In this document: one piece after another, positions 1 to 43,633 of the stretch
Layout: every line of letters begins with the position of its first letter
How positions within the stretch are numbered: position 1 is the stretch's first letter
From: Candidatus Woesebacteria bacterium GW2011_GWB1_38_8b
GTDB taxonomy: Bacteria; Patescibacteriota; Microgenomatia; UBA8517
Direction of reading: 5' to 3'
Length of the DNA stretch: 43,633 nucleotides
Assembly: GCA_000993115.1 (NCBI GenBank)
Contig: LBVN01000003.1
Span: forward strand, 1 to 43,633
The notes under the pieces: generated by a model
Database searches by the model: none
What the model saw: the letters and a program-made list of their open reading frames with translations, nothing else
Told to the model about the DNA's origin: nothing
Program-made: the position numbers and the translations under genes

Positions 1-777
1 CCTTAGCCAAGCGATTATTTCTTTTTTGCCACCCGCAAATCCACCGACTACACCGAAGGCTTTACTTAAAGTTCCGACTTCGATATCGACTTTTCCATGT
101 AAACCAAAATGATCAACCACGCCTCTTCCGTTTTTTCCCAAAACCCCTTCACCGTGTGCGTCATCAACTATTAGCAGTGCTTCATATTTTTGGGCCAATT
201 TTGCTAATTCCGGAAGAGGGGCAATATCCCCATCCATTGAGAAAACTCCGTCGGTAACAATAATTTTTTTGCCAATATTTTTGGCTTTCTTTAATTTTTC
301 TTCAAGATCAGATGAATTTAAATGCAAATACCGCACCACTTCCGCTTTTGAGAGTCTGCAGGCATCGATAATACTTGCGTGATTTAATTCATCCGAAAAA
401 ATCAGATCACCTTCGACTGCAATAGTCGGGATAACTGCCAGATTTGCCGTAAATCCTGATTGAAAAACTACAACGTCATCGACCTTTTTAAATTCGGCTA
501 GCCTTTTTTCCAACTCCTGATGGAGAGTTGTTGTTCCCGCGATTGTCCGCACTGCGGCTGGCCCGATTCCGTATTTTTCAATTGCAGATTTGGCTGCCCT
601 TATAAGTCTTGGGTCATTTGCAAACCCGAGATAATTATTAGAGGCAAAGTTTAAATATTTTTTACCTCCAATTAAAATTTCCGCTCCGATCGGACTATCG
701 ATAATTCTTGGGGTGTTATAAAAACCTTCGTCTTGTAAGTTTTGGATTGAATCAGTAAACCACGAATACTTGCTCAT
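1..777 (-). CDS. kbl: Glycine C-acetyltransferase / 8-amino-7-oxononanoate synthase family PLP enzyme (3' end runs off window)
   Basis: Not in the ORF track. Hand translation from ATG at 777: MSKYSWF...[10 protein letters not shown]...[17 protein letters not shown]...[11 protein letters not shown]...VDDAHGEG...GTLSKAFG (class II aminotransferase motifs, PLP lysine). kbl vs bioF is not certain. Confidence 0.85.
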
Positions 778-855
778 ATAATCAACGAAAGTTTAGCACA
801 ATTTTATTTTTTGTAGTAGGAAATTTTTACTAAATGCTGCAAAATCCGACAATCT

Positions 856-1803
856 CTATAAGAAATTATTTACAATGAGCTTCCATTTGGGTGGAAAGAA
901 TAGATTTAATTTTTCGTTTTTTGGCTTATAAACAGATTTAATTTTCTTGCGACTGCTGGTAAGCTGTGGAAACTTAACACGGCAATACTTGTCAGTCTCA
1001 CAAAACCATCCCTGACAATCTATTGAGTGTAATTTGCGTCCGAAGAGATTATTAAATTTTAACCCTAGCCGGTCAAACTCTTTATCCTGGTTATCAACCA
1101 TATACTTAATGATGTAGCCATAACTTTTTCCGTTTGTATCGACGAAACATTTTTTTATCCCGCGAACAGCCCCGGGTCCGGCAATCGTAAAATCGTTTTC
1201 ATCGAAGTTAAAAACTTCTGAGTAGTTGAAATCGATTGCAATTTGATACGCCATAAAATCTCCGATTAAAGGAAAGCTTTTTAAGTTTTCAAACAACCCC
1301 CTAAGACTTTCTGAATTTAGAAGTTTATGTAATCCTTTTTCATTTTTGAAAATCATTTCCAGTAGTGCTAGATGATTTTTGTGTTTTTGATCGAACCCAA
1401 AGGCTTTATTTGCACACAAGATAAAAGCATTTCCGTAAATCGGCTGTTTAGATTTTATTTCTTCTAATGCTTGGCAATATTTATCAAATCGGAAATCTTT
1501 AATAGAAATATTTCCGAGTTTTTTTTCCAATGCATTCCAAGTTTCAATTTTGTTTAAAAGACGGAAAAGAAAAATTCTGAAGACGGTATCTTCAGAAGAT
1601 AGAGTTTGTGAATAAATTACATCCTTAATTAGAAATTGAGATACACGGTCGCATGCTCTGTATACATTACAAAATTTATAATGATCAAAGATGGGATCGT
1701 TTGTAAAAGGAGGATTAAAGCCGTTTATTTTTTTAAAAAATATTTCCTGACGTTCGTAAGCCGTTTTCCAATAAGTATCGTATACATCACTTCGTGCTTT
1801 CAT
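856..1803 (-). CDS. 5-hmdU DNA kinase helical-domain / aGPT-Pplase1-like protein (nucleotide kinase-associated domain)
   Basis: Motifs ERQEIF...DPIF..YKFCNVYRACDRVSQFLI, FRLLNK, G.FMAYQIAID, AGPGA.RG, CETDKY resemble this family (recognised from memory). Leaderless TGa-TAGAAT lies 6 nt before ATG. Confidence 0.7.
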   Translation of the reverse strand: MKARSDVYDTYWKTAYERQEIFFKKINGFNPPFTNDPIFDHYKFCNVYRACDRVSQFLIKDVIYSQTLSSEDTVFRIFLFRLLNKIETWNALEKKLGNISIKDFRFDKYCQALEEIKSKQPIYGNAFILCANKAFGFDQKHKNHLALLEMIFKNEKGLHKLLNSESLRGLFENLKSFPLIGDFMAYQIAIDFNYSEVFNFDENDFTIAGPGAVRGIKKCFVDTNGKSYGYIIKYMVDNQDKEFDRLGLKFNNLFGRKLHSIDCQGWFCETDKYCRVKFPQLTSSRKKIKSVYKPKNEKLNLFFPPKWKLIVNNFL

Positions 1804-1857
1804 TTCTAAATTCTATCATTCATACAAATACGTCGATATATTTGCTAATATGAATTG

Positions 1858-4320
1858 ATGGAATTTTTAGCGTGGCATTACAGTTTTGGGGTAAATTATT
1901 ACATTGAAAGCTGGATGCGACAGTTCAAATGGATCCGCCATTATTTTTCACTCCCTTTACTTCTACGGACTCTTTTTGCTCCCTGGAAACGGATGATAAT
2001 GTCTGATAATAAGCCCGGATTTGATCTTAACCGATTTTTTCAGACGCTGACTTTCAATATGGTTTCCCGTATTGTCGGAGCGGGAGTGCGAATCACTCTA
2101 TTTTTTGTAGGAATTGTTCTACTAGTTGTAACTTTTTTTGCTGGTGTTTTCGGATTTATATTTTGGGTTTTAATCCCATTTTTTTCGTGGCCTGTTTATA
2201 CAAAATACAATAAAAGACCTGATATTGTTATGCGGGACTTGATGTTTAAAGTTAAAACTACAAGGGATAATCCTTTGCAAGTTTTATTTAACAGTGAACC
2301 GGGATTATTTTTCTTAAATCATTTAGGACTTTCGTACGACTCTTTATCTTCTGCCATAACTTCTGACAAGCTTGATTTAAATAATTTAGCTGCAAAGAAT
2401 TTTTCTGATGTGGTGAATTGGTTTTTGGAAAAAGGGTCATTTGAAGACGAGAGACTACGAAAGTTGGGACTTGTCAAAGAAGATCTCATAACCGTTGCAA
2501 AAATGTGGGATAAGAAAAAAGAGGACGAGTCTTTTTTGGGAAGCGATGAATTAGGGCGTCCGAGCATCGGTTTGGAAGTTCTTTTCGGTTATACTCCGAC
2601 ACTTAATCAATATTCAACCGATCTTTCGGCTCCGCAATCTTTTTCTCATAGGTTAATCGGGCGAGAGGAAATTGTGAATCGAATGTATAGAGAGCTTTCT
2701 GTTGACAGAAGTATTGTTTTAACGGGGGATCCGGGAGTTGGGAAAAAGACGGTGGTGTTGGAGTTTGCGAACCGTGCAGCAACCGGAAAATTCGGGAGCA
2801 AAATGGCATATAAGCGGGTTTTGGAATTTGATTACAATTTTATTCTCTCCGAATCAATGGATATTAACAAGAAAAAAACCCAGCTTACCCAAATTCTTGA
2901 TGAAGCGGCATATGCCGGAAATATAGTACTTATGATCCGCGATCTTCACAGGTTGATTCACTCCGATGTTGAAGGCTTTGATTTTACGGATACTTTTGAA
3001 GCTGCTATGGGACGGGGTGAACTTAAAATTATTGCCGTTGCTACGAATGTTGAATACGAACGCTTTATTGCTCCAAACTCACGACTTCGAAAATATTTTG
3101 AACGGATTGAAGTAACACCTCCATCGAAGGAACAAGCTTATGAAATTTTAGTTGAGTGGGCAAAAACCTTGGAGATCAAAAAGAATCTGATAATTGAGAT
3201 AACGGCACTTCGTAAAATTCTAAACGAGTCTGACCGCTATATTACAGACACTCCTTTTCCTGAAAAAGCCCTGGAGTTACTCGACGCGGTAGTTACTTTT
3301 GTTGAAGAAAGTAAAAAACAGGTAGTTGAAGCTGATGATGTTAATGCAGTATTTGCCGAGAAAACAGGTATTAGTTTGGCACGCTTAACTTCAGAAGAAA
3401 AAACAAAATTAGGGGACTTGGAAAATATAATTCATGAGAATTTAGTAGATCAGGAGTTAGCTGTAAAGCAAATCGCACAGAGTTTGCGTGCAAAAACATT
3501 GGGGGTTTCCGAAAACAAGCGTCCTATCGGATCATTTCTTTTCTTGGGCCCGACCGGAGTCGGAAAAACCGAAACGGCGAAAGTATTGGCAAAAGTTTAC
3601 TACGGCAGCGAGGAACAAATCCTTCGCTTTGATATGGCGGAATATGCAGGGAAAGAGGGGTTTGAGCGGTTAATCGGCTCGCAAGGTAGAAACACACCAG
3701 GTGCATTAACTACTGCTATAAAAAATAAACCTGCAAGCCTTCTTTTACTGGACGAATTTGAAAAAGCCTCGAGAGATATTTTTAATTTATTTTTGACGGT
3801 TCTGGATGAAGGTTATATCACAGATGCTTTCGGAAAAAGAGTTGGCGCGGGAAATCTATTTATTATAGGGACTTCGAATGCCGCTGCTGAATATATAAGA
3901 AAACTTGTCGGAAGCGGCATCCGTGGGGAGGAGCTACAAAAAAGTGTTGTAAATTTTGTTTTGGAAAATGCTATTTTTACGCCTGAGCTTCTAAATCGTT
4001 TTGATGGGGTGATTGTTTATGAACCTCTTGAGGGACCGGAATTAAAGAAGGTAGCAAAATTAATTTTGGATAAATATGCAAAAAATTTGAAAAATAAAGG
4101 AATTATACTAAATGTTACCGATTCTTTGATAGAAAAATTAGCAACTGATGGTTATGATCCGGCATTTGGTGCCCGCCCAATGAGAAGAATAGTCGATTTA
4201 GTAATTTCTGATTTGATTGGGAAAGAAATGATTTCAGGAAATGTCGCAGACGGTGACTCGATAGATATAATTCCCGGTAGCGGTAAAGAAGAATATAAAG
4301 TTGTTAAGAAAACCGGTTAA
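1858..4320 (+). CDS. Membrane-anchored ClpA/B-family double AAA+ ATPase
   Basis: N-terminal hydrophobic helices; NBD1 GDPGVGKK; FPEKALELLD; NBD2 RPIGSFLFLGPTGVGKT, DMAEY, LLLDEFEK, PELLNRFD, FGARPMRR. ATG 1858 preferred to TTG 1855. Confidence 0.9.
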   Translation: MEFLAWHYSFGVNYYIESWMRQFKWIRHYFSLPLLLRTLFAPWKRMIMSDNKPGFDLNRFFQTLTFNMVSRIVGAGVRITLFFVGIVLLVVTFFAGVFGFIFWVLIPFFSWPVYTKYNKRPDIVMRDLMFKVKTTRDNPLQVLFNSEPGLFFLNHLGLSYDSLSSAITSDKLDLNNLAAKNFSDVVNWFLEKGSFEDERLRKLGLVKEDLITVAKMWDKKKEDESFLGSDELGRPSIGLEVLFGYTPTLNQYSTDLSAPQSFSHRLIGREEIVNRMYRELSVDRSIVLTGDPGVGKKTVVLEFANRAATGKFGSKMAYKRVLEFDYNFILSESMDINKKKTQLTQILDEAAYAGNIVLMIRDLHRLIHSDVEGFDFTDTFEAAMGRGELKIIAVATNVEYERFIAPNSRLRKYFERIEVTPPSKEQAYEILVEWAKTLEIKKNLIIEITALRKILNESDRYITDTPFPEKALELLDAVVTFVEESKKQVVEADDVNAVFAEKTGISLARLTSEEKTKLGDLENIIHENLVDQELAVKQIAQSLRAKTLGVSENKRPIGSFLFLGPTGVGKTETAKVLAKVYYGSEEQILRFDMAEYAGKEGFERLIGSQGRNTPGALTTAIKNKPASLLLLDEFEKASRDIFNLFLTVLDEGYITDAFGKRVGAGNLFIIGTSNAAAEYIRKLVGSGIRGEELQKSVVNFVLENAIFTPELLNRFDGVIVYEPLEGPELKKVAKLILDKYAKNLKNKGIILNVTDSLIEKLATDGYDPAFGARPMRRIVDLVISDLIGKEMISGNVADGDSIDIIPGSGKEEYKVVKKTG
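2259..2279. repeat. Degenerate copy of the RAYT-associated palindrome, inside the Clp ATPase CDS
   Basis: tacaagggat-a-atcctttgca; 2 differences from a perfect palindrome; reads TRDNPLQ in frame. Confidence 0.55.
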
Positions 4321-4427
4321 ATATTTCTTACAATCCAGCGGTACATGAGGCTAAATTGCTACTTCCATAGCTTCTTCAAATAGGATTATTATGAATAAGT
4401 CCGTACACATTGTAGCGGTACATTATA

Positions 4428-5621
4428 ATGGCAAAGAATGTTTTAATGATCGGATGGGAGCTTCCCCCTTTTAATTCCGGAGGTCTTGGAGAGGCTTGTT
4501 TAGGGCTCTCTAAAGCTTTGGCAAAAAAAGGAACTAATGTTACTTTTGTGTTACCCCAGAAAGTTGATTTACATTTTGATTTTATGAATTTGGTTTTTGC
4601 AAACGTTGCCGAGGAAGGGACTGATTTGGTTAACGAAGCGTATCAGTCATATGAGGTTTGGGTGAAAGGTAAGAAGTTTAAAATAAAAGATGCACCTAGC
4701 GGTTATGTTGCCGGGGCATTGAAATATGCCAAAAGGATAAAAGAGATTGCACAAAAAGCTGTTCCCGACATTATTCATAGTCACGACTGGTTTACTTTCC
4801 CCGCCGGAATTGCCGCCAAGGAAGCGACCAATGCACCTTTTGTTGCCCAAGTTCATTCAACAGAAATTGATAGGACTGGGGGAAACAGTCCCAACCAGAC
4901 GGTCTTCGAAATAGAAAAATTAGGTGTGCAAAGTGCCGATAAGGTTATTGCAATTAGTCAAATGCAGAGAAATATTTTAAATACAAGTTATGATGTAAGT
5001 CCTGAAAAAATCGAAGTTGTATATAATGGCGCATCATTTTTCGAGAAAGAAAAGCTTCCTCCGACTTTGGAATTTTATAAGTCTGCAGGGTACAAAATAG
5101 TTTTATTTTTGGGACGGATTACGCTGATGAAAGGACCTGAATATTTTGTCCGGGCAGCAAAGCGAATCTTAGATTACGAGAAAAAAGTAATATTTGTGGT
5201 TGTGGGTAACGGAGATATGTTTTCGCAAATGCTTTCCGAAGCGGTGAACCTTGGAATTATGAACAACTTTATATTTACGGGATTTTTACAAGGCGAAGAC
5301 AAACACAGAATATACCAGACCGCAGACATTTATCTTATGCCCTCAGTGTCTGAGCCGTTCGGTTTAACGGTTTTGGAATCAATAGGAAACGGAACCCCAG
5401 TTCTTTTGTCAAAACAATCCGGAGTATCGGAAATTGTATCAAATGTTCTAAAAACTGATTTTTGGGATATTGATGAGATTGCAAATAAAGTAATTTCCGC
5501 GATCCGTTACCCCGCACTTTTGACAGTTTTAAAAGACGAATCGAAAAAAGAACTGCCAAATATCAGCTGGGATAGGTCGGCAGATAAATGTCTGCACGTT
5601 TATCAGGATTTAGCACAATAA
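4428..5621 (+). CDS. GT4 glycosyltransferase (glycogen synthase-like)
   Basis: GWELPPFNSGGLG, HSHDW, HSTE, PSVSEPFG. Confidence 0.9.
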   Translation: MAKNVLMIGWELPPFNSGGLGEACLGLSKALAKKGTNVTFVLPQKVDLHFDFMNLVFANVAEEGTDLVNEAYQSYEVWVKGKKFKIKDAPSGYVAGALKYAKRIKEIAQKAVPDIIHSHDWFTFPAGIAAKEATNAPFVAQVHSTEIDRTGGNSPNQTVFEIEKLGVQSADKVIAISQMQRNILNTSYDVSPEKIEVVYNGASFFEKEKLPPTLEFYKSAGYKIVLFLGRITLMKGPEYFVRAAKRILDYEKKVIFVVVGNGDMFSQMLSEAVNLGIMNNFIFTGFLQGEDKHRIYQTADIYLMPSVSEPFGLTVLESIGNGTPVLLSKQSGVSEIVSNVLKTDFWDIDEIANKVISAIRYPALLTVLKDESKKELPNISWDRSADKCLHVYQDLAQ

Positions 5622-5624
5622 TTT

Positions 5625-6884
5625 ATGTCATCAGTAGTTTTGTACTTCCAAGTTCATCAGCCGCTGCGGATTAAAAAATACCGCGTGTTTGACATGGGGA
5701 ATTCTCACGAATATTTTAATGACGAAGGGGATTCATCTTTAAATAATAAAAAAATTCTTCGCAAAGTAGCTGCAAAATCCTATTTACCCGCTAATGAGCT
5801 GATTCTAAAACTTCTGAAAAGACACAAAGAATTCAAAGCCAGTTATTCTTTTTCGGGAGTATTTTTGGAGCAGATTGTGAAATACGCACCTGAAGTATTG
5901 GAATCTTTTCAGAAATTAGTAAAGACTGGGAAAGTTGAAATTCTAGGCGAAACTTATTACCATTCGCTTTCATTTTTTTATTCCCGGCATGAGTTTGAAA
6001 GCCAGGTCGTACTGCACGAAAAAACAATAAAAAAGCTTTTTGGTTATACTCCGAAAGTTTTTCGAAATACAGAGCTTGCATATAATAATGATTTGGCTCA
6101 CTGGGCTGATAAAAAATATCTGGGGATTTTGGCCGAAGGATGGGATTCGTTTTTGGGATGGAGAAGTCCTAATTTTTTATATAAGCCGCAAGGTACTACG
6201 AAAATTAAATTACTTTTGAAAAATTATAAGTTGTCGGATGATATAGCTTTTCGCTTTTCGCAAAAATCCTGGCCGGAGTTTCCTCTAACCGCTCCGAAAT
6301 TTGCATCTTGGGTTAATCAAATAAACGGAAACGGTGATGTAGTAAATCTTTTTATGGATTACGAAACTTTCGGTGAGCATCAATGGAAAGAGCATGGTAT
6401 TTTTGATTTTTTGGAAAACATGCCAGGGGAAATTCTGAAACATCCCGACAATGATTTTGTAACACCTACCGAAGCCTGCAAGAAGTATCCAACTATGGAC
6501 GAAGTAGATGTGCCTTATGTTGTAACTTGGGCAGATACAGAACGGGATTTGTCAGCCTGGGTTGGTAACCAAATCCAAAAGAGCGCAATTGATTATATTT
6601 ATTCGATGGAGCGTGAAATTAATAAGACACGTGATGCCAGGCTTTTAGACGATTGGAGAAAAATGCAAACATCGGATCATTTTTATTACATGTGTACAAA
6701 ATGGTTTTCGGACGGTGACGTTCATAAATATTTCAATCCTTATGAATCTCCATATGACGCTTTTATTTCATACATGAATGCAGCAAGTGACCTGAAATTG
6801 CGGGTTAATGAAAAACTTAATCAAACTCATATTGAGCATATAGCGCTTCAAAAAAAGTGGGCAAAATCAGTGGCTGTAAGCTAA
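5625..6884 (+). CDS. GH57 alpha-amylase
   Basis: FQVHQP, ETYYHSL, FRNTEL (catalytic E), LSDDIAFRF, FMDYETFGEH (catalytic D), TSDHFYYM. Confidence 0.92.
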   Translation: MSSVVLYFQVHQPLRIKKYRVFDMGNSHEYFNDEGDSSLNNKKILRKVAAKSYLPANELILKLLKRHKEFKASYSFSGVFLEQIVKYAPEVLESFQKLVKTGKVEILGETYYHSLSFFYSRHEFESQVVLHEKTIKKLFGYTPKVFRNTELAYNNDLAHWADKKYLGILAEGWDSFLGWRSPNFLYKPQGTTKIKLLLKNYKLSDDIAFRFSQKSWPEFPLTAPKFASWVNQINGNGDVVNLFMDYETFGEHQWKEHGIFDFLENMPGEILKHPDNDFVTPTEACKKYPTMDEVDVPYVVTWADTERDLSAWVGNQIQKSAIDYIYSMEREINKTRDARLLDDWRKMQTSDHFYYMCTKWFSDGDVHKYFNPYESPYDAFISYMNAASDLKLRVNEKLNQTHIEHIALQKKWAKSVAVS

Positions 6885-6891
6885 AGAAAAT

Positions 6892-8163
6892 ATGGATTCA
6901 AATAATAATCCATGGTGGACCAACGCAATAATTTATGAAGTTTATGTTGATAAGTTTGCAGGAAATTTCAGGGGATTAATAGAAAAGCTGGATTATTTAA
7001 ACTATCTGGGTGTTAATACTCTGTGGATATTGCCTCATTACCCCTCACCTATGGTTGACGGCGGATATGACATATCTGATTTTACTTCGGTCAGAGATGA
7101 TCTGGGAACACTCGTGGATTTTTATGAATTTGTGCAGGAAGCTCACAGTAAAAATCTTAAAGTAATAATTGATCTTGTTTTAAATCATACTTCAGATAAG
7201 CATCCTTGGTTTTTAGATGCGCGAACATCACCGGAAAGTCCTAAACGAAATTGGTATCTATGGAGCGATAATAACGATAAATTTTCCCAAGCATTCGTAC
7301 ACTTTAGTGATATTAAAAAAAGTAACTGGATTTATAATGACGTGACAAAAGATTATTATTATGCTAGCTTTTATCCCCAGCAGCCAGATTTGAATTGGGA
7401 TAACCCGGAAGTATACAAGGCAATGTCCGATGTTATGGAATTTTGGCTTTCCAGGGGAGTTGACGGATTCAGGCTTGATGCGGTTTCGCGTTTAATAAAA
7501 CGCGATAATACAAACTGCTTTGCACTGCCCCAAACTCATGAAGTTTTAAAAAGAATCAGAACGGATATTAATATTAAATATCCAAATGCAGTTTTTATGG
7601 CAGAATCCGGTGGGTGGCCGAATGAAGCGAAAACTTTTTTCGGATATCAGGACGAATGTCAAATAGTTATCAATTTTCCGTTAGCCTCAAATATTTTATC
7701 GGCAATATCTGACGGCGATTTATCGGGTGTAAAAAAAGTTTGGGAAGAGTCTGACGGAATTGGTGAGCTTTGTCGTTGGGGGATTTTTCTAACAAATCAC
7801 GATAGCGTAGATTTATTTTTCCTTTCTGACGATTATAAAAAAAAGAAGTTGGCGGATGAAGGCGGCCTGATGGATAAATTTGGTCACGAAGGGAGCTCCA
7901 GTTTTGCCGCGAGGTTATCTGAAATTTGCATTGGTAATCCCGAGAAAATTCTCTGGGCATTCCAGCAACAGTTTGATTTACCTGGTGTACCAATCATTTA
8001 TTACGGAAACGAAATTGGAATGCGAAATGCTAAACTTAATAATTCCCCGACAGATTTCCGGGAGTACGTTCGGGGAAATTTTGACTGGGATGATGCCAAT
8101 AAACAAATAAAAGATCCGGATTCGCTATTAAATAAAATCCGTGAATTGATTTTAAAAAGATAG
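6892..8163 (+). CDS. GH13 alpha-amylase family (trehalose synthase/alpha-glucosidase-like)
   Basis: DGGYDISD, DLVLNHTS, QPDLNW, GVDGFRLDAV, NHD, YYGNEIGM. Confidence 0.9.
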   Translation: MDSNNNPWWTNAIIYEVYVDKFAGNFRGLIEKLDYLNYLGVNTLWILPHYPSPMVDGGYDISDFTSVRDDLGTLVDFYEFVQEAHSKNLKVIIDLVLNHTSDKHPWFLDARTSPESPKRNWYLWSDNNDKFSQAFVHFSDIKKSNWIYNDVTKDYYYASFYPQQPDLNWDNPEVYKAMSDVMEFWLSRGVDGFRLDAVSRLIKRDNTNCFALPQTHEVLKRIRTDINIKYPNAVFMAESGGWPNEAKTFFGYQDECQIVINFPLASNILSAISDGDLSGVKKVWEESDGIGELCRWGIFLTNHDSVDLFFLSDDYKKKKLADEGGLMDKFGHEGSSSFAARLSEICIGNPEKILWAFQQQFDLPGVPIIYYGNEIGMRNAKLNNSPTDFREYVRGNFDWDDANKQIKDPDSLLNKIRELILKR

Positions 8164-8167
8164 GTAT

Positions 8168-8974
8168 ATGTACTTTTTGTTTGATATCGGCGGGACAAAA
8201 ATGAGATTTTCTTCTTCAGTTGACGGAGTAAATATTGATGGAATCGAAATTGTTGACACTCCGGTTTTATTCGATAAAGCATTAGCGCAAATATCTCTCA
8301 TGTACGACAAATTCTCAAAGATGGGAAGTATAGACAAGATTTCCGGAGGTATTGCAGGAATTTTTGATAAGGAAAGGAGAATTCTACTGGATTCGTATAA
8401 CCTGCCTGACTGGAAAAATAGAAACATTTCCCAGATTTTTACGGACAAATTTAAGTGCAGAATAAATTTGGATAATGATGCCGCTTTGGAGGGTCTAGGT
8501 GAAGCTGTTTATGGAGTGGGCAAAGGCTATAAAATAGTTGCTTATTTAACAGTTGGTACAGGACTTGGGGGAGCAAGAATCGTTGATGGAGCAATTGATG
8601 TTCGAAATACAGGTTTTGAACCCGGTCATCAGATTATGGACACAACTAATTTAACTGATTTGGGGGATTTGGTTTCGGGAGGGGGTTTTAAAATTAGATT
8701 TGGTGTAGACGCCAGGCGTGTTACAGACGGAAAGATTTGGGCTGAAAACGAGCGTATTTTGGCAATAGGTATTCATAACACAATTGTTCACTGGTCACCC
8801 GAAATTGTAATTTTGGGTGGGGGACTAATTGAGGAGGAAAAATATAAGATAGAAAATTTAAACAATTTACTTCTAAAATTATCAAAGAATTACCCCTATC
8901 CGGCAAATATAGTTAAATCAAGTTTGGGAGATAAAGCGGGACTTCTTGGAGCACTTCACATGGCTCGGATTTAA
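8168..8974 (+). CDS. ROK family sugar kinase
   Basis: DIGGT, NDAAL..LGE, TVGTGLGG, EPGH, GGG; no N-terminal HTH. Confidence 0.88.
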   Translation: MYFLFDIGGTKMRFSSSVDGVNIDGIEIVDTPVLFDKALAQISLMYDKFSKMGSIDKISGGIAGIFDKERRILLDSYNLPDWKNRNISQIFTDKFKCRINLDNDAALEGLGEAVYGVGKGYKIVAYLTVGTGLGGARIVDGAIDVRNTGFEPGHQIMDTTNLTDLGDLVSGGGFKIRFGVDARRVTDGKIWAENERILAIGIHNTIVHWSPEIVILGGGLIEEEKYKIENLNNLLLKLSKNYPYPANIVKSSLGDKAGLLGALHMARI

Positions 8975-8989
8975 TTTTAAACTTTTAGG

Positions 8990-9018
8990 TTGACTTTATA
9001 AAAATTTGTCAATATACT
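8990..9018 (+). promoter_or_regulatory. Sigma70-type promoter
   Basis: TTGACT-17 nt-TATACT, 10 nt before ATG 9029. Confidence 0.65.
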
Positions 9019-9028
9019 ACAGGCAATA

Positions 9029-9709
9029 ATGGAAAACGAGGCACAGAACAACAGTTTGAATCCCCAAAGAAGTGATGTAGGATTTCCAGAAGCCCGTAAA
9101 GAAGAAAAGAAAAGCAAAAAACTCCCTCTAATAATTGTTGTCGTTTTGGTATTTTTGCTATTGGCAGGTGGAGGTTACTTTTTATTGACCAAACCCAGCT
9201 CCGTATCCGACGAAGTTTCGGAAGAAGGGACAACAATAACTCCAACCCAAGCATCCGAGTCGCCCACTCCAACAGCAGGTGAGGTAAATAAAAAAGAAAT
9301 AAGTATTGAAGTGTTAAATGGAACAAGTATTTCGGGGTTAGCCGGTAATGTTAAAACAGCACTTACAAAACTTGGTTACACCGATATTAAAACAGGGAAC
9401 GCAAGTAGCAAAGATTATGAAACGACGGAAGTAAAATTTGCGTCAAGTGTTCCGACATCTATCAAAGATGAAATATTGGCAGAGCTAAATAAAACATATC
9501 AAGAAGTAAAAACTGCAAGCGGAGCGCCAAGCGGGTCAGACATACAAATAATCACAGGTTTTCCAAAGGGTCACACCGCTACTCCAACCGCAAAAGCAAC
9601 TGTTACGCCGACAGCTAAACCCACAGGATCGGTAACTACAACTCCGACAACAACAGGGAGTGTAACCGTTACTCCTACAAAAACCCCTACACCAACCCCA
9701 ACAGTTTAG
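9029..9709 (+). CDS. Membrane protein with LytR_C domain and Pro/Thr-rich tail
   Basis: Single TM; IEVLNGTSISGLAG...GNA...DIQIITG. Confidence 0.8.
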   Translation: MENEAQNNSLNPQRSDVGFPEARKEEKKSKKLPLIIVVVLVFLLLAGGGYFLLTKPSSVSDEVSEEGTTITPTQASESPTPTAGEVNKKEISIEVLNGTSISGLAGNVKTALTKLGYTDIKTGNASSKDYETTEVKFASSVPTSIKDEILAELNKTYQEVKTASGAPSGSDIQIITGFPKGHTATPTAKATVTPTAKPTGSVTTTPTTTGSVTVTPTKTPTPTPTV

Positions 9710-9744
9710 TATTTAGAATAAAGTATATGGAATATAGAATTAAA
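9703..9744. repeat. Degenerate heptamer tandem array
   Basis: agtttag tatttag aataaag tatatgg aatatag aattaaa, starting at the stop codon. Confidence 0.5.
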
Positions 9745-9806
9745 TTATACGTAGAGATTTTGTGACAAAATAAATTTCATATTATTAATCTAAACATGGT
9801 CGAGAT

Positions 9807-10925
9807 ATGTTAAGGACTATTAAACCCAAATTTTTTAAATATAAAAACGGGAAGCTTCCTTTGCCTGTATTTTTTCCTGACGCTACAAGGGCAGTTATAA
9901 GATCTCTTGATACGAGTGATTTGGAAGCAACGAAAACTAATGGAATATTGGTCAATACATTTCATCTTTGGAAAGATATGAATAAAAACATATTGTCAAA
10001 GGCCGGCGGAATAGGGCCATTTATGGATTTTGACGGGGCGATCATTTCCGATTCAGGAGGATTTCAAGTTGGGAGTATGATCAAGAAAAATCCAGGGGTG
10101 GGATATGTTGACGACGAGGGTGCTCATTTTAAAATAGACGGGAAAAAAGGATACCTCACACTAACTCCGGAAGACTCCGTTCGTTTTCAGATGGAATTGG
10201 GTAGCGACATGGTCGTAGTTTTGGACGATTTTGACGCGCCCGGTGCAGCTGAAGATGAAAACATGGAATCGGTAAAGCGAACAATTTTGTGGGCAGAAAA
10301 ATCTAAAAAAGAATTCGAAAATATTTGTGTAAAGAAAAAGCTTACCAAAAAAAACCGGCCTTATATTCTAGGAGTGATTCAGGGAGGAAGATATAAACGC
10401 TTACGGAAGTATTGTATAGATGCCTTGGTTGATTTGGGATTTGATGGCTTCGGCTACGGGGGAGAGGAAAAAATTAAGGGGATGGTTAATCACGATATAT
10501 CAAAGTTTGTTGCAGACAACACCCCTGGTGGACTATTGCTTTATGCCCTTGGAGTAGGAAAACCCGAAGATATAGTAGCTCTGTCTAAGCTAGGTTATAC
10601 GATATTTGATTGCGTACTTCCGACCCGTGACGCGCGGCATAAGCGAATGTATGTTTATAATGCGGACTCAATTGAAGAAATTAATATCAAAAGCCCTGAT
10701 TTTTACTCATTTTATACACCAGATAAGACAAAATACCTTGACGATTTAAGCCCTGTTTCGAAAGCTTGCGATTGTGTTACCTGCACGAGATATTCAAGGG
10801 GCTATCTTGCGCATTTGTTTAAAATCGGAGATTTTACAGCCGGAAGGCTGGCAACAATTCATAACCTGCGTTTTTATTCAATTTTGATGGAAAAAATTAG
10901 GGAGCAAAATAGGAGTAGGAAGTAG
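9807..10925 (+). CDS. tgt: tRNA-guanine transglycosylase
   Basis: NTFHL, DSGGFQ, VIQGG, FDCVLPTRDAR, Zn site CDCVTC...HNL. Confidence 0.9.
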   Translation: MLRTIKPKFFKYKNGKLPLPVFFPDATRAVIRSLDTSDLEATKTNGILVNTFHLWKDMNKNILSKAGGIGPFMDFDGAIISDSGGFQVGSMIKKNPGVGYVDDEGAHFKIDGKKGYLTLTPEDSVRFQMELGSDMVVVLDDFDAPGAAEDENMESVKRTILWAEKSKKEFENICVKKKLTKKNRPYILGVIQGGRYKRLRKYCIDALVDLGFDGFGYGGEEKIKGMVNHDISKFVADNTPGGLLLYALGVGKPEDIVALSKLGYTIFDCVLPTRDARHKRMYVYNADSIEEINIKSPDFYSFYTPDKTKYLDDLSPVSKACDCVTCTRYSRGYLAHLFKIGDFTAGRLATIHNLRFYSILMEKIREQNRSRK

Positions 10926-10961
10926 GATATAGGTTGTAGGTAGTAGGTTATAGGTAATAAC
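10908..10961 (+). repeat. Heptamer tandem array (nnnTAGG)
   Basis: aagtagg atatagg ttgtagg tagtagg ttatagg taataac, spanning the tgt stop. Confidence 0.8.
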
Positions 10962-11038
10962 ATTGGAAGGCTAAATCAAAATACAGGAAAAGTAGCATCT
11001 TGATTGGAAAAAGTAATAATGTAAAATGATAAAGCAAA

Positions 11039-11533
11039 ATGGAGGATTATAAAATCGGATTCAATTGGAAAAATATTGGACAGATTAGCCTGTTTTTAAT
11101 TTTAGCCGGCTCTGTTATTATTGGAGTTAGCTTATTAGATAAAGTAATTTATAAGAAAAATGGAGAAGCCAAGCCGGAAGTTAATGTAGTTCAAAATATG
11201 GATACTGTTACCGAGTTAAAAATCGAAGATCTGAAAATTGGGACCGGGCTTGATGTCAAAAACGGCAATACTGTTACCGTAAATTACAAAGGAACGCTTA
11301 TAGACGGAAAGCAGTTTGATTCTTCGTATGATAGCGGCCAACCTTTTTCTTTTAAAGTCGGAGAAGGTAAAGTAATCAAAGGTTGGGATCAGGGACTTTT
11401 GGGCATGAAAGTCGGTGGGATGCGAAAACTGACGATTCCGTCTTCGCTAGGATATGGTGAGCAGGGGGCAGGTGCCGATATTCCTCCAAATGCGACGTTA
11501 ATTTTTGAAATCGAACTTCTGAAAGTAGAGTAA
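11039..11533 (+). CDS. FKBP-type peptidyl-prolyl isomerase with N-terminal TM
   Basis: VTVNYKG.L.DG.QFDSS, VIKGWDQG, IPSSLGYG, IPPNATLIFEIEL. Confidence 0.95.
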   Translation: MEDYKIGFNWKNIGQISLFLILAGSVIIGVSLLDKVIYKKNGEAKPEVNVVQNMDTVTELKIEDLKIGTGLDVKNGNTVTVNYKGTLIDGKQFDSSYDSGQPFSFKVGEGKVIKGWDQGLLGMKVGGMRKLTIPSSLGYGEQGAGADIPPNATLIFEIELLKVE

Positions 11534-11544
11534 TTTGTAAGCTT

Positions 11545-11607
11545 CTTAATACTTATAGCCTAGAACCTACTTCTTATTACCTATTACCTACAACTTAATG
11601 CCTACTG
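11545..11607 (-). repeat. Heptamer tandem array (CYTAnnn x9), inverted relative to 10908-10961
   Basis: cttaata cttatag cctagaa cctactt cttatta cctatta cctacaa cttaatg cctactg. Confidence 0.8.
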
Positions 11608-11622
11608 TGATATCATTTAGTT

Positions 11623-12072
11623 ATGGAGCGACTTCAACCGTTAATTAAATTCTTAAATAAACCATTTGGAGTTTACGAATTTAAAGGAATTTCTGTTGAG
11701 CCAAGATATTGGATGGCTGGGGCAATAGTTGTATTGGTATTTCTACTTCTTTTGAGTTTGGCAAGACTGCGTTATGAGTATGTCCACTGGTCTGTTAGTA
11801 AACCCTCGCTAGCAATGATATTTTGGGGTTTTATAATTGCAATTTTATTCGAAGGGTTGTTGATGGTTTTTGGCAAAACCATGTTTACCGAAATTCTGGG
11901 TTGGAAAAACGCCCCGAAACCCATAAGTACAATAATCGATATTGGCAGGAATAAATTTGTGACTGTTATGGGAGCAAGCGACGAAAAAGCAAGTTACAAA
12001 AGTGTTGTTACTGATTATGAAAGTTTAAGTGATAAAGAAGGTGAAAAAGTGAAAGATTATATCTGCAAATAA
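11623..12072 (+). CDS. Hypothetical 2-TM membrane protein
   Basis: Two hydrophobic helices; TGa-TATCAT just upstream of ATG. Confidence 0.7.
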   Translation: MERLQPLIKFLNKPFGVYEFKGISVEPRYWMAGAIVVLVFLLLLSLARLRYEYVHWSVSKPSLAMIFWGFIIAILFEGLLMVFGKTMFTEILGWKNAPKPISTIIDIGRNKFVTVMGASDEKASYKSVVTDYESLSDKEGEKVKDYICK

Positions 12073-12098
12073 TTCCCGTGCTGTATACTTTTTAAGTT

Positions 12099-13181
12099 AT
12101 GAATGATTCAAGTTCAGAAATAAATAAACTTCAAGAGGATTTTGGTGGATTGGTTAATAACTTTGGCTTGGAAGATAAGCAGATGAGGTTGAAAGAATTG
12201 GAAGCCAAATCAACGGACCCTAATCTTTGGGATGATCAGGAAAATGCGAGGGCAATAATGCAGGAGTTGGGGGATTTGAAGAACGAGATCGAGGAGTTTA
12301 AATCGCTGAAAGACGAAATCCAAATTTTGGCTGAATTGACAAAAGATGAAGATAATTCCGATTTGTCAAAAGAGTTTGCGGCGCTTCAAAAACGCTTTGA
12401 AAAATTTAAAATTAAATCTTATTTGTCAGGTCCGTTTGACAAGAAAAATGCGCTAGTTACGATTCACGCCGGACAGGGAGGGACAGAGGCGATGGATTGG
12501 AGCTCAATGCTTTTTCGAATGTACTCACGCTTTTGCGAACGAAAAGGCTGGGATCTGGAAACTATCGCAGCGTCTCCGGGTGAAGAAGCGGGTTTTAAAA
12601 GTATAACTTTCCGCGTAAGCGGAAGTTACGTTTACGGATATTTAAAAGGTGAGGGTGGAACGCATAGATTAGTCCGGCAATCTCCTTTTAATGCTGATAA
12701 GCTGCGACAGACTTCTTTTGCTTTAGTTGAAGTTCTGCCGGAATTTGATGAGGCTGACCTGCCTGAAGTTCAAATGAATGACGAAGATTTGGATTGGCAA
12801 TTTTACCGATCAGGGGGACACGGAGGACAAAATGTAAATAAGGTTTCAACTGCAGTAAGGTTGACTCACAAACCGAGCGGAATTGTAGTCACAGCACAAA
12901 CAGAACGGTTCCAGGAACGGAATCGAATGTATGCGCTAAATTTACTTCGTGCAAAACTGTGGGCGTTAGAAACAAAAAGAAGAGAAGAAAATATTGCCGA
13001 TATTAAGGGCGAATACAGACCGGCTTCCTGGGGAAATCAAATCCGCTCGTATGTCCTTCACCCGTATAAAATGGTTAAAGATTTAAGGACGGATTATGAA
13101 GTAGGGAATGCAGAATCGGTATTGGATGGGGATTTAGATGGTTTTATTGAAGAGGAGCTGAAAATAGGTAATAAGAATTAA
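12099..13181 (+). CDS. prfB: Peptide chain release factor 2 (no programmed frameshift)
   Basis: AGQGGTEA, HRLVRQSPF (SPF), GGQNVNK, WGNQIRSY; continuous ORF. Confidence 0.97.
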   Translation: MNDSSSEINKLQEDFGGLVNNFGLEDKQMRLKELEAKSTDPNLWDDQENARAIMQELGDLKNEIEEFKSLKDEIQILAELTKDEDNSDLSKEFAALQKRFEKFKIKSYLSGPFDKKNALVTIHAGQGGTEAMDWSSMLFRMYSRFCERKGWDLETIAASPGEEAGFKSITFRVSGSYVYGYLKGEGGTHRLVRQSPFNADKLRQTSFALVEVLPEFDEADLPEVQMNDEDLDWQFYRSGGHGGQNVNKVSTAVRLTHKPSGIVVTAQTERFQERNRMYALNLLRAKLWALETKRREENIADIKGEYRPASWGNQIRSYVLHPYKMVKDLRTDYEVGNAESVLDGDLDGFIEEELKIGNKN

Positions 13182-13196
13182 GTATTAGGTATTAAG
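13162..13196 (+). repeat. Heptamer tandem array across the prfB stop
   Basis: aaatagg taataag aattaag tattagg tattaag. Confidence 0.7.
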
Positions 13197-13258
13197 TATA
13201 AATTGTTTTGTTTTAACCACTTAACTTTATTAGATTTCCTGTGCTATATTAATAAAGT

Positions 13259-13774
13259 ATGGAAGTTGATATTCCGAAACAACCTGAACACAATACTGTA
13301 AATCCTGTACTTGAGCCGCAAAAACCTCCTGTGTTGAAAAAGTTCCCTGGAACAAAGGAGTCTACTAAATCAAACATGATGATAGTTGTGGTTGCATTTC
13401 TTGTTGTTGGATTGGGAGTTGCGACAGGATGGTTTTTGTCGGGGACAAAAGCAGGAACAAGCTCGAACTCTAGTGAGAAAACATCACAAAGCGGTGAGAC
13501 GGCCAAAAAATCGGATGCTAACGAAGAGGGTCAGCTTGATGAAGCTGTAAAATATCAGGATGCGGAAGGTAAATTGGTTGAGGGGGGAATTAAAGGTGAA
13601 GGAACTCATCATATTGAGCGTGATAATAACCCGAGCAGGTTTGTTTATCTGACTTCAACAGCGATTGATCTGGATAAATATATTGATAAAAAAGTACAAA
13701 TATGGGGAGAAACAATATCTTCTGTAAATGCTCCGTGGTTGATGGATGTGGTGAAAATTAAAATTACAGAGTAG
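13259..13774 (+). CDS. Hypothetical single-TM protein with small beta-rich C-terminal domain
   Basis: TM, Ser-rich linker, GEGTHHIER...VYLTS..IDLD..KVQIWG; TGc-TATATT upstream. Confidence 0.75.
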   Translation: MEVDIPKQPEHNTVNPVLEPQKPPVLKKFPGTKESTKSNMMIVVVAFLVVGLGVATGWFLSGTKAGTSSNSSEKTSQSGETAKKSDANEEGQLDEAVKYQDAEGKLVEGGIKGEGTHHIERDNNPSRFVYLTSTAIDLDKYIDKKVQIWGETISSVNAPWLMDVVKIKITE

Positions 13775-13775
13775 A

Positions 13776-13881
13776 AGCTATTTCAAAACCTATCGGTTTT
13801 GAGGCTCTGCAGCTTATAGCATCTGAGTTCAAAACATCTTCCCGAATTACTGAGCAATTCGTACAGGTTTTGAAATCAGCT
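13776..13881. repeat. 106-bp multi-hairpin element with terminal inverted repeats (MITE-like or structured RNA)
   Basis: agct-atttcaaaacct (13776-13791) ... aggttttgaaat-c-agct (13865-13881); inner stems gttttga/tcaaaac and cgaatt/aattcg. Confidence 0.65.
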
Positions 13882-13948
13882 GTAGTTCGGCGTTATCTTC
13901 GGGTTGTCGGAAAGCTAATGTTTTGATATCCTAAAAGGACTCATAAAT

Positions 13949-14953
13949 ATGCCCTTAATTTTAGAAGTAAAAAATATAGCAAAAAAGTTCGGCCGCATTG
14001 TTGCACTTCGTGATATTGATTTTAAGATTGATGAGGGTGAGTTTGTTTATATTACCGGAGCTTCGGGTGCCGGAAAGACTACACTTCTTAAATGTATTTT
14101 GCGCCAAATTTATCCGGATGCAGGGGAAATTATTCTGGACGGGAATGATATTGCAAAATTACCCCGAAAAAAAATACCTGAACTTCGGCAGCAAATTGGG
14201 GTTGTTTTTCAGGATTTCAAAGTTCTTCCGGAGCGGACAGTTCGGGAAAATGTTGAGGTAGCACTGGCTGTAATCGGCCTTCCGAAAAAAGATTGGGACG
14301 CAAGGGTTGATCATGTACTTCATCTCGTCGGGCTTTTTGACAGATCGGAACTTTTCCCAAATCAACTTTCCGGAGGAGAGCTACAAAGAGTATCACTTGC
14401 ACGGGCTTTAGTTGTTAATCCAAAAATTATATTGGCTGATGAGCCGACAGGAAATCTTGATTGGGAAACGGCAGATAAAATGATTGAGCTTTTTAATCTT
14501 ATTAATCATGAGGGGAAAACCATAATTATGGCGACTCACAATATGCAGGTTGTAAAGAAGTATAAAAAAAGGACGATTGAGCTGAAAGATGGGGTGGTTT
14601 TTAAAGACATGGGGGTTGAGATTGAGAGAGAGATTGAGAGTGAGCAAAAGAGGGATAAGGAAGAGGAGAAAAACGATGATAAAATCGGTGAACAATTAAA
14701 CGTAGTTGATGAGAGTGCAGCACAGAAGCCCGAGATTTTGGAAGGCGTTAATACAGAAAAAGTTGGATTGGAATCACCACCTGTTTCTCGCCCCGTTGAC
14801 GATTTACCGCCAAGCCTGGACGTGGCAAAGCCGGATGAGGAAGAACCAAAAGCAAATGACGTAGATAAGATAATTGAACACGCGAAGAAAAAACACAACA
14901 AGAAAAAATTAAAAAAGAAAAAGAAACCAGCTGAAGTTACTGGTATGGCATGA
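13949..14953 (+). CDS. ftsE: Cell division ATP-binding protein FtsE with long charged C-terminal tail
   Basis: GASGAGKTT, IGVVFQDF, LSGGE.QR, ADEPTGNLD; upstream of ftsX. Confidence 0.92.
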   Translation: MPLILEVKNIAKKFGRIVALRDIDFKIDEGEFVYITGASGAGKTTLLKCILRQIYPDAGEIILDGNDIAKLPRKKIPELRQQIGVVFQDFKVLPERTVRENVEVALAVIGLPKKDWDARVDHVLHLVGLFDRSELFPNQLSGGELQRVSLARALVVNPKIILADEPTGNLDWETADKMIELFNLINHEGKTIIMATHNMQVVKKYKKRTIELKDGVVFKDMGVEIEREIESEQKRDKEEEKNDDKIGEQLNVVDESAAQKPEILEGVNTEKVGLESPPVSRPVDDLPPSLDVAKPDEEEPKANDVDKIIEHAKKKHNKKKLKKKKKPAEVTGMA

Positions 14954-14965
14954 TACTCTTTAATT

Positions 14966-15886
14966 ATGGGTAATCAATTTAAAACAGCTTGGAAGTCTAT
15001 AAGAAGATCGCCGTTTCAGGCGATGTCGGCAATTTTGGTATTATCGATTACTTTTTTTGTAATCAGCACGTTGGCCGTACTTACTTACTCGTCCGATAAA
15101 ATACTTCAATATTTTGAGACAAGGCCGCAAGTAATTGCATTTTTAAAATCCGATGCAGCTGATGCTGATATAAACGCTCTTTCCGATAAGCTCAAAGTAG
15201 ATTCTCGGGTATCGAAAGTTACATTTGTTTCAAAAGAACAGGCACTGGAGATTTATAAAAAGGCAACAGAGGAAAATCCATTGTTGTCAGAGTTGGTGAG
15301 CCCGTCGATATTCCCTCCAAGCATAGAATTATCTTTGACAGATTTGAGTTTTGCCCAGGAAGTAATCACAGATATTAAAAAATATCCCGTAATTGATCAG
15401 GTTGGCTTTACCGCAAGTTTGGGAGGGGAAAAAACTCTTGATGATGTTATCAGCCGTCTTCGAAAAGTAACGTTTTATCTTCGTGCCGGAGGCGCGGCTT
15501 TCGCTATTCTTTTGGCATCGACATCATTTTTAGTTCTTATGATAATTATAGGGATGCGTATGACTGCCAGGCGTGGGGAAATTGAAATACTGGAGTTAAT
15601 CGGAGCAACCCCCGGTTTTATCAGAAGCCCAATAATAATTGAGGCGATTCTATATTCGGTGATAGGAGTTTTTATGGGATGGTTTGTGTCGCTTCTTCTG
15701 ACACTTTATACAACTCCGACATTGGTATCTTATTTTAAAGATATTCCGATTCTACCCAAAGATACAATGTCGCTTCTCCTTTTATTTTTAGTATTATTTG
15801 CGGTTGAAATCTTGATTGGATTTATTCTTTCTCTTACGGGCAGCTATTTGGCTGTTTCAAGAGCGAAGAGTAAGAAAAAACGATGA
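14966..15886 (+). CDS. ftsX: Cell division permease FtsX
   Basis: 4-TM pattern, FVSKEQAL, RRGEIEILELIGAT..FIRSP. Confidence 0.92.
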   Translation: MGNQFKTAWKSIRRSPFQAMSAILVLSITFFVISTLAVLTYSSDKILQYFETRPQVIAFLKSDAADADINALSDKLKVDSRVSKVTFVSKEQALEIYKKATEENPLLSELVSPSIFPPSIELSLTDLSFAQEVITDIKKYPVIDQVGFTASLGGEKTLDDVISRLRKVTFYLRAGGAAFAILLASTSFLVLMIIIGMRMTARRGEIEILELIGATPGFIRSPIIIEAILYSVIGVFMGWFVSLLLTLYTTPTLVSYFKDIPILPKDTMSLLLLFLVLFAVEILIGFILSLTGSYLAVSRAKSKKKR

Positions 15887-17067
15887 CACGAAAAATTACA
15901 CTTCTTCTTTTTATTTTCTTTTTCGCGGTTTTTTATAGCCAACAAGTCTCCAATACCGGATTTAATGGAAAAGTGCTGCTTGCCCAAAGCGAAGAAGAAA
16001 AACTTACAAAATTAAAAAATGATATTGAGCAGTACGAGAAAGAACTTGCACGATTAACGAGTGCTGCCAGTACTTTGCAGAACCAAATAGCTCAATTTGA
16101 TACACAAATAAAACTGACGCAGCTTAAAATTGCACAAACAGAAGAACAAATTAACCTGTTGGGAGGACGGATTGACCGGCTTGGCGAATCTTTGACTTCC
16201 CTGACCACCGCTTTTAACGAAAGGGCTGTCCAAACTTACAAAATGGCAATCTTAGGTCAACCATTGTATTTATTGGTAACTGCTCCGAATTTGAATCAGG
16301 CAGTATCAAGTTACCACTATCTCAAAAGAATCCAAAATGACGATATGGATTTGCTTAATAGACTTCAAAACGCCCAGGACCTTTATAAAACCCAAAAGAC
16401 CGATCAGGAAAAATTACAAGCCGACCTTGAGAAACAAAGGGCAAATTTGGCGTCGCAAAAAAATGCTAAGGCCTCGCTTTTGACGCAGACTAAAAATGAC
16501 GAGAAAAAATATCAACAGTTACTCGCTTCCGCAAAGAGCGAATTTGAAGCAATCCAGGCAATTATTTCGGGTCGGGGTGAGGAAGAAAAGGTAGGGCCTG
16601 TTTCTGCAGGTGCGAGAATCGCTTCAATTATTGACGGACCATCTTGTAACTCCAGCGGGAGGCATACACACTTTATTGTAAAAGATGGGGCGAATGTTCA
16701 AAACCCATTTTCGTATCTAAAACCCGGAATTGATTTTGAAAATTGTTCGGGAAGTAGTTGCGGAAGCGGCGATGGGGACTCATTTAATCCAGGAGGGAGT
16801 TGGGATTGGCCGATTAATGCAAAGGTGAAATTTACACAGGGGTACGGTTCCACTTGGGCTGTAAGAAATACTTGGGTTGGTCGGGTATATTCATCTCATA
16901 ATGGAATCGATGTTGACAGTGCATCAAGCACAGATATAAAAGCAGTAAAAACAGGTACGCTTTACCGTGGATCTTATTCAGGATCGGGTGGATGCAGACT
17001 TCGTTATGTCCGCGTTGATCACGACGATTCAGAAATCGAAACTTATTATCTTCATGTGAATTACTGA
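15883..17067 (+). CDS. Coiled-coil (EnvC/PcsB-like) murein hydrolase with circularly permuted M23 domain
   Basis: Signal peptide, long coiled coil, HTHF...NPFSYL followed by WP...HNGID...TYYLH; overlaps ftsX by 4 nt. Confidence 0.8.
   Translation: MTRKITLLLFIFFFAVFYSQQVSNTGFNGKVLLAQSEEEKLTKLKNDIEQYEKELARLTSAASTLQNQIAQFDTQIKLTQLKIAQTEEQINLLGGRIDRLGESLTSLTTAFNERAVQTYKMAILGQPLYLLVTAPNLNQAVSSYHYLKRIQNDDMDLLNRLQNAQDLYKTQKTDQEKLQADLEKQRANLASQKNAKASLLTQTKNDEKKYQQLLASAKSEFEAIQAIISGRGEEEKVGPVSAGARIASIIDGPSCNSSGRHTHFIVKDGANVQNPFSYLKPGIDFENCSGSSCGSGDGDSFNPGGSWDWPINAKVKFTQGYGSTWAVRNTWVGRVYSSHNGIDVDSASSTDIKAVKTGTLYRGSYSGSGGCRLRYVRVDHDDSEIETYYLHVNY
17035..17067 (+). repeat. Direct repeat copy 1 (3' end of the M23 gene)
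   Basis: atcgaaacttattatcttcatgtgaattactga; 29/33 identical to 18178-18210. Confidence 0.85.
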
Positions 17068-17103
17068 TTAGTTAGAACCGACAATAATCTGTTTTATAGT
17101 GTA

Positions 17104-17126
17104 CCCACAAGGGATAATCCCTTGTA
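17104..17126. repeat. RAYT-associated palindrome (REP-like)
   Basis: cccacaagggataatcccttgta; 22/23 match to the reverse complement of 34123-34145. Confidence 0.85.
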
Positions 17127-17178
17127 TAACCTTTTAATTTATTTCTTAGCCTCAAATTCTTTATTAATAAATCCTTAG

Positions 17179-18147
17179 TTGAATGTGCTAGAATCAGCGG
17201 CATTGGGAATTGAACAGCAGAGATATCAAATTGACAAAGATAGAGCTAAATCGGTAATAGAAAAAGCTTTAGCAGGACGGGAAGCGAGAACTGGTTTTTT
17301 TGCGACTAACTTTCAACCGGAAAAACCGTTTATTGAGATTGCACAAAAATATGGCATTCAGACCAATAATGAGGCGTTTTGCTTAAATGCGCTGTTTATG
17401 ACAACGCCATTTGTGATTGCACAAAATACGGGGCAATTTTTTAATCGAATAACAGATGCAAAACTGTTAAACGATTACGCATGGATTTTTGATCCGAGTA
17501 CTGCCATAAATGAGACTACTTCGGATCCTAATGGGGTATTAAGGAAGGCATGTTTAGACTATTTTAGACCTGCTGGTTATAGTGTTAATGCACTGGGCCA
17601 ATGGATGCACAACTTGAGTGTACTAAATGAAAAACACCAAGGTGATATTAGAAATTTTTTTAGGGAGTGCGAAGACGATGCAGTAAAAGTTGTCGACGCT
17701 CTAGTTGTACGCCCGAGGGCAAAGAGCAGCGAAAAAACAGGCTTCAGGCGGTATGGCCCTAAACTTGCCAGACTATTTGTTCAATGGGTTAACCAGTATG
17801 AATTATATGTTCTAAAAAACTCAGGTGAAGTTGGGGTACCCGTTGATTTTCAGATAGCGCGAGTGTTAATTCAGACTGATGCAATACCGCTTAGTGAGCC
17901 AGTACAAGCTCACACAATTACACATAAAGTGTTACTTCCTATGTTTACTGAATTGTGTAACGAGAATGGATTTAAACCACAAGAGGTATCTGAAGCATTG
18001 TGGACGATTGGAAGTGTAGGGTGTAGCAATAGAAGACATGAAGATTGCCCGGTTGCATCATTGTGTAATAGAATGATATCAAGAAATCCGTATGATAGGG
18101 GAGGAATGTTTGATCCTACAGATGTAGGAAGGTTTAAAAAACAGTAA
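17179..18147 (+). CDS. HhH-GPD superfamily DNA glycosylase-like protein with C-terminal Cys/His cluster
   Basis: YGPKLARLF (HhH), VPVDFQIARV (catalytic Asp position), ALWTIG..CSNRRHEDCPVASLC; start uncertain (TTG). Confidence 0.65.
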   Translation: MNVLESAALGIEQQRYQIDKDRAKSVIEKALAGREARTGFFATNFQPEKPFIEIAQKYGIQTNNEAFCLNALFMTTPFVIAQNTGQFFNRITDAKLLNDYAWIFDPSTAINETTSDPNGVLRKACLDYFRPAGYSVNALGQWMHNLSVLNEKHQGDIRNFFRECEDDAVKVVDALVVRPRAKSSEKTGFRRYGPKLARLFVQWVNQYELYVLKNSGEVGVPVDFQIARVLIQTDAIPLSEPVQAHTITHKVLLPMFTELCNENGFKPQEVSEALWTIGSVGCSNRRHEDCPVASLCNRMISRNPYDRGGMFDPTDVGRFKKQ

Positions 18148-18177
18148 CAGACTGGTTCAATTTTAGTAACTAGAAAT

Positions 18178-18210
18178 ATTGAAACTTATTATCTTCATGT
18201 AAATTATTAA
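18178..18210 (+). repeat. Direct repeat copy 2 (orphan 3' end of the M23 gene)
   Basis: attgaaacttattatcttcatgtaaattattaa, also encodes IETYYLHVNY*. Confidence 0.85.
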
Positions 18211-18256
18211 ATATCGCATGGAAAAACTTCTGAAAGTTGTGATATAACTTGATTTA

Positions 18257-19117
18257 ATGAAACGATTGAAGTTTGGTTATACTCTTTCATTTATTGTGTT
18301 TTTGTTTGTCATTTGCACAAAACCAACAGCAGCACAGGTTGTGATTAATGAAATTTCTGTCCAGCCTGCTGATAAATATGATTGGGTAGAGTTATTCTCT
18401 CCTACTCCCGTTGACATATCAGGTTGGAAAGTTGGTGATGAAGCTGGAGTATTTGAGACAATTCCACAAGGGACACAATTGGGGCCTAACATTTATTTCG
18501 TTGTAAGCCAATATCAGCGATTGGATAATGAGAGTGACACAGTTATTCTCTATAACAACAGCGATGTTGAAATTAATAAAATTATTTATGGAAAATCCAA
18601 TAGTGTGTGCGTCTCTTCTGAAACAGGCTCGATAGCTAGAATTCCCGATGGTGGGAATACAATTGACAGATTGGCTTCTAACACAAAAGGATCCAGTAAT
18701 GGGGAGTTGGCTACCGATCCCTGTCCCACTCCAACTCCGGTCCCGACCAACTCACCTACAAATGTTCCAACGAACACACCGACAAACTCCCCAACTCCTA
18801 CCCAGAAACCCTCAAATACGCTTACACCTACGGCAACCAAAAAACCGACCAATACTCCAACAGAACCGGAAGAATCTCCGGCCGAAGGTGACGAGTTGGT
18901 ATTGGGTTCGACGGATCCTCTTTTAAGCTCAACACCAATCCCAACCGAAACTTCGGAAAATGATAACGGTGGCAAAAATTTCCCATTTGTTCCGGTATTG
19001 TTTATAATCTTAGGAATAGGTTTTATTGGTAGCGCGGTTTTTCTTGTACTTAAAGGCCGGAAAGAAAATTTAAAAACTTTGGAAAATGTCGAAAAGTTTA
19101 CAAGACAGGATAATTAA
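18257..19117 (+). CDS. Secreted lamin-tail-domain protein with Pro/Thr linker and C-terminal TM
   Basis: Signal peptide; VVINEI...DWVEL...DISGWKVGD...LDNESD; PTN repeats; TM followed by basic tail. Confidence 0.8.
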   Translation: MKRLKFGYTLSFIVFLFVICTKPTAAQVVINEISVQPADKYDWVELFSPTPVDISGWKVGDEAGVFETIPQGTQLGPNIYFVVSQYQRLDNESDTVILYNNSDVEINKIIYGKSNSVCVSSETGSIARIPDGGNTIDRLASNTKGSSNGELATDPCPTPTPVPTNSPTNVPTNTPTNSPTPTQKPSNTLTPTATKKPTNTPTEPEESPAEGDELVLGSTDPLLSSTPIPTETSENDNGGKNFPFVPVLFIILGIGFIGSAVFLVLKGRKENLKTLENVEKFTRQDN

Positions 19118-19520
19118 ATTTACAAAATATTGGTTTCCTGCTATTGTGTGGGCGTTTGTTATTTATTCTTTTTCTTCAAATCCAACCGGACGTGCAAGTG
19201 AAATCCACTGGGAAGATTTTGTTATTAAGAAAAGTGCACACTTGTTTGTTTATTCCGTTTTAACAGTACTTTTATATAGGGCATTTTATAATTACCAACT
19301 GGGGGAAAAACTTTCAGCTAAATATACATTAATAGTAAATGTTTTATATGCGATTTCCGACGAGTTTCACCAAGGTTTTACTCCGGGGCGCGACCCTACA
19401 CTTCGTGATATTTTAATAGACTCCTTTGCAATTATTGTTGTACTTTACCTGATAATTAAGTATTTACCGATGGCTCCAAAGGCGGTTAGAACCTGGGCAA
19501 AAAAATTCGAAATCGCATGA
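19086..19520 (+). CDS. VanZ family membrane protein
   Basis: KSAHLFVY, YAISDEFHQ.FTPGR....DILID. Confidence 0.9.
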   Translation: MSKSLQDRIIKFTKYWFPAIVWAFVIYSFSSNPTGRASEIHWEDFVIKKSAHLFVYSVLTVLLYRAFYNYQLGEKLSAKYTLIVNVLYAISDEFHQGFTPGRDPTLRDILIDSFAIIVVLYLIIKYLPMAPKAVRTWAKKFEIA

Positions 19521-20521
19521 AAAAAATTTTAGTCACCGGCGGGGCAGGGTATATTGGTTCGGTTGCAACGTACCTTCTTTTGCAAAAGGCCTACGAAGTT
19601 GTAGTTATAGATAATTTTTCGACCGGACATGAGGAAGTCTTAAAATTCTTCAATACAAAATATCCCAAGAACTTTAAATATTACAAGGCTGATCTTCAAA
19701 AGAGGGAAACTATAAAAGAAGCGTTAGATAAAGAAAAAGAATTTGACGCTGTTCTTCACTATGCGGCAAGTTGCTTGGTCAATGAATCAATGGAAAATCC
19801 GGCAAAATATTTTACCAATAATGTAATAGGTTCACAAAATCTTTTTTCGGAACTTATCGAGCATAGTATTAAAAACATAGTGTTTTCATCCACTTGTGCC
19901 GTTTACGGTGAAGCGCAATACGTTCCGGTTGATGAGAAACACCCGACAAATCCGGCTAATCCATATGGAGAAAGCAAAAGAATGATTGAGCTTATGCTGC
20001 AGTGGTATGGAAAATTGGGAAAACTCAATTATGTAATTCTGCGATACTTTAATGTTTGTGGAGCAAGCGATGACGGTGAAGTCGGCGACAGTAAAGATCC
20101 TTCTGTACTTCTTATGCAAAACGCTGTCCGCGGGGCTTTGGGAATCGAGTCTTTTTATCTTACTTGCCCTGAAGTTGACACTCCCGATAAAACGCCAATA
20201 CGCGATTATATAAATGTAGTGGATTTAAATGAGGCACATCTTGGTGCATTGGATTATTTAATTAATGGAGGGAAAAGTGAAATTATTAATTTGGGTACTG
20301 GGACGGGAAATTCCGTTTTGGAAATTGTTACAACTGTCGAAAAAATAACCGGGAAAAAACTGGATAGGAAAAAGACTGAGGCAAGAAAAGGGGAATACGC
20401 GAAAATGATTGCGGACACTTCAAAAGCAAAAACGGTATTGGGATGGGAACCCAAAAGAACGATATCAGACTCAGTAAACTCGCTTGTTAAGTGGTATAAA
20501 AATCACCCTCAAGGGTGGTAA
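19517..20521 (+). CDS. galE: UDP-glucose 4-epimerase
   Basis: TGGAGYIGS, FSSTCAVYG, YGESK, LRYFNV, RDYINVVDL. Confidence 0.93.
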   Translation: MKKILVTGGAGYIGSVATYLLLQKAYEVVVIDNFSTGHEEVLKFFNTKYPKNFKYYKADLQKRETIKEALDKEKEFDAVLHYAASCLVNESMENPAKYFTNNVIGSQNLFSELIEHSIKNIVFSSTCAVYGEAQYVPVDEKHPTNPANPYGESKRMIELMLQWYGKLGKLNYVILRYFNVCGASDDGEVGDSKDPSVLLMQNAVRGALGIESFYLTCPEVDTPDKTPIRDYINVVDLNEAHLGALDYLINGGKSEIINLGTGTGNSVLEIVTTVEKITGKKLDRKKTEARKGEYAKMIADTSKAKTVLGWEPKRTISDSVNSLVKWYKNHPQGW

Positions 20522-20565
20522 TAGCACTGGACAATTAGGATTTCACGAGTTAGATTGGTTGGGCT

Positions 20566-21114
20566 ATGATGAGAAGGACTTTTTTATTAATATCCTCTTT
20601 TTTACTATTCACAACACTTGCAGTGGCAGGTAAAAGTATCGAAAAAAACCAATCCAAAATAAGCGTTAACGTAAATTCCAATAATTTATCCACAGAAGTT
20701 TTGTCGGAAACAGATGTAGCCGAATCCACGAATACTCCGACTGTAAAATCTTCAAATACGCCAAGCGTAGAGGAAATTGAAGATTCCGATGAAGCGGAAG
20801 AAGTAACTGCTACCCCAACTTCTACGGCTCCTGTAATCGGGTTTGCAGTAGAAGGCTATATTTATCCCGGATCAGCAGTCATTTCAAAATCCGCAAATTA
20901 TTTAGAGCTTTCAACATCGACTGATGCAAAAACAGTGACTGATTGGTATGAGAAAAAAATTAGAGAAAACGGGTTTAATGTAAAAAGTTTCGTCAGGACT
21001 AACACAAATAATGTAGTTAAAAACGTAATTGCCGCGGCAAATGCAAACGAAGAGTTAAAAATTGAGATTGTAAACCAAAACTCAGGCTCACTAGTAAAAA
21101 TCAATTTCTTCTGA
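20566..21114 (+). CDS. Hypothetical secreted protein
   Basis: Signal/TM, S/T/E-rich linker, YIYPGS...VTDWYEKK domain. Confidence 0.7.
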   Translation: MMRRTFLLISSFLLFTTLAVAGKSIEKNQSKISVNVNSNNLSTEVLSETDVAESTNTPTVKSSNTPSVEEIEDSDEAEEVTATPTSTAPVIGFAVEGYIYPGSAVISKSANYLELSTSTDAKTVTDWYEKKIRENGFNVKSFVRTNTNNVVKNVIAAANANEELKIEIVNQNSGSLVKINFF

Positions 21115-21123
21115 TTTAATATA

Positions 21124-21152
21124 TTGACAAAGATTTAATTTAAGTTTACGAT
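21124..21152 (+). promoter_or_regulatory. Sigma70-type promoter
   Basis: TTGACA-17 nt-TACGAT. Confidence 0.7.
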
Positions 21153-21167
21153 TGGATACATTTTAAA

Positions 21168-21195
21168 ACTGCTCATTATGGCAGTCTTTTTTTTT
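21168..21195 (+). terminator. Intrinsic terminator-like hairpin
   Basis: actgc-tcattatg-gcagt followed by c and a T9 tract. Confidence 0.55.
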
Positions 21196-21209
21196 GTAAA
21201 GAAAAAGGT

Positions 21210-21788
21210 ATGGAGGACAGAAAAATAAATAAAAAGAAAAAGTTGATGACTTACGGTGGAGTTGGTTTAGTCTTGATAATTCTTCTTTTGATTATAAGAT
21301 CCGGTGGAAATAAGAATAATCGAAATACTTCAGTCTTAAGTAATTCAAATACTTCAATCAACGCCCCGCTCGTGACAAAAGAAATAAAAAGAGAATTCTC
21401 ATTCCCCCTTCGTAATTCAAAAAAGGAAGAAGTAAGTACGTTAAAGTTTTCAATCGAGACCGTTGAGATAAGAAACGAAATATTGGTTAAAGGGCAAAGA
21501 GCACAGGCTGTATCGGGGAGAGAATTCTTGATAATTAATTTAAAAGTTACCAATAATTTTTCGAACGCAATCCAGCTTAGTACAAAAGATTATGTTCGGT
21601 TGGCAGTGAACGGAAACGAGAATGAATGGTTGGCGCCGGATATTCATAATGATCCTGTCGAAGTTCAAGCTGACTCGACAAAATATACTAGAGTAGGTTT
21701 TCCTGTAAATTCAACTGACAAAGATTTTATCCTTAGGGTTGGGGAAATCAACGGAAGCAAAGAAACCATTAAACTCGAAATTCGGTAA
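21210..21788 (+). CDS. Single-TM protein with Ig-like (DUF4352-like) domain
   Basis: TM; FLIINLKVTN...VEVQADSTK...GF.V. Confidence 0.65.
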   Translation: MEDRKINKKKKLMTYGGVGLVLIILLLIIRSGGNKNNRNTSVLSNSNTSINAPLVTKEIKREFSFPLRNSKKEEVSTLKFSIETVEIRNEILVKGQRAQAVSGREFLIINLKVTNNFSNAIQLSTKDYVRLAVNGNENEWLAPDIHNDPVEVQADSTKYTRVGFPVNSTDKDFILRVGEINGSKETIKLEIR

Positions 21789-21832
21789 TCAATTAACTTA
21801 AAAGTTCTGCACAAGTATCATTGTTTCCTAAA

Positions 21833-22051
21833 ATGAAACAAACATATTCTACAAAAAATATATCACAGGTTCTCTTAAACGAAATAAAAGATGCATTGAA
21901 AAATGTTACTGAATACGGAAGTATTGAAATCTATATCCAGGGTGGGTGTGTTACCCAAATTACTACCAGAAAAATTAAGAAGACCAATGGCTACGGCTTA
22001 AAAAATCACGAAAATATGACCAATAACGGACACAAAAAGGATTTGTCATAA
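21833..22051 (+). CDS. YezD/DUF2292-like small basic protein
   Basis: IKDALKNVTEYGSIEIYIQGGCVTQITTRKIKK matches the YezD pattern (I..i..GSv.i.i.dG.V.Qi); start could be 21821 or 21833. Confidence 0.7.
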   Translation: MKQTYSTKNISQVLLNEIKDALKNVTEYGSIEIYIQGGCVTQITTRKIKKTNGYGLKNHENMTNNGHKKDLS

Positions 22052-22109
22052 TCTTCTGATGCATGTTATATTGCTTATACTATATAGATATCCAACTAAA
22101 TTAATGTGC

Positions 22110-22138
22110 TTGACAAAGTCAAAATATATCGTTATAAA
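22110..22138 (+). promoter_or_regulatory. Sigma70-type promoter (second candidate at 22152-22179)
   Basis: TTGACA-17 nt-TATAAA; also TTGACC-16 nt-TATAAA. Confidence 0.7.
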
Positions 22139-22188
22139 TTACTTTATATAGTTGACCTATATTTAAGTAGTTATATAAACATATAAAA

Positions 22189-22325
22189 AATGATCTTCTG
22201 CCCCTTTGAAAGATTATTGAGAGTTCACCGCAAACGGAGACTCTCCGATTTAACAAATTAGTTTGAATCGGGGCGTCTCCGTTTATTTTTTCTCAATGTT
22301 ATGTTGGGAAGTAAAGATAAACGGA
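22189..22325 (+). promoter_or_regulatory. Attenuator-like 5' leader with mutually exclusive terminator/antiterminator folds
   Basis: Terminator aaacggagac...gtctccgttt+attttttc (22232-22291); competing stems gagagt/actctc (22219-22245) and tccgtttat/ataaacgga (22278-22325). Confidence 0.7.
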
Positions 22326-22385
22326 AGGAGTAAAATTACAAATAATTTGTAATTCTAAATACGTAGAAAGGAGGTGAAAATAAAA

Positions 22386-23648
22386 ATGACTTTAAAAAAG
22401 AAATTAACAACAGCAGTTGCCACAGCAGCATTATTTATGAACTTCGCTCTTCCGGTCGCAGCACAAACTATTTCCGGTAATAATAGTGATTCTGAGAATT
22501 ATATTAATACCGACGTAGATTATGACTTTGACTTGGATCAGAATAACGATGCGGACGTTGAAAACAGCGTCAATATAAGTCTTGATAGCGGTGGTAACAA
22601 GGTAAAGGATGTTGTTGGAGGTGAAGTTGAAATAGAAACTGGTGATCTAGAAGCTGGAGTTCAAGTAATGAACCAACTTAACATGAACGTAGCATCTTTT
22701 GATGTTTGCGGATCATGCGGAATGACCGGTGATTTCAAAATTGCCGACAATAATAGCGGTTCAGACAACGACATTGATTACGACTATGAATCAGATTTTG
22801 ATCTTGATCAAGATAATGATGCAGACGTCGAAAATGATGTCGATGTAACAGGCAAAACTGGCGATAACGAGGTTGATGACACGATGAACGGTGACGTATC
22901 TGTTAAAACAGGTGACGTTACAGTTAATCCAATCATCATTAAAAACGCTCTTAACGCCAACTGGGCAGTAGTTTCTTCTTCAGATGAAGAAGAGGACGGT
23001 GTCTCAGCCTGGATTCTTGGCAACAACTCAGATAGTGACAATTTCATTAATTTGGATTTTGATCACGATACTGATGTTGATCAAGATAATGATGCCGATG
23101 TTGAGAATGATGTAGCAGTTTCTGCAAAAACTGGTTATAACGACGTTGATGACGTCGCTGGAGCCGGTGTTTCTATCGACACAGGTGATGTTGAAGTAGG
23201 GGTCATGATTGATACTATGGCTAACTTTAACATGGCTGCAGTCGAAGACTGTTGCTTCTTGGGTGATCAGGAAACAAAGATCGCCGACAACAATGTCGAC
23301 TCAGATAACGATATCGAAGTCGATTTAGACTTAGATTTCGAGTTGGACCAAGATAATGACTTTGACTGCGGAACCAGCAAAGGTTGGTTTGACAATTTCC
23401 TTAGAGGTTACGAAGGCGGAAGTGATTGTAACGAAGTTGACGTAACTGGAGGAACCGGAGACAACGAAGTTGAAGATGCTGCTGCCGGCGGGCATGATCC
23501 TGAAATAACAACAGGTGATGCTGCAGCTGCAGTTCAATTAAGCACTTCGGCTAATGTAAACGTCGAAGGTGGAGCTGGTGTAGATTTTGATGTAGATTTC
23601 GGAGAAGTCGCAGACATGCTCGGAGATCTTTTCGATCTACTCGACTAA
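22386..23648 (+). CDS. Secreted, very Asp-rich protein with four ~80-aa NNSxSxN / QxNxAxVxN / TGD repeats
   Basis: SD aaaggaggtg (the ORF-track GTG at 22374 is part of it); signal peptide ending VAA|Q; repeats visible in the translation. Confidence 0.85.
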   Translation: MTLKKKLTTAVATAALFMNFALPVAAQTISGNNSDSENYINTDVDYDFDLDQNNDADVENSVNISLDSGGNKVKDVVGGEVEIETGDLEAGVQVMNQLNMNVASFDVCGSCGMTGDFKIADNNSGSDNDIDYDYESDFDLDQDNDADVENDVDVTGKTGDNEVDDTMNGDVSVKTGDVTVNPIIIKNALNANWAVVSSSDEEEDGVSAWILGNNSDSDNFINLDFDHDTDVDQDNDADVENDVAVSAKTGYNDVDDVAGAGVSIDTGDVEVGVMIDTMANFNMAAVEDCCFLGDQETKIADNNVDSDNDIEVDLDLDFELDQDNDFDCGTSKGWFDNFLRGYEGGSDCNEVDVTGGTGDNEVEDAAAGGHDPEITTGDAAAAVQLSTSANVNVEGGAGVDFDVDFGEVADMLGDLFDLLD

Positions 23649-23696
23649 GATTTGGTAGGTTTGAGTGGGGGGTTTCCCTCACTCAAACTCCAAGTC
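23649..23696 (+). other. Strong intergenic hairpin without a T tract (mRNA stabiliser or partial terminator)
   Basis: gtttgagtgggg-gttt-ccctcactcaaac with outer gatttgg/ccaagtc. Confidence 0.65.
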
Positions 23697-23733
23697 CGAA
23701 TTAGAAAAATAAATAAATTTAAATATTAATAAA

Positions 23734-25908
23734 ATGAAAATAAAGAAAATAATTACAGTAATTACAATAGTATCGCTGCTTTTGGGGTATTCGGTACCTT
23801 TTAGTGCGGGAGGATTTGTAATTGCACAGACCTCTCCTTCAGAGCCGAGTTCGCCGGAGCAACCTGCAGCCCCCGACCAACCGGATAGTCCGGATCAACC
23901 AAGTGGTCCTGACGAACCTGAAAGCCCGGATTTGCCCGAAGACACCAGTACAGGTAGTAGTGAACAAAATGTCGAAACACCTGATACGACAACTACGGAT
24001 CAAACCGAAGGCACTAATAATACAGGCTCCCAGGATGTGAATGGAAATGTTGGTGATACAAACGTAACAACAGGAGACGCGACAGCAACAGGAGCGCTTC
24101 TTACCGATACAAACTTAAATACTTCAACCAATCCGACAGCGGGAACTGCCGGAACGTCTATTGTAAATGAGGGAAATAACTCAGGATCAGTCAATGTCTC
24201 CGATGTTACGCAGAACTCGACCTCTACAATTAATCAAGACAATAATGCCGTTATAACAAATAGCGCAGATCTTTCAGCAGTCACAGGCGGAAATACAGTT
24301 GCCAATAATATGAACGGTAACGTGACTATTGAATCGGGGGATGCTAATACTGCACTTACGGTAATCAATCAGGCAAATACAAATATTGCCGGAGTTGATG
24401 TTGTTGAATTTAATGTTTTTGACGATCAGGTAGGTGACGTAATTTTGGATTTTAGTAATCCTTGCGCCGCAGGTAGCGGGTGCACAGCCGGAACCCCGGT
24501 TTACGTCGGAAATACGAACAATAATTCAGATTCAACTAATACCGCCCAATACACATCCGATGTAAACAATTCAACTTTCCAAAATAACGATGCAGTAATT
24601 GAGAACAATATTATCCTAAACTCCGATTCGGGAGGCAATTTGGCAACAGACAATATGAACGGGGATACAAATATTAAAACCGGTGATGCAAATGTTTCTG
24701 CAAACGTAGCCAATCTGGTAAACAACAATTTCCAGGGTGAGGTTTATTACGGAGTTGTGAACGTCTTTGGAGATTTAATCGGAGATATAATTCTTGCTAC
24801 AACCCCGACAACCTCTACCCCGGGTACAGTTATTGATAATTCCGGGAACGGATCAGGGTCAACAAACTTTGCAAATGTTGATACAAGCGTGTCAAATGAC
24901 TATACACAGAATAACAATCTGAATTTGGATACAAATATTAACGCTACGGGGACTACCGGTGACAATACTGCATCAGCAAACATGCAGGGAGGGCAATCAA
25001 TTGAGTCAGGCGACGCGAGTTTTACAGGTCAGATATTTAATGTAGCCAATAATAATGTTACAGGCGGCGATTGGTGGATAGTATTGGTAAACGATGCAGG
25101 CAATTGGATCGGAAAAATCGTGGGTGGCCAGGAAGGCATGAATTATGCCGGATCAGCCGGAACGGAATTTATAGTTAATCCTGACGGATCAATAACCGCT
25201 GTCAACAGCGGAAACAATAGCGGTTCAACTAATACTGCAAACGTTACACAAAACACTCAAAATACTGTAACTCAAAATAACAATGCATCAATAACAAATA
25301 ACTTGAACTTAAGTGGAAACACCGGTGGAAACACAATCCAAAACTCCATGAATGGCGGAGCTTCGGTTGAAACAGGGGATGTAAACATAGTTGCATCCGT
25401 TGTTAACTTTGTAAACAATAATTTTTCCGGAGGACGGGTTTACATGACAGTTGTCAACGTACTGGGAGGAAAATGGCTAGGAAACTTTATTGCCCCCGGT
25501 CATACAAAAGAGGAAGCCTTGGCACAAAACCCGGAACCGACTCCGGAGCCAGCACTGGGAGGATTAGATAATGATCCTGATGAGGATTCAATTGCGCTAA
25601 TTAATCCAACAACTACTAAAAAGACGAAGAAAACAATCCAGTCTTCCACACCGACAACAACTCCGGTGCAATCAGTCTTGGCTGCAATCACAGGACGATC
25701 AACCAGCGCTTCTGGAGGAAGTCTTGTAAACCCTGTAATCGATGGTGAGGAATATGATGAGGCAGCAGCATTGGCAGGTGATATTGCAGTTGCAAAAAGT
25801 AAAATACGAATCAATTTAGCCTGGGCGATTATAATTGCTCCCCTTCTTTTTGCGATACCGCTGGCAAAAAGAAAATTATTCGCAAAACTGCCTTCCAAAA
25901 AGAACTAA
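23734..25908 (+). CDS. Secreted Asn/Thr-rich repeat protein (same repeat, ~4.5 copies) with C-terminal TM anchor
   Basis: Signal peptide, (PxxP)n acidic linker, GNNSGSxN...QxNNA...TGGN...I.TGDA repeats, TM followed by KRK. Confidence 0.85.
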   Translation: MKIKKIITVITIVSLLLGYSVPFSAGGFVIAQTSPSEPSSPEQPAAPDQPDSPDQPSGPDEPESPDLPEDTSTGSSEQNVETPDTTTTDQTEGTNNTGSQDVNGNVGDTNVTTGDATATGALLTDTNLNTSTNPTAGTAGTSIVNEGNNSGSVNVSDVTQNSTSTINQDNNAVITNSADLSAVTGGNTVANNMNGNVTIESGDANTALTVINQANTNIAGVDVVEFNVFDDQVGDVILDFSNPCAAGSGCTAGTPVYVGNTNNNSDSTNTAQYTSDVNNSTFQNNDAVIENNIILNSDSGGNLATDNMNGDTNIKTGDANVSANVANLVNNNFQGEVYYGVVNVFGDLIGDIILATTPTTSTPGTVIDNSGNGSGSTNFANVDTSVSNDYTQNNNLNLDTNINATGTTGDNTASANMQGGQSIESGDASFTGQIFNVANNNVTGGDWWIVLVNDAGNWIGKIVGGQEGMNYAGSAGTEFIVNPDGSITAVNSGNNSGSTNTANVTQNTQNTVTQNNNASITNNLNLSGNTGGNTIQNSMNGGASVETGDVNIVASVVNFVNNNFSGGRVYMTVVNVLGGKWLGNFIAPGHTKEEALAQNPEPTPEPALGGLDNDPDEDSIALINPTTTKKTKKTIQSSTPTTTPVQSVLAAITGRSTSASGGSLVNPVIDGEEYDEAAALAGDIAVAKSKIRINLAWAIIIAPLLFAIPLAKRKLFAKLPSKKN

Positions 25909-27141
25909 ATGGAAGTAAAAATAAGAAAGACACTTCAGACAATACTTGCCTTGGTTGTGGCCGTAAGGCTTGTTTTTCCATTGGTTATTATCGCTCAAAC
26001 CGTTGAAGAAAATAATTCCGGATCAACAAACACAGTTACGGAAAATGTATCTTCGACTCAAACCACCAACCAGACAAACCAGGCAGATATAGGAAAAAGC
26101 GTAAATGTTTCACTTAATACCGGCGGAAATACTGTTTCCTCGTCGACGGGAAATTCTACAATTAATACCGGAGATACCAGTTTCTCGACATCAGTTGAAA
26201 CGGCTGCTAACACCTCTGTCGTTGACAGCGGTTGTTGTGCCGAAGCAACACCAGATCCAACAAAAATTTCCGACAATAACTCCGACTCGACAAATACAAT
26301 AAATACTACTTCTGAAACAACAACTGTGGTTGATATCGATCAGAACGCGACAATTACCAATAAAATAAACGCGACTCTTTCTACCGGAGGAAATTCAATT
26401 TCCGATTCAACCGGAAATTCAACAATTACGACCGGTGATGTAAAAGTAAAAGGCGAGATAAATAACGGTCCTATTAATTATGCGGACGTTACTTTAGGTG
26501 GTTCAGGCACCAACGTCTCAACTGTAATCACAAGTAATAATTCAGGCTCCACTAATATCATTTATAACAGCTTCAAAAACTACAGCGACATTAATGTAAA
26601 TAATTCTGCGAAAGTTAAAAACTTACTGTCATTTCTTTTGGACAGCGGAAATAACAGCATTGAAAATAATATAGGAAGTGCAAAAATTTCTACGGGAGAT
26701 ATATTCTTTGTTTTCAAAATTAATAATGCCATAAATGTTTCAAAAATTACTTATGCATGCTGCGGAGACAGTTGTCCTGACCCCGTGGCACCGACGCCAA
26801 CGGCCACTACGACCGCTACACCCACTCCGACACCAACCGGTGCAATTGGTGGCCCACCGACAACGACCTCAACAAATAATAATGACGACGACGATGACAA
26901 TGGTGGAAGCGGAGGATCTGTTGAAAAAAGAGTTGCGTCAATGGTGTTGGGTGCAACCGGAAGTTTTATGGAAAATTTGTTTTATGTATTTTTTGCATTG
27001 GGAAGTATTTTGATCGGATTTGGAATTAGGAAAAACGGGATATCATATATTTATAATTTTGGCTTGGGAACTGCAAGAAGGATAAGATTATATTCCAAAA
27101 TATTTACTTCCAGCCAATTTGAATTGACCCTTTATATTTGA
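25909..27141 (+). CDS. Secreted repeat protein (3 copies) with Pro/Thr linker, VLGATG and TM (possible sortase substrate)
   Basis: ATG abuts the previous stop; same repeats; LGATG-hydrophobic helix-RK. Confidence 0.8.
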   Translation: MEVKIRKTLQTILALVVAVRLVFPLVIIAQTVEENNSGSTNTVTENVSSTQTTNQTNQADIGKSVNVSLNTGGNTVSSSTGNSTINTGDTSFSTSVETAANTSVVDSGCCAEATPDPTKISDNNSDSTNTINTTSETTTVVDIDQNATITNKINATLSTGGNSISDSTGNSTITTGDVKVKGEINNGPINYADVTLGGSGTNVSTVITSNNSGSTNIIYNSFKNYSDINVNNSAKVKNLLSFLLDSGNNSIENNIGSAKISTGDIFFVFKINNAINVSKITYACCGDSCPDPVAPTPTATTTATPTPTPTGAIGGPPTTTSTNNNDDDDDNGGSGGSVEKRVASMVLGATGSFMENLFYVFFALGSILIGFGIRKNGISYIYNFGLGTARRIRLYSKIFTSSQFELTLYI

Positions 27142-27281
27142 AGCTTTGACATCCTCTTTCCTTGGAAATAAGGTAGTGCCTATTGTGCTTATAGTTCCCA
27201 AACCCAAGTTTTAATATAAATGAAAGTATCAAAAGATTGATTGAGATCGTACAGAAAAGTTGTCGAGTCTAAATTACTATA

Positions 27282-27776
27282 TTAGAGATTAAACAATTTG
27301 AGAAAAAGTAACCTAATAAACTTTGTGTTTTGTTTTAACTCGTCAATATCGGGTGTTGTTTTATCGTACAAATGCTTCTTGATGATGTCCTTGTAACTCG
27401 AGAGATATAATTTAACATTTGAGGTCAACCTTTTATTAAGTGCATCCTCGACAGTCATAAACTTTATTTCTTGCCCTTCAAGCGGACCTAACTTAAATCT
27501 TTCTATTTCATTTTTATCAACATAAGACCAAAAGATACTAACTTCTCGAACCTTGTTCTTAAGACTGCCTATATAATGTATCTTTTTAGGGGAATAACTT
27601 ACTTCTTCAACAAGTTCTCTTTTGAGCGCCTTAATCGGGGTTTCACCTTCTTCTAGGTGCCCTCCTGGTAGTTGCCACTTATCAGGCTCAGCTATCGTGG
27701 GAATGTTATCTCTCTTAATAAAGAGTATCTTATTGTCGTTTACAATTATTGCTATGGCGGTTTTTCTAAATCTCAT
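27282..27776 (-). CDS. NUDIX hydrolase
   Basis: Nudix box GGHLEEGETPIKALKRELVEEV. Confidence 0.9.
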   Translation of the reverse strand: MRFRKTAIAIIVNDNKILFIKRDNIPTIAEPDKWQLPGGHLEEGETPIKALKRELVEEVSYSPKKIHYIGSLKNKVREVSIFWSYVDKNEIERFKLGPLEGQEIKFMTVEDALNKRLTSNVKLYLSSYKDIIKKHLYDKTTPDIDELKQNTKFIRLLFLKLFNL

Positions 27777-29244
27777 AATCTTGCTATTATTTTATATCTT
27801 TCTTCAACTTTCCTATATGATTGAGCGACGAATGATGCAACTGCATCTTTGGACTCATTCAAATCTAGTATACCTCCATTTTCAGGCTCTCCAAAATGGG
27901 TATCGACTACAGACTTTATCGTACCAGCGAGTAATGTCATTTCATCTTCTAACCTTCTACCTGATTGTCTGAGCAATGTCTTATCAACTTCCTCTTTAAT
28001 CTCTGGTGTCATCTTTCCCATCTTCTCTCTGAAACAAGTTGATATGTATTGCGAGCTTGATTTATGTAATAGAAAGCATTTCCAAAAACTCGCAATTCTT
28101 CATCACTTAACTTATCTCTTAAATTATCCAATAAATCTTCGTAATTCAAAGTAAAGGGCACATCATACCTTGTCGATAATCCCATTAAAGTTACCGACAA
28201 CAAACGAAACGGATAGTCTTTTAACCCGGGGTATTCAGGCATATTCTGTCCATAGACACGGCTAACCAATCCTGATGCTCTAGCTATACTCTGGTGTGAT
28301 GTATTCCAAGCCGATTTAGGATTTGCAACTGGTAAAACATCTCTTTCGTAGTGTTCTTGAAAATTATCTCCATTTATTTCAATCGCTTTTCCCATATAGA
28401 AATACATCTGTAGGTAAGCAGAGAGATATCCGTTGTCAACTTGCTTTCCACTTTTAATTAAATCTTCCACAAGAATATTTGACCTATGGTCAACTTTATA
28501 TCCCAGCGACATTAAATATCGAGATAACTCAAGAACATATCTTTCTGATTCAGGTCCCCAATAGTAAAAATCCACATCTCCTGCATATGTTTTGTGGTCA
28601 CGGAGATAAACGGTCGCTCTACTGTCACCTGCTATTCCATTAGCTGTCCAAAATTGTTGGAGATGGCCCCTTGTAACTGCTTCTAAGGCTTGATTATTTT
28701 GTTCAAGTAAACGTCTTGAAATTTCTTGATGATTTCCACTTGATAGTATTAGTGCTCTTTGCCATTCTTTAATTCTATTCAACTCCTGAAACAAAACTCT
28801 TTCGTCACCTGTATAAACTAAATCAGGAGGCGAGGATAGGAGCGGTTCTCCCGAGACTTCTATAGGTTGTAATCTAACAGCATCCATTTTTCTTCTTAGT
28901 TTTCTGGCATCAAAGCCTAGCAAACCTTTTGATAGAAGACCAACAATTACTGACAATTCGGAACTGGAAGTGTGAGGGTCACTCACATCAATCTCTAGAT
29001 CTGCTACTAAATCTAGTATAGATTTTATATGTTCCTCGCCAAAACCCGCTTCGAGAAGAGTTTGGGAGTATGTATAAATTGGCAGGCTTGTATTCCCTTT
29101 TGCGGAACTCCATTTGTCACTAAGTAAGCTTGAAGCCTAACCAAATTGTGATGTGGTTTCTATTTCAGCAACTTTTGTGACAATTATCTGCCTTGCTCGC
29201 TCTAAGTTTAAATCAAATTTAGGGTTTTCTATATTTACGCCCAT
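27773..29244 (-). pseudogene. Probable disrupted Pol-beta-superfamily nucleotidyltransferase (in-frame TAG, likely frameshift); covers ORFs 28009-28986 and 27773-28021
   Basis: ATG 29244 is in frame with ORF 28986, with a single TAG at 29137-29139; AGDVDF DxD motif; AFYYINQARNTYQL helix like GlnD/GlnE/HEPN-type; GA-repeat at the junction with the 82-aa ORF. Confidence 0.55.
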
Positions 29245-29256
29245 TTATGAGCTGAA

Positions 29257-29285
29257 ATTATAACTTAGTACGAAGTGGTAATCAA
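29257..29285 (-). promoter_or_regulatory. Sigma70-type promoter for the NTase-NUDIX unit
   Basis: Minus strand TTGATT-17 nt-TATAAT, 12 nt before ATG 29244. Confidence 0.7.
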
Positions 29286-29534
29286 TGTTATAGGATTTTG
29301 TCTAGACTTAAGTCCGAACAAATACGAAAAATTATGACATAAAAAAAGCTGTAATTGTTGTACGAAAAGTGTCCGGAAGGTTTGTTTGGAAGTGTTTTTG
29401 TGATTTCTCGAGCTGACATGTTTTCCGAAATCCTGTATTCAGTATTTGTATTTATTACCCTATTTTTACCAGCCCTTTTTGAAGAGGTTTGACGGTTATA
29501 TTATGTCCCCCTGTTGCTGATATAATTACTTCAA

Positions 29535-30086
29535 ATGTTAGCTAAATTTTTTGGGAAAATAAGACGATTGAGTGGTGTGTTTTTGATCTTGGCGGGTGTA
29601 TTTTTTCTGCTAGTTGCTGCCTTTGTAAAAAATTACTCGGAGAAAGTATTGTCTTTTTCAACTCCCGATGGCGGGGAGGAAGCCGTTTCTAAAGCTGCAA
29701 AGGTAAAAGAAATTTATATTGAAAGTTTAAACATCAAGTTGCCGATTACTGAGTCCAAAATCGAAAACGGTATATGGCAAGTATCGCAGGACGGCGCAAG
29801 CCATCTGGATATTTCGGCAAATCCGGGTGAGGGTGGAAATATTGTTTTATATGGCCACAACAAAGCAAATCTTTTTGGAAGACTTACAAGAATAAAAATC
29901 GGGCAGGTGGTTGAACTAAAAGACGAGTTTGGAATTACCCATAAGTATTCGGTTGAAAGTACGACAACCGTAACGCCCGATCAAATTGACTATGTTCTGC
30001 CTAAGAATACCGAAACACTGACGTTTTATACATGTGTTGGATTTATGGATTCAAAAAGGTTTATTGTAACCGCTAAACCAATATAA
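29535..30086 (+). CDS. Sortase (class D/E-like), catalytic triad intact
   Basis: TM; NIVLYGHN (His), TLTFYTC (Cys), KRFIV (Arg); TGa-TATAAT leaderless promoter. Confidence 0.9.
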   Translation: MLAKFFGKIRRLSGVFLILAGVFFLLVAAFVKNYSEKVLSFSTPDGGEEAVSKAAKVKEIYIESLNIKLPITESKIENGIWQVSQDGASHLDISANPGEGGNIVLYGHNKANLFGRLTRIKIGQVVELKDEFGITHKYSVESTTTVTPDQIDYVLPKNTETLTFYTCVGFMDSKRFIVTAKPI

Positions 30087-30132
30087 TATAGTACACTCAT
30101 ATCAAACACACTCAACTATACTATATATAGTA

Positions 30133-30161
30133 TTGACTTTATTGCTATCCTATAATATAAT
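30133..30161 (+). promoter_or_regulatory. Sigma70-type promoter, leaderless
   Basis: TTGACT-17 nt-TATAAT, 6 nt before ATG 30168. Confidence 0.75.
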
Positions 30162-30167
30162 TGCTTC

Positions 30168-30836
30168 ATGAATTTCAGAAACCTTGCCAATTTTAGTACA
30201 ATTGTAGCGCTTTCTTTTATGTTACTTGCGCATACGGCTTTTGCGGCTGAATCAGAGTTTTCAGCGAGTGGTTTTGCCCAGTTTTGTGCAAAAAATCCAA
30301 GCATATGTAAAAAGGTAGATGTAAGCGGTAGGAAAGCCGGATTGAAATGTCCCGATTTTAACAATCAAATTGCAACAAAAGTTTATGTCCATGCAGGTGA
30401 CGGTCAGGTAATTTATGAAATGCCACACGTTGGGTTCAATTACGCAATCAACCTATACGGAGTTGGGGGAGCAGAAGTTGAAGTAACGACTCACAAACAC
30501 GATTTAAGCTGGGTTGCGGTTGAGTGTTCTTCTAAAAGCACTCCTAGCCAATCGCCTACGGTTACACCTGCGAATACATTAACACCCACTCAAACACCAA
30601 CTAGTACAGATACACCTGGTGTTACTGAAACACCAACACCAACCCCTACTAACGGAGAAAACAACAACAGTAATTCAAGTTCCGGCTCAAATGATTCCGG
30701 ACGTGGAGGCGCAGAAATCTTAGGTGCCACAACTCTTGCGTTTACAGGAGCTCCATTAACCGGAATTCCAACAATGATACTTTTGGGTGGACTTTCCATT
30801 CTTCTTCAGGGGTTTAAACTCATCATAAAAAAGTAA
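30168..30836 (+). CDS. Secreted Cys/His-containing protein with LAFTG sortase sorting signal
   Basis: Signal peptide AFA|A; Pro/Thr linker; EILGATT-LAFTG-hydrophobic-KK; adjacent to the sortase. Confidence 0.8.
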   Translation: MNFRNLANFSTIVALSFMLLAHTAFAAESEFSASGFAQFCAKNPSICKKVDVSGRKAGLKCPDFNNQIATKVYVHAGDGQVIYEMPHVGFNYAINLYGVGGAEVEVTTHKHDLSWVAVECSSKSTPSQSPTVTPANTLTPTQTPTSTDTPGVTETPTPTPTNGENNNSNSSSGSNDSGRGGAEILGATTLAFTGAPLTGIPTMILLGGLSILLQGFKLIIKK

Positions 30837-30870
30837 CCATTTAGGGCAGCTTGGGTGTAAAATAAGATTG

Positions 30871-32715
30871 ATGAGGAAAATACTTGCGTTTTTTGCATCA
30901 ATACTAACCCTTTTTATTTTTACTTCAAAAGCGGCTTTTGCCCAAGACAGTTATATTATTGAGGACTTCAAAAGTGACATTACCATTAATCGCGATACAT
31001 CTGTAACTGTCGCCGAAACTATAAGAGCTAAATTTCGCTACGATAAACACGGGATAATAAGGGTTCTGCCGGCAGTTTATTCCCACGCGGGAAAAAGCAT
31101 TAATTCTCATATTAAAATAATCTCAGTTACAGATGAAGACGGAAATTATTATAACTATACGACCGAAAGATTGAACCAAAGTATCCGCTTAAAAATCGGC
31201 GATCCGGATAAAACAATTACCGGCACTCACATTTATAAAATAGAATACAAATTAAACGGAGTTATTTTAAAATACGATGGAATTCCTGAATTTTATTGGA
31301 ATGTTAACGGCCACGAATGGGATACACAAATTATGAGCGCTTCTGCAACTGTAAAAACGGACTATGCAAAACCTATCGATACAATTTGCTACACAGGGTT
31401 ACCCGATTCAGGCGACTCTGATTGCGAAAAATTAACATACGATGACCATGTAGAATTTTCAACTCTGGAAATTAACCCCGGAGCCGATTTTTCGTTTGCT
31501 GTGAAGTTTGATACCAATAATTCCTTAATTTTTCCAAGCAGCTCTCAGAGGTTATCTTCGTCAGCTTTTGATAATTGGGGATATATCCCGTCGGTCATTC
31601 CGCTTTTTTTGATCGTTTATATCTGGTACAAAAAAGGCCGGGATGAAAAGTATGTTGGAGACAATTATTACTACAAGCCCGATAATCCAAAAACCGAAAC
31701 AGTCACAATATTTAAGCGGGGACATATTCCCTTGGTTTATCATCCATTAGACGGTTTGTCTCCTGCGCAGGTAGGAACTATTTTGGATGAACGCATTGAC
31801 ATTAACGACATTGTTGCAGAAATTGTTGAGTTGGCACGTTTGAAATTTATAAAAATTGAAAAACTGCCTAAGAAAAACGTTTTATCAAAACAAGATTATG
31901 CAATCACTAAACTTAATAAAGATGACGCAAAACTGACCGATTATCAAAAAGAAATTATAAAAGAATTATTCAGAAATCAAATACAATCAGATTCGATTTT
32001 TGAACTAGCAAAACTTATCGAAAATCCAACCGATGAAGAGAAGGAGCTGAAAAAAACCGTCGGAGCCGATTATGTAACATTATCTTCATTGAAAAATCAT
32101 TTTTATGCGGCGCTTCCCAACATAAAGAAAAAAGTTTATAAAAGCCTGGCAGAAGCCGAACTTTTTGATGGGAGCCCTGATACTGTAAGAATAAAATATA
32201 TCGGACTGTTTATATTTTTGAGTTTCGTATTTGGATTTTTAACACTCATATATAGTATTTATTATTATAATTTTGTTCCGCTTTTCTTATTTATAATGGG
32301 AAGTGTTTTTGGCATATTTTTTGCAATGGCTATGCCGAAAAAAACTGCATGGGGTTATTCAATGTATAAGCAGGTCCGGGGACTTCGTGAATACTTGGAA
32401 GTTGGAAAATGGAGACACGAAAACTATGAGAAAAATATGTTTTTTGAAGAAATGATACCGTTGGCAATATCTTTAGGGGTAATTAATAAATTGGCAGGAG
32501 ATATGAATGAATTGGGGATTCAACCGCCAAGGTATATGAGCGGATTTACGATAGCACATTTTGCCTCGGATATGAGTTCGTTTAGATCAACGGCCGCATC
32601 AACCTTTGCTTCCGTTCCTGGCGGATCAGGACACTCTAGTTGGGGTGGTGGGTCAGGGTTTTCCGGTGGCGGCTCAGGCGGGGGGTTTGGTGGAGGGGGA
32701 GGGGGAAGTTGGTAG
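30871..32715 (+). CDS. DUF2207 family membrane protein
   Basis: VAETI...KHGIIR, IGDPD, EFYWNVNG..W, PLDGLSPA, P.AISLG, Gly-rich GGGGGSW C-terminus. Confidence 0.9.
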   Translation: MRKILAFFASILTLFIFTSKAAFAQDSYIIEDFKSDITINRDTSVTVAETIRAKFRYDKHGIIRVLPAVYSHAGKSINSHIKIISVTDEDGNYYNYTTERLNQSIRLKIGDPDKTITGTHIYKIEYKLNGVILKYDGIPEFYWNVNGHEWDTQIMSASATVKTDYAKPIDTICYTGLPDSGDSDCEKLTYDDHVEFSTLEINPGADFSFAVKFDTNNSLIFPSSSQRLSSSAFDNWGYIPSVIPLFLIVYIWYKKGRDEKYVGDNYYYKPDNPKTETVTIFKRGHIPLVYHPLDGLSPAQVGTILDERIDINDIVAEIVELARLKFIKIEKLPKKNVLSKQDYAITKLNKDDAKLTDYQKEIIKELFRNQIQSDSIFELAKLIENPTDEEKELKKTVGADYVTLSSLKNHFYAALPNIKKKVYKSLAEAELFDGSPDTVRIKYIGLFIFLSFVFGFLTLIYSIYYYNFVPLFLFIMGSVFGIFFAMAMPKKTAWGYSMYKQVRGLREYLEVGKWRHENYEKNMFFEEMIPLAISLGVINKLAGDMNELGIQPPRYMSGFTIAHFASDMSSFRSTAASTFASVPGGSGHSSWGGGSGFSGGGSGGGFGGGGGGSW

Positions 32716-32746
32716 ATTTTGTTAGAAATAATAGAAAGGAGGGAAA

Positions 32747-32866
32747 ATGCGACCAGTAGAAAAAGGACCAGTAGGTTCACCATCAGATGAACGTCCTAAA
32801 CCCGAGGACAAACCAGGACCAAAATCCATATTATCCAGAAGATTTACGACTTTAAGATCAAAATAA
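32747..32866 (+). CDS. Small 39-aa Pro-rich basic peptide (not in ORF track)
   Basis: SD agaaaggagg then ATG; MRPVEKGPVGSPSDERPKPEDKPGPKSILSRRFTTLRSK*. Confidence 0.45.
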   Translation: MRPVEKGPVGSPSDERPKPEDKPGPKSILSRRFTTLRSK

Positions 32867-33026
32867 ATGTATAAATCGTTCTTGGGAAAAATCACATCGT
32901 TTCTTCGATTGTTTTAGTTCCCAGGCTTGGGCTAAAGAGTTTTACCAACAACTTTAAATAGTCGCGGGAGGTAGTAATTTCCTAAGTAAAGTTTTTTATA
33001 TTTAAATTTTTTCTCTTTGACAAATC

Positions 33027-33335
33027 TTGTTTGTTGAGGCAAACTGTTGTCTAGTTGTAAAATTATGTCGTCACAAAAAAAAATCTCCTACAATTGCTTC
33101 CTTAAAACAAAAATTAGATGAAATTTCCCAGTTGGATTCGAACCTGAAGGATAAACACAAGGAAATAAGTAATTTAAATAAACAGTTCGATAACGCTTAT
33201 AAAGAAACTAAGAATTTGGGTGTAAAAGGCTCGGTAGAACACTCTGGAATTGATACAGAAGTGCAATCTGATGGCAGTAAAATTAATAAAATAACTTTTG
33301 GTCCGGGCACTTCATCGAAAGAAAAAGAATCTTGA
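33027..33335 (+). CDS. Hypothetical coiled-coil protein; start uncertain (possible A9 slippage from ATG 33065)
   Basis: Heptad LKQKLDEISQLDSNLKDKHKEISNLNKQF; no good start in frame. Confidence 0.4.
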   Translation: MFVEANCCLVVKLCRHKKKSPTIASLKQKLDEISQLDSNLKDKHKEISNLNKQFDNAYKETKNLGVKGSVEHSGIDTEVQSDGSKINKITFGPGTSSKEKES

Positions 33336-33406
33336 TTTTTTTCAAAGAAATATGAAAATCGCTGGAAAGCAGAAAACCTTGTTAAGTAAAAAGTAGGTGA
33401 AATACG

Positions 33407-33427
33407 TACGAGGGATTATCCCTCGTA
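33407..33427. repeat. RAYT-associated palindrome, directly after the transposase stop
   Basis: tacgagggat-t-atccctcgta, perfect 10-bp inverted repeat. Confidence 0.9.
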
Positions 33428-33624
33428 GTTAATCTTCCAATGTAAACCTTCCTAACAACTCCCTTTCGTTTTCCTTATAATTTTCAACAAATGATTGATA
33501 TGTCAAGATTTTAGATGGAAATTGTGATTTGTCGTTTTGAAACATTTGCAAAATTGGTTTTGGATTTAACCAATCGGGACAATTTATACCAATATAATAC
33601 TTATAGCTTGAATATTTGTATTTA

Positions 33625-33645
33625 TGCAAGGGATTATCCCTTGCA
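33625..33645. repeat. RAYT-associated palindrome inside the transposase CDS
   Basis: tgcaagggat-t-atcccttgca, perfect; reads ARDNPLH. Confidence 0.9.
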
Positions 33646-33913
33646 AGCAGCTCACTTGGATTAAGATGAATGTATCTTGATAAGTGAAGGAAATAGGATT
33701 CATCCAAGATAAGGACCGCTTTATACACACCCTGAAACAGCCTGCCGGTTCTTTCATAAGTTTTATTAAAATACATAGAATAGTTTGTTAAGAGAGCTTT
33801 AGAGAACCTTTTTAAACCATATTTTGATTTCTGACGAATAAGTAAATGGAAATGGTTGGGCATAAGGCAGTATGATATGAGTTCAATATCGTCATAACAA
33901 TTTAACGGTTTTC

Positions 33914-33934
33914 TACGAGGGATAATCCCTTGTA
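33914..33934. repeat. RAYT-associated palindrome inside the transposase CDS
   Basis: tacgagggat-a-atcccttgta, one G-T; reads IQGIIPR. Confidence 0.88.
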
Positions 33935-34122
33935 TTTTCAACAAATCTGGATGGTCGATTGGCAGTAAATATTCTTTGAGAAGCCTGAGAAAAACTGAAT
34001 AGTCCAAATCTCTTTGGAAAATCTTTCGTTTATCAACTCCTCGATTATATATGTGGTAGTATCCGCCTTCTATGTAAGTTTTAACTGAGTTTAATGGAGG
34101 CATATTTAATTTTATCATGCGC

Positions 34123-34145
34123 TACAAGGGATAATCCCTTGTGGG
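34123..34145. repeat. RAYT-associated palindrome upstream of the transposase
   Basis: tacaagggat-a-atcccttgtggg. Confidence 0.9.
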
Positions 34146-34232
34146 AGGCTGCATAGATATAACCTATGGGGTATTGTTGGGGTTGGTGTGTTATCCAATA
34201 ATTTTAATCTATTTTGTTATAGTTAATTACTA

Positions 34233-34261
34233 TTGACAGGGGGATTTTCTGATGATATTTT
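34233..34261 (+). promoter_or_regulatory. Sigma70-type promoter for the TasA-like locus
   Basis: TTGACA-17 nt-(TGa)TATTTT. Confidence 0.6.
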
Positions 34262-34292
34262 TAAATACGGTTAATGGTTAATTGACTTCTAG

Positions 34293-35705
34293 ATGAAGAA
34301 AATATTATCAAGCCTTACCATCCTCAGCCTGACACTTGCGCTAGCAATCGGATTTTCTCGGGCATTTTTCTCCGATACAGAAACTTCAAAAGATAACAAA
34401 CTCACAGCAGGAAAAATTGATTTACTTGTTGATAACACTTCTTATTACAACGGAGTAAAAAATGAAGGAACAACCTTTACTCCAAGCGATTTACCGGAAA
34501 AATATTTTTTCAATTTTACAGATTTAAAGCCAGATGATTACGGTGAAGATACGATAAGCTTGCACGTTGATGATAACGATGCTTGGGCTTGTATGAAAAT
34601 TACAAAGACTGCCGATGATGATAATACCTGCACTGAGCCTGAAAAAATTGACGATCCGTCGTGTTTGGAACCCGATAACGATACTGATGACGGTGAGCTT
34701 GGAGACAATCTACTCTTTGTTTTCTGGGCAGATGATGGTGATAATGTTTTGGAAGTTGGCGAAGATCCAACTTGGAGGAAAGGAAGCGCTTCAAGTCTTT
34801 TTGACGGAACCGTTTGGCCACTCGCTGATTCATCCTTCAATGTTTGGGGTGAAGCTTCTGGAACACGGTTGGCTCCAAATCCGCGACCAGTCGCCGAGTA
34901 TCCACTTGGTCCCGCTGGGGATAATAATGGAAACAATATAGCTGGTGAACCTGAAGACGGAGGATTTTTCTGTGACGGCGAGACTCTTAATAATGTAACC
35001 CAAACCGATATTTTCCTTGCAGATGTTGAATTTTGGGCAGAGCAGCGCCGACATAACGACAATTTCCGTTGCGACGGAACGACCCCATCAGGAACACCGA
35101 CAAATACTCCGACTCCAACTCCATCACTTGTTGCTTGCCAACAGGCTGATGTGATACTTGTGCTTGATAGGTCGGGAAGTATTGACGGCACAGAACTTGC
35201 TACTCTAAAAACCGCCGCAAAAACTTTCATTGACGATCTTGGTCTTTCAGCCTCAGGAATTCACGCAGGTTTCTCAAGTTTCGCAACTACTGCATCACTT
35301 AATCAGCACTTAACGGACAATGGCACAACAGTTAAAAACGCAATCGACCTACTTCCTTCAAGCGGATTTACAAACCTGAAAGAGGGAATTGATCTTGCAA
35401 TCGGTGAACATGCAAACCCCGGCGATAATCACGATAGAGAAGATGTTGGCTCTCCCGACAAAATGATAATTATTACGGACGGTCATCCGAACCGTCCACT
35501 TCCCGAATCAACTGCCGATGATGTTGCAAAAGCTTCGGCCGATGCAGCGAGGTCTGCTGGTGCTGAAGTCTATGTTGTCGGAATCGGAAGCGATGTAAAT
35601 GCAAGTTATCTGCAGACAGTAGCAAATGATGCAGGCCACTATTACCCGGTTTCGGGTTATGGCGGTCTTCAGACTGTGTTACAGAATTTGGACCTCTGCG
35701 ATTAG
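34293..35705 (+). CDS. TasA/CalY-like protein with SipW-type signal and C-terminal VWA domain
   Basis: SRA|FFSDTETSKDNKLTAGKIDL; DLKPDD.GE; VWA MIDAS DRSGS...TN...ITDG. Confidence 0.85.
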   Translation: MKKILSSLTILSLTLALAIGFSRAFFSDTETSKDNKLTAGKIDLLVDNTSYYNGVKNEGTTFTPSDLPEKYFFNFTDLKPDDYGEDTISLHVDDNDAWACMKITKTADDDNTCTEPEKIDDPSCLEPDNDTDDGELGDNLLFVFWADDGDNVLEVGEDPTWRKGSASSLFDGTVWPLADSSFNVWGEASGTRLAPNPRPVAEYPLGPAGDNNGNNIAGEPEDGGFFCDGETLNNVTQTDIFLADVEFWAEQRRHNDNFRCDGTTPSGTPTNTPTPTPSLVACQQADVILVLDRSGSIDGTELATLKTAAKTFIDDLGLSASGIHAGFSSFATTASLNQHLTDNGTTVKNAIDLLPSSGFTNLKEGIDLAIGEHANPGDNHDREDVGSPDKMIIITDGHPNRPLPESTADDVAKASADAARSAGAEVYVVGIGSDVNASYLQTVANDAGHYYPVSGYGGLQTVLQNLDLCD

Positions 35706-35756
35706 TGATTTAGCCTTGCAATAACTTGCTTCATCTTGCGGTATTTTATATATTTT

Positions 35757-35981
35757 ATGGCAATAGCAGTTGGAAAAGAAAACACCATTGGCACGGAAGC
35801 CGCGAGGAAAGCACGACAGGAAACAATACGGAAGCTAAGAGGAAATGAAATTCTTGAATTAGGGATGGTTATTGATGGGGTTGGTATAAAAGACGATATG
35901 AAGACACAGCGTCGAAAACTTAGAACACAATTAGGAGAAATTAACTGGGGTAATGTAATACCTGTTTGTGATAGTTCATAA
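35757..35981 (+). CDS. Small basic helical hypothetical protein (paralog array 1/4)
   Basis: ATG after -10-like TATATT; shares motifs with its neighbours. Confidence 0.6.
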   Translation: MAIAVGKENTIGTEAARKARQETIRKLRGNEILELGMVIDGVGIKDDMKTQRRKLRTQLGEINWGNVIPVCDSS

Positions 35982-35985
35982 AATT

Positions 35986-36198
35986 ATGGCAAAAGTAAAT
36001 GGTGGGATAGAGGTAGATTATTCAACTTTGAGTTCTGATGTGCTAAAGGTACATTTGGCAAAGAACATATGGGAAAGAAGAGTTGCCAGACGTATTAGAG
36101 GAAAAGGAAAAAGACAAATATTAGATAGTCTAGCTGAGAAACGAGAATTTATTAATAAAGCTCTAACGAAACAATCAGGTGCAGACGAAGTCGTTTGA
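35986..36198 (+). CDS. Small basic helical hypothetical protein (2/4)
   Basis: LKVHLAKN...KREFIN. Confidence 0.6.
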   Translation: MAKVNGGIEVDYSTLSSDVLKVHLAKNIWERRVARRIRGKGKRQILDSLAEKREFINKALTKQSGADEVV

Positions 36199-36209
36199 TT
36201 ATTAATTTT

Positions 36210-36419
36210 ATGGCAGAAATTAGTTTGGAGGAGCGAAAAATAAAAGAATTAGCCCTTAAAGCGCAGCTTGGACGAAACAGTCTGGATTATCAAAGATCAA
36301 GAAGGCGAAAGCATCCGGCTTTAACTTTTGAACAGCATTTAGAAATAGCTCAGGGAATAAAAAGGGAAATTAATAATTTAATTCATAACGGTCGAGTCGA
36401 GAGCGATTTCGTTATTTGA
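36210..36419 (+). CDS. Small basic helical hypothetical protein (3/4)
   Basis: LKAQLGRN...KREIN. Confidence 0.6.
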   Translation: MAEISLEERKIKELALKAQLGRNSLDYQRSRRRKHPALTFEQHLEIAQGIKREINNLIHNGRVESDFVI

Positions 36420-36441
36420 CCTTTTAAATATTATTTTGATT

Positions 36442-36702
36442 ATGGGAGTCGACAGATTTTTTGTCACAAACGTTCGGAGAGATTTACAAGGGGTATTGCA
36501 AGATAATGCTGCATTAGTTGCACAAACTGATGATGAAGACCTTAGAGCTCAGGCAAAAAAACTCGATGTAGCTTTAAGACAGCTGAATTGGGGTGGTGTG
36601 AGGAAGTTGGGTTTATTGGGTGAGGTTATTAAATTCGAAAATTTATGTAATGAGAGTGATGAGTCGATTTGGGTAACGGGGCCGGAAAACGCTGAGAGTT
36701 AA
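36442..36702 (+). CDS. Small helical hypothetical protein (4/4)
   Basis: LQGVLQDN...LRQLNWG. Confidence 0.6.
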   Translation: MGVDRFFVTNVRRDLQGVLQDNAALVAQTDDEDLRAQAKKLDVALRQLNWGGVRKLGLLGEVIKFENLCNESDESIWVTGPENAES

Positions 36703-36840
36703 TTGATCTTTTAAAAATAATAATCAGGGAGCGGAGCCCCGCACCTGTATTCGCAATTCATTATGTATATATATTTTAGATTATTTATAAATTTGGAGAT
36801 GCTCCACAGGAGCCATCTCTTAGGGGGAGGTGAATAAAAT

Positions 36841-37581
36841 ATGAAGAAATTTATAGCAATTTTAACAGGAGTAGTTTTAGTTTTTGCATTTGCATTGACT
36901 GCGAAAGCAGCATCAACTCTATTCGGTAGCGCCACAAACGAAGCGGGGGGTTGGGTACAAGCAGTTTCAGACACATCAGTTGCAGCAACACCTCTTGATG
37001 ATTACGGTGGAGTTTCTTTTGATGATGCAAACGGAACAACTTTCGCAAGTCTTACAGCATTGTCAACTGACTTTAATATTACCGACGATGACTGCGGAGG
37101 TGGATCTCCGAGGTTCTATATTAGGATGGACACGAATAACGATACAGTTTCTGACGGAAATATATTCGTTTATATGGGTCCAATACCAAGTTTTACAGGA
37201 TGTACGCCGAACACTTGGGTAAATACAGGTAATCTTGTAGGGTCAACTGATGCGCGATTTGACTTAACTCAATTGGGCGGACCGTTTTACGGCACCTATG
37301 CAAACGCGCTATCCCTTGTTGGCACAGGTACTATTCTTAGAATCGGTATCGTTGTAGATGGAAGTTGGGTAATGAGCGACCTGGAACAGACAGTATTATT
37401 CGATAATACTGTAGTAAATGGAACGAGTTATGACTTTACACCATTGCTAACTCCAACGAACAAGGATGAGTGTAAGAATGACGGATGGATGACATTTAAC
37501 AATCCTACATTCAAAAATCAGGGAGACTGTGTAAGTTACGTACAAAGTAACGAAAACGCAGTTGGGAATAAGACTAAATAG
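36841..37581 (+). CDS. Secreted beta-rich protein with C-terminal CKxxGW...FKNQGDCVS module
   Basis: SD ggaggtg preceded by hairpin gagatgctcc/ggagccatctc; signal peptide AKA|A. Confidence 0.8.
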   Translation: MKKFIAILTGVVLVFAFALTAKAASTLFGSATNEAGGWVQAVSDTSVAATPLDDYGGVSFDDANGTTFASLTALSTDFNITDDDCGGGSPRFYIRMDTNNDTVSDGNIFVYMGPIPSFTGCTPNTWVNTGNLVGSTDARFDLTQLGGPFYGTYANALSLVGTGTILRIGIVVDGSWVMSDLEQTVLFDNTVVNGTSYDFTPLLTPTNKDECKNDGWMTFNNPTFKNQGDCVSYVQSNENAVGNKTK

Positions 37582-37596
37582 GTCTTTACGCTTTAC

Positions 37597-37621
37597 AATC
37601 CAGCCGAGAAATCGACTGGAT
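37597..37621 (+). terminator. Hairpin after 36841-37581
   Basis: aatccagccga-gaaa-tcgactggatt. Confidence 0.5.
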
Positions 37622-37654
37622 TAATAAAGGGTGAAGCAGAGAAAAAGTTATTAA

Positions 37655-37924
37655 ATGTATTACGTTTACCTGCTCAAAAGTTTAAAAGATAAAAAATATT
37701 ACATAGGTCAAACAGAGGATGTTACTAAGCGGTTTGAATTACACAACAGCGGAAAAGTAACATCAACCAAATATCGTAGACCGCTAGTATTGATCGGATA
37801 CGAAACGTTTAATACAAGAAATGAAGCCAGGTGGCACGAATACAATATGAAACAACATAGTGATAAAAAATACAAATTTATTAGAAAGCTGGAGTCCTTG
37901 AAAATGAATACCGAAGTTGGGTAA
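37655..37924 (+). CDS. Small GIY-YIG nuclease (UPF0213-like)
   Basis: YYVYLLKS...YYIGQT.D...R...HNSG...TK..RP...E.F....EA...E. Confidence 0.92.
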   Translation: MYYVYLLKSLKDKKYYIGQTEDVTKRFELHNSGKVTSTKYRRPLVLIGYETFNTRNEARWHEYNMKQHSDKKYKFIRKLESLKMNTEVG

Positions 37925-38013
37925 GGCTCAAATATCTGATCCAAAAATTTTGAATCGGAGAGAGAGCCTCCAGCCCGGAGGGCTTCCGGCCCGGAGGGGA
38001 GGTGAATAAAAAT

Positions 38014-38856
38014 ATGAAAAGAATTTTATTAAGCATTTCAACAATCGCATTAGTTGCAGCTTTTGTAGCTCTCGGCACAAATGCATTTTTCAATGACACT
38101 GAGACTTCAACTGGAAATAAGTTGGAAGCAGGTTCAATTGATCTTAAAGTAGATAATCATAGTTATATTGATCAAGGACACGGACTCGTAGAAAATGCTG
38201 ACACAACTTGGAGAGCAAGCGACCTGAATAACGAGACTCTTTTCTTTAATTTTACGGATTTAAAACCCGGAGATCTTGGAGAAGATACAATCAGCTTACA
38301 TGTTGATAGTAATCCATCATGGTTGTGTGCCGATATATCTTTGACTGCTGATGACGATGTTTCTTGTACTGAACCTGAAAAAGCTGACGATCCTACTTGT
38401 ACGGATCCGGGAGCACCTGGAAATACGACTCTTTTTGATGGGGAATTAGCTCATGCATTAAACTTTATTTTCTGGAAAGATGATGGAGATAATGTACTGG
38501 AAGATAATGAAGTTAATGGGATTCTGACACAAGGTCCGGCAAGTGGAGTATTAAATGGCGCCCATTGGGCACTTTTTGATTCATCAACAGGTGGACCGAC
38601 AGATCCTACACAAGTTTACTTTATAGGCAAAGCTTGGTGTTTTGGAGCATTAACACTTAATGCCGTAACTCAAGACAATTTACCGGGTCAGCCTACAAAT
38701 GGCCCCGATGTTAGAGGAGCAGGTGTAAAGTGCGACGGAACTTTAGTAAATAACGCAGCCCAAACCGATTTGGTTACGGGTGATGTTATATTCCGAGCAG
38801 TGCAGGCAAGGCATAATGATCCTTTCTATTGTGATGGAAGGCAATTGCCTGTGTAA
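38014..38856 (+). CDS. TasA/CalY-like protein with SipW-type signal (candidate major fibre subunit)
   Basis: SD ggaggtg; GTNA|FFNDTETSTGNKLEAGSIDLKV; DLKPGD.GEDTISLHV; paralog of 34293. Confidence 0.88.
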   Translation: MKRILLSISTIALVAAFVALGTNAFFNDTETSTGNKLEAGSIDLKVDNHSYIDQGHGLVENADTTWRASDLNNETLFFNFTDLKPGDLGEDTISLHVDSNPSWLCADISLTADDDVSCTEPEKADDPTCTDPGAPGNTTLFDGELAHALNFIFWKDDGDNVLEDNEVNGILTQGPASGVLNGAHWALFDSSTGGPTDPTQVYFIGKAWCFGALTLNAVTQDNLPGQPTNGPDVRGAGVKCDGTLVNNAAQTDLVTGDVIFRAVQARHNDPFYCDGRQLPV

Positions 38857-38877
38857 CTTAATTTTTAAAACTTAAAA

Positions 38878-38991
38878 CCCCAGCCTTGGGTGGACTAATC
38901 TCTGCCCAAGTGCTAGGGGCGGAGAGTCCCAATAGATAGCTTACGCATCTAACGGGATCCTGTGAAGTGCGTTTAGCTACTTCACGGGGAT
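38878..38991. repeat. Cluster of three palindromes (REP-like)
   Basis: cttgggtgga/tctgcccaag; tccc..tagat/atcta..ggga; atcctgtgaagt/acttcacggggat. Confidence 0.7.
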
Positions 38992-39124
38992 TTGTTTGGT
39001 TTTTGTCCAGCACAAAAAATTTATAAATGTTGAATGTGAAGGGAGGTCAAGCCCTAGATTTGTTTAAAAATTGGTATTGCTCGTGCTAAAACAGCGCAAA
39101 CTTTCCTTAAAAAGGGAAATTAAT

Positions 39125-39421
39125 ATGAGCGGGTTAAACGTTGATCGTATAGAAAATGAAACATTAGTTACTGCGAGACTTGTTGTATCGGAATCTGACG
39201 GTGTAACAGGGATACGATTAGAAGATGCAGAGGTTTGTACTGGATGTAGGGTTCTTGGTATTGGCAACACTGCCTGTGTCCAAAAAGATGGACAGAGGCT
39301 CATTGTTGATAATCCGGAAGTTATTAAACCCGGTTTGGTAGTAGGGAAAGCACGCAGAGCAAGGACCACAATTGGGCAGTGTCCGATTAACCAATCGAGT
39401 GAAGTCGGCGCGTCAAATTAA
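39125..39421 (+). CDS. Small Cys-motif hypothetical protein
   Basis: SD aaggga; VDRI...CTGC-x9-CVQKDG. Confidence 0.55.
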   Translation: MSGLNVDRIENETLVTARLVVSESDGVTGIRLEDAEVCTGCRVLGIGNTACVQKDGQRLIVDNPEVIKPGLVVGKARRARTTIGQCPINQSSEVGASN

Positions 39422-39446
39422 AAAACTGACTTTAGAAAGGAAAAAT

Positions 39447-39641
39447 ATGGCTAACAAAGGAGTAGATAGGATATTAAAACAAATCGATGGGAATTCGGAA
39501 CCATTTATTAATTTGCCGCAAGCAAAATTAATGAAGTTTAACGGCGAAATAGTCAGGTTTCGTAGCGGGATAATGTGCGGCGGGTGTGTCGTGGGTAACG
39601 CTAACGGGCATGTTTGTTTTCAGCCTAACGGAGCGTTTTGA
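39447..39641 (+). CDS. Small Cys-motif hypothetical protein, paralog of 39125, possibly truncated
   Basis: SD agaaagg; VDRI...CGGC-x9-CFQPNG. Confidence 0.5.
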   Translation: MANKGVDRILKQIDGNSEPFINLPQAKLMKFNGEIVRFRSGIMCGGCVVGNANGHVCFQPNGAF

Positions 39642-39737
39642 ATTAGTTGATTGTCATGTATTGAAAGCTTATATGAGATTTAGAAGAACTGCTATTCTAC
39701 AAAGAGAGCAGATAATCTGATCTGATTAATTTTTTTA

Positions 39738-41096
39738 ATGAATAAGATAATTCGGAATTACAAGTGGGTAGTTTTCTTTTTAATTTCTTTTATTGCTTTT
39801 GAAGCCGGATTCGTTGCAACCTTAATTATTACGCCCCAAAAATTAACCGATACTTTTCAAAATCTGAAAATAGGGAAGGGGAGTCTGCCAAGAGTTTACA
39901 TCGTCCAATCGGGATCAATGGAACCGGCAATAAAAACCGGAAGTTTGGTATTTTCTATCCCGCAGAATAATTATAGGGTTGGGGAAGTGGTAACGTTTTC
40001 CCTCTCCCCTACCGGCAAAAATTTAGTAACCCACAGAATTAAAAGCATAAGCGGGGAAGAGGAGATAACAACAAAAGGAGATGCAAATGAGGATGCCGAC
40101 TCGCAGACTGTAAAATCGGGATCCATTGTCGGAAAAACAGCATTTACAGTTCCCTACCTCGGATATATCGCGAACTTCGCAAAAAATCCGAAAGGATTTA
40201 TCCTTTTAGTAATTGTTCCTGCAACAATAGTTATTTATGAGGAGATGAAGAATTTACGGAAAGAAATTGCAAAGTTCTTAGGAAAAGCGGGAAGTAAATT
40301 GTTTAAAAAGAAAAAGGGGAATATCCCTTCGACTTCGCTCAGGGTGGCCTACGGCCTAGATTATGCGTTCCCCTCTCCCCTGCCAAAAACGAAAAACGTT
40401 CCTGCTTACGCTATTGCAATCCCGGTTTTCGGAGTGCTTCTGGTTTTAATTGCTTTTTCGGCGAGTTATTTTTCCGACCGCGAAAAAAGCGAAAGTAATA
40501 TTCTCGGCGCGGCAGAGAGTTTTGGAACTCCTACCCCGACCTCAGCGACAAATGGAACCCCAACCCCGACACCGATTCCGACGGGTGGCGTAGTAGTTAA
40601 TGAAGTTTATTATCGAATAGCGAATGAGCATAAAATCGATAACAGTGAGGCAGGTTCTGAGTGGATTGAACTCTATAATTCTTCCGCTGTCCCAGTTGAT
40701 ATGACAGGTTGGTCTGTTACCGATAACACAAGCTGCGATGCTTTTCCCGCAACACCCTCTATAGCTCCTGGGGGGTTTGCGATTTTAACGACCCATACAG
40801 AAGCCGATTTTAGGGCTGTGTGGGGAAGTGTTCCGACAGGTGTAGTCTTTATTCAGAGTCCCACGGCGATTGGTAACGGATTGGCAAATAATGACGAGAT
40901 CATGTTAAAAAACGGCAGCTGTGCGGCAGGTACAATAATTGATCATATAAGCTGGGGCTCAAATGTCGTAGCGTTTAATCCATCAATACCACTGATTCCT
41001 ACAAGCGGTTCGTCGTCCGAACGAAATCCTGACGGGGTTGATACAAATACAAACGCAGATTTTACGACAAGCACTCCCCCAACACCGGGAATTTAA
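39738..41096 (+). CDS. sipW: SipW-type signal peptidase I fused to an internal SipW-type signal and a lamin-tail domain
   Basis: VQSGSMEPAI..G (Ser), VTHRI (His), TKGDANED.D, PYLGY; then TM-SAS|YFSDREKSESNILGA; VVVNEVY...EWIELYN...DMTGWSVTD. Confidence 0.85.
   Translation: MNKIIRNYKWVVFFLISFIAFEAGFVATLIITPQKLTDTFQNLKIGKGSLPRVYIVQSGSMEPAIKTGSLVFSIPQNNYRVGEVVTFSLSPTGKNLVTHRIKSISGEEEITTKGDANEDADSQTVKSGSIVGKTAFTVPYLGYIANFAKNPKGFILLVIVPATIVIYEEMKNLRKEIAKFLGKAGSKLFKKKKGNIPSTSLRVAYGLDYAFPSPLPKTKNVPAYAIAIPVFGVLLVLIAFSASYFSDREKSESNILGAAESFGTPTPTSATNGTPTPTPIPTGGVVVNEVYYRIANEHKIDNSEAGSEWIELYNSSAVPVDMTGWSVTDNTSCDAFPATPSIAPGGFAILTTHTEADFRAVWGSVPTGVVFIQSPTAIGNGLANNDEIMLKNGSCAAGTIIDHISWGSNVVAFNPSIPLIPTSGSSSERNPDGVDTNTNADFTTSTPPTPGI
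40323..40345. repeat. CTTCGACTTCGCTCAG-type palindromic element, in frame within the sipW CDS
   Basis: atcccttcgacttcgctcagggt, reads IPSTSLRV in the cytoplasmic linker. Confidence 0.6.
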
Positions 41097-41111
41097 AAAG
41101 GGGAGACTATT

Positions 41112-42248
41112 ATGATAAAAAACAAAAATAGAAAAATAGTTGCACTTTTTCTTTTGCCCTTTGTTTTGGTAGGGCTACTTTATGTAATCAACAAAAAGCG
41201 TGTTAATGAAATTTATGCAGTTGATCCGATTGTTGTAACTTACGACGGAAATACTACTCCCGATGCAATTTTTGAAGTTTATAACATGCTGCCGGGGGAC
41301 GAGGTTGAAAAAATATTTAACGTCAAAAATAGTTCGACAAGCTCACTATCTGTTGTTTTGGACGGTATAAAAACCAGTGAGCTGAAGAATTTCTCGGAAA
41401 TCCTGGACGTGCTAATTTCGGACGACTCCGCCACCACTTATTTTTCGGGAAAACTGAAAGACTTTTTCTCAAGCCCCCCAATAAATCTTGGAACCTTCTC
41501 CCCCGGTCAGGATAAAAATTTCCATGTAAAAGTTAAATTTCCAACTTCTGCCGGAAATGAGTATCAGGAAGGCGCAGTTGTGTTTGATTTAATATTCAAA
41601 ACAGAAGGACCACCGATTGAACTCCCAGAGGAATGTAAGCATTTGTCGGGGAAAATTGTAAATGTAATTGAGGGGACTGATAATTATGATAACATCCGTG
41701 GAACATCTAGAGGGGACTTGATTTTGGCTAAGGGAGGCAAGGACAAAGTTGACGGGACTTCGGGGGACGACTGCATTATCGGCGGAGAAGGAAACGATAA
41801 AAGACTGGATGGCGGGTCCGGACGCGACACGATAGTAGGAGGCAACGGAGACGACTTTTTGGACGGAGGGGCAGAGGATGATTTAATGTATGGTGGTGAG
41901 GGAAATGACAAAATGGAAGGCGGATCGGGAAACGATAAAATTTATGGTGGAAATGGAAACGATAAAATAAACGGATCTTCACAGGAAGATCTTATTTACG
42001 GCGAAGCCGGGAACGATTATCTTTACGGCGGAAGCGGGGATGATGAGGTATACGGCGGTATTGGCGAAGATACAATTGTAGGAGATTCCGGTGATGATAA
42101 GTTGTACGGTGAAGAAAATAATGACAAATTGTACGGAGATTCAGGAGATGATTATTTAGACGGTGGACCGGACTTCGATTATCTTCGCGGAAATACGGGT
42201 ACAGATACTTGTGTGTTAGGTGAGACACTAGTTTCCTGTGAGCTTTAA
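41112..42248 (+). CDS. TasA-like domain plus RTX-type Ca-binding repeats
   Basis: N-terminal TM; NMLPGD...FNVKN...FPTSAGNEYQ; many GGxGxDxUx nonapeptides. Confidence 0.85.
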   Translation: MIKNKNRKIVALFLLPFVLVGLLYVINKKRVNEIYAVDPIVVTYDGNTTPDAIFEVYNMLPGDEVEKIFNVKNSSTSSLSVVLDGIKTSELKNFSEILDVLISDDSATTYFSGKLKDFFSSPPINLGTFSPGQDKNFHVKVKFPTSAGNEYQEGAVVFDLIFKTEGPPIELPEECKHLSGKIVNVIEGTDNYDNIRGTSRGDLILAKGGKDKVDGTSGDDCIIGGEGNDKRLDGGSGRDTIVGGNGDDFLDGGAEDDLMYGGEGNDKMEGGSGNDKIYGGNGNDKINGSSQEDLIYGEAGNDYLYGGSGDDEVYGGIGEDTIVGDSGDDKLYGEENNDKLYGDSGDDYLDGGPDFDYLRGNTGTDTCVLGETLVSCEL

Positions 42249-42296
42249 TTTAACTTCATTGCTAATCCGCTGATTTTAGGAGTAACATGAATTATC

Positions 42297-42920
42297 ATGG
42301 CTACTGCCAATAGACTTTTTCAATTTGTTTTTGTGCTTTTTTTTGGGACAATCGTGCTTTTTATAATTTTGTATTTTCCGATAATAGGAGCCGAAATAAA
42401 ATATACTTTAGCCAGAAAAGATGATGTTACAGTTATCATGCGTGGAAATCCAATTGAAGGCTTGAGGCGCACAATTGTTGCAAACGATACCGATTTTGGG
42501 ATTATTATTCCAAAAATTGGGATAAACATGAGCGTTGTGGCTAATGTTAACCCATACGAATCGTACTATTACAAACCGGCGCTTAAAAAAGGAGTTGCAC
42601 ACTCGAAAGGGTCAGCGTTTCCGGGAAAGGGTGGTAATATAATTATTTTTTCACACGTACCGGGAGGACTTTTTGAAGTTCAGAAATATAATTTGGCATT
42701 TTATTTAATCAACCGTCTTGAAATAGGAGACCCGATTTTTATATATTTTGACGGCTTAAAATATCAATATAATGTTACGGGAAAAAATGTTGTGAGTGAT
42801 TTGGATGTAAAGTTTGAGGACTTAAGCGTCAGTCCGAAAACCGAGTTGTTAACGATAATGACACTTTGGCCTCCGGGAACATCACTTCGCCGTTATGTTA
42901 TCGACGCGAAAAAGGTCTGA
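42297..42920 (+). CDS. Sortase-family protein lacking the catalytic Cys
   Basis: IIIPKIG, GVAH..GS..PG..GN..IFSH, LTIMT-L-WPPGT..RR; Leu codon CTT at the Cys position. Confidence 0.85.
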   Translation: MATANRLFQFVFVLFFGTIVLFIILYFPIIGAEIKYTLARKDDVTVIMRGNPIEGLRRTIVANDTDFGIIIPKIGINMSVVANVNPYESYYYKPALKKGVAHSKGSAFPGKGGNIIIFSHVPGGLFEVQKYNLAFYLINRLEIGDPIFIYFDGLKYQYNVTGKNVVSDLDVKFEDLSVSPKTELLTIMTLWPPGTSLRRYVIDAKKV

Positions 42921-42977
42921 TGACTTAATTTAGCCTTTGATTAGCGCCTACCGAAACGTTACTATTAATATTGAAAT

Positions 42978-43633
42978 ATGTTTAAAGCATTTGATTTAGC
43001 AGTTCATTATTTTTATCCCGGGTCGTCCAATGACCATAAAGCAAAAGCTCTTCATGCGGATTCTATTTTTGCTATAGCATCTCTTCTTTTGGCATTCCAA
43101 CTTTTACTCCGTTCTTTCCCCGCAATCGGAATCAGAATTTTGGGATATGCCAGCAATATTCCACCTGAAAAAATAATCGAGCTGACAAATAAAAAGAGAG
43201 CCGATGCGGGTCTGCCTGCTTTAACCTATAACCCGACATTGGCGATTGCCGCAAAAGCAAAAGGTGAGAACATGTTGGCAAATGACTACTGGGCGCACAC
43301 CGCTCCTGACGGAACTGAGCCGTGGGCTTTTTTTGCAACAGCCGGCTATAAATATAAATACGCAGGGGAAAATTTAGCGCGCGATTTCTCAAATCCCGAA
43401 TCGGCGATTGAAGCTTGGATGGCGTCAAACTCACATAAGGAAAATATATTAAGTACCCGCTACAAAGAAATTGGAGTTGCGGTTGTTGAGGGCGATTTAG
43501 CGGGAAGTGATACTACTATTATAGTACAGCTTTTCGGCGCGCCGTCGGGTACGAGCGACCAGGTCCCTGTGGCTAAGGCGTTTACGCAGTCGACTCCAAC
43601 CCCGGCACCGACCAGACCTCCTGCTTTAGCTTT
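42978..43633 (+). CDS. CAP/SCP-domain secreted protein (runs off window)
   Basis: Not in the ORF track. Hand translation MFKAFD...ILGYAS...LTNKKR...L...YWAH...AGENLA...WMASNSHKENIL. Confidence 0.9.
   Translation, partial: MFKAFDLAVHYFYPGSSNDHKAKALHADSIFAIASLLLAFQLLLRSFPAIGIRILGYASNIPPEKIIELTNKKRADAGLPALTYNPTLAIAAKAKGENMLANDYWAHTAPDGTEPWAFFATAGYKYKYAGENLARDFSNPESAIEAWMASNSHKENILSTRYKEIGVAVVEGDLAGSDTTIIVQLFGAPSGTSDQVPVAKAFTQSTPTPAPTRPPALA

Follow-up and report, generated by a model that had tools for sequence, protein, structure and literature searches.

A cassette consisting of a REP-like palindrome and a single accessory gene, ORF322, is located at the junction between an M23 peptidase gene and a lamin-tail-domain (LTD) gene in Candidatus Woesebacteria bacterium GW2011_GWB1_38_8b and may well have entered this ancestral junction via one reciprocal crossover within a shared 20-nt core, a proposition that is considered to be about evenly balanced. 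As forms with and without the cassette are found in natural populations, the cassette represents a real and recently mobile insertion. In the window, which is the whole stretch of 43,633 nucleotides that was analysed, the following features are of relevance:

13949-14953, ftsE, upstream of the M23 gene
14966-15886, ftsX, upstream of the M23 gene, with FtsX domains found
15883..17067, plus strand, EnvC-like coiled-coil/M23 gene of 394 aa (Peptidase_M23, E 1.2e-6), complete, with copy 1 as its 3' end
17035..17067, plus strand, copy 1 of the 33-bp M23 tail, attL-like, serving as the functional gene end
17038..17057 and 18181-18200, plus strand, 20-nt identical core, a unique pair in the genome, inside which the joint of the empty allele falls
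17058..18200, plus strand, 1,143 bp absent from the empty-site allele as seen in a contig of run X13 and in relatives (register arbitrary within the core; equally 17038-18180)
17107..17125, no strand assigned, REP-like palindrome ACAAGGGATAATCCCTTGT with a perfect 8-bp stem and a 3-nt loop
17179..18147 (start perhaps GTG 17185), plus strand, ORF322, by its predicted fold an uncharacterised HhH-GPD-superfamily N-glycosylase-like protein
18178..18210 (18175-18210 with the AAT codon), plus strand, copy 2 of the M23 tail, a non-coding attR-like relic with a frame open for 20 codons only
18257..19117, plus strand, gene for an LTD membrane protein (LTD, E 5.8e-11), which in the ancestral order comes next after the M23 gene
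33429..34118, minus strand, RAYT-like Y1 transposase gene of 229 aa (Y1_Tnp, 37.5 bits versus a cut-off of 23), the only one in the assembly

The original prediction had noticed that the tail of the M23 gene recurs 1.14 kb downstream with 29 of 33 identical bases and only synonymous differences, and the same count was found for copy 1 (17035-17067), which comprises the final 10 codons and the stop of the gene, and copy 2 (18178-18210), spaced at 1143 nt from start to start, with a runner-up match of 21/33 in an ungapped comparison of 33-mers on both strands of the window. The copies differ at four sites (ATC/ATT, GTG/GTA, TAC/TAT and TGA/TAA) that leave the peptide IETYYLHVNY* unaltered, an outcome with a probability of 0.001 under random substitution and of 0.012 if transitions only are considered. 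As all differences are synonymous, both tails have therefore been working gene ends at the time of their divergence; the C-terminus ...YYLH(V/I)NY* is common to most relatives. The differences fall outside the central identical core (p 0.076), and this core, GAAACTTATTATCTTCATGT, has no more than two sites in the 0.9-Mb assembly even when 3 mismatches are tolerated, while a control pattern gave no match. The 33-mer does not fold. Equally, the two 43-nt stretches at the boundaries reach -0.1 kcal/mol, a folding energy less favourable than that of 196-198 of 200 shuffled sequences, and show no fold resembling integron attC; an integron gene cassette was rejected as the boundary is devoid of a single-strand-folding attC palindrome. 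A dif/Xer-like reading of the 33-mer appears unlikely, as inverted arms are absent upon comparison by eye with dif consensus sequences.

In the 1,143-bp cassette, the tail end GTGAATTACTGA, a spacer, the REP, ORF322, a 30-nt spacer, ATT and the core follow upon each other. That no integrase resides between the tail copies was confirmed, with ORF322 as the sole open reading frame of at least 50 aa listed there and no recombinase gene found; two genes of the Phage_integrase family (tyrosine recombinases) are present in the genome on other contigs, at C11:37659-38633 and C4:18971-19873. Between 16900 and 18400 of the window, 7 sigma-70-type promoter-like sites versus 4.5 +/- 2.0 expected and 0 terminators were recorded, an uninformative yield, and the REP in the cassette does not satisfy the terminator rule.

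The empty M23/LTD site is ancestral. Synteny in relatives gives FtsX-M23-LTD-VanZ as the ancestral gene order, with the LTD gene directly after the M23 gene in many relatives, as the original prediction had proposed to look for, and 28 of 28 relatives' loci are without ORF322 and without a second tail, the best downstream match of 21/33 corresponding to background. The closest metagenome relative is also without ORF322 and a duplicate tail, and the closest relative found, locus L043 (M23 73% at the amino acid level), shows FtsX-M23-LTD-VanZ with no insert. The extra AAT codon in front of copy 2 (18175-18177) is also present at the M23 end of L043, and copy 2 including this codon matches that end at 34 of 36 positions as one contiguous piece, a likeness which suggests a full-length ancestral relic and fits a hybrid less well. 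Synonymous sites in comparison with L043 and a further locus, L044 (42-73% protein identity), are probably saturated, with both loci only suggestive of the ancestral tail.

Equally, the site can be seen empty in present-day groundwater. In run X13 of an independent study, one 590-nt contig joins 17037 to 18181 and omits exactly 1143 nt, which corresponds to the excised junction looked for on account of the original prediction; this single contig of one run, retrieved at a likeness threshold of 88, where foreign joints may enter, covers 16529-17037 with 1 difference in 509 nt and extends 81 nt beyond the joint, with 20 nt that fit both sides. The empty allele is a hybrid site, composed of the left of copy 1, the core and the right of copy 2, which is what a crossover in the core predicts, and could equally have arisen by deletion between the 20-nt repeats. 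A contig from the interior of the cassette (17065-17790) is also held by X13. In run X5 of a third study, contigs 16524-17122 and 17699-19551 span both filled junctions with 0 differences, and the filled form is therefore not an assembly artefact; with the background at 21/33, an artefact or a chance repeat as the source of the duplication has next to no probability. Neither of the outcomes named beforehand as speaking against an insertion, an assembly artefact or a gene syntenic in all relatives, was thus encountered, and the empty relatives together with the X13 joint in the core uphold the initial reading of an attL/attR-like scar with a replacement 3' end from a related genome.

Other runs add to this picture. 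In run X16, a strain matches the window with 0 differences at 14686-16246 and departs from it by 2-3% at 16192-17002 and 18962-20292, while 0 differences were counted in two pieces of ORF322 (376 nt). Stretches without contig cover in X16 (17042-17509 and 18212-18445) and in several bins of X14 are not readable as absence, and a word share of 0.54 of X14/X15, considered as a candidate empty site, was dismissed as accounted for by thin, broken coverage. A circular junction (18177 to 17058) was found in none of the contigs of X5, X13, X14 and X16, contigs being a form of data that drop rare forms.

A crossover in the core, the likeliest of the mechanisms considered, would have proceeded as follows. 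The incoming DNA would have carried a 33-36-nt look-alike of the M23 tail that shared 20 nt with the chromosomal tail, and would have been acquired by Campbell-type insertion of a small circle or by an equivalent exchange. The M23 gene would now end in the cassette-supplied codons GTG AAT TAC TGA, and its original last codons GTA AAT TAT TAA would persist as the relic behind the cassette. As the same peptide is encoded by different synonymous codons, the look-alike would derive from the M23 gene in a related lineage. The reaction would be reversible or recurrent, with near-identical groundwater strains either filled or equipped with a single hybrid site. Furthermore, since the cassette is without a recombinase, the crossover would have been made in trans, either through homologous recombination of the host acting on the short identity or through one of the two genomic tyrosine recombinases.

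The M23 gene is not the only gene of this genome with a duplicated tail. On contig C19, at L069:1618-2807, a second cassette of the same build has a duplicated 48-nt tail of a DUF2298 gene with 5 differences, all synonymous, at a spacing of 1142 nt; its cargo is RHH/YafQ-like, resembling toxin-antitoxin genes, and is missing from 10 of 10 relatives' loci. The tail differences of C19 fall outside the central identical core (p 0.008), and combined with the M23 site the chance is below 0.01. A REP was not found in the C19 cassette, where a 13/19 look-alike is, by a rough estimate, within chance. On contig C2, a third tail relic displays 9 synonymous differences in 30 nt with no cargo and no identical core, and this relic does not fit a core crossover.

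Three synonymous-only tail relics at three unrelated genes, one of them without cargo or core, can be accounted for by general recombination with diverged DNA, while a site-specific enzyme does not explain them. An alternative is given by homology-facilitated illegitimate recombination, a process in which the anchor may be partly duplicated: linear DNA of a related strain (M23-REP-ORF322) would have recombined in the M23 gene and would have been joined illegitimately 33-36 nt before the recipient stop, with copy 2 as the whole old tail of the recipient, the 3' part of the M23 gene from the donor and the empty allele as a secondary deletion between the 20-nt repeats. The likeness of copy 2 plus AAT to the L043 tail as one piece (34/36) and the recombination tracts around the site in X16 are in line with such an event. 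However, an illegitimate join predicts a random position and evenly spread differences, whereas the joint here lies inside the central identical core, and it does not predict that the differences are found outside this core in both cargo-bearing cases (combined <0.01). On the same side of the argument, the empty allele follows the filled one as far as the core, differing from it at 1 of 509 nt, which leaves no diverged upstream donor tract in that pair. The process has been described for naturally competent bacteria and likewise adds foreign DNA beside a homologous anchor without an element-encoded enzyme (PMC3240628). On balance, this origin appears unlikely, while still to be reckoned with.

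Among known systems, the crossover in the core finds a counterpart in e14 and phage 21 in the icd 3' end of Escherichia coli K-12 with its icdC relic. There, icd runs on into the element, at whose far end a C-terminal pseudogene remains, such that an element-borne tail likewise keeps the gene whole and the old tail becomes a far-end relic; the tails differ likewise mostly synonymously, and excision recombines both, seen as parallel synonymous changes, to give a hybrid gene (PMC13626634). Gene-tail direct repeats with an intact gene and a hybrid empty site are such features at the M23 site, where an own integrase is absent. While e14 is an element of ~15 kb with its own integrase and excisionase, the cassette amounts to 1.1 kb with one cargo gene, no recombinase and a shared tail of 33-36 nt. 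The match in architecture with e14 in icd (PMC13626634) might suggest the remnant of a larger island, that is an integrase-bearing element in the M23 tail that lost all but the REP and ORF322. However, near-identical strains with the filled and the empty allele are set apart by exactly 1,143 bp, the two cassettes of one genome are small and nearly equal in length (1143 and 1142 nt), integrase fragments are absent and ORF322 takes up 969 of 1,110 unique bases in the cassette, which makes this descent improbable. Tycheposons of Prochlorococcus genomic islands, together with their remnants, likewise hold cargo between a full target gene and a partial 3' copy in streamlined genomes lacking classical mobile elements, with integrase-less remnants among them (bioRxiv 10.1101/2020.12.28.424599). 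Tycheposons have tRNA genes as their targets and a tyrosine recombinase of their own as their defining feature, whereas protein genes (M23, DUF2298) are occupied here by integrase-less cassettes.

As for the cargo, the claim of an HhH-GPD-like gene was substantiated at the level of the predicted fold. The structure model of ORF322 (pLDDT 89.8) yields Z 17.4 to Qng1 (7ugk) and Z 11-14 to NTHL1, EndoIII, AGOG and MutY; all 21 chains with Z>=8 are HhH glycosylases or Qng1, and the top matches of Foldseek agree. With high confidence, ORF322 is thus predicted to adopt a two-lobe HhH-GPD glycosylase fold over its full length, nearest to Qng1/DUF2419 and AGOG. Across 32 family sequences K195, D223, C282, C290 and C296 are invariant and H287 is present in at least 90%; K195 and D223 would be equivalent to the catalytic residues of HhH-GPD enzymes. 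In place of the four-Cys iron-sulfur loop of EndoIII and MutY, ORF322 has C-x4-H-x2-C-x5-C. The family motif PVDFQxxR aligns with PVDTNVGR of ROS1 (E 0.31). By sequence, no Pfam match above threshold including HhH-GPD (PF00730) and no EndoIII 4-Cys loop were found for ORF322, membership in Qng1/DUF2419 (PF10343) was sub-threshold in 2 of 32 family members (best E 0.067), and Pfam AGOG was matched by 2 of the 23 distant sequence relatives tested. Neither ORF322 nor the RAYT-like gene was matched by PADLOC, and PHROGs gave nothing meaningful. The invariant Lys and Asp of the family have a likeness in K199/D231 of Qng1 (PMC9881137). ORF322 is accessory cargo that, on the model of its structure, represents a putative N-glycosylase of the HhH-GPD superfamily.

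The ORF322 family comprises ~50 clusters at 50% identity (E<=1e-30) among 1.84 billion representatives and is rare and patchy, with members in 6 of the 139 genomes from the order and in 7 of 401 genomes sampled from the class, this genome being counted in both, and with the closest relatives P0001 and P0002 at 98% and 65% identity. A search for near relatives in viral_contigs gave no pattern matches, and in genome_contigs pattern matches of which 0 were confirmed with a single protein or alignment A2 as query. In genus g89, the gene is a clean single-gene insertion in genome G135, exactly at the rplU stop codon and with no flanking duplication, while 4 of 4 congeners are empty; a 34%-identical homologue occupies that rplU/rpmA site in a different genus. 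The G135 insertion without a flanking duplication counts against the core-crossover model. No convincing flanking duplication was found at a further five ORF322 loci (L038-L042).

Precise single-gene insertions beside very conserved sequence such as rplU/rpmA, the patchy family with its invariant catalytic-type Lys and Asp, and the identity of the X16 ORF322 pieces versus flanks at 2-3% could be seen in the light of cargo-driven homing, with ORF322 as a sequence-specific glycosylase/AP lyase that damages the empty allele, repair that copies the gene in and changes in copy 1 that protect the filled allele. On the other hand, the C19 cassette, built in the same way, has toxin-antitoxin-like genes as cargo and lacks a glycosylase, which indicates that the build is independent of ORF322, and homing leaves no duplicated tail, of which there is none in G135. 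HhH-GPD enzymes are not known to be sequence-specific, their specificity being for damage or modification; furthermore, homing nuclease domains (LAGLIDADG, HNH, GIY-YIG and similar) were found in ORF322 neither in Pfam nor in NCBIfam or PHROG, and no family member has a known homing nuclease domain or Pfam match. Homing can consequently be regarded as quite improbable.

The original prediction had also placed a RAYT-type palindrome at 17104-17126; its coordinates are 17107-17125, and its type held, as the same palindrome flanks the sole Y1 gene of the assembly upstream (34124-34142) and downstream (33408-33426) and is found twice inside the frame (33626-33644 and 33915-33933). As DNA, the REP folds at -7.1 kcal/mol (z -2.9). 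A search of the own genome with up to 3 mismatches gave 7 forward matches and 0 for the reversed control; five copies are strong in the 0.9-Mb assembly, which is 85.6% complete. The RAYT-like gene scores 33.9 bits versus a cut-off of 80 with NCBIfam REP_Tyr_transpos. REPINs of proteobacteria likewise consist of a Y1/HUH gene flanked by a short palindrome that recurs elsewhere; in comparison, 5-6 REP copies are present here, four of which fall within the gene or beside it (two inside the frame), with no doublets and no link to the cassette boundaries, and many dispersed intergenic copies as in REP/RAYT systems were not found in this genome.

That the cassette copy is the only strong one away from the RAYT locus and that, of 125 genomes in the family, hardly any other than this one has the palindrome would be consistent with the suggested RAYT-assisted mobility, in which the Y1 transposase encoded at 33.4-34.1 kb would act on the REP hairpin to move the cassette. 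This suggestion gained no support. The single REP sits 49 nt inside the cassette, whereas the empty allele is joined within the tail repeat, which forms no structure; between 17000 and 18300, one hairpin only was detected, and no hairpin with a stem of at least 7 at the right end. Y1 transposases of the IS200/IS605 type require hairpins at both ends and make no duplication, and a unit moved in this manner or of the PATE type was rejected in view of the single hairpin and the 33-bp duplication present. Equally, such a REP is missing from the C19 cassette, and REP-like palindromes were not found at eight other ORF322-family loci. Movement by the Y1 transposase is therefore held to be very improbable.

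Extending these observations, Woesebacteria (CPR) might, as a tentative and rather doubtful generalisation, carry a class of minimal recombinase-less cassettes of ~1.14 kb, composed of cargo and a 33-48-nt synonymous look-alike of the host tail, which insert and excise by crossover at this look-alike and shuttle accessory genes between strains. If true, this would constitute a gene-cassette system without an integron, a transposase or an element-borne integrase, with two examples in this genome. The ORF322 family represents an uncharacterised HhH-GPD branch whose behaviour is that of accessory cargo with repeated insertions. Classical mobile elements are believed to be few in ultra-small CPR bacteria, yet gene content varies among strains, and here one accessory gene has been caught as a natural presence/absence polymorphism with base-exact junctions. 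A synonymous look-alike of a gene tail as recombination handle provides a testable route of gene gain and loss in such genomes and, if the crossover is host-driven, would bear on gene exchange in streamlined genomes without dedicated machinery.

The 3' end of the M23 gene is present twice in the window, with a single open reading frame and a palindrome enclosed between the two copies. The features involved are:

13949-14953, ftsE
14966-15886, ftsX
15883-17067, M23 gene, 394 aa, after ftsE and ftsX
17107-17125, palindrome with a perfect 8-bp stem and a 3-nt loop, between the copies
17179-18147, ORF322, 322 codons, the sole ORF of 50 aa or more between the copies

The last ten codons of the M23 gene together with the stop codon (17035-17067, copy 1) are repeated at 18178-18210 (copy 2), 1143 nt away from start to start, with 29/33 bases identical, the next best ungapped match of this 33-mer on both strands of the whole window being 21/33. 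When up to three mismatches are allowed, a central 20-nt core, identical in the copies, has just these two sites in the assembly of 903,868 bases; a control pattern gave none. All four differences (ATC/ATT, GTG/GTA, TAC/TAT and TGA/TAA) preserve the peptide, which is expected by chance with a probability of 0.001 for random substitutions and 0.012 if only transitions are considered. As a neutral relic would not gain synonymous changes alone, both tails must have been working gene ends at the time of their divergence. The original prediction had described this duplication with its exclusively synonymous differences and had reasoned along these lines; the duplication is confirmed and the reasoning is shared here. 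The M23 gene of the window is not truncated, since the same peptide, ...YYLH(V/I)NY*, ends most of the 28 M23 genes of relatives that were read.

Of the Pfam M23 profile, only positions 2-53 of 96 are matched, at the extreme end of the protein (window 16650-17067), and a GRHTHF motif approximately 70 residues upstream resembles the missing second half. The proteins of relatives have the same type of ending, and the M23 domain may be circularly permuted in an EnvC-like manner. M23 gene, spacer, ORF322 and relic (15883-18210) lie in a common reading frame whose only stops are TGA at 17065, TAG at 17176 and TAA at 18145; the lack of a stop in the 36 codons past the M23 stop has a post-hoc chance of about 0.01.

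The M23 protein is matched in 39 of the 41 related genomes searched, the count including the own genome, and the usual gene order is FtsX-M23-LTD-VanZ. In many loci (e.g. L012, L018, L021, L027 and L030) no more than a few dozen bases separate the M23 stop from the start of the LTD-type gene. ORF322 was found by tblastn in none of the 29 fetched loci of relatives, and a second M23 tail downstream in none of the 28 loci in which the gene end was read (L027, with M23 cut at the contig start, was excluded), the best match of 21/33 representing background. The empty site that the original prediction had proposed to look for, M23 directly followed by LTD, is thus found in many relatives. Four loci were obtained by a metagenome-collection scan with the back-translated tail peptide; L043, the nearest relative seen (73% amino acid identity in both M23 and FtsX), shows the empty order FtsX-M23-LTD-VanZ. 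Six relatives (L009, L010, L011, L014, L031 and L034) possess a different gene of 147-164 aa with the motif MxQVSKYP at or near the M23|LTD junction, broken up in L009 and part of a fused 301-aa ORF in L034, in no case with a tail duplication, which makes this junction a variable, recurrent insertion spot.

Both forms of the locus can be seen in natural populations. The stretch or part of it is contained in 19 public runs from ten studies, and the contigs of four of these were compared with window positions 14000-21000. In run X13, from a study other than the likely source, a 590-nt contig matches 16529-17037 with one letter different and resumes at 18181 for 81 nt, whereby 1143 nt are skipped and 20 letters fit both sides. 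The resulting empty allele reads ATC, core, GTA AAT TAT TAA, that is, the left part of copy 1 followed by the right part of copy 2, the product expected of a crossover within the core. As a contig from the cassette interior (17065-17790) is also present in X13, filled and empty forms coexist in one sample. The joint is known from one contig of one run, and the comparison was conducted at a min_likeness of 88, a setting at which foreign joints may arise; the contig is, at the same time, 99.8% like the window, with 81 nt on its short side. Logan contigs are assembled from 31-letter words, so a false join over a 20-nt repeat is not expected. A circular junction of the cassette was not seen in the contigs of the four runs, and contigs lose rare forms. 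The filled form is real: in run X5, from a third study, contigs covering 16524-17122 and 17699-19551 span both junctions with 0 differences, which excludes the assembly artefact against which the original prediction had to be secured.

A further run, X16, contains a strain without differences from the window at 14686-16246 and in two ORF322 pieces (17693-17845 and 17864-18086), which differs at 16192-16590 (10 letters, 2 gaps), 16652-17002 (10 letters) and 18962-20292 (27 letters). Identity on both sides (14686-16246 and 20351-21000) encloses 2-3% difference across the 3' half of M23, VanZ and the next gene, and the differences are crowded together at 19301-19491. As a hint only, since the contig cover of X16 does not reach the junctions, the pattern points to tracts of homologous recombination around the cassette site and to a cassette that is more recent than the divergence of the flanking DNA.

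The build is not restricted to the M23 gene. All 1,128 ORFs from 90 aa upwards in the whole assembly were checked for a second occurrence of their last nine residues plus stop, up to 8 kb downstream and with one mismatch allowed. Five hits were obtained, two tandem paralogues and three short relics including the M23 case, the rough chance expectation being far below 1. On contig C19 (L069:1618-2807), position 1665 is the end of a DUF2298 gene and 2807 that of its relic, a spacing of 1142 nt and thus one base off 1143; the tails are alike over 48 nt, with a 32-nt identical core and five differences, all synonymous. The cargo consists of two ORFs, with both Pfam matches below cut-off:

2195-2458, RHH/NikA-like ORF
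2468-2719, YafQ/RelE-like ORF

These cargo genes are absent from all ten loci of relatives, in nine of which a convergent LytR gene follows within about 120 nt of the DUF2298 gene. A central identical core, with all differences outside it, characterises both cases with cargo; the chance of such a run is 0.076 for the M23 case and 0.008 for C19. The third relic, on contig C2 (L070:874-953, minus strand), follows a 440-aa gene (924-2246, minus strand) that ends ...FYSALKERVA*; YSALKERVA* is encoded again 20 nt on by 30 nt that differ at nine positions, all synonymous, and there is neither cargo nor identical core. By eye, the 440-aa gene resembles an undecaprenyl-diphosphate-synthase fusion.

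In the best-supported explanation, a look-alike of the chromosomal gene's tail arrives on incoming DNA, and the two tails recombine by a reciprocal crossover within their identical core. Incoming DNA with such a tail would insert in a Campbell-type manner at the gene end, following attB x attP logic, and the reverse reaction would leave a hybrid empty site as in X13. The attL/attR-like scar originally proposed is supported by the empty allele joined within the core and by the empty relatives. Since no recombinase is encoded in the cassette, the reaction must be catalysed in trans. Two tyrosine recombinase genes, on C11 (Xer-like by eye) and C4 (beside a coupling-protein-like ORF), and two serine recombinase genes are present in the genome; either one of these recombinases or the host's homologous recombination, acting on an identity of 20-32 nt, might be responsible. 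The main rival, one-sided homologous import with an illegitimate join and later deletion between the repeats, would account for the cargo-less C2 relic and for the contiguous match of copy 2 plus the AAT codon to the L043 tail (34/36), but is at odds with the core structure of both cassettes and with empty and filled alleles identical right up to the core. Less likely than either of these are a decayed larger island and homing driven by the cargo.

Mobility assisted by a RAYT, the Y1 transposase of REP systems, is also less likely. The palindrome occurs at seven genomic sites with up to three mismatches (control 0); five copies are strong, one in the cassette and four within or next to the assembly's single Y1-transposase gene:

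33429-34118, minus strand, RAYT-like Y1 transposase gene (Y1_Tnp 37.5 bits, cut-off 23; under the cut-off of the NCBIfam RAYT model)
34124-34142 and 33408-33426, palindromes flanking the Y1 gene
33915 (...KIQGIIPRRK...) and 33626 (...ARDNPLH...), palindromes inside the Y1 reading frame

A degenerate copy at 2260-2278 lies within an 821-codon ORF (1855-4320). RAYT-type is therefore a fair label for an element flanking a Y1 gene, with the exact span being 17107-17125 and not 17104-17126. The suggested role in mobility is unsupported: the cassette REP is a single copy 49 nt inside the left boundary with no hairpin near the right end, the empty-allele joint sits in the unstructured tail repeat, and eight other ORF322-family loci and the C19 cassette are devoid of the REP. 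In the 125 genomes of the taxonomic family, one genome besides the own has the palindrome, as a single copy with a mismatch. Such lineage specificity means either that the REP reached the spacer only once the cassette was in place, or that the donor was closely related; the latter fits the 4/33 tail differences.

The ORF322 family is rare and patchy (6/139 genomes of the order and 7/401 of the class sample, each including the own genome) and its gene contexts vary. In G135, of genus g89, the family gene is a clean insertion of about 965 nt between rplU and rpmA, placed precisely at the stop codon of rplU. In 4/4 congeners searched the junction GATATA|TTAAC is uninterrupted, and no flanking duplication is found at the G135 insertion. 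A homologue 34% identical to that of G135 occupies the same site in G022, of another genus. Both genes (L041:1456-2420 and L042:1489-2412) are convergent with rplU and abut its stop codon.

ORF322 has no match in Pfam, NCBIfam or PADLOC. A word-indexed search gave 35 homologues with 39-98% identity, Patescibacteria where named, and a profile search of 1.84 billion representatives gave 50 clusters at E<=1e-30 and, after a clear gap, 189 at <=1e-10; of 23 more distant hits tested against Pfam, two match AGOG (N-glycosylase/DNA lyase) and one matches DUF7178. The AlphaFold model from 32 sequences (pLDDT 89.8) has as top Foldseek hits exclusively Qng1/DUF2419, MutY, EndoIII or AGOG. In an exhaustive structural search, Qng1 (7ugk; Z 17.4, 254 residues, rmsd 3.4) is followed by NTHL1, EndoIII-3, AGOG, EndoIII and MUTYH (Z 12.5-13.8), and each of the 21 chains at Z>=8, after which there is a drop, belongs to an HhH glycosylase or to Qng1. 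In the ESM Atlas, the neighbours are clusters resembling AGOG and EndoIII. K195, D223, C282, C290 and C296 are invariant in the family, with H287 in at least 90%; Qng1 shares with all HhH glycosylases only two residues, a Lys and an Asp that both belong to the HhH motif (K199/D231; PMC9881137). A weak profile match (E 0.31) places the family motif PVDFQxxR on PVDTNVGR of ROS1. The HhH-GPD-like assignment is thus borne out at the fold level and, judged by the predicted structure, ORF322 is an N-glycosylase-like enzyme of an undescribed branch of the HhH-GPD superfamily. A tgt (tRNA-guanine transglycosylase) gene is located 7 kb upstream (9837-10907), and queA was not found in the 85.6%-complete assembly; with tgt in proximity and no queA found, queuosine salvage is a conceivable role.

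The same architecture is seen in e14 in icd with its icdC relic (PMC13626634) and in tycheposons, elements leaving partial target copies (bioRxiv 10.1101/2020.12.28.424599). In contrast to these, the M23 cassette lacks an element-borne integrase, is minimal with one gene in 1.14 kb, targets a protein-gene tail in a CPR bacterium and has a counterpart of near-equal size with other cargo in the same genome. The M23 case offers an empty allele caught in nature and a second cassette in the same genome.

Follow-up and report, generated by a model that had tools for sequence, protein, structure and literature searches.

A conserved hairpin-terminator element beside DUF2292 genes is probably a new protein-controlled gene switch of CPR bacteria

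CPR bacteria are uncultured and have tiny genomes, and to our knowledge almost none of their gene regulation has been characterised. In the stretch of DNA analysed here (43,633 nucleotides of contig LBVN01000003.1 from Candidatus Woesebacteria bacterium GW2011_GWB1_38_8b, hereafter the window), an intergenic region of 334 nt separates a small DUF2292 gene from the first of three genes for surface repeat proteins. The question that this locus raises is whether the leader RNA made from that region decides if the surface genes are transcribed and, if it does, what operates the decision. The original prediction, made from the letters of the sequence, had proposed an undescribed antitermination switch with the neighbouring YezD-like protein as its candidate binder. 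The genes concerned are as follows.

21210..21788, forward strand: gene for a membrane-anchored protein of 192 aa with an N-terminal transmembrane helix (open reading frame)
21833..22051, forward strand: DUF2292 (YezD-like) gene, 72 aa, matching PF10055 with 25.9 bits (cut-off 22)
22368..22378, forward strand: Shine-Dalgarno (SD) sequence AAAGGAGGUGA, seven bases 5' of the ATG at 22386
22386..27141, forward strand: surface-protein cluster, three signal-peptide repeat proteins of 420, 724 and 410 aa

The match to PF10055 lies over the curated cut-off and covers residues 15-43, which bears out the predicted identity of the small gene, and the gene is present in a single copy in the window's genome. 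The product of the gene upstream of it gave only a weak match to DUF5067, under cut-off, in the profile search. For the three repeat proteins there was no Pfam match and no meaningful NCBIfam match, and their atlas clusters consist exclusively of hypothetical proteins from Woese- and Gottesmanbacteria. The order of membrane protein, DUF2292, leader and a signal-peptide protein of 420-440 aa is kept at 24 of 25 loci of the family, and a GGRGGTGA word lies at most 311 nt 3' of the hairpin described below at 71 of 76 related loci. The leader region itself contains a series of elements.

22110..22138, forward strand: promoter-like TTGACA-17-TATAAA, read from the sequence (TTGACA at 22110-22115, 17-nt spacer, TATAAA at 22133-22138)
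22156..22162, forward strand: CCUAUAU box, kept in the long-leader subgroup (leader alignment)
22198..22204, forward strand: CUGCCCC box, kept in the long-leader subgroup (leader alignment)
22219..22245, forward strand: P1 bulged hairpin, GAGAGU-UCA-CCG-CAAA-CGG-AG-ACUCUC, folding at -10.7 kcal/mol
22232..22291, forward strand: intrinsic terminator, stem 22232-22284 followed by the U-tract 22285-22291
22278..22326, forward strand: third pairing (H3) of the terminator 3' arm and U-tract with the downstream segment AUAAACGGAAGG, -19.5 kcal/mol
22327..22355, forward strand: degenerate pre-SD module of closing stem, 5' bulge and hairpin (hairpin at 22334-22354 by fold)

The promoter-like element had been predicted, and its two words and 17-nt spacer are indeed present, one base to the left of the position that the prediction implied. 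A consensus scanner omits it because the scanner requires T at the last -10 position. Among related loci, TTGACA stands at most 260 nt 5' of the hairpin in 63 of 76, against 9 of 76 for a reversed-word control. The 19-nt core of P1 spans 22223-22241 and reads GUUCACCGCAAACGGAGAC in the window and GCUGACCGCAAACGGAGGC in the family consensus; reading its internal loop as a K-turn was rejected, as the 3' strand before the closing stem is AG, not GA. The terminator has the form expected of an intrinsic (Rho-independent) one, a G+C-rich stem-loop running directly into a U-tract, with a variable apical hairpin (22246-22270) inside its stem and the tail UUUAUUUUUU after it. Downstream of the T-run an AAACGG-like word occurs at 43 of 71 loci (reversed control 13 of 71), and in relatives the bulge of the pre-SD module is GAAGUGC; GAAGTGC is found in 19 of the 24 rows of leader alignment A1 and in none of the reversed control. 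A natural deletion in genome G098 has its left end-point at the CUGCCCC box, which could base-pair with GGGGCG in the terminator's 3' arm.

The hairpin, the extended terminator with its T tract, the pairing of its 3' arm with a downstream segment and the mutual exclusion of the two folds had all been part of the original prediction, and each is borne out by the folding calculations. The region 22210-22295 folds at -34.1 kcal/mol (z = -7.7), as well as which none of 200 shuffles folded. Positions 22232-22245 are common to both helices, being the 3' side of the hairpin and the 5' arm of the terminator, and the P1 and terminator folds are mutually exclusive. In a transcript that stops at the U-tract the terminator form is the more stable (-30.5 vs -19.4 kcal/mol with the hairpin forced), and the minimum-energy fold of the full 239-nt leader consists of the hairpin, the variable hairpin and the third pairing (-59.9 kcal/mol, z = -4.2). 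The terminator is thus favoured by about 11 kcal/mol at the U-tract, and therefore a factor holding the hairpin would turn the operon on.

We propose that the leader of the surface operon acts as a transcription attenuator whose core is a conserved operator hairpin of 19 nt. By default the terminator would displace the hairpin, the weaker of the two, and transcripts started at the leader promoter would end at 22285-22291. A trans-acting factor clamping the hairpin would remove the foot of the terminator, allowing RNA polymerase to read into the surface genes, and the likeliest such factor would be the basic DUF2292 protein, whose gene lies just upstream, acting as a homodimer. Once polymerase has read through, the downstream AAACGG segment would capture the terminator 3' arm that has been set free; this segment is transcribed too late to influence the termination decision. 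This pairing probably blocks refolding of the long mRNA into the terminator form, and probably keeps the CCUCC arm off the SD. In some genomes the same hairpin marks further surface-related mRNAs, so that with DUF2292 it would make up a small regulon for the cell surface.

Conservation was examined with searches of increasing reach. When 61 genomes (G000 and 60 relatives) were searched by blastn with the intergenic region as query, the hairpin/terminator part alone was matched in other genera. A 20-nt pattern was found in 25 of the 125 family genomes, each time as a single copy, and a covariance model (R1) built from the 24 sequences of alignment A2 found one locus per genome in 39 of the 125, a recurrence beyond chance. 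For 34 of these the E-value was below 1e-10, and a second 'match' in each genome comes from reading this hairpin on the opposite strand. Across the 24 sequences, 96.4% of cells in the terminator helix are paired and 10 of its 22 pairs have changed on both sides, values attained by 0 of 500 shuffles. For the P1 hairpin 88.8% of cells are paired, vs 87.8% in shuffles, and both sides have changed in 4 pairs; these weak statistics and few events arise because the sequence of the hairpin is nearly invariant.

A wider set of 79 distinct copies of the hairpin, from Woesebacteria, Gottesman-, Chisholm-, Ames-, Curtiss- and Levybacteria and WWE3, gives a clearer view of P1. Each of its six core pairs is paired in 76 to 79 of the copies. 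Compensatory changes are rare (1-19 to A-U twice, 2-18 to U-A twice, 7-14 to U-A once), and further changes preserve pairing at 6-15 (G.U, once) and 3-17 (U.G and C-G). Positions A16, G8 and C13 are constant, the 4-nt loop varies, and the GGAGG word inside the hairpin is essentially invariant. Position 18 is A rather than G in the window and, independently, in the Levybacteria locus L160, and in both cases the two partners of this position have changed with it, C2 to U in the hairpin and C to U in the 3' arm of the terminator. Both competing helices are therefore under selection. In loci L084, L086, L087, L096 and L100 the inner stem of the hairpin is kept or compensated and the overlap with the terminator is reduced to the last 3-4 nt (AGGC); the overlap of hairpin 3' side and terminator foot is kept across lineages despite differing terminator sequence. 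The covariation that the original prediction called for is accordingly present, in that both competing helices keep pairing through compensatory changes. We regard the anatomy of the RNA, its conservation, its covariation and its link with DUF2292 as direct observations, and consider it very likely that the RNA is a genuine hairpin-versus-terminator attenuator. As far as we searched, the element is restricted to Microgenomatia-type CPR bacteria and WWE3.

The link with DUF2292, also predicted, was followed from both sides and holds up. PF10055 is found in 45 of the 125 family genomes, including 38 of the 39 that bear the RNA, which usually lies 100-300 nt 3' of the DUF2292 gene on the same strand. 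The RNA-bearing genome that gave no DUF2292 match is G103, in which the RNA lies 899 nt from a contig end. Even the five weak R1 matches adjoin a DUF2292 gene, except those of G098 and G103 (no DUF2292 found). Starting from the protein, 60 of 62 DUF2292 loci from other genomes (one genome per species) carry the RNA 3' of the gene on the same strand, in a sample that was drawn with 7 close DUF2292 rows as query and is biased towards the CPR subfamily; the loci span Woese-, Chisholm-, Gottesman-, Ames-, Curtiss- and Levybacteria, WWE3 and others. One of the two misses is a natural, precise loss of hairpin and terminator, and the other is a Curtissbacteria-type locus, at which the RNA normally lies more than 1 kb away.

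Sampling the phylum evenly gave DUF2292 in 8 of 401 genomes. In four other families and one other class of this sample the hairpin lies within 100-300 nt of DUF2292, and in G372 about 1.1 kb from it; locus L094 (G416) has a variant hairpin, and at a locus of a different DUF2292 subfamily in another context (G081) the hairpin was not found. Real matches to the hairpin pattern were obtained in G250, G372, G507 (twice) and G314 (twice), every one of them in a DUF2292-bearing genome; five other matches, with G+C-rich loops, were set aside as chance, the reversed control giving 6 matches in 5 genomes. As a reciprocal test, an exact 16-mer scan of metagenome contigs returned at least 120 stretches, 80 of which were listed as loci. 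By inspection of context, 39 of the 80 listed were judged true elements and the rest chance occurrences in G+C-rich DNA. Among these 39 listed elements, DUF2292 stands directly upstream in 31 and 2 kb downstream in 1, while 3 have too little flanking DNA for a call and 4 (L173, L176, L216 and L233) have no DUF2292 in the flanking DNA available; L233 is the second copy of a genome whose DUF2292 sits 13 kb away. The link also persists through altered gene order, at L096, in the Curtissbacteria type and at L206. The surface-protein family occurs in 36 of the 125 family genomes, nearly the same ones as DUF2292 and the hairpin. Since the three are gained and lost together, presence and absence cannot separate a regulator from a co-inherited passenger, and the co-occurrence within the family may reflect a single inherited cassette in related genomes that are not independent.

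Additional copies of the hairpin bear on how a factor might act. Searching the 125 family genomes with a degenerate 19-mer pattern returned 39 matches, spread over 33 genomes, and 0 for the reversed control, and 32 of these 33 genomes carry DUF2292; one match, in G026, falls inside an ORF on the other strand and was taken as chance. Eight genomes (G004, G115, G023, G130, G066, G091, G507 and G314) have a second hairpin before other surface genes. In the first four of these it lies about 6 kb off, at the far end of the surface-gene cluster, and precedes a convergent gene for a surface protein of roughly 200 aa; in G066 and G091 it precedes TasA/camelysin-like and signal-peptidase genes. At metagenome loci, the hairpin likewise stands before a glycosyltransferase/deacetylase operon and a TasA/SipW-like operon. 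Six of the eight second-copy genomes gave a single DUF2292 match, the DUF2292 search in G314 and G507 being a sampled scan, and in the family and phylum samples second copies occur only in DUF2292-bearing genomes. Extra hairpin copies served by one DUF2292 gene fit a trans-acting factor. In G098, the hairpin and terminator have been lost beside DUF2292 and a copy is present on another contig.

Several of the second copies have no terminator, and in G023 two bases separate the end of the hairpin from the SD. Antitermination therefore cannot be its sole output, and the hairpin looks like a general operator rather than an antiterminator alone. The predicted undescribed antitermination switch is in this respect too narrow: what stands is that the RNA belongs to no Rfam family and keeps both helices, and what does not is a function confined to termination, as the hairpin is also found in leaders that lack a terminator. 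On a regulon reading, the hairpin would serve as an antiterminator on the main surface operon and would elsewhere act at the 5' end of the mRNA or beside the SD.

We then consider whether DUF2292 is a plausible partner. Its predicted basic character is confirmed, with a pI of 9.48 in the window and a median of 9.65 over 32 relatives, and residues G29, S30, E32, V40, Q42, R46, I48 and K50 are invariant. The AlphaFold model (pLDDT 81.8) consists of a helix, a beta hairpin and a disordered basic tail. A homodimer through the first strand is predicted with a score of 0.71, vs 0.00 for the best of 3 controls, a level attained by 20 of 30 proteins whose solved structures are pairs of one chain and by 1 of 23 solved as single chains; 100% of contacts are shared between runs, and the partner pLDDT is at least 84. 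Judged on its model, the protein is unlike any known RNA binder. Foldseek found no PDB match at E <= 0.001, the best Z of VIA-align over 48,161 chains was 2.4, and a PDB sequence search gave a best E of 0.77, searches that are uninformative because the fold is so small. A tblastn search of plasmids with DUF2292 as query gave no match. The nearest named relative is the sulfur-starvation protein OscA, for which the equivalog model NF033785 scores the window protein at 18.6 bits, below its cut-off of 85.

Outside these bacteria the family has been associated with sulfur assimilation. Among the relatives in other phyla, yezD is described as adjoining a sulfate transporter gene in a passage that gives no mechanism (PMC7953295), and oscA is named with sbp among sulfur genes of Pseudomonas in a passage that likewise gives none (PMC10433965). 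The window protein shares with DUF2292, YezD and OscA proteins a position directly 5' of an exported-protein gene, but its neighbours are surface repeat proteins and not sulfate uptake genes. In the literature searched, no RNA partner is described for any DUF2292, YezD or OscA member.

How does this system compare with known regulatory RNAs? At gathering score, no Rfam 15 family was matched anywhere in the window or in any of 11 related loci. With the threshold relaxed to E <= 10, the interval 21700-22500 gave 12 matches, all far under gathering score, to miRNA, snoRNA and viral UTR models, which we dismiss as noise from the long hairpin. The families that the original prediction had failed to recognise, c-di-GMP-I and -II, ydaO/c-di-AMP, fluoride and T-box, are absent even from these permissive matches, in agreement with that prediction, and the literature on CPR riboswitches, antitermination and RNA motifs (articles without their supplementary files) contained no account of a hairpin-terminator RNA of this kind. 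None of the computational checks by which the original prediction could have failed went against it.

The closest parallel is with BglG, SacY and LicT, in which a small, beta-rich, dimeric protein stabilises a bulged RAT hairpin and so allows read-through. In the window, too, the 3' side of the hairpin measurably overlaps the 5' arm of the terminator, and the proposed stabiliser is a small, beta-rich protein with a predicted dimer. However, the window protein matches PF10055 only, without a CAT_RBD domain, and CAT_RBD (PF03123) has no match in the window genome (85.6% complete), the control being positive in 4 of 14 reference genomes. The window hairpin is of 19 nt with a 4-nt loop and has no Rfam match, and the system has no evident PTS link, its targets being surface-protein genes. 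By analogy, the system would thus work like BglG/LicT-RAT protein-dependent antitermination, but it is not a member of that family. TRAP, PyrR, HutP and the ANTAR regulators EutV and AmiR bind repeated triplets or tandem hexaloop hairpins. With these the proposed switch would share a trans-acting protein by which a 5' leader is directed into a terminator or into an alternative fold, whereas the window RNA is one hairpin, with an internal loop of UGA opposite AG and a 4-nt loop. ANTAR (PF03861) had no match in the window genome, its control being positive in 0 of 14 reference genomes. We class the system as probable protein-dependent attenuation with an undescribed RNA motif and an uncharacterised protein family.

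In four metatranscriptome runs, drawn from two studies, relatives are represented by contigs 90-99% alike that span 22286-23460, where the distal leader runs on into the first surface gene; 21200-22285 is covered by none of them. These data are contigs, which show neither transcript ends nor absence, so that they allow no conclusion on termination and show only that such RNA exists in those communities.

Even if the attenuator is real, it might answer to another sensor, a small ligand or another protein, with DUF2292 a co-inherited gene of the cassette such as an assembly or export helper. The protein does lack a recognisable RNA-binding fold, its gains and losses coincide with those of the RNA and the surface-protein family, and the CCUAUAU and CUGCCCC boxes and the GAAGUGC module are left unexplained by the DUF2292 model. 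However, these extra modules are absent from other lineages in which the hairpin and DUF2292 persist, and the short-leader and minimal variants hold little beyond the 19-nt hairpin before the terminator, which is small for a ligand pocket. That the link outlasts changes of gene order (L096, the Curtissbacteria type, L206), and that second hairpins are found only alongside DUF2292, likewise speak for the protein, and we regard a different sensor as rather unlikely. A more radical objection is that there is no switch, the terminator serving to end the DUF2292 transcript and dampen the promoter and the GGAGG hairpin being a 5' stabiliser or ribosome stand-by site of highly expressed mRNAs. The cryIIIA STAB-SD is such an element, an SD-like 5' mRNA stabiliser of a highly expressed crystal protein gene, and the window resembles it in having an invariant GGAGG in the 5' leader that is not used as a start site and that stands upstream of abundant exported proteins; it differs in that the GGAGG is paired in both folds and overlaps the terminator.

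The minimal variants, in which hairpin and terminator lie 12-20 nt past the DUF2292 stop codon, would suit an element of this sort, as would the near-invariance of GGAGG, the second-copy hairpins near mRNA 5' ends without a terminator and the unusually long SD of the regulated genes; the presence of the surface genes alone, of all parts of the locus, in the metatranscriptome contigs is a weak hint in the same direction. Against this, a conserved competing hairpin is superfluous for a plain terminator, and its overlap with the terminator foot has been kept even though the terminator sequence is lineage-specific, with position 18 co-varying with both partners in two lineages. In most loci, moreover, a promoter lies between DUF2292 and the terminator, and with a promoter 5' of a full-strength leader terminator the operon would be silenced unless the terminator were regulated. 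The absence of any switch therefore seems to us distinctly improbable. As for the promoter-to-terminator unit (about 22145-22291) being a small-RNA gene that acts in trans, with read-through into the surface genes incidental, its own promoter, strong terminator, single main copy per genome and conserved structure would be in keeping with such a gene, but its orientation and position directly 5' of a signal-peptide gene with a strong SD are constant, and in an RNA contig of a relative the coding region is continuous with 22286. Moreover, the H3 pairing and the pre-SD module, both conserved, are located past the terminator, from which it follows that the read-through RNA is under selection, and we hold a small-RNA gene to be very improbable indeed.

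Thus, the hairpin-terminator element beside DUF2292 is probably a new protein-controlled gene switch. From the company that the two keep and from the folding energies we infer that the hairpin is bound by DUF2292 and that expression is thereby turned on, not off. For the whole attenuator model, with DUF2292 as the factor that clamps the hairpin, we consider the case evenly poised. The broader proposal, that DUF2292 proteins are small, dimeric regulators that bind RNA and form a new family whose CPR branch reads a 19-nt hairpin on several mRNAs and so governs, after initiation, a surface regulon in Microgenomatia and WWE3, falls a little short of that and is put forward tentatively.

The element is a widespread, structurally supported cis-regulatory RNA that has no Rfam family, and it is paired with a protein family of unknown function (DUF2292, YezD, OscA), which provides a concrete hypothesis for that family. 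The proteins that it would control are the likeliest to form the cell surface that CPR episymbionts show to their hosts. If DUF2292 does clamp the hairpin, it would represent a new family of antiterminator proteins and give a handle on the timing with which CPR surface proteins, TasA-like fibres and glycosylation genes are expressed; if the DUF2292 regulon reading is true, it would also be the first mechanistic lead for the YezD and OscA proteins of other phyla. The window genome itself has one strict copy of the hairpin, that of the surface operon. Its contig C1 has a doubtful candidate, in which the inner stem is flipped and which comes with a terminator.

Beyond the hairpin and the terminator, the leader that separates the gene for the YezD-like protein (DUF2292) from the surface-protein genes contains further conserved modules, and these end in the Shine-Dalgarno sequence (SD). 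In window coordinates they are:

22156-22162, CCUAUAU box, conserved only within the long-leader subgroup
22198-22204, CUGCCCC box, likewise conserved only within the long-leader subgroup
22327-22355, pre-SD module, conserved, just 5' of the SD, here and in the relatives of the leader alignment (A1)
22365-22378, SD, unusually long in the regulated genes, here and in relatives

The pre-SD module, found in 19 of the 24 family leaders of A1, consists of a co-varying closing stem, a 5' bulge with the sequence GAAGUGC and a variable hairpin; the window copy is degenerate. In the window the SD that follows it reads AGAAAGGAGGUGA; the majority of loci have AGAAAGGGGGUGA. Further upstream, the CUGCCCC box is complementary to the GGGGCG of the terminator 3' arm.

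One relative, G098, carries a natural deletion in the leader 3' of DUF2292 (L110 / L077), from which the hairpin and terminator are precisely missing, such that CUGCCC abuts GUUUUCGUUUG at the junction. The deletion spares the promoter, the GAAGUGC module, the SD and the surface gene. On another contig of this genome (L025), the hairpin occurs with a different terminator, 5' of an unrelated membrane protein gene.

Downstream of the surface-protein cluster, the window holds:

29535-30086, sortase-like ORF of 183 aa
30168-32715, more signal-peptide and membrane proteins, after the sortase-like ORF

On the other side of the leader, in G016 (L072 / L118), the leader promoter is separated from the DUF2292 gene by an inserted 380-aa ORF on the opposite strand, which puts the RNA 1.3 kb from DUF2292.

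Hairpin copies were also seen away from the main element, in four genomes at a similar distance from it:

L313-L316 (G004, G115, G023 and G130), second hairpin copies, on the opposite strand approximately 6 kb 3' of the main element

These copies lie near the 5' end of leaders that have their own TTGACA promoter and precede a convergent gene for a surface protein of approximately 200 aa. The terminator is absent at all four, and in G023 only 2 nt separate the hairpin end from the SD. Hairpin leaders precede other surface-related genes as well (L176, L317 in G066, L318 in G091, L173, and L233/L326 in G507), among them genes for TasA/camelysin-like proteins together with those for signal peptidase, an operon encoding a glycosyltransferase and a polysaccharide deacetylase, and a gene for a PIG-L-type deacetylase.

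The genome of the window itself (G000) has a second candidate element, outside the window on contig C1 (approximately 6763-6781, - strand). Its hairpin is GCUGAGCGCAAACGCAGGC, in which pair 6-15 of the core is flipped to G-C, and directly 3' of it come a G+C stem and then a U7 run. A divergent gene for an XRE-type regulator lies on one side of the candidate and a small ORF on the other, with a phage terminase-small-subunit-like ORF nearby.

Follow-up and report, generated by a model that had tools for sequence, protein, structure and literature searches.

The DNA analysed here (the window, 43,633 nucleotides from Candidatus Woesebacteria bacterium GW2011_GWB1_38_8b) carries three co-directional plus-strand genes, g1, g2 and g3, that encode secreted proteins with a common repeat, and the question raised by this locus is whether these proteins together build a structure on the cell surface. 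The host is a monoderm Patescibacteria bacterium of the Microgenomates type, an ultra-small groundwater bacterium, and the surface make-up of the CPR/Patescibacteria, as well as their hold on partners or particles, is largely unknown. An earlier note on this DNA had read the locus as encoding a major subunit and anchored nucleators of a polymer. Our analysis yields a large unnamed protein family, a fixed four-gene cassette and a testable model for its assembly.

The locus and its conservation

The three adjacent plus-strand genes described in the earlier note were confirmed by their open reading frames (g1, 22374/22386-23648; g2, 23734-25908; g3, 25909-27141) and by a profile of the repeat. 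The features of the locus are as follows.

22269..22291, plus strand: terminator-like hairpin with a T-run, 5' of g1 (stem 22269-22281, then TTTATTTTTT)
22369..22374, plus strand: Shine-Dalgarno sequence AGGAGG of g1; the g1 ATG at 22386 sits 11 nt past AGGAGG
22386..23648, plus strand: g1, 420 aa, secreted; signal peptide of residues 1-26 (VAA/Q)
22467-22721, 22737-23000, 23010-23264 and 23277-23585, plus strand: the four repeats of g1
23649..23696, plus strand: RNA hairpin directly 3' of the g1 stop codon, without a U-tract
23734..25908, plus strand: g2, 724 aa; signal peptide, then an acidic, Pro-rich N-terminal stretch
about 24016-24138, plus strand: N-terminal half repeat of g2
24163-24453, 24508-24789, 24835-25119 and 25201-25488, plus strand: the four full repeats of g2, each followed by an aromatic-rich extra segment
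25801-25884, plus strand: transmembrane (TM) segment in the C-terminal part of g2, which also has a linker of low complexity, an INLAW motif (25810-25824) and a basic tail
25909..27141, plus strand: g3, 410 aa, proposed sortase substrate; no gap lies between the g2 stop codon and its ATG
25999-26244, 26263-26508 and 26524-26772, plus strand: the three repeats of g3, followed by a Pro/Thr linker
26947-26961, plus strand: LGATG motif of the g3 sorting region, with a hydrophobic segment (26965-27030) and then a basic tail after it
27282..28986, minus strand: three genes that split g3 from the sortase gene in this window, namely a NUDIX gene (27282-27776), an 82-aa ORF (27773-28021) and a 325-aa ORF (28009-28986)
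29535..30086, plus strand: cassette-type sortase gene (PF04203, 4.5e-23)

The terminator-like hairpin marks the 5' boundary of the g1-g2-g3 unit. The product of g1 had been described as unanchored and extremely acidic, and it indeed contains 102 acidic versus 13 basic residues among its 420, has no hydrophobic segment besides the signal peptide, and ends in a conserved acidic/hydrophobic tail.

Comparison with relatives and with public loci, the search for related loci being made with a 12-row alignment, showed that the unit had been drawn too small. In seven of the eight relatives that were fetched, g1, g2 and g3 follow one another in order, and in those seven a sortase gene lies directly 3' of g3. 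A set of 79 public loci yielded g1 calls in 77; g2 adjoins g1 in 63 of the 67 with room for it, g3 adjoins g2 in 54 of 62, and a sortase gene adjoins g3 in 49 of 51. On this comparison of sequences the true unit is g1, g2 and g3 followed by a dedicated sortase gene, which had been missed. In the window, the three minus-strand genes lie between it and g3.

Profile matches at E<=1e-3 put the repeat family at 3083 cluster representatives. Two architectures dominate, one of about 400-440 aa with four repeats and one of about 720-800 aa with five. The repeat was present in 49 of 400 sampled Patescibacteria genomes and, to judge from these matches, is widespread in this group. The cassette was found in 11 of the 24 genera of the same family and in none of 16 genomes from four other families. 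This patchiness within the family indicates that the cassette is accessory rather than core. No paper describing the repeat family came up in word searches of open-access text; the cassette is conserved in a little-known bacterial group and is not known to have been characterised.

The repeat and its predicted fold

Alignment and a profile search of the whole genome bore out the copy numbers given earlier: four in g1, four full copies and an N-terminal half copy in g2, and three in g3. The search returned exactly the 11 copies of g1-g3 and none elsewhere, at E-values between 1.1e-22 and 1.6e-32 each, which is far beyond chance. The 11 copies align with invariant N5, S9, N11, G42, N44, G59 and D60. 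The repeat length of 75-80 residues stated before had to be corrected to a period of about 88-90 residues for g1 and g3 and of about 110-120 for g2, with a conserved core of 84 profile positions. The Cys pairs reported between repeats were all recovered (CGSC at g1 108-111, DCC at g1 289-290, GCC at g3 109-110 and ACC at g3 284-285). Hydrophobic and polar positions alternate along the repeat, and the outward positions are Asp or Glu in 30-77% of cases in g1, and mostly in less than 30% in g2 and g3. Per 100 aa, the net charge has a median of -12.8 for g1 (n=77), -5.6 for g2 (n=64) and -4.2 for g3 (n=54).

No confident match to a known globular or enzymatic family was found in Pfam, NCBIfam, PHROGs or the sequences of the PDB. 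At E<=1, the one match in the Pfam scan was MspA (E 0.4), obtained with g1; g2 and g3 drew none. The hits to MspA, ClfB, IgA-binding BAC, SpoVAEA, WGxxGxxG and a tail protein across Pfam, NCBIfam and PHROGs were all far under the curated cut-offs and were set aside as sub-threshold noise. A PDB sequence search with g2 gave no matches. The repeat profile hit the designed helical repeat protein 8erw (E 9.9e-6), which was rejected as a compositional match because the target is helical and no single stretch passed. An enzymatic beta-helix of the lyase type was likewise dropped, there being no family match and only three to five layers per protein. Foldseek against the PDB gave no match at E<=1e-3. 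In the ESM Atlas, a search by features brought up nothing but CPR clusters without a name, and a search by structure gave TM-scores of at most 0.22 by query (0.29 by matched row).

The AlphaFold model of g1 is all-beta (pLDDT 81.6, pTM 0.68), with the same strand pattern in every repeat; the model of g3 is mediocre (pLDDT 67.1, pTM 0.47). All structural matches have Z below 8, values that may mean only a common arrangement: for g1, those with Z>=4 are SufD/SufB-type beta-helices (Z 6.3-5.9, with 118-119 residues from within 55..391 aligned at rmsd 2.4-2.6), CsgA (Z 5.0, rmsd 8.3, 87 residues, and Z 4.6) and FapC (Z 4.1), and the lower ones include four-coil RTX rolls that align across all four repeats (72 residues, 71..380; Z 3.2-3.5) and RsaA (Z 3.1 and 3.0), and for g3 the best is the CsgA fibril (Z 4.0, rmsd 2.3, 67 residues). 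These weak neighbours are all beta-helices or amyloid solenoids. Together with the all-beta models they support a predicted stack of the beta-solenoid type with Asn/Gln ladders, of the kind that the earlier note had proposed to look for in AlphaFold models, and the alignment ranges and the list of contacts suggest a geometry of one layer per repeat.

Anchoring

Both C-terminal anchors that had been assigned to g2 and g3 were upheld. The TM segment of g2 spans residues 690-717. In g3, LGATG at residues 347-351 is followed by a hydrophobic segment (353-374) and then by the basic RK...RRIR. No curated anchor profile matched g3 at E<=1 in Pfam or NCBIfam; we nevertheless read LGATG as a sorting signal because g3 orthologues end in LPxTG, 40 of 54 g3 C-termini being LPxTG-like, 11 GLSxTS-like and three of another kind. 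The sortase gene that adjoins g3 in other loci further backs this assignment. The product of the window's sortase gene retains the His (LYGHN), Cys (TFYTC) and Arg (KRF) residues and shares 29-34% identity with six of the seven relatives' sortases encoded directly 3' of g3; the seventh (locus L024), at 21% identity, is of another type. A scan of the genome for LPxTG-like signals found g3 and one other ORF (30168-30836), and not g1 or g2. The best reading is that g3 is a wall-anchored substrate of the cassette sortase, with cleavage predicted at LGATG.

Candidate signals for the expression of g1

The claim that g1 has the strongest Shine-Dalgarno sequence stands, as no purine-rich stretch comparable to its AGGAGG was seen in the 30 nt 5' of g2 or of g3. 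So does that of a stable hairpin after g1: the sequence 23649-23696 folds at -31.8 kcal/mol (z -5.2), none of 200 shuffles was as stable, and no T-run follows it on the 3' side. A hairpin was seen at this place in nine of nine loci, and in a larger set 59 of 60 spacers after g1 fold at <=-20 kcal/mol. Compensatory changes occur in all seven pairs of the upper stem. RNAalifold on MAFFT alignments recovered this 7-bp upper stem only, the lower stem appearing just in single-sequence folds. Rfam gave no match for the hairpin of the window or of five relatives. We propose that the element is a 3' stabiliser or a partial terminator that raises g1 over g2 and g3.

RNA-library contigs from two studies (X18 and X19; 90-99% alike) cover g1 only, from about 22357/22369 to 23419/23460. 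They do not prove transcription of g1, and the lack of contigs on g2 and g3 does not imply a lower level, because these are contigs only, from runs that were found with this stretch.

A model for assembly

Three predictions of two copies of g1 gave interface scores of 0.70, 0.66 and 0.68, as compared with 0.00 for the best control; the score mark was reached by 20 of 30 solved same-chain pairs and one of 23 single chains. These counts apply here only approximately, since the alignment was our own, and up to 19 of 100 single chains may pass. The runs share at least 87% of contacts, with a partner pLDDT of at least 73. In the predicted interface, residues 295-328 and 346-396 of one copy meet residues 27-105 of its partner, and the pairs of lowest error are 322:52, 324:54, 320:50, 314:44 and 353:64. 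Most of these pairs are offset by 270 residues, with a few deviating by up to 20 (such as 353:64). As this offset equals three repeat periods, the invariant Gln and Asn columns would run on across subunits, and repeat 4 of one g1 subunit is predicted to lie in exact register on repeat 1 of its neighbour. The multimer check suggested by the earlier note has therefore returned a predicted head-to-tail, homotypic interface, although fold, register and interface all come from predictors, which stack repeats readily.

We propose the following model. Each repeat would form one flat layer, with alternating residues pointing inward (hydrophobic) and outward (polar) and with the invariant Asn, Gln, Gly, Thr and Ser at its turns, and the repeats would stack in register into a short beta-solenoid of three to five layers. 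The g1 protein, exported by Sec, carrying acidic outward positions and no anchor, would be the major subunit. The cassette sortase would attach the g3 protein to the wall through the LPxTG-type signal of g3 (LGATG), and g2 would be held by its C-terminal membrane helix. As both anchors are C-terminal, the N-terminal face of repeat 1 should point outward, and the C-terminal face of g1 (repeat 4) could dock on this outward face of g3 or g2. Further copies of g1 might then join head-to-tail, with the Asn/Gln ladders running on through successive subunits as they do in curli, and the strong Shine-Dalgarno sequence and conserved hairpin would provide g1 in excess of g2 and g3, as is expected for a major subunit.

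The reading of the earlier note is partly supported: the solenoid stack, the g1-g1 interface, the anchors, the gene order and the hairpin speak for it, while docking on g3 or g2, polymerisation, the ratio of expression, cation dependence and the role in attachment or as a coat are inferred. To the core of the model, a surface fibre that grows head-to-tail from its anchored paralogues by addition of an acidic major subunit, we give about an even chance. Among the points against it are that in-register Asp ladders would repel one another without counter-ions, and that the conserved C-terminal tail of g1 could be a growth-blocking cap. We hold more tentatively, and with some doubt, the fuller proposal that Microgenomates-type Patescibacteria have a functional-amyloid-like extracellular fibre of their own, whose subunits are short beta-solenoids with very large layers (about 85 residues each) and which is clad in Asp ladders that depend on divalent cations for folding. 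Such a fibre would start from a sortase-anchored paralogue, would be a main component of the cell surface and might serve in attachment, and an RNA hairpin specific to the cassette would set the ratio of its subunits.

Alternative explanations

The most serious competitor of the fibre, although in our view an unlikely one, is a finite coat resembling an S-layer, in which g1 would be stacked on anchored g2 and g3, possibly also laterally, into a polyanionic, cation-binding layer. The extreme acidity of g1 and its Shine-Dalgarno sequence, the strongest of the three, fit this possibility, since high acidity and a strong Shine-Dalgarno sequence are typical of S-layer proteins. The two different anchors and the presence of RsaA among the weak structural matches also agree with it, and Luef reportedly saw S-layers on ultra-small groundwater cells in 2015. 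In addition, one published source (PMC5220378) describes the CPR envelope as unresolved. However, the sole modelled interface is end-to-end and would give a line instead of a lattice, neither SLH nor any other S-layer anchor family gave a match in Pfam or NCBIfam, and the patchy distribution within one family is hard to reconcile with such a coat.

Less likely still is that the proteins act singly, as non-polymerising beta-solenoid adhesins or binders of cations or minerals for which the repeat is a mere scaffold. Monomeric adhesins are common among beta-helix surface proteins, the weak structural matches also take in Tapirin, SRRP, TibA, UpaB and PfbA, and the g1 tail mentioned above would suit a capped monomer. 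On the other hand, with only three to five layers per protein neither face of the stack is closed off, the contact predicted between g1 copies keeps the exact register of the repeats, and three paralogues that strictly occur together and in a set order, although one is unanchored, suggest joint work. A sortase-polymerised pilus of the Gram-positive SpaA type, which the sortase gene of the cassette and the LPxTG-type signal of g3 might bring to mind, seems very improbable: g1 and g2 here lack an LPxTG-like signal, g1 lacks a TM segment, no pilin or CnaB family was matched in Pfam, and the predicted fold is a solenoid and not Ig-like.

Comparison with known systems

The likeness to SufD/SufB and RTX helices is local and weak (Z 3.2-6.3). 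Their coil superposes on about 18-30 residues of the layer, the TGxN...GG.V.I.TGD segment (rmsd 2.4-2.6), but they serve as intracellular scaffolds or calcium rolls, and each of their coils has 18-30 residues. The profile of the RTX GGxGxD nonapeptide (PF00353) had no match in g1-g3 in the Pfam scan; in the window it matches an unrelated ORF (41112-42248).

Streptomyces chaplins form a surface fibre layer in which the long chaplins are sortase-anchored through an LAxTG/LPxTG signal and the short ones are secreted. The cassette resembles them in design, without homology, in that wall-fixed and free paralogues share a domain (g3 has the signal and g1 has none). However, the Chaplin domain was not matched in g1-g3 (Pfam), chaplins are small and hydrophobic whereas the cassette proteins are large and polar, with g1 highly acidic, and the cassette, unlike the chaplins, carries its own sortase gene.

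In the Fap system of Pseudomonas (FapC/FapB), FapC has three imperfect repeats per subunit in stacked layers, to which the cassette proteins are alike, if weakly so in structure (Z 4.1), but there is no relation in sequence. Fap is secreted through an outer-membrane pore, which a monoderm does not have.

Curli have a major and a minor subunit with a common repeat (CsgA being the major subunit and CsgB the surface-bound nucleator), one beta-solenoid layer per repeat, Asn/Gln/Ser ladders, few layers and head-to-tail growth, features that the cassette proteins would share under the proposed model; CsgA fibrils also rank high among the structural matches, weak as these are (Z 5.0 and 4.0). The sequences are nevertheless unrelated, the Curlin repeat being absent from the Pfam scan of g1-g3. 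No CsgG, CsgE or CsgF gene was found among 24 neighbouring ORFs scanned against Pfam. The cassette layer has about 85 residues versus about 22 in CsgA, and in this monoderm a sortase together with a membrane helix would provide the anchoring, whereas curli are a Gram-negative system. If the fibre model is true, the cassette would be a monoderm, sortase-anchored counterpart to curli and Fap, and would bring with it a beta-solenoid of new geometry as well as a cis-acting RNA element that is conserved.

The repeat and its distribution

The earlier note proposed an operon of three genes for secreted proteins that share one repeat, and the open reading frames called in the window bear this out:

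22374/22386-23648, plus strand, g1
23734-25908, plus strand, g2
25909-27141, plus strand, g3

The three ORFs are co-directional, with the stop codon of g2 directly abutted by the ATG of g3, and together they hold 11 copies of the repeat. The Cys motifs described for the three proteins are present, as are the hydrophobic segments that g2 and g3 carry at their C-termini and the LGATG pentapeptide of g3 (residue 347), and the acidity ascribed to g1 is evident from its 102 acidic versus 13 basic residues among 420. The repeat itself, put at 75-80 aa in the earlier note, proved to be longer, with a unit of about 85-90 residues; judged from motif positions, g1 and g3 have a period of about 88-90 residues, and g2 one of about 110-120. 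The 11 aligned copies have 84 core positions in common, and N5, S9, N11, G42, N44, G59 and D60 are invariant. A search of the organism's own 0.90-Mb assembly (33 contigs, 85.6% complete) with the repeat profile returned precisely 11 copies, all in g1-g3 (each with an E value of 1.1e-22 to 1.6e-32), and none elsewhere.

Searches of g1-g3 against Pfam, NCBIfam, PHROGs and the PDB sequences gave no known family above noise. The clusters matched in the ESM Atlas are all unnamed and belong to Woesebacteria and Gottesmanbacteria, and word searches of the open-access literature turned up no account of the family. Among 1.84 billion cluster representatives, 3083 match the repeat profile at E<=1e-3, of which 1949 reach E<=1e-10, with two prevailing lengths: about 400-440 aa with four repeats, and about 720-800 aa with five. 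The named homologues (105 matches for g1, 24 for g3) belong to Woese-, Chisholm-, Gottesman- and Levybacteria and to Parcubacteria, and all are called "hypothetical" but one, which has the automatic label "filamentous hemagglutinin". The distribution of the family is patchy: a repeat match (E<=1e-5) occurs in 49 of 400 other genomes sampled evenly across the phylum, in 11 of 24 genera among near relatives of the same family, and in 0 of 16 genomes of four other families.

The conserved unit includes a sortase gene

The true unit is a cassette that includes a sortase gene, not three genes alone. Among eight relatives represented by loci from whole genomes, seven keep the order g1, g2, g3 and the eighth has g1 and g2 only; in those seven, a same-strand sortase gene (PF04203, E 1e-20 to 1e-24) lies directly 3' of g3. 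Of a further 79 public loci, 77 yielded a g1-like gene and, counting loci with room for the neighbour, g2 adjoins g1 in 63 of 67, g3 adjoins g2 in 54 of 62, and the sortase gene adjoins g3 in 49 of 51. In the window, three genes part g3 from the sortase gene:

27282-28986, minus strand, NUDIX gene, 82-aa ORF and 325-aa ORF without family
29535-30086, cassette sortase with catalytic His, Cys and Arg all present

Because g3 and the sortase gene adjoin each other in relatives, the minus-strand trio seems to have been inserted into the cassette. The window's sortase is 29-34% identical to six of the seven cassette sortases of relatives, with an indel pattern in common, versus 21% to the seventh, which is of a different type (locus L024).

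A fifth cassette gene, divergent and located after the sortase gene, was found in 22 of 39 public loci and is absent from the window. Its product, about 200 aa long, has a signal peptide and two repeats and lacks an anchor. Examples from loci of relatives are:

L020:8862-9470, divergent, fifth cassette gene
L021:8154-8753, divergent, fifth cassette gene
L022:4411-5001, divergent, fifth cassette gene

Many cassette-bearing records (L028, L031, L037 and many other public loci) are TPA assemblies titled "uncultured Gammaproteobacteria"; these titles look like mislabels, because the gene content is that of Microgenomates loci.

The window is also rich in further surface proteins (18257-19117, 34293-35705, 38002-38856 and 39738-42248), comprising two lamin-tail-domain proteins, one VWA, one camelysin/TasA-like and one RTX-repeat protein, and it holds an IS200-like transposase at 33429-34118. 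A second sortase-domain ORF (42297-42920; PF04203, E 1e-15) has TIMTLWPP in place of the sortase TLxTC, and its product seems to lack the catalytic Cys.

C-terminal anchors

The C-termini of 54 g3 orthologues carry an LPxTG-like motif (40), a GLSxTS-like motif (11) or another motif (3), followed in every such case by a hydrophobic stretch and then basic residues. Judged from these orthologous motifs and tails, the LGATG of g3 is a variant sorting signal. The g2 protein ends in a distinct conserved signal, [ILV]N[LF]AW, which opens the TM helix, with a basic tail behind the helix, and occurs in 53 of 64 orthologues; among the 1002 ORFs of at least 100 aa in its own genome, this signal is restricted to g2. 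In the g2 C-terminus (25801-25884) a conserved K-rich stretch precedes the signal, helix and tail, and this three-part C-terminus resembles a sorting signal in layout, yet is not LPxTG. The g1 protein has no anchor, and its acidic and hydrophobic C-terminal tail is conserved.

Directly after the sortase gene, a 222-aa ORF without a Pfam match (30168-30836) closes with LAFTG, then a hydrophobic stretch, then KLIIKK; by these features its product is likely a second sortase substrate.

Expression signals

Among g1-g3, g1 alone has a consensus SD (AGGAGG, 11 nt upstream of the ATG at 22386). The hairpin that had been reported after g1 is there (23649-23696, -31.8 kcal/mol, z -5.2), with no T-run 3' of it. 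All 9 loci examined first have a strong hairpin after the g1 stop codon and, in a larger set, 59 of 60 g1-g2 spacers fold at -20 kcal/mol or below (median -32). In most relatives (L028-L106; e.g. L045:7097-7154) the hairpin between g1 and g2 has a covarying stem capped by the loop GCACUUCNG. A CACUUC loop lies at most 110 nt from the g1 stop codon in 54 of 63 loci, and each of the seven upper-stem pairs has changed in a compensatory way in 11-21 sequences. A strict-criteria scan of 1.05 Mb of loci placed 28 of 39 such hairpins in the g1-g2 spacer, and Rfam gave no match. In the window's hairpin the stem is retained, with a different loop. In a close relative, g1 is covered by RNA-library contigs from two studies, which cannot rank gene levels.

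Upstream of g1 (22043-22291), a promoter-like site (TTGTCA, 18 nt, TATATT) stands about 200 nt ahead of a terminator-like hairpin with a T-run; the two could form a leader, or else belong to the end of the DUF2292 gene upstream.

Predicted fold and subunit contacts

The AlphaFold model of g1 (pLDDT 81.6, pTM 0.68; 91-sequence alignment) is all-beta, with a strand pattern that is alike in every repeat and includes an unbroken ladder run of about 33 residues. Foldseek gave no match to it at E<=1e-3, and an exhaustive structural search gave weak matches only; beta-helices or solenoids account for all those with Z of at least 4 and for most of those below it. They include the SufD/SufB type (Z 6.3-5.9, rmsd 2.4-2.6, 118-119 residues spread over 55..391), CsgA (Z 5.0 and 4.6), FapC (Z 4.1) and RTX rolls, in which 72 residues spread over 71..380 match four coils. 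Four coils across the four g1 repeats suggest one layer per repeat. The poorer model of g3 (pLDDT 67.1) has a CsgA fibril as its best match (Z 4.0, rmsd 2.3, 67 residues). Column statistics over 677 repeats, with strict hydrophobic/polar alternation and invariant Asn, Gln, Gly, Thr and Ser at fixed sites, fit this predicted layer geometry. Outward positions are Asp or Glu in 30-77% of g1 repeats versus mostly below 30% in g2 and g3. Furthermore, orthologous repeats are 42-61% identical, versus 29-41% between different genes, which marks the repeat architecture as old and fixed.

Three modelling runs on a pair of mature g1 chains (residues 27-420) scored 0.70, 0.66 and 0.68 versus 0.00 for the best control; in calibration, 20 of 30 solved same-chain pairs and 1 of 23 single chains reached the score mark. 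Agreement in contacts among the three runs is at least 87%, with a partner pLDDT of at least 73. The interface joins 295-328 and 346-396 (repeat 4) of one copy to 27-105 (repeat 1) of the other, the lowest-error pairs including 322:52, 324:54, 320:50 and 314:44. Most listed pairs are offset by 270 residues, which is the length of three repeat periods (in a few, 353:64 among them, the offset departs from this by at most 20), so that the invariant Gln and Asn columns would run on from subunit to subunit. The model thus supports both in-register geometry and head-to-tail growth.

Possible functions of the cassette

That the cassette builds an anchored fibre is, in our estimate, an even prospect. 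In such a fibre g1 would be the abundant free subunit and the anchored paralogues would carry the same stacking repeat, each protein contributing few layers with open stack faces. Since the anchors of g2 and g3 are both C-terminal, their repeat 1 face, the predicted target of g1 repeat 4, would point outward. The same proteins might instead form a finite or S-layer-like acidic coat, which we consider unlikely, or act as adhesins that do not polymerise, which seems rather improbable; a pilus polymerised by the sortase itself is scarcely credible.

Cation dependence is plausible, given a surface clad in Asp and a local geometry like that of RTX rolls; calcium binding and host attachment are speculative functions. 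The cassette has no sequence relation to curli or chaplins; as an anchored fibre it would follow the design logic of both, in which a free abundant subunit is combined with anchored paralogues of the same repeat and each protein has few, open-faced layers.

Follow-up and report, generated by a model that had tools for sequence, protein, structure and literature searches.

A RAYT-like gene with four copies of one palindrome

The window analysed here is a 43,633-nucleotide stretch of contig LBVN01000003.1 from Candidatus Woesebacteria bacterium GW2011_GWB1_38_8b, a very small groundwater bacterium. It holds an intact gene for a RAYT-like Y1/HUH enzyme, present as a single copy in its own genome, and four copies of a short palindrome that lie downstream of the gene (site D), upstream of it (site U) and twice inside its reading frame (sites I1 and I2; Table 1). 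For the co-evolution of a domesticated transposase and a short repeat, RAYT and REP are the textbook example. The open reading frame as listed opens at 34118, but translation probably begins at the ATG 34103-34101, residue 6 of that frame, which would give a protein of 224 residues: the family consensus opens with MPxKN, and a 100% identical entry in the protein collection is 224 residues long. Another protein of that collection is 68% identical, and a metagenome scan gave no close relative, the best identity being 50%.

Sequence and structure model both support the assignment of the gene product as a RAYT-type Y1/HUH enzyme, as an earlier note on this DNA had proposed. The Pfam family Y1_Tnp (PF01797) matches residues 77-151 with 37.5 bits against a gathering cut-off of 23 (E 2.9e-9). 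The HUH motif is H89-F-H91 (33846-33854), the codon for Tyr149 lies at 33672-33674, and Asn153 falls within YIHLNP (residues 149-154); H89, F90, H91, Y149 and N153 are invariant in an alignment of 49 sequences. For the structure model (pLDDT 87), the top Foldseek match is 4er8_A, the E. coli RAYT with a REP hairpin (E 1.2e-6); the TnpA proteins of ISDra2 and IS608 come next, and the matches 4er8, 2xqc, 2vjv and 2f4f span E 1e-6 to 1e-4. A single-sequence search of solved structures gave no match at E <=1, and a profile search gave weak ISDra2 matches only (E 0.003). The NCBIfam RAYT equivalog NF047646 scored 33.9 bits, below its curated cut-off of 80.

The Y motif of class 2 RAYT/TnpA-REP proteins is Y---NP, as against Y---Q in IS200 transposases (Quentin et al., PMC6006769), and YIHLNP has the former. 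Compared by eye with Table 1 of that paper, rather than with its authors' HMMs, the protein carries the motifs of subclass 2.1, namely NHFH (88-91), FQ (128-129), YIHLNP and SS (170-171). At E up to 0.1 the Pfam search gave no second domain, neither a C-terminal HTH nor a Bac_DnaA_C-like one.

Table 1. Features of the RAYT-like locus and of the further repeat copies in the window (positions on the forward strand).
Feature	Position	Strand	Remarks
ORF, RAYT-like Y1/HUH enzyme	33429..34118	-	229 aa as listed; intact
Site D, downstream palindrome TACGAGGGATTATCCCTCGTA	33407-33427	.	perfect 10+1+10
Site I2, in-frame palindrome TGCAAGGGATTATCCCTTGCA	33625-33645	.	perfect; translated (L)ARDNPLH, residues 158-165
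Site I1, in-frame palindrome TACGAGGGATAATCCCTTGTA	33914-33934	.	one G/T arm position; translated IQGIIPR, residues 62-68
Site U, upstream palindrome	34123..34143	.	perfect 9+1+9 core 34124-34142 = ACAAGGGATAATCCCTTGT
Extended -10-like element TGATAAAAT	34109..34117	-	ends 5 nt before ATG 34103; identified by eye
Solo intergenic copy	17107..17125	.	exact AGGGATWATCCCT at 17110; 40 nt past stop of M23-peptidase-like ORF
Degenerate copy	2260..2278	.	2 substitutions in 19; one-mismatch AGGGATWATCCCT at 2263

The four copies are variants of one hairpin

The earlier note had described four related palindromes at the locus, and a pattern search of the window bears this out: the exact core AGGGATWATCCCT occurs at 33411, 33629, 33918 and 34127, each time embedded in a palindrome of 19-21 bp. 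With the fifth exact copy and the one-mismatch copy elsewhere in the window (Table 1), the matches number 6; 100 dinucleotide shuffles gave an expectation of 0.03, and none of them reached 6. Chance or base composition as the source of the repeats is ruled out by these shuffles and by the comparison of within-locus with between-locus pairs given below. The palindromes at 33407, 33625 and 33914 measure 21 bp, and the perfect core of the upstream copy 19. The outer arm bases do differ among the copies in the paired, compensatory fashion that had been noticed. On the + strand the central base is T in the copies at 33407 and 33625 and A in those at 33914 and 34124, so the centre is flipped between the two pairs.

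As single-stranded DNA, the copies fold into stems of 8-9 bp with a 3-nt loop (-7.1 to -9.4 kcal/mol, z -4.4 to -5.2) that were equalled by none of 200 shuffles, except for the 33914 copy on the coding strand, which reaches -3.3 kcal/mol and was matched by 7 of 200 shuffles. The 5' GT[AG]G tag on which binding and cleavage by the E. coli RAYT depend (PMC3479197) is absent from the foot of the hairpins; some copies have CTAC 5' and GTAG 3' inside the stem, the opposite polarity.

Each copy has a distinct setting. Site D begins 2 nt past the stop codon of the RAYT-like gene, between two convergent open reading frames, and was scored as terminator-like on the + strand by a consensus scan. The two internal copies are translated in different codon registers, as the coordinates of the reading frame confirm for the two peptides that the note had read. 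In the structure model, I1 falls where helix 57-65 ends and in the loop preceding strand 78-86, and I2 forms the loop directly after the Tyr-bearing helix 140-156.

Related loci share the four-place layout, each with a palindrome of its own

From 125 same-family genomes we took 70 loci in order of E-value and sorted their palindromes (arms >=8, <=1 mismatch) into 20-nt bins. The palindromes pile up in bins -20 (28), 180 (21), 460-500 (14) and 680-720 (48), with 0-6 in the other bins; in query coordinates, the internal pile-ups correspond to nt 160-200 (I1) and nt 460-500 (I2). Counted by locus, a palindrome occupies site U in 35, I1 in 24, I2 in 14 and D in 43 of the 70, and 11 loci have none at any site at the threshold used. 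The four-place pile-up recurs in 80 species-genome loci that partly overlap the first set; site counts in the replication, over 80 metagenome loci, were U 47, I1 25, I2 23 and D 60. The layout was thus found in well over 100 related loci, each with its own palindrome.

The palindromes are specific to their locus. Among pairs of copies within one locus, 167 of 178 share at least 13 of the 15 central bases, compared with 346 of 5000 random pairs drawn between loci. Even paralogues within one genome have a palindrome each of their own (46 pairs, <=69.9% identity). Of the 125 same-family genomes, 68 have a match, and many hold several copies. Inheritance of the gene is vertical and syntenic: both flanks are homologous in four of seven congeneric ortholog pairs, and one flank in the other three.

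Copies elsewhere in the genome and in relatives

The earlier note had named enrichment of the motif, genome-wide or near homologous RAYTs, as a test of its inference. In its own genome the motif is not enriched beyond this locus, and the idea is rescued only by the homologues. The 904-kb assembly (85.5% complete) contains five exact copies, all within the window and four of them at the gene, plus one or two degenerate ones. The degenerate copy at 2260..2278 lies in frame within a ClpB/ClpC-like AAA+ gene (1855..4320), where it is read TRDNPLQ. The AGGGATWATCCCT repeat thus appears not to be a genome-wide REP in the GW2011_GWB1_38_8b assembly, and present-day mobilising activity in this genome is doubtful.

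The palindromes of seven relatives, by comparison, are dispersed at 9, 26, 25, 24, 22, 12 and 11 copies per genome, and a reversed control pattern gave 0. In one relative (G035), 16 of 20 dispersed copies fall in no open frame of 90 aa or more. The proposal of a cognate, non-GTAG, REP-like repeat is supported by this dispersal together with the homologues' own palindromes at the same four places.

Site U lies over a putative leaderless-type promoter

Judged from its sequence, the geometry of TGATAAAAT relative to the ATG at 34103 is that of a leaderless-type promoter. The consensus scan did not list this site because it has no -35 match; it listed instead a weak promoter further upstream (34281-34252, 9/12), which, if used, would place hairpin U in the 5' leader. 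Site U, at roughly -40 to -20 from the ATG, lies over the -35/spacer zone, where the earlier note had placed it.

This geometry recurs in the family. In 103 of 133 loci there is a TANNNT whose last base lies 4-9 nt ahead of the ATG, and the fuller arrangement of TTGNNN, 16-18 nt and TANNNT 4-9 nt before the ATG is found in 67 of 133 (shuffles: mean 1.3, maximum 5). A scored palindrome covers the stretch from -35 to near -10 in only 27 of these 67 promoter-like loci. Under a strict test for TTGACA with <=1 mismatch, the count is 21 of 133. The relatives' palindromes mostly start with TTGACA, TTGCA or CCTTAAA; site U of the window supplies no TTG -35 hexamer.

Copies change at the DNA level

Two orthologues with 87% amino acid identity (L009 and L036) have identical palindrome arms and a 3-nt centre that is inverted at both U and I2, the inversion at I2 turning GSHP into GCDP. 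Across loci, flipped centres were seen in 54 of 169 related pairs. Such flips can arise spontaneously in any stem-loop and so are no proof that the enzyme acts on these copies. The in-frame palindromes have a mean arm of 10.7 and the flanking ones of 10.8 (53 loci), a comparison with a detection bias, as it counts only palindromes above the threshold. Their codon registers are mostly, not always, the same (I1 36/7/1, I2 21/7/3), and the I2 region measures 25-28 residues in loci that bear the palindrome, compared with a modal 23.

In contigs from four DNA sequencing runs the element is unchanged (for example, 33381-34224 in one record). The joints listed have a short side of only 21-32 letters, and their high depth comes from the homologues of other organisms, so none was taken as an excision or deletion. 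One putative back-joint between I1 and I2, from 33932 to 33626 with 5 extra letters, occurred in one run only.

A proposed domesticated nuclease with a private hairpin

We consider it reasonably probable that the locus encodes a single-stranded DNA nuclease/ligase of the RAYT type (TnpA-Y1 class 2), domesticated and paired with a REP-like hairpin of its own whose copies are corrected at the DNA level. By analogy with the E. coli RAYT and its REP, the hairpin on single-stranded DNA would be what the enzyme binds and cuts beside. The four copies may be kept alike by copy-correction between palindromes, either through enzyme-mediated strand transfer or through hairpin-templated repair; the same process would invert the centre of the hairpin and rewrite a few codons where a palindrome lies in frame. 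I1 and I2 would then be tolerant loops into which the hairpin has been re-pasted more than once. As site U sits in the -35/spacer zone of a putative promoter of the leaderless type, binding of the enzyme there would probably damp the gene's own transcription, and we infer from this placement that the gene may be autoregulated through site U.

How much the in-frame copies matter is where the closest alternative departs from this explanation. They could be plain passengers, REPs that settled in two tolerant loops, as in subclass 2.4, and that do nothing for the gene themselves. This account is compatible with most of the preferred one. Both sites fall in indel-rich, variable stretches of the alignment, at loops or a helix end of the model; I1 is missing in 46 of the 70 loci and I2 in 56; and REPs lie in frame in other genes too, here the ClpB-like gene. 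Presence on a tree changes at least 26 times for I1 and at least 14 times for I2 (shuffle means 38 and 31), rough counts since the FastTree tree of 147 proteins used all columns, those of I1 and I2 included. Against this, the in-frame copies equal the flanking ones in length and perfection and track their sequence, and the same two places recur in separate locus sets. Their length, perfection and recurrence point to maintenance or repeated renewal rather than decay, and we regard plain passengers as rather unlikely.

A bolder version of the preferred reading would make the in-frame copies master hairpins of a self-referential module, in which enzyme-catalysed strand exchange among the four copies continually rewrites the promoter, the 3' end and a few of the gene's own codons. 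The promoter copy would set the expression level, and if all this were true, the enzyme and its target specificity would drift together as one heritable unit. This version cites the sister species that differ by an inverted hairpin centre changing two residues. We think it decidedly unlikely.

We hold it quite improbable that the palindromes are mainly signals read by the host (as promoter elements, 3' terminators or stabilisers, mRNA structures or operators for another dimeric protein), unrecognised by the enzyme and kept perfect only by hairpin-templated repair. Such signals would account for the coincidence of site U with the -35/spacer zone in many loci and for a terminator-like site D abutting the stop codon; REPs are known to work as 3' RNA elements, and perfect twofold symmetry suits a dimeric binder of duplex DNA. 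They leave unexplained why each paralogue has a different palindrome at all its sites, why two in-frame sites carry an identical sequence, and why 9-26 copies are dispersed, mostly between genes, in relatives. Moreover, what marks RAYT/REP pairs is a repeat that co-varies with its enzyme gene (PMC6006769).

Very improbable, finally, is an autonomous IS200-like insertion sequence of 737 bp (33407-34143), its outer palindromes serving as subterminal hairpins and the whole gene moving via a single-stranded circle: size, a single Y1 gene with hairpins at both ends, a fold matching the TnpA of IS608 and ISDra2, the patchy and often multi-copy family and the lack of an enzyme gene (within 1.5 kb) beside the orthologue of the window's neighbouring VWA gene in all of 11 relatives' loci would suit it, but the gene is single-copy here, no paralogue pair within a genome exceeds the identity given above, flanks are shared between congeneric orthologues, the dispersed unit is the solo palindrome and not the gene, the Y motif is Y---NP instead of Y---Q, and the orientation of the hairpin is not fixed. 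The 11 VWA loci lack the window's other upstream genes, and with no upstream synteny they are not empty sites.

Significance

A family of Patescibacteria holds many compact pairs of an enzyme of about 225 aa and a perfect hairpin of 19-27 nt. The target is written four times into the enzyme's own gene, with one copy over the promoter and two read as part of the protein. This arrangement opens to direct testing the specificity of the enzyme (through the paralogues' hairpins), autoregulation (through the promoter-embedded copy) and concerted change (through flips and re-pasting). It also means that a subclass described as lacking REPs (2.1) has them in lineages unsampled in 2018. Should the self-referential version prove true, the hundreds of locus-specific pairs in Patescibacteria would form a natural catalogue of single-stranded DNA nucleases matched to their hairpin addresses.

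Comparison with known systems

A full-text literature search found no publication on the four-place layout in Patescibacteria. Its parts have counterparts, which we compare here with Quentin et al. (PMC6006769) and with the report on TIRYTs (PMC3733652).

The REPtron of E. coli RayT (PDB 4ER8) is alike in its Y1/HUH fold, Y---NP motif, single or low copy number and vertical inheritance, and its gene is likewise bracketed by a gene-specific palindromic repeat that is also dispersed in the genome, as it is here in relatives. The present system differs in having no 5' GTAG tag and in having perfect palindromes with a centre of 1-5 nt instead of an imperfect, bulged stem. Its repeat occurs in very few copies, 5 here and 9-26 in relatives; the enzyme falls short of the NCBIfam cut-off; and copies also lie in frame inside the gene and over the promoter.

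Copies inside the gene had been thought to be without precedent, a claim that does not stand: REPs in frame inside tnpAREP genes are already in print for TnpAY1 subclass 2.4 (PMC6006769). In that subclass (Bertels group 4), as here, cognate REPs flank the gene and sit inside it in variable surface regions with the frame intact (PMC6006769). The proteins differ, with FQ and YIHLNP here and WQ and YIxNNP there, as do the lineages, Patescibacteria here and Cyanobacteria and Bacteroidetes there (PMC6006769). The in-frame copies of subclass 2.4 lie between HuH and Y (PMC6006769), whereas those described here keep to two fixed places outside residues 89-149, the first ahead of HuH and the second beyond the Tyr helix.

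By motif, the enzyme resembles subclass 2.1 (Bertels group 1, TIRYT), which shares NH[YF]H, FQ, Y[IV]HLNP, the SS tail and a length of about 230 aa (PMC6006769). TIRYT genes are flanked by inverted repeats, of which some are self-complementary and some make up small families of repeats (PMC3733652). Yet Quentin et al. found no REP-like sequences near subclass 2.1 genes (PMC6006769), unlike here; in-frame copies, present here, go unreported in the available parts of both sources (PMC6006769, PMC3733652); the TIRYT consensus GGGGWSAS (PMC3733652) is absent from our locus; and the C-terminal HTH or DnaA_C-like domain of TIRYTs is missing from the Pfam matches of our protein.

With the IS200/IS605 TnpA proteins of IS608 and ISDra2, the system has in common HUH/Tyr chemistry on hairpin single-stranded DNA and a unit of about 0.7 kb with a hairpin at each end. 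It differs from them (subclass 1.1) in that N153 replaces Q, identical copies are absent, loci are syntenic, hairpins occur in either orientation and tnpB is absent. Set against these relatives, the layout represents a known type of enzyme-plus-repeat system in a variant that has been little described.

The enzyme and its palindromes

The predicted protein scored 37.5 bits against Pfam Y1_Tnp (cut-off 23) and 33.9 bits against the NCBIfam RAYT equivalog model, under that model's cut-off of 80. Residues H89, F90, H91, Y149 and N153 were invariant in an alignment of 49 sequences. The top solved-structure match to an AlphaFold model of the enzyme (mean pLDDT 87) was 4er8_A, the E. coli RAYT with its REP hairpin (E 1.2e-6, TM 0.62 on the target), followed by the ISDra2, IS608 and IS200 transposases. 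An earlier note had placed the locus among RAYT-type systems, and the Y1_Tnp score and best fold match bear this out. Compared by eye with the TnpAY1 motif table in the portion of Quentin et al., 2018 (PMC6006769) that presents it, the NHFH, FQ and YIHLNP motifs, SS tail and length of about 225 aa fit subclass 2.1 (Bertels group 1, TIRYT) and not subclass 2.4. The likely start is ATG 34103 rather than 34118, because the family consensus opens with MPxKN at residue 6 and an identical collection protein has 224 residues.

The four palindromes reported at this gene are real, and the set lies far above chance. A pattern search of the window for AGGGATWATCCCT returned five exact matches, four of them at the gene, and one single-mismatch copy, where shuffling predicted 0.03 matches in total and none of 100 shuffles reached six. 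With their arms included, the four copies at the gene are palindromes of 19-21 bp, whose outer arm bases vary from copy to copy in paired fashion. As single-stranded DNA the four are predicted to form stems of 8-9 bp closed by a 3-nt loop, with energies of -7.1 to -9.4 kcal/mol; the 33914 copy folds more weakly on the coding strand (-3.3 kcal/mol). The hairpin centres of the four are T, T, A and A on the coding strand, and I1 and I2 are read in codon registers unlike each other.

Palindromes and associated genes in the window
Feature	Position	AGGGATWATCCCT match	Setting	Translation
Enzyme gene	33429..34118 (-)
U, upstream	34123	34127	about 20-40 nt 5' of likely start codon
I1, in-frame	33914	33918	in ORF 33429..34118 (-)	residues 62-68, IQGIIPR (ORF translation)
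I2, in-frame	33625	33629	in ORF 33429..34118 (-)	residues 158-165, (L)ARDNPLH (ORF translation)
D, downstream	33407	33411	2 nt past stop codon
Solo copy	17107-17125	17110	intergenic, 40 nt past M23-peptidase-like ORF 15883..17067, 54 nt ahead of next ORF
Degenerate copy	2260-2278	2263, one mismatch	in frame, N-terminal part of ClpB/ClpC-like AAA+ chaperone ORF 1855..4320 (+)	TRDNPLQ
Membrane-protein ORF	30868..32715 (+)		two genes upstream	615 aa
VWA-type secreted protein	34293..35705		adjoins enzyme gene
VWA-type paralogue	38014..38841		2.3 kb downstream

Copies in the window's own genome

The assembly (903,868 bp in 33 contigs, 37.6% G+C, 85.5% complete) holds one copy of the enzyme gene and five exact copies of the palindrome, every one within the window. 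Judged from this assembly, the palindrome does not look like a genome-wide REP in this organism, and the earlier note was wrong to expect genome-wide enrichment here. A wider search with the 19-mer, allowing up to four substitutions and using the reversed pattern as a control, added the degenerate copy at 2260 (two substitutions) and a half-like site on contig 11 (three substitutions). Two matches with four substitutions were taken as chance, since the reversed control also gave two. The translation of the degenerate copy is near that of I2. The sole solo exact copy of the genome has flanks (CCCACAAGGG...CCCTTGTAT) that resemble the U copy.

A four-site layout across the family

The enzyme gene is present in 68 of 125 genomes of the same GTDB family, often more than once per genome. 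We took the best 70 loci by E-value, chosen blind to palindromes, and placed on query coordinates every palindrome with 8 or more matches per arm, no more than 1 mismatch and a loop no longer than 5. They peaked directly 5' of the start (the -20 bin, with 28), at query nt 180-200 (21), at nt 460-500 (14) and just past the stop (48 in bins 680-720), and each remaining bin held 0-6. By site, U was found at 35 of the 70 loci, I1 at 24, I2 at 14 and D at 43; among the 14 I2 calls, five are AT-rich and probably due to chance. The window was the one locus of the 70 to hold all four sites; three were present at 18 loci, two at 18, one at 22 and none at 11.

The four peaks recurred in 80 metagenome loci sampled independently (U 47, I1 25, I2 23, D 60), which included several further four-site loci (L072, L074, L085, L097, L105/L106, L134 and L147). 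The layout also agreed in a third set, made up of 80 loci drawn from species genomes, which overlaps the first in part. The window locus is a further example of a family-wide arrangement, among the few with all four sites. By record titles, carriers in the third set are mostly Patescibacteria (Woesebacteria, Daviesbacteria, Levybacteria, Saccharibacteria and others), the Saccharibacteria having mostly the two flanking copies alone. Two loci from the window's own GTDB family are titled Candidatus Woesebacteria, and L168 is L006 by coordinates. Many MAG records with the Patescibacteria-type gene (L167, L173, L175 and other loci) are titled 'uncultured Gammaproteobacteria bacterium'; these titles look placeholder or wrong, because L167 shares coordinates and palindromes with L004, from a genome of the window's family.

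Each locus has its own palindrome

Copies were compared at 78 loci, using palindromes of odd length, 15 nt or longer, with a G+C content of 35% or more. At least 13 of the 15 central bases were shared by 167 of 178 same-locus pairs (mean 14.3), against 346 of 5000 random pairs from different loci (mean 9.0). Paralogues within a genome are at most 69.9% identical (46 pairs, six of them in one genome), and every paralogue bears its own distinct palindrome throughout its sites. Constant across the family is the inner stem, AAGG/CCTT or AGGG/CCCT; the centre and outer arms vary.

In relatives' genomes the palindromes act like REPs. Arm patterns that left the five central bases free and tolerated one mismatch found 9, 26 and 25 sites in three closed genomes of 0.8 Mb from a single genus, and 24, 22, 12 and 11 in four other genomes; the reversed control pattern gave none in any of them. 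In one relative, G035, 20 copies are located elsewhere than at the enzyme gene, of which 16 fall outside open frames of at least 90 aa, often 2-30 nt from a frame end, and four lie within long open frames. Some scattered copies are paired, 58-67 nt apart. At four of the 20 (L151, L153, L155 and L156), CCCTTTAA(A/G)G follows a TGACAAGG-type palindrome within 5-8 nt and is similar to one arm of the second palindrome type, that of the genus's other enzyme paralogue, which hints at two-family composite, BIME-like arrays.

The gene is inherited and its palindromes turn over as DNA

The enzyme gene is inherited vertically: among seven congeneric ortholog pairs, both flanks were homologous in four and one flank in three. 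Homologous flanks and diverged paralogues together argue against an insertion sequence with ongoing transposition.

The palindrome copies change as DNA, not as protein. Between the orthologues L009 and L036 (87% protein and 77% DNA identity, 864 aligned columns) the arms are identical and the 3-nt centre is inverted (CGC vs GCG) at the upstream and in-frame copies, not at the downstream one, turning GSHP into GCDP in the protein. Across 76 loci, the centre had the same orientation in 113 related pairs and was flipped in 54, with two undetermined. Mean arm length was 10.7 for in-frame and 10.8 for flanking copies (53 loci; in-frame longer at 18, shorter at 23, equal at 12; p = 0.53 by sign test). 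At each in-frame site one codon register of the centre predominates without being universal (I1 36/7/1, I2 21/7/3), and both of the window's in-frame copies are in minority registers.

Both in-frame sites lie in indel-rich stretches of the alignment, and the YIH-SSY spacing is 25-28 residues in loci with a true I2 copy against a modal 23. On a quick tree of 147 proteins, built from all columns (three of 150 were too short and omitted), presence required at least 26 changes for I1 and 14 for I2, against shuffled-label means of 38 and 31. A single ancient insertion at each site would fit these patterns less well than our reading of I1 and I2 as tolerant loops that were probably overpasted with the current hairpin more than once. 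From the locus-specific identity, together with the centre flips, arm lengths, registers and re-pasting, we infer that a DNA-level process may homogenise the copies; its agent would be the enzyme or plain hairpin-templated repair.

In run X4, one contig record leads from 33932 back to 33626, and so from one in-frame palindrome to the other, by way of 5 additional letters, as a circle or a tandem duplication of the 307-bp segment would. The joint comes from a single run and could be another organism's.

The upstream copy and the promoter

Promoter geometry was surveyed in the 133 of 150 loci whose consensus start is an in-frame ATG with 60 nt of sequence before it, the other 17 being omitted. 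In 103 loci the ATG is preceded by a TANNNT hexamer that ends 4-9 nt (usually 5-6) ahead of it, and 67 also have TTGNNN at 16-18 nt (usually 17) above the TANNNT, a geometry that arose on average 1.3 times, and at most 5, when the upstream regions were shuffled. The TTG hexamer (TTGCAA, TTGCAG, TTGACA) is supplied by the 5' arm of the upstream palindrome; under a strict test, a scored palindrome covers -35 to near -10 in 27 of the 67. This spacing implies a leaderless or nearly leaderless mRNA, with hairpin sequence filling the -35 and spacer.

In the window, TGATAAAAT, an extended -10, ends 5 nt before ATG 34103 and the U palindrome spans -40 to -20, so that the earlier placement of this copy at the -35 is reasonable. 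At this locus it is no more than plausible: no TTG hexamer lies at the right distance, and a consensus promoter scan of the window did not list the TGATAAAAT site. The scan did list a weak promoter at 34281-34252, farther from the gene, and a transcript started there would carry the hairpin in its leader. Autoregulation through the promoter copy could be proposed on structural grounds only, and the earlier note goes too far in having the enzyme target its own gene.

Neighbouring genes

The membrane-protein ORF ends in a long glycine-rich tail (GGGSGFSGGGSGGGFGGGGGGSW), which a proline-rich antisense ORF overlaps. In relatives (L248-L258) the VWA-type gene occurs in tandem arrays of two or three paralogues.

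Comparison with known RAYT systems

REPtrons are well described. The findings here are most simply explained by a RAYT-type system in which a domesticated HUH enzyme has a private hairpin repeat. The fold, the locus-specific pairing of enzyme and palindrome, and the behaviour of the E. coli RAYT, as far as the relevant part of PMC3479197 describes it, suggest that the enzyme recognises the hairpin. For subclass 2.1, the corresponding part of Quentin et al., 2018 (PMC6006769) reports that no REPs were found; for subclass 2.4 it describes REPs set in frame within the enzyme gene. TIRYT genes surrounded by inverted repeats, of which some are self-complementary, are described in the pertinent part of Di Nocera et al., 2013 (PMC3733652). 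A full-text literature search returned no paper on this enzyme family with the four-site layout. Relative to the RAYT-type cases described, the window's gene family differs in its lineage, in a perfect palindrome without a GTAG tag, in two fixed in-frame sites outside the HuH-Y interval, in a promoter-embedded copy and in very low repeat numbers.

Follow-up and report, generated by a model that had tools for sequence, protein, structure and literature searches.

A SipW-like signal peptidase fused to its predicted lamin-tail substrate in a TasA-type gene cluster of Patescibacteria

The locus and the fused gene

The window analysed here is a stretch of 43,633 nucleotides (contig LBVN01000003.1) from Candidatus Woesebacteria bacterium GW2011_GWB1_38_8b, an ultra-small groundwater bacterium whose genome comprises 903,868 bases and is 85.6% complete. 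Its forward strand carries several genes related to TasA, homologues of which are already on record for Patescibacteria in the published literature. The gene at 38002..38856, hereafter M, encodes a TasA/camelysin-like fibre subunit with a SipW-cognate signal (30 bits for Peptidase_M73 and 27-30.6 bits for TIGR04088, each exceeding its cut-off) and probably starts at the ATG at position 38014. Another TasA-like N-terminus is encoded on the same strand at 34293..35705, where it is joined to a von Willebrand A domain (VWA, E 2.7e-23; TIGR04088 at 22.2 bits in the genome search). Downstream, at 41112..42248 of the forward strand, lies the gene that we denote X, whose product has an ordinary signal peptide, a TasA-like core in which the FFSD strand is absent, and an RTX beta-roll at the C-terminus (RTX repeats, E 1.9e-42); its AF2 model (pLDDT 92.6) resembles the TasA fibre 8aur_A (E 3.9e-5), AbpA (7ueg) and TasA (5of1) in Foldseek comparisons. 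Between M and X, the open reading frame 39738..41096 encodes both a signal peptidase (sipW) and a lamin-tail domain (LTD), and the arrangement M - sipW - LTD - X is maintained across Patescibacteria: orthologues of M are located directly upstream of sipW in nearly all loci, and in 28 of 54 loci X, as detected by phmmer, is the very next gene after sipW or the LTD gene. A terminator-like hairpin on the forward strand after M (38958..38989; a 12-pair stem followed by a T-run) is a weak candidate, such sites being no commoner in the region than in shuffled sequence. Two intervals that separate fibre genes, 35736-36702 and 39071-39641, contain small ORFs that match no Pfam family, resemble one another only weakly and have no other copy in the genome.

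The fused frame encodes 452 amino acids, is open under translation table 11 up to the stop codon at 41094-41096, and has relatives at 33-56% identity that align over 96-100% of its length. Profile matches, hydropathy and AF2 modelling agree on the layout given in the preliminary description, which runs from the peptidase through a second membrane helix (TM2), a basic loop and a third helix (TM3) ending in SAS followed by YFSDREKSESN to a Pro/Thr linker and the LTD. The N-terminal membrane anchor, TM1, is predicted from hydropathy at residues 13-31 (39774..39830), with three K/R residues preceding it, and corresponds to an AF2 helix at residues 2-30. TM2, predicted to run from outside to inside at approximately residues 153-167 (40194..40238; AF2 helix 151-188), is contained within the peptidase profile match, and its residues G153, F154, V158, P161, A162, I164 and Y167 are kept in at least 90% of the sequences. 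The basic loop, predicted to be cytoplasmic, spans residues 168-220 (40239..40397), with AF2 pLDDT below 50 at residues 193-220. TM3, the candidate internal SipW-type signal peptide, occupies residues 221-243 (40398..40466; mean Kyte-Doolittle hydropathy 2.46 over residues 221-239) and has S241-A242-S243 at positions -3 to -1. The junction after TM3 reads F-S-A-S243 followed by Y244-FSDREKSESNILGA, and the donor-strand-like motif, YFSDREKSESN ILGAA, covers residues 244-259 (40467..40514), the predicted new N-terminus being Tyr244. A Pro/Thr-rich linker evident from the sequence at residues 263-284 (40524..40589; pLDDT below 50 at residues 265-277) leads to the LTD at residues 285-452 (40590..41093). 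Pfam PF00932 matches residues 281-407 with 56 bits (E 6.1e-15) against a gathering score of 34.3, and the LTD is predicted with confidence (pLDDT above 90) to adopt an Ig-like fold similar in Foldseek comparisons to the lamin Ig folds 3jt0 and 1ifr. The full-length AF2 model, built with 72 homologues, is confident for the individual domains but has a pTM of only 0.43.

We also considered whether the C-terminal PTPGI could be a sortase signal, given the sortase gene at 42297; this candidate was rejected, as PTPG ends the LTD in nearly all relatives, both split and fused, and no hydrophobic tail follows it.

The peptidase half belongs to the ER/archaeal type of signal peptidase I, which is S26B-like in MEROPS terms. 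TIGR02228 (sigpep_I_arch; cut-off 51.85) matches residues 49-170 (39882..40247) with 93 bits in the protein scan and 95.6 bits in the genome search, and matches all 72 fused homologues. The catalytic pair is Ser-His (SGSMxP and THR) rather than Ser-Lys, which is the feature reported to define the ER-type class (PMC10269814): Ser60 (codon 39915-39917, in SGSMEP) and His99 (codon 40032-40034, in THR) are both present, and S58, G59, S60, M61, P63, H99, R100, D115, N117 and D121 are invariant among the 72 fused homologues. The best Foldseek matches are 7p2q_A (E 3.8e-6) and 7p2p_A (E 1.6e-5), that is, human SEC11C and SEC11A, which are also the only matches when the PDB is searched with the peptidase by phmmer, and in the AF2 model the SEC11-like fold is accompanied by the flanking membrane helices 2-30 and 151-188. 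Thus, judging from the profile score, the invariant catalytic residues and the kinship to SEC11, the peptidase looks active. The score against the Bacillus SipW equivalog NF046067, 93.7 bits, falls below the cut-off of 190, and we use "SipW-like" for this protein in a functional sense only. In profile searches of the 85.6%-complete genome it was the sole SipW-type enzyme found, next to a LepB-type enzyme and two TIGR04088-type substrates; thus, this peptidase must serve those substrates.

The internal signal and its cleavage site

The distribution of charge places the junction after TM3 on the outer face of the membrane, and its sequence resembles the signal and first strand of the neighbouring TasA-like proteins. 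Residues 168-227 contain 13 K/R as against 4 D/E, and 86 of 87 homologues likewise have a loop with net positive charge, so that under the positive-inside rule the internal site faces outward, as the preliminary description requires. Of the objections named there, the two that sequence analysis can address, a cytoplasmic position of the motif and a lack of conservation among homologues, are not borne out. The parallel that was drawn there with the neighbouring genes also holds: the sequences TNA followed by FFNDTETSTGNKLEA in the M product and SRA followed by FFSDTETSKDNKLTA in the VWA-containing product are both present, and a single profile links all three proteins. From position +1 to +16, the internal motif matches M (FFNDTETSTGN KLEAG) and its 17 orthologues position for position, the shared residues being Phe (+2), Asp (+4), Glu (+6), Ser (+8), Asn (+11) and Ala (+15). 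The internal motif likewise agrees with the published TasA donor strand, a segment reported to span mature residues 1-11, the second of which is Phe (PMC9674648).

A six-frame regular-expression search of the whole 903,868-base genome for a hydrophobic stretch followed by [FY]F.D.E..S..N returned four places, three of which are the ORFs at 34293, 38002 and 39738, the fourth, on another contig (C15), being non-membrane-like. We further built a profile from the signal and strand of 18 TasA-like orthologues and ran it against the 5401 stop-to-stop frames of the genome; the complete list of matches consists of M (by construction), the ORF at 34293 (E 1.7e-17) and the internal site of the fused ORF (E 0.033, 12.4 bits). 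The motif thus has no convincing further occurrence in this 0.9-Mb genome.

The segment, originally described as a SipW signal, shows the features of a SipW-cognate signal only in part. It has the hydrophobic core, small residues at -3 and -1, and the pattern [FY]F.D.E.S..N, but it is not N-terminal and is not recognised by the corresponding profile: TIGR04088 (cut-off 19 bits) gave no match on the whole protein at E <=0.01 and none up to E 10 on the 94-residue internal segment alone, for which the only hit was an irrelevant one to LptF at E 0.1. TIGR04088 does match 7 of the 72 fused homologues at E <=0.01 (best, 1.3e-4). The internal signal follows two membrane helices and begins only at residue 221 of 452, whereas SipW-cognate signals are normally N-terminal. 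The uncharged stretch that leads up to the site is 20 residues long in the median, compared to 21 in the TasA-like N-terminal signals.

The strong conservation of the site among homologues is evident from 97 distinct internal sites, which were collected by a regular expression anchored at +1. Position -1 is A, G or S in 94 and position -3 is A, G, S, T or V in 96, whereas -2, -4 and -5 are variable; on the other side of the junction, Phe occurs at +2 in 86, Asp at +4 in 96, Asn at +11 in 95 and Ala at +15 in 76 of these sites, and the conservation extends to +16. In the alignment of the fused proteins, F245, D247 and N254 are kept in at least 90% of the sequences. Taken at the level of sequence, this pattern indicates that the cleavage-site grammar is under selection, with the proviso that the small residues at -1 and -3 could partly be a relic of N-terminal signal ancestry rather than a reflection of present use. 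With respect to the enzyme involved, an aromatic residue at P2' is reported to hinder LepB, and TasA, with Phe at P2', is reported to be processed by SipW (PMC10269814).

Fused and split forms across Patescibacteria

The internal site is present in 197 of the 223 SipW-bearing relatives examined, and a single fused frame was found in 27 of the 54 species-level loci. In a further 17 of these loci, sipW (147-233 aa) is directly followed by a separate lamin-tail gene, with a 4-nucleotide stop/start overlap in 7 of the 17. Most of the separate lamin-tail products start with a signal peptide and GAYFSD..SGN, which fits the earlier suggestion that the C-terminal half is a substrate of the N-terminal half. 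These split sets, found in records labelled Berkelbacteria, Moranbacteria, Parcubacteria, Beckwithbacteria and some Saccharibacteria, keep the four gene kinds and their order, and the motif recurs at the start of their lamin-tail proteins; these proteins, however, are translated from a start codon of their own and bear the signal peptide at the N-terminus, and X usually ends in membrane helices rather than RTX repeats. The split peptidases end after TM2 and a short basic tail, the long basic loop being confined to the fused form. Two stand-alone lamin-tail proteins (P0136 and P0150) show 53% and 50% identity, respectively, to the C-terminal half of the fused protein, and their N-terminal signal peptides align with TM3. 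Sequence comparison thus shows that the C-terminal half is orthologous to separately encoded, signal peptide-bearing lamin-tail proteins.

When 52 peptidase domains are placed on a tree, all 17 split forms fall on one side of a single branch (SH-aLRT 98) and all 29 site-bearing forms on the other, that is, the fused or split state changes once on the peptidase tree; on this phylogenetic evidence, the fusion is old and has been maintained. Within the fused clade, the LTD was often swapped or lost while TM3 and the site were retained: among the 197 site-bearing proteins, 42 have tails other than the LTD and 21 have tails shorter than 60 aa, down to just 19 residues after the site in one locus (L027). 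This pattern implies that the strand matters more than the passenger domain. The short tails resemble the tapA1-57 construct of B. subtilis, which is reported to secrete 14 residues and still to support biofilm formation (PMC10151520); they fit an uncleaved, membrane-anchored strand equally well.

A predicted counterpart of TapA and the alternatives

We propose, with a probability of roughly 0.6, that the protein is a SipW-like peptidase fused to its own substrate, a functional counterpart of TapA that is released after Ser243 and starts or caps a TasA-type fibre. We infer the cleavage itself, its occurrence in cis or in trans, the insertion of the strand and the place of the product in the fibre from the features described above. 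TM1 would insert with the N-terminus inside, the catalytic domain with Ser60 and His99 would fold on the outer face of the membrane, TM2 would take the chain back to the cytoplasm, and TM3, following the basic loop, would act as an internal signal peptide exporting everything behind it. A SipW-type active site, either that of the same chain or that of a neighbouring copy, would then cut after Ser243, leaving a three-helix peptidase in the membrane and freeing a protein of about 209 residues that would consist of the donor-strand mimic YFSDREKSESN (its first 11 residues), the flexible Pro/Thr linker and the complete Ig-like LTD. The signal peptide would stay tethered to the enzyme via the loop after the cut, an unusual arrangement that might block the active site. 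Similarly to TapA, the freed LTD protein would be a strand donor without a TasA-type acceptor groove; because it could donate a strand but not accept one, its place, as a starter or a cap, would be at a single end of the donor-strand-exchange fibre that the products of the genes at 38002 and 34293 would form, and the strand-less X may hold the opposite end. The preliminary description had the LTD protein capping or decorating the fibre, which fits, by analogy, the published role of TapA (PMC10151520, PMC9674648); as a whole, that earlier interpretation is partly supported.

A bolder and rather doubtful version of the proposal is that the cut is obligatorily intramolecular and occurs once per molecule. 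Each new peptidase would then free exactly one starter close to the translocon from which the TasA-like subunits emerge, TM3 would be retained and gate or tune the active site, and fibre number would be hard-wired to peptidase number, yielding polar fibres with the LTD protein at one end and an RTX- or membrane-anchored X at the other. If true, such fibres would constitute a chaperone- and usher-free analogue of the tip and terminator subunits of Gram-negative pili.

Two other readings accept the fusion and its membrane topology and differ on the fate or function of the C-terminal half. Conceivably, the site stays uncut, TM3 is a permanent third helix, and the surface peptidase carries the strand and the LTD, doubling as an anchor or nucleation point of the fibre, a possibility that we regard as unlikely. 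The AF2 model, in which residues 223-246 form one unbroken helix of moderate confidence only and the cleavage site is not docked near the Ser60 active site, would be in line with it, as would the failure of TIGR04088 to detect the internal segment. Moreover, the 19-47 residues that follow the site in four loci (L027, L025, L015 and L023) make sense as a tethered strand, and published work describes TapA itself as a protein that colocalises with the membrane and anchors TasA (PMC10151520, PMC9674648). Against permanent tethering, the residues at -1 and -3 are small almost without exception while the neighbouring positions vary, the hydrophobic stretch is as long as that of true N-terminal TasA-like signals, and the same segment is an ordinary N-terminal signal peptide in the split lineages; furthermore, a strand that begins at the end of a helix would be pinned to the membrane, whereas TasA and TapA have a free N-terminus. 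Alternatively, the LTD part could be cut and secreted but function as a surface or matrix-binding protein unrelated to the fibre that merely uses the SipW route, the motif being a peptidase recognition element only. Lamin-tail domains do occur in many unrelated secreted bacterial proteins, 5 of the 72 fused homologues also touch the ExeM exonuclease model, and the variety of passenger domains is wide. We nonetheless consider this alternative improbable: the conservation up to +16, including Asn at +11 and Ala at +15, reaches past the P3-P4' window on which the processing of TasA by signal peptidase is reported to depend (PMC10269814), the conserved block corresponds to the 11-residue donor strand of TasA together with the adjoining segment, the strand is retained where all domains behind it are gone, and TasA-like genes are constantly present on both sides.

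It is hardly credible that the fusion itself arose as an error in assembly or gene calling, for instance through loss of a stop codon or through a frameshift that joined two separate genes. The split versions in other lineages and the locus (L026) in which the lamin-tail part lies in another frame might hint at such an error. However, contigs from four sequencing runs of four studies span the end of the peptidase, TM2, the loop, TM3 and the site with zero differences and no indels (X10, 39956-40600; X5, 39938-40531; X7, 39632-40382 and 40357-40560; X15, 40185-40624). The recurrence of the fused frame in half of the species-level loci and of the site in 197 of 223 proteins, the grouping of the fused forms in one clade and the long basic loop, which is particular to the fused form and absent from the split forms, further refute an artefact as far as sequence data reach.

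The proposed self-supplied substrate is best viewed against the tapA-sipW-tasA system of Bacillus subtilis, in which the substrates are reported to carry an aromatic residue at P2' (PMC10269814). There, as predicted here, the minor protein TapA is processed by SipW and combines a mature N-terminus that copies the TasA donor strand with a complete Ig-like domain (PMC10151520, PMC9674648), and a short N-terminal peptide of it is reported to suffice for function (PMC10151520). The genes for the peptidase and the minor protein are tightly coupled in both cases, the tapA stop overlapping the sipW start in Bacillus. The differences are nevertheless considerable. In the patescibacterial protein, the peptidase and the TapA-like protein form one polypeptide, with an internal signal that two helices and a cytoplasmic loop precede; sipW comes before its partner instead of after it; as the Ig-like domain, a lamin-tail domain takes the place of the TapA fold, and the likeness to TapA in sequence lies in the N-terminal motif; and there is a third conserved protein, the strand-less TasA-like X.

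A hydrophobic signal in the middle of a precursor that is cut on the far side of the membrane by an ER-type Ser-His peptidase is also seen among the internal signal peptides processed by SEC11 in viral polyproteins. In that case, the internal signals are cut by the ER signal peptidase complex, and the enzyme, encoded by the host, and the substrate, encoded by the virus, are separate, whereas the protein described here joins them in one chain. A tie between the S26 fold and the assembly of surface fibres is likewise known from SipA (LepA) of Streptococcus pyogenes, which is among the Foldseek matches (4n31, E 1.5e-4). SipA is needed for the polymerisation of sortase-built pili, is devoid of the catalytic residues and acts in a chaperone role; the patescibacterial protein, in contrast, retains all catalytic residues. 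In the open-access literature, we found no description of a natural fusion between SipW, or any signal peptidase, and a lamin-tail domain. What sets the present case apart is the conserved fusion of the peptidase and its predicted substrate with an internal signal, the logic of the SipW/TasA/TapA system being already known from Bacillus.

Signal peptidases are normally separate from their substrates, and bacterial signal peptides are normally N-terminal. The fused protein therefore offers a compact single-gene system for the study of recognition and cutting by an ER-type signal peptidase and, possibly, of its action in cis. Read as a Rosetta stone, the fusion implies that lamin-tail proteins whose first strand resembles that of TasA work together with the SipW/TasA machinery, and this partnership extends the idea of TapA as a starter by strand donation from Bacillus to Patescibacteria. 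The proposal predicts a new N-terminus at Tyr244, a product of about 23 kDa, a cut that requires Ser60, and a fibre that is polar, its two ends being made of different subunits. Patescibacteria are a very large group of ultra-small, host-attached bacteria, and such surface fibres are likely to matter for their attachment.

Architecture of the peptidase and its internal signal

The open frame at 39738-41096 (plus strand, 452 codons) has the layout given in the preliminary description, namely a SipW-like signal peptidase, a transmembrane helix, a basic loop, a further hydrophobic segment (TM3) with a SAS-type site, a Pro/Thr linker and a lamin-tail domain. TIGR02228, which models archaeal/ER-type signal peptidase I, matches residues 49-170 with 93 bits (cut-off 51.85; 39882-40247 in the whole-genome profile search). 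Moreover, Ser60 (in SGSMEP), His99, Asp115 and Asp121 are all present and are invariant across 72 aligned full-length relatives. Human SEC11C and SEC11A are the only solved relatives of the peptidase by sequence and the top structural matches to its AlphaFold2 (AF2) model. With the equivalog model for Bacillus SipW, the score is 93.7 bits, under the cut-off of 190, and we therefore use "SipW-like" in the functional sense only. The genome assembly, which is 85.6% complete, holds this single SipW-type enzyme and one LepB-type enzyme on a different contig. An aromatic residue at P2′ is reported to impede LepB-type peptidases; TasA has Phe in this position and is a substrate of SipW (PMC10269814).

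The catalytic domain is followed by the helix TM2 (residues 153-167), a loop with 13 Lys/Arg versus 4 Asp/Glu, and the strongly hydrophobic TM3 (residues 221-239 by hydropathy), which leads into F-S-A-S243 and Y244-FSDREKSESNILGAA, with the predicted site after Ser243. Beyond the Pro/Thr linker (residues 263-284), the lamin-tail domain (PF00932, 56 bits versus 34.3) is modeled by AF2 with pLDDT above 90 over residues 285-452 and matches lamin Ig folds. Positive charge predominates in the TM2-TM3 loop of 86 of 87 relatives (median net charge +5). Under the positive-inside rule, TM3 is thus predicted to exit the cytoplasm and to place the motif outside, on the same face as the catalytic domain, and not in the cytoplasm.

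The 97 distinct internal sites that we collected were found with a pattern starting at +1, so that upstream residues were not selected by it. Position -1 is Ala, Gly or Ser in 94 and position -3 is Ala, Gly, Ser, Thr or Val in 96, with free variation at -2, -4 and -5. Downstream, the motif is conserved in homologues (Phe at +2 in 86, Asp at +4 in 96, Glu at +6 in 88, Ser at +8 in 84, Asn at +11 in 95). The uncharged stretch preceding the site has a median length of 20 residues (n=188), compared with 21 (n=69) in the N-terminal signals of TasA-like neighbors; TM3 is therefore no longer than a genuine signal of the same class.

The likeness to neighboring TasA-like genes that had been claimed for this motif is borne out by the sites of the TasA/camelysin-like gene 38002 (TNA/FFNDTETSTGN) and of gene 34293, which combines a TasA-like N-terminus with a von Willebrand A domain (SRA/FFSDTETSKDN); both are matched by TIGR04088, a curated model of SipW-cognate signals. 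When all six frames of the 0.9-Mb assembly were scanned for a hydrophobic stretch plus motif, these two sites, the internal one and an unconvincing one on another contig emerged. We also built a signal-plus-strand profile from 18 orthologues of 38002; among 5401 genomic frames, it matched only the two TasA-like genes and, weakly (E 0.033), the internal site. TIGR04088 does not match the internal segment and matches 7 of 72 fused relatives. Given these weak or missing profile matches, yet so few matches in the genome, the resemblance is genuine, though diverged. Among themselves, the internal strands make up a conserved subclass (D-x-E-[KT]-S versus D-T-E-T-S in fiber subunits), in which Tyr is as frequent as Phe at +1.

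Fused and split relatives

Two protein searches gave 237 proteins, query included, among which 223 have the peptidase domain and 197 of these have the internal site behind it. The combination of peptidase, signal and lamin-tail domain is recurrent: 133 of the 197 carry a lamin-tail, 42 another tail of at least 60 residues, 21 a tail of fewer than 60 residues and one a lamin-tail plus a TasA-like part. Another 17 proteins combine peptidase and lamin-tail with a site missed by the pattern, several showing degenerate variants by eye. A protein library clustered at 50% identity contains 324 representatives at E <=1e-30. One near-identical relative, P0002 (98-100% identity in shared parts), shows in-frame loss of residues 315-388, the lamin-tail core, along with E62Q and V71E, and represents either a collapsed assembly or a strain variant whose passenger domain is crippled. 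In two further proteins lacking a lamin-tail, the peptidase is fused to an X-like TasA-like core (L034:7869-9308; gene X is described below) or TasA-like sequence directly follows the site (P0121); if so read, these forms join the enzyme to a fiber subunit.

Scanning a single genome per species, we obtained 54 loci and classified them with profiles from our own alignments. Peptidase, site and lamin-tail share one frame in 15, and in one more (L046) whose site is missed by the pattern; the lamin-tail part is in a different frame in one (L026). Eleven have the peptidase and site with another or very short tail (19 residues after the site in L027, 32 in L025, 43 in L015 and 47 in L023), 17 are split, seven have a peptidase without site or lamin-tail gene, one is truncated by a contig end and one has no peptidase frame. 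The products of the split sipW genes, 147-233 aa long, end with a basic tail behind TM2. The separate lamin-tail gene starts -92 to +95 nt from the sipW stop (-14 to +95 in 16 of 17), with a 4-nt overlap in seven of the 17 loci, and its product mostly begins with a signal peptide followed by a GA/YFSD..SGN-type motif. Two stand-alone lamin-tail proteins share 53% and 50% identity with the C-terminal half, and their N-terminal signal peptides align with TM3. The C-terminal half is orthologous to these precursors with genes of their own.

For 52 peptidase domains, one from the window and 51 from the loci, we built a quick maximum-likelihood tree (matches of fewer than 100 residues left out, L026 and L046 counted as fused), on which one branch (SH-aLRT 98) separates all 17 split and 4 unclassified domains from all 29 site-bearing and 2 unclassified ones. 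The fused/split state thus changes once; on this unrooted tree, the change is compatible with fusion and fission alike. The nearest peptidase domains come from records labeled Woesebacteria or mislabeled metagenome bins, and the split forms are labeled Berkelbacteria, Moranbacteria, Parcubacteria, Beckwithbacteria and Saccharibacteria. Some fused-gene genomes encode, a few kb downstream, a second stand-alone SipW-type enzyme of 218-226 aa (L004:11689-12366, L005:15921-16598, L006:15297-15950 and L022:13911-14564, all minus strand), which might act in trans on the fused precursor; the window's own genome, 85.6% complete, yielded no such gene.

Gene neighborhood

The loci share a gene order in which one to three TasA-like genes precede sipW, followed by the lamin-tail part and, in most loci, a conserved gene that we denote X. 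In the window, X (41112-42248, plus strand) encodes an ordinary signal peptide, a TasA-like core and an RTX beta-roll, the latter usually replaced by membrane helices in split lineages. Foldseek matches the core (AF2 pLDDT 92.6) to the TasA fiber (8aur_A, E 3.9e-5), the archaeal bundling pilin 7ueg and the TasA monomers 5of1 and 5of2. The core starts approximately where fiber subunits resume past the donor strand. The FFSD strand is thus missing from X, which is a candidate acceptor-only end subunit. Its repeats comprise about 20 RTX nonapeptides ending in C..GE...CEL; in L003 and L009 the C-terminus is a lamin-tail domain.

The window also contains two sortase genes (29535..30086 and 42297..42920, plus strand). 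Next to the former, a 222-aa ORF (30168..30836, plus strand) ends in LAFTG-APLTG, a hydrophobic stretch and KLIIKK, and by its sequence looks like a sortase substrate; no sortase-type tail was found among the fiber-cluster proteins. Six small ORFs of 74-116 aa lie between the fiber genes (35736..36702 and 39071..39641, plus strand) where related loci have short gaps. They match no Pfam family, have no further copy in the genome and are weakly similar pairwise (35736 with 36436; 39071 with 39372, 29% over 75 aa, E 3e-4). An IS200-like Y1 transposase (33429..34118, minus strand) and a small GIY-YIG protein (37655..37924, plus strand) at or inside the cluster suggest that mobile insertions may have spread the fiber genes apart. 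The stretch separating the two TasA-like genes also encodes a 246-aa protein (36841..37581, plus strand) that has a plain signal peptide and matches no family. A 12-pair hairpin with a T-run directly 3′ of the major-subunit gene (38958..38989, plus strand) could reduce read-through into the peptidase gene; such sites are no more frequent in the region than in shuffles.

Proposed release of a TapA-like starter from its own peptidase

In Bacillus, TasA fibers assemble by donor-strand exchange: mature residues 1-11 of one subunit, among them Phe at +2, fill the sheet of the next (PMC9674648). According to PMC10151520 and PMC9674648, a TasA subunit extends its own strand only once complemented; TapA is cleaved by SipW, its first five mature residues are almost the same as those of TasA, and its Ig domain is complete, which limits it to starting filaments; and the stop codon of tapA overlaps the start of sipW. 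A construct secreting just 14 TapA residues still supported biofilm formation (PMC10151520). The C-terminal half would match TapA in each of these traits, with a lamin-tail Ig-like domain replacing the TapA domain, which leads us to propose, with a probability of roughly 0.6, that ORF 39738-41096 joins SipW to a TapA-like starter or cap released by a cut after Ser243. TM3 would export the tail, a SipW active site would cut after Ser243, in cis or in trans, and the freed protein would give residues 244-254 to a TasA-like subunit, with X possibly accepting the free strand at the opposite end; the fusion might also couple the dosage of starter and enzyme. The short-tail forms would agree with the strand alone sufficing.

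These forms fit equally well with a site that stays uncut, in which case strand and lamin-tail domain would be displayed by the enzyme, acting as membrane anchor and nucleation point. We consider this reading unlikely in view of the split forms, the residue pattern at -1/-3 and the length of TM3, which is that of a signal. The AF2 model, in which residues 223-246 form a single helix and the site is not brought to Ser60, counts against a released starter, as do the failure of TIGR04088 to detect the site and the expectation that the signal peptide would stay tethered to the enzyme after the cut. That cleavage occurs but yields a product with no role in the fiber appears improbable, because conservation extends to +16, the strand is kept when all domains are lost, and synteny is maintained. 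An artefactual fusion is extremely improbable and excluded as far as sequence data allow: from the end of the peptidase domain through TM2, loop, TM3 and site, contigs from four runs of four studies agree with zero differences and no indel.

Public records describe these proteins simply as "signal peptidase I", and the main texts of the open-access literature searched yielded no natural fusion of SipW to a substrate or a lamin-tail domain; TasA homologues in Patescibacteria are noted, with nothing more, in PMC9245690. TasA fibers, a TapA-type starter and a dedicated SipW are a known system. A large clade keeps the fused layout with the internal signal, at which cleavage itself is predicted, and this covalent union of enzyme and substrate is a new variation on that system.
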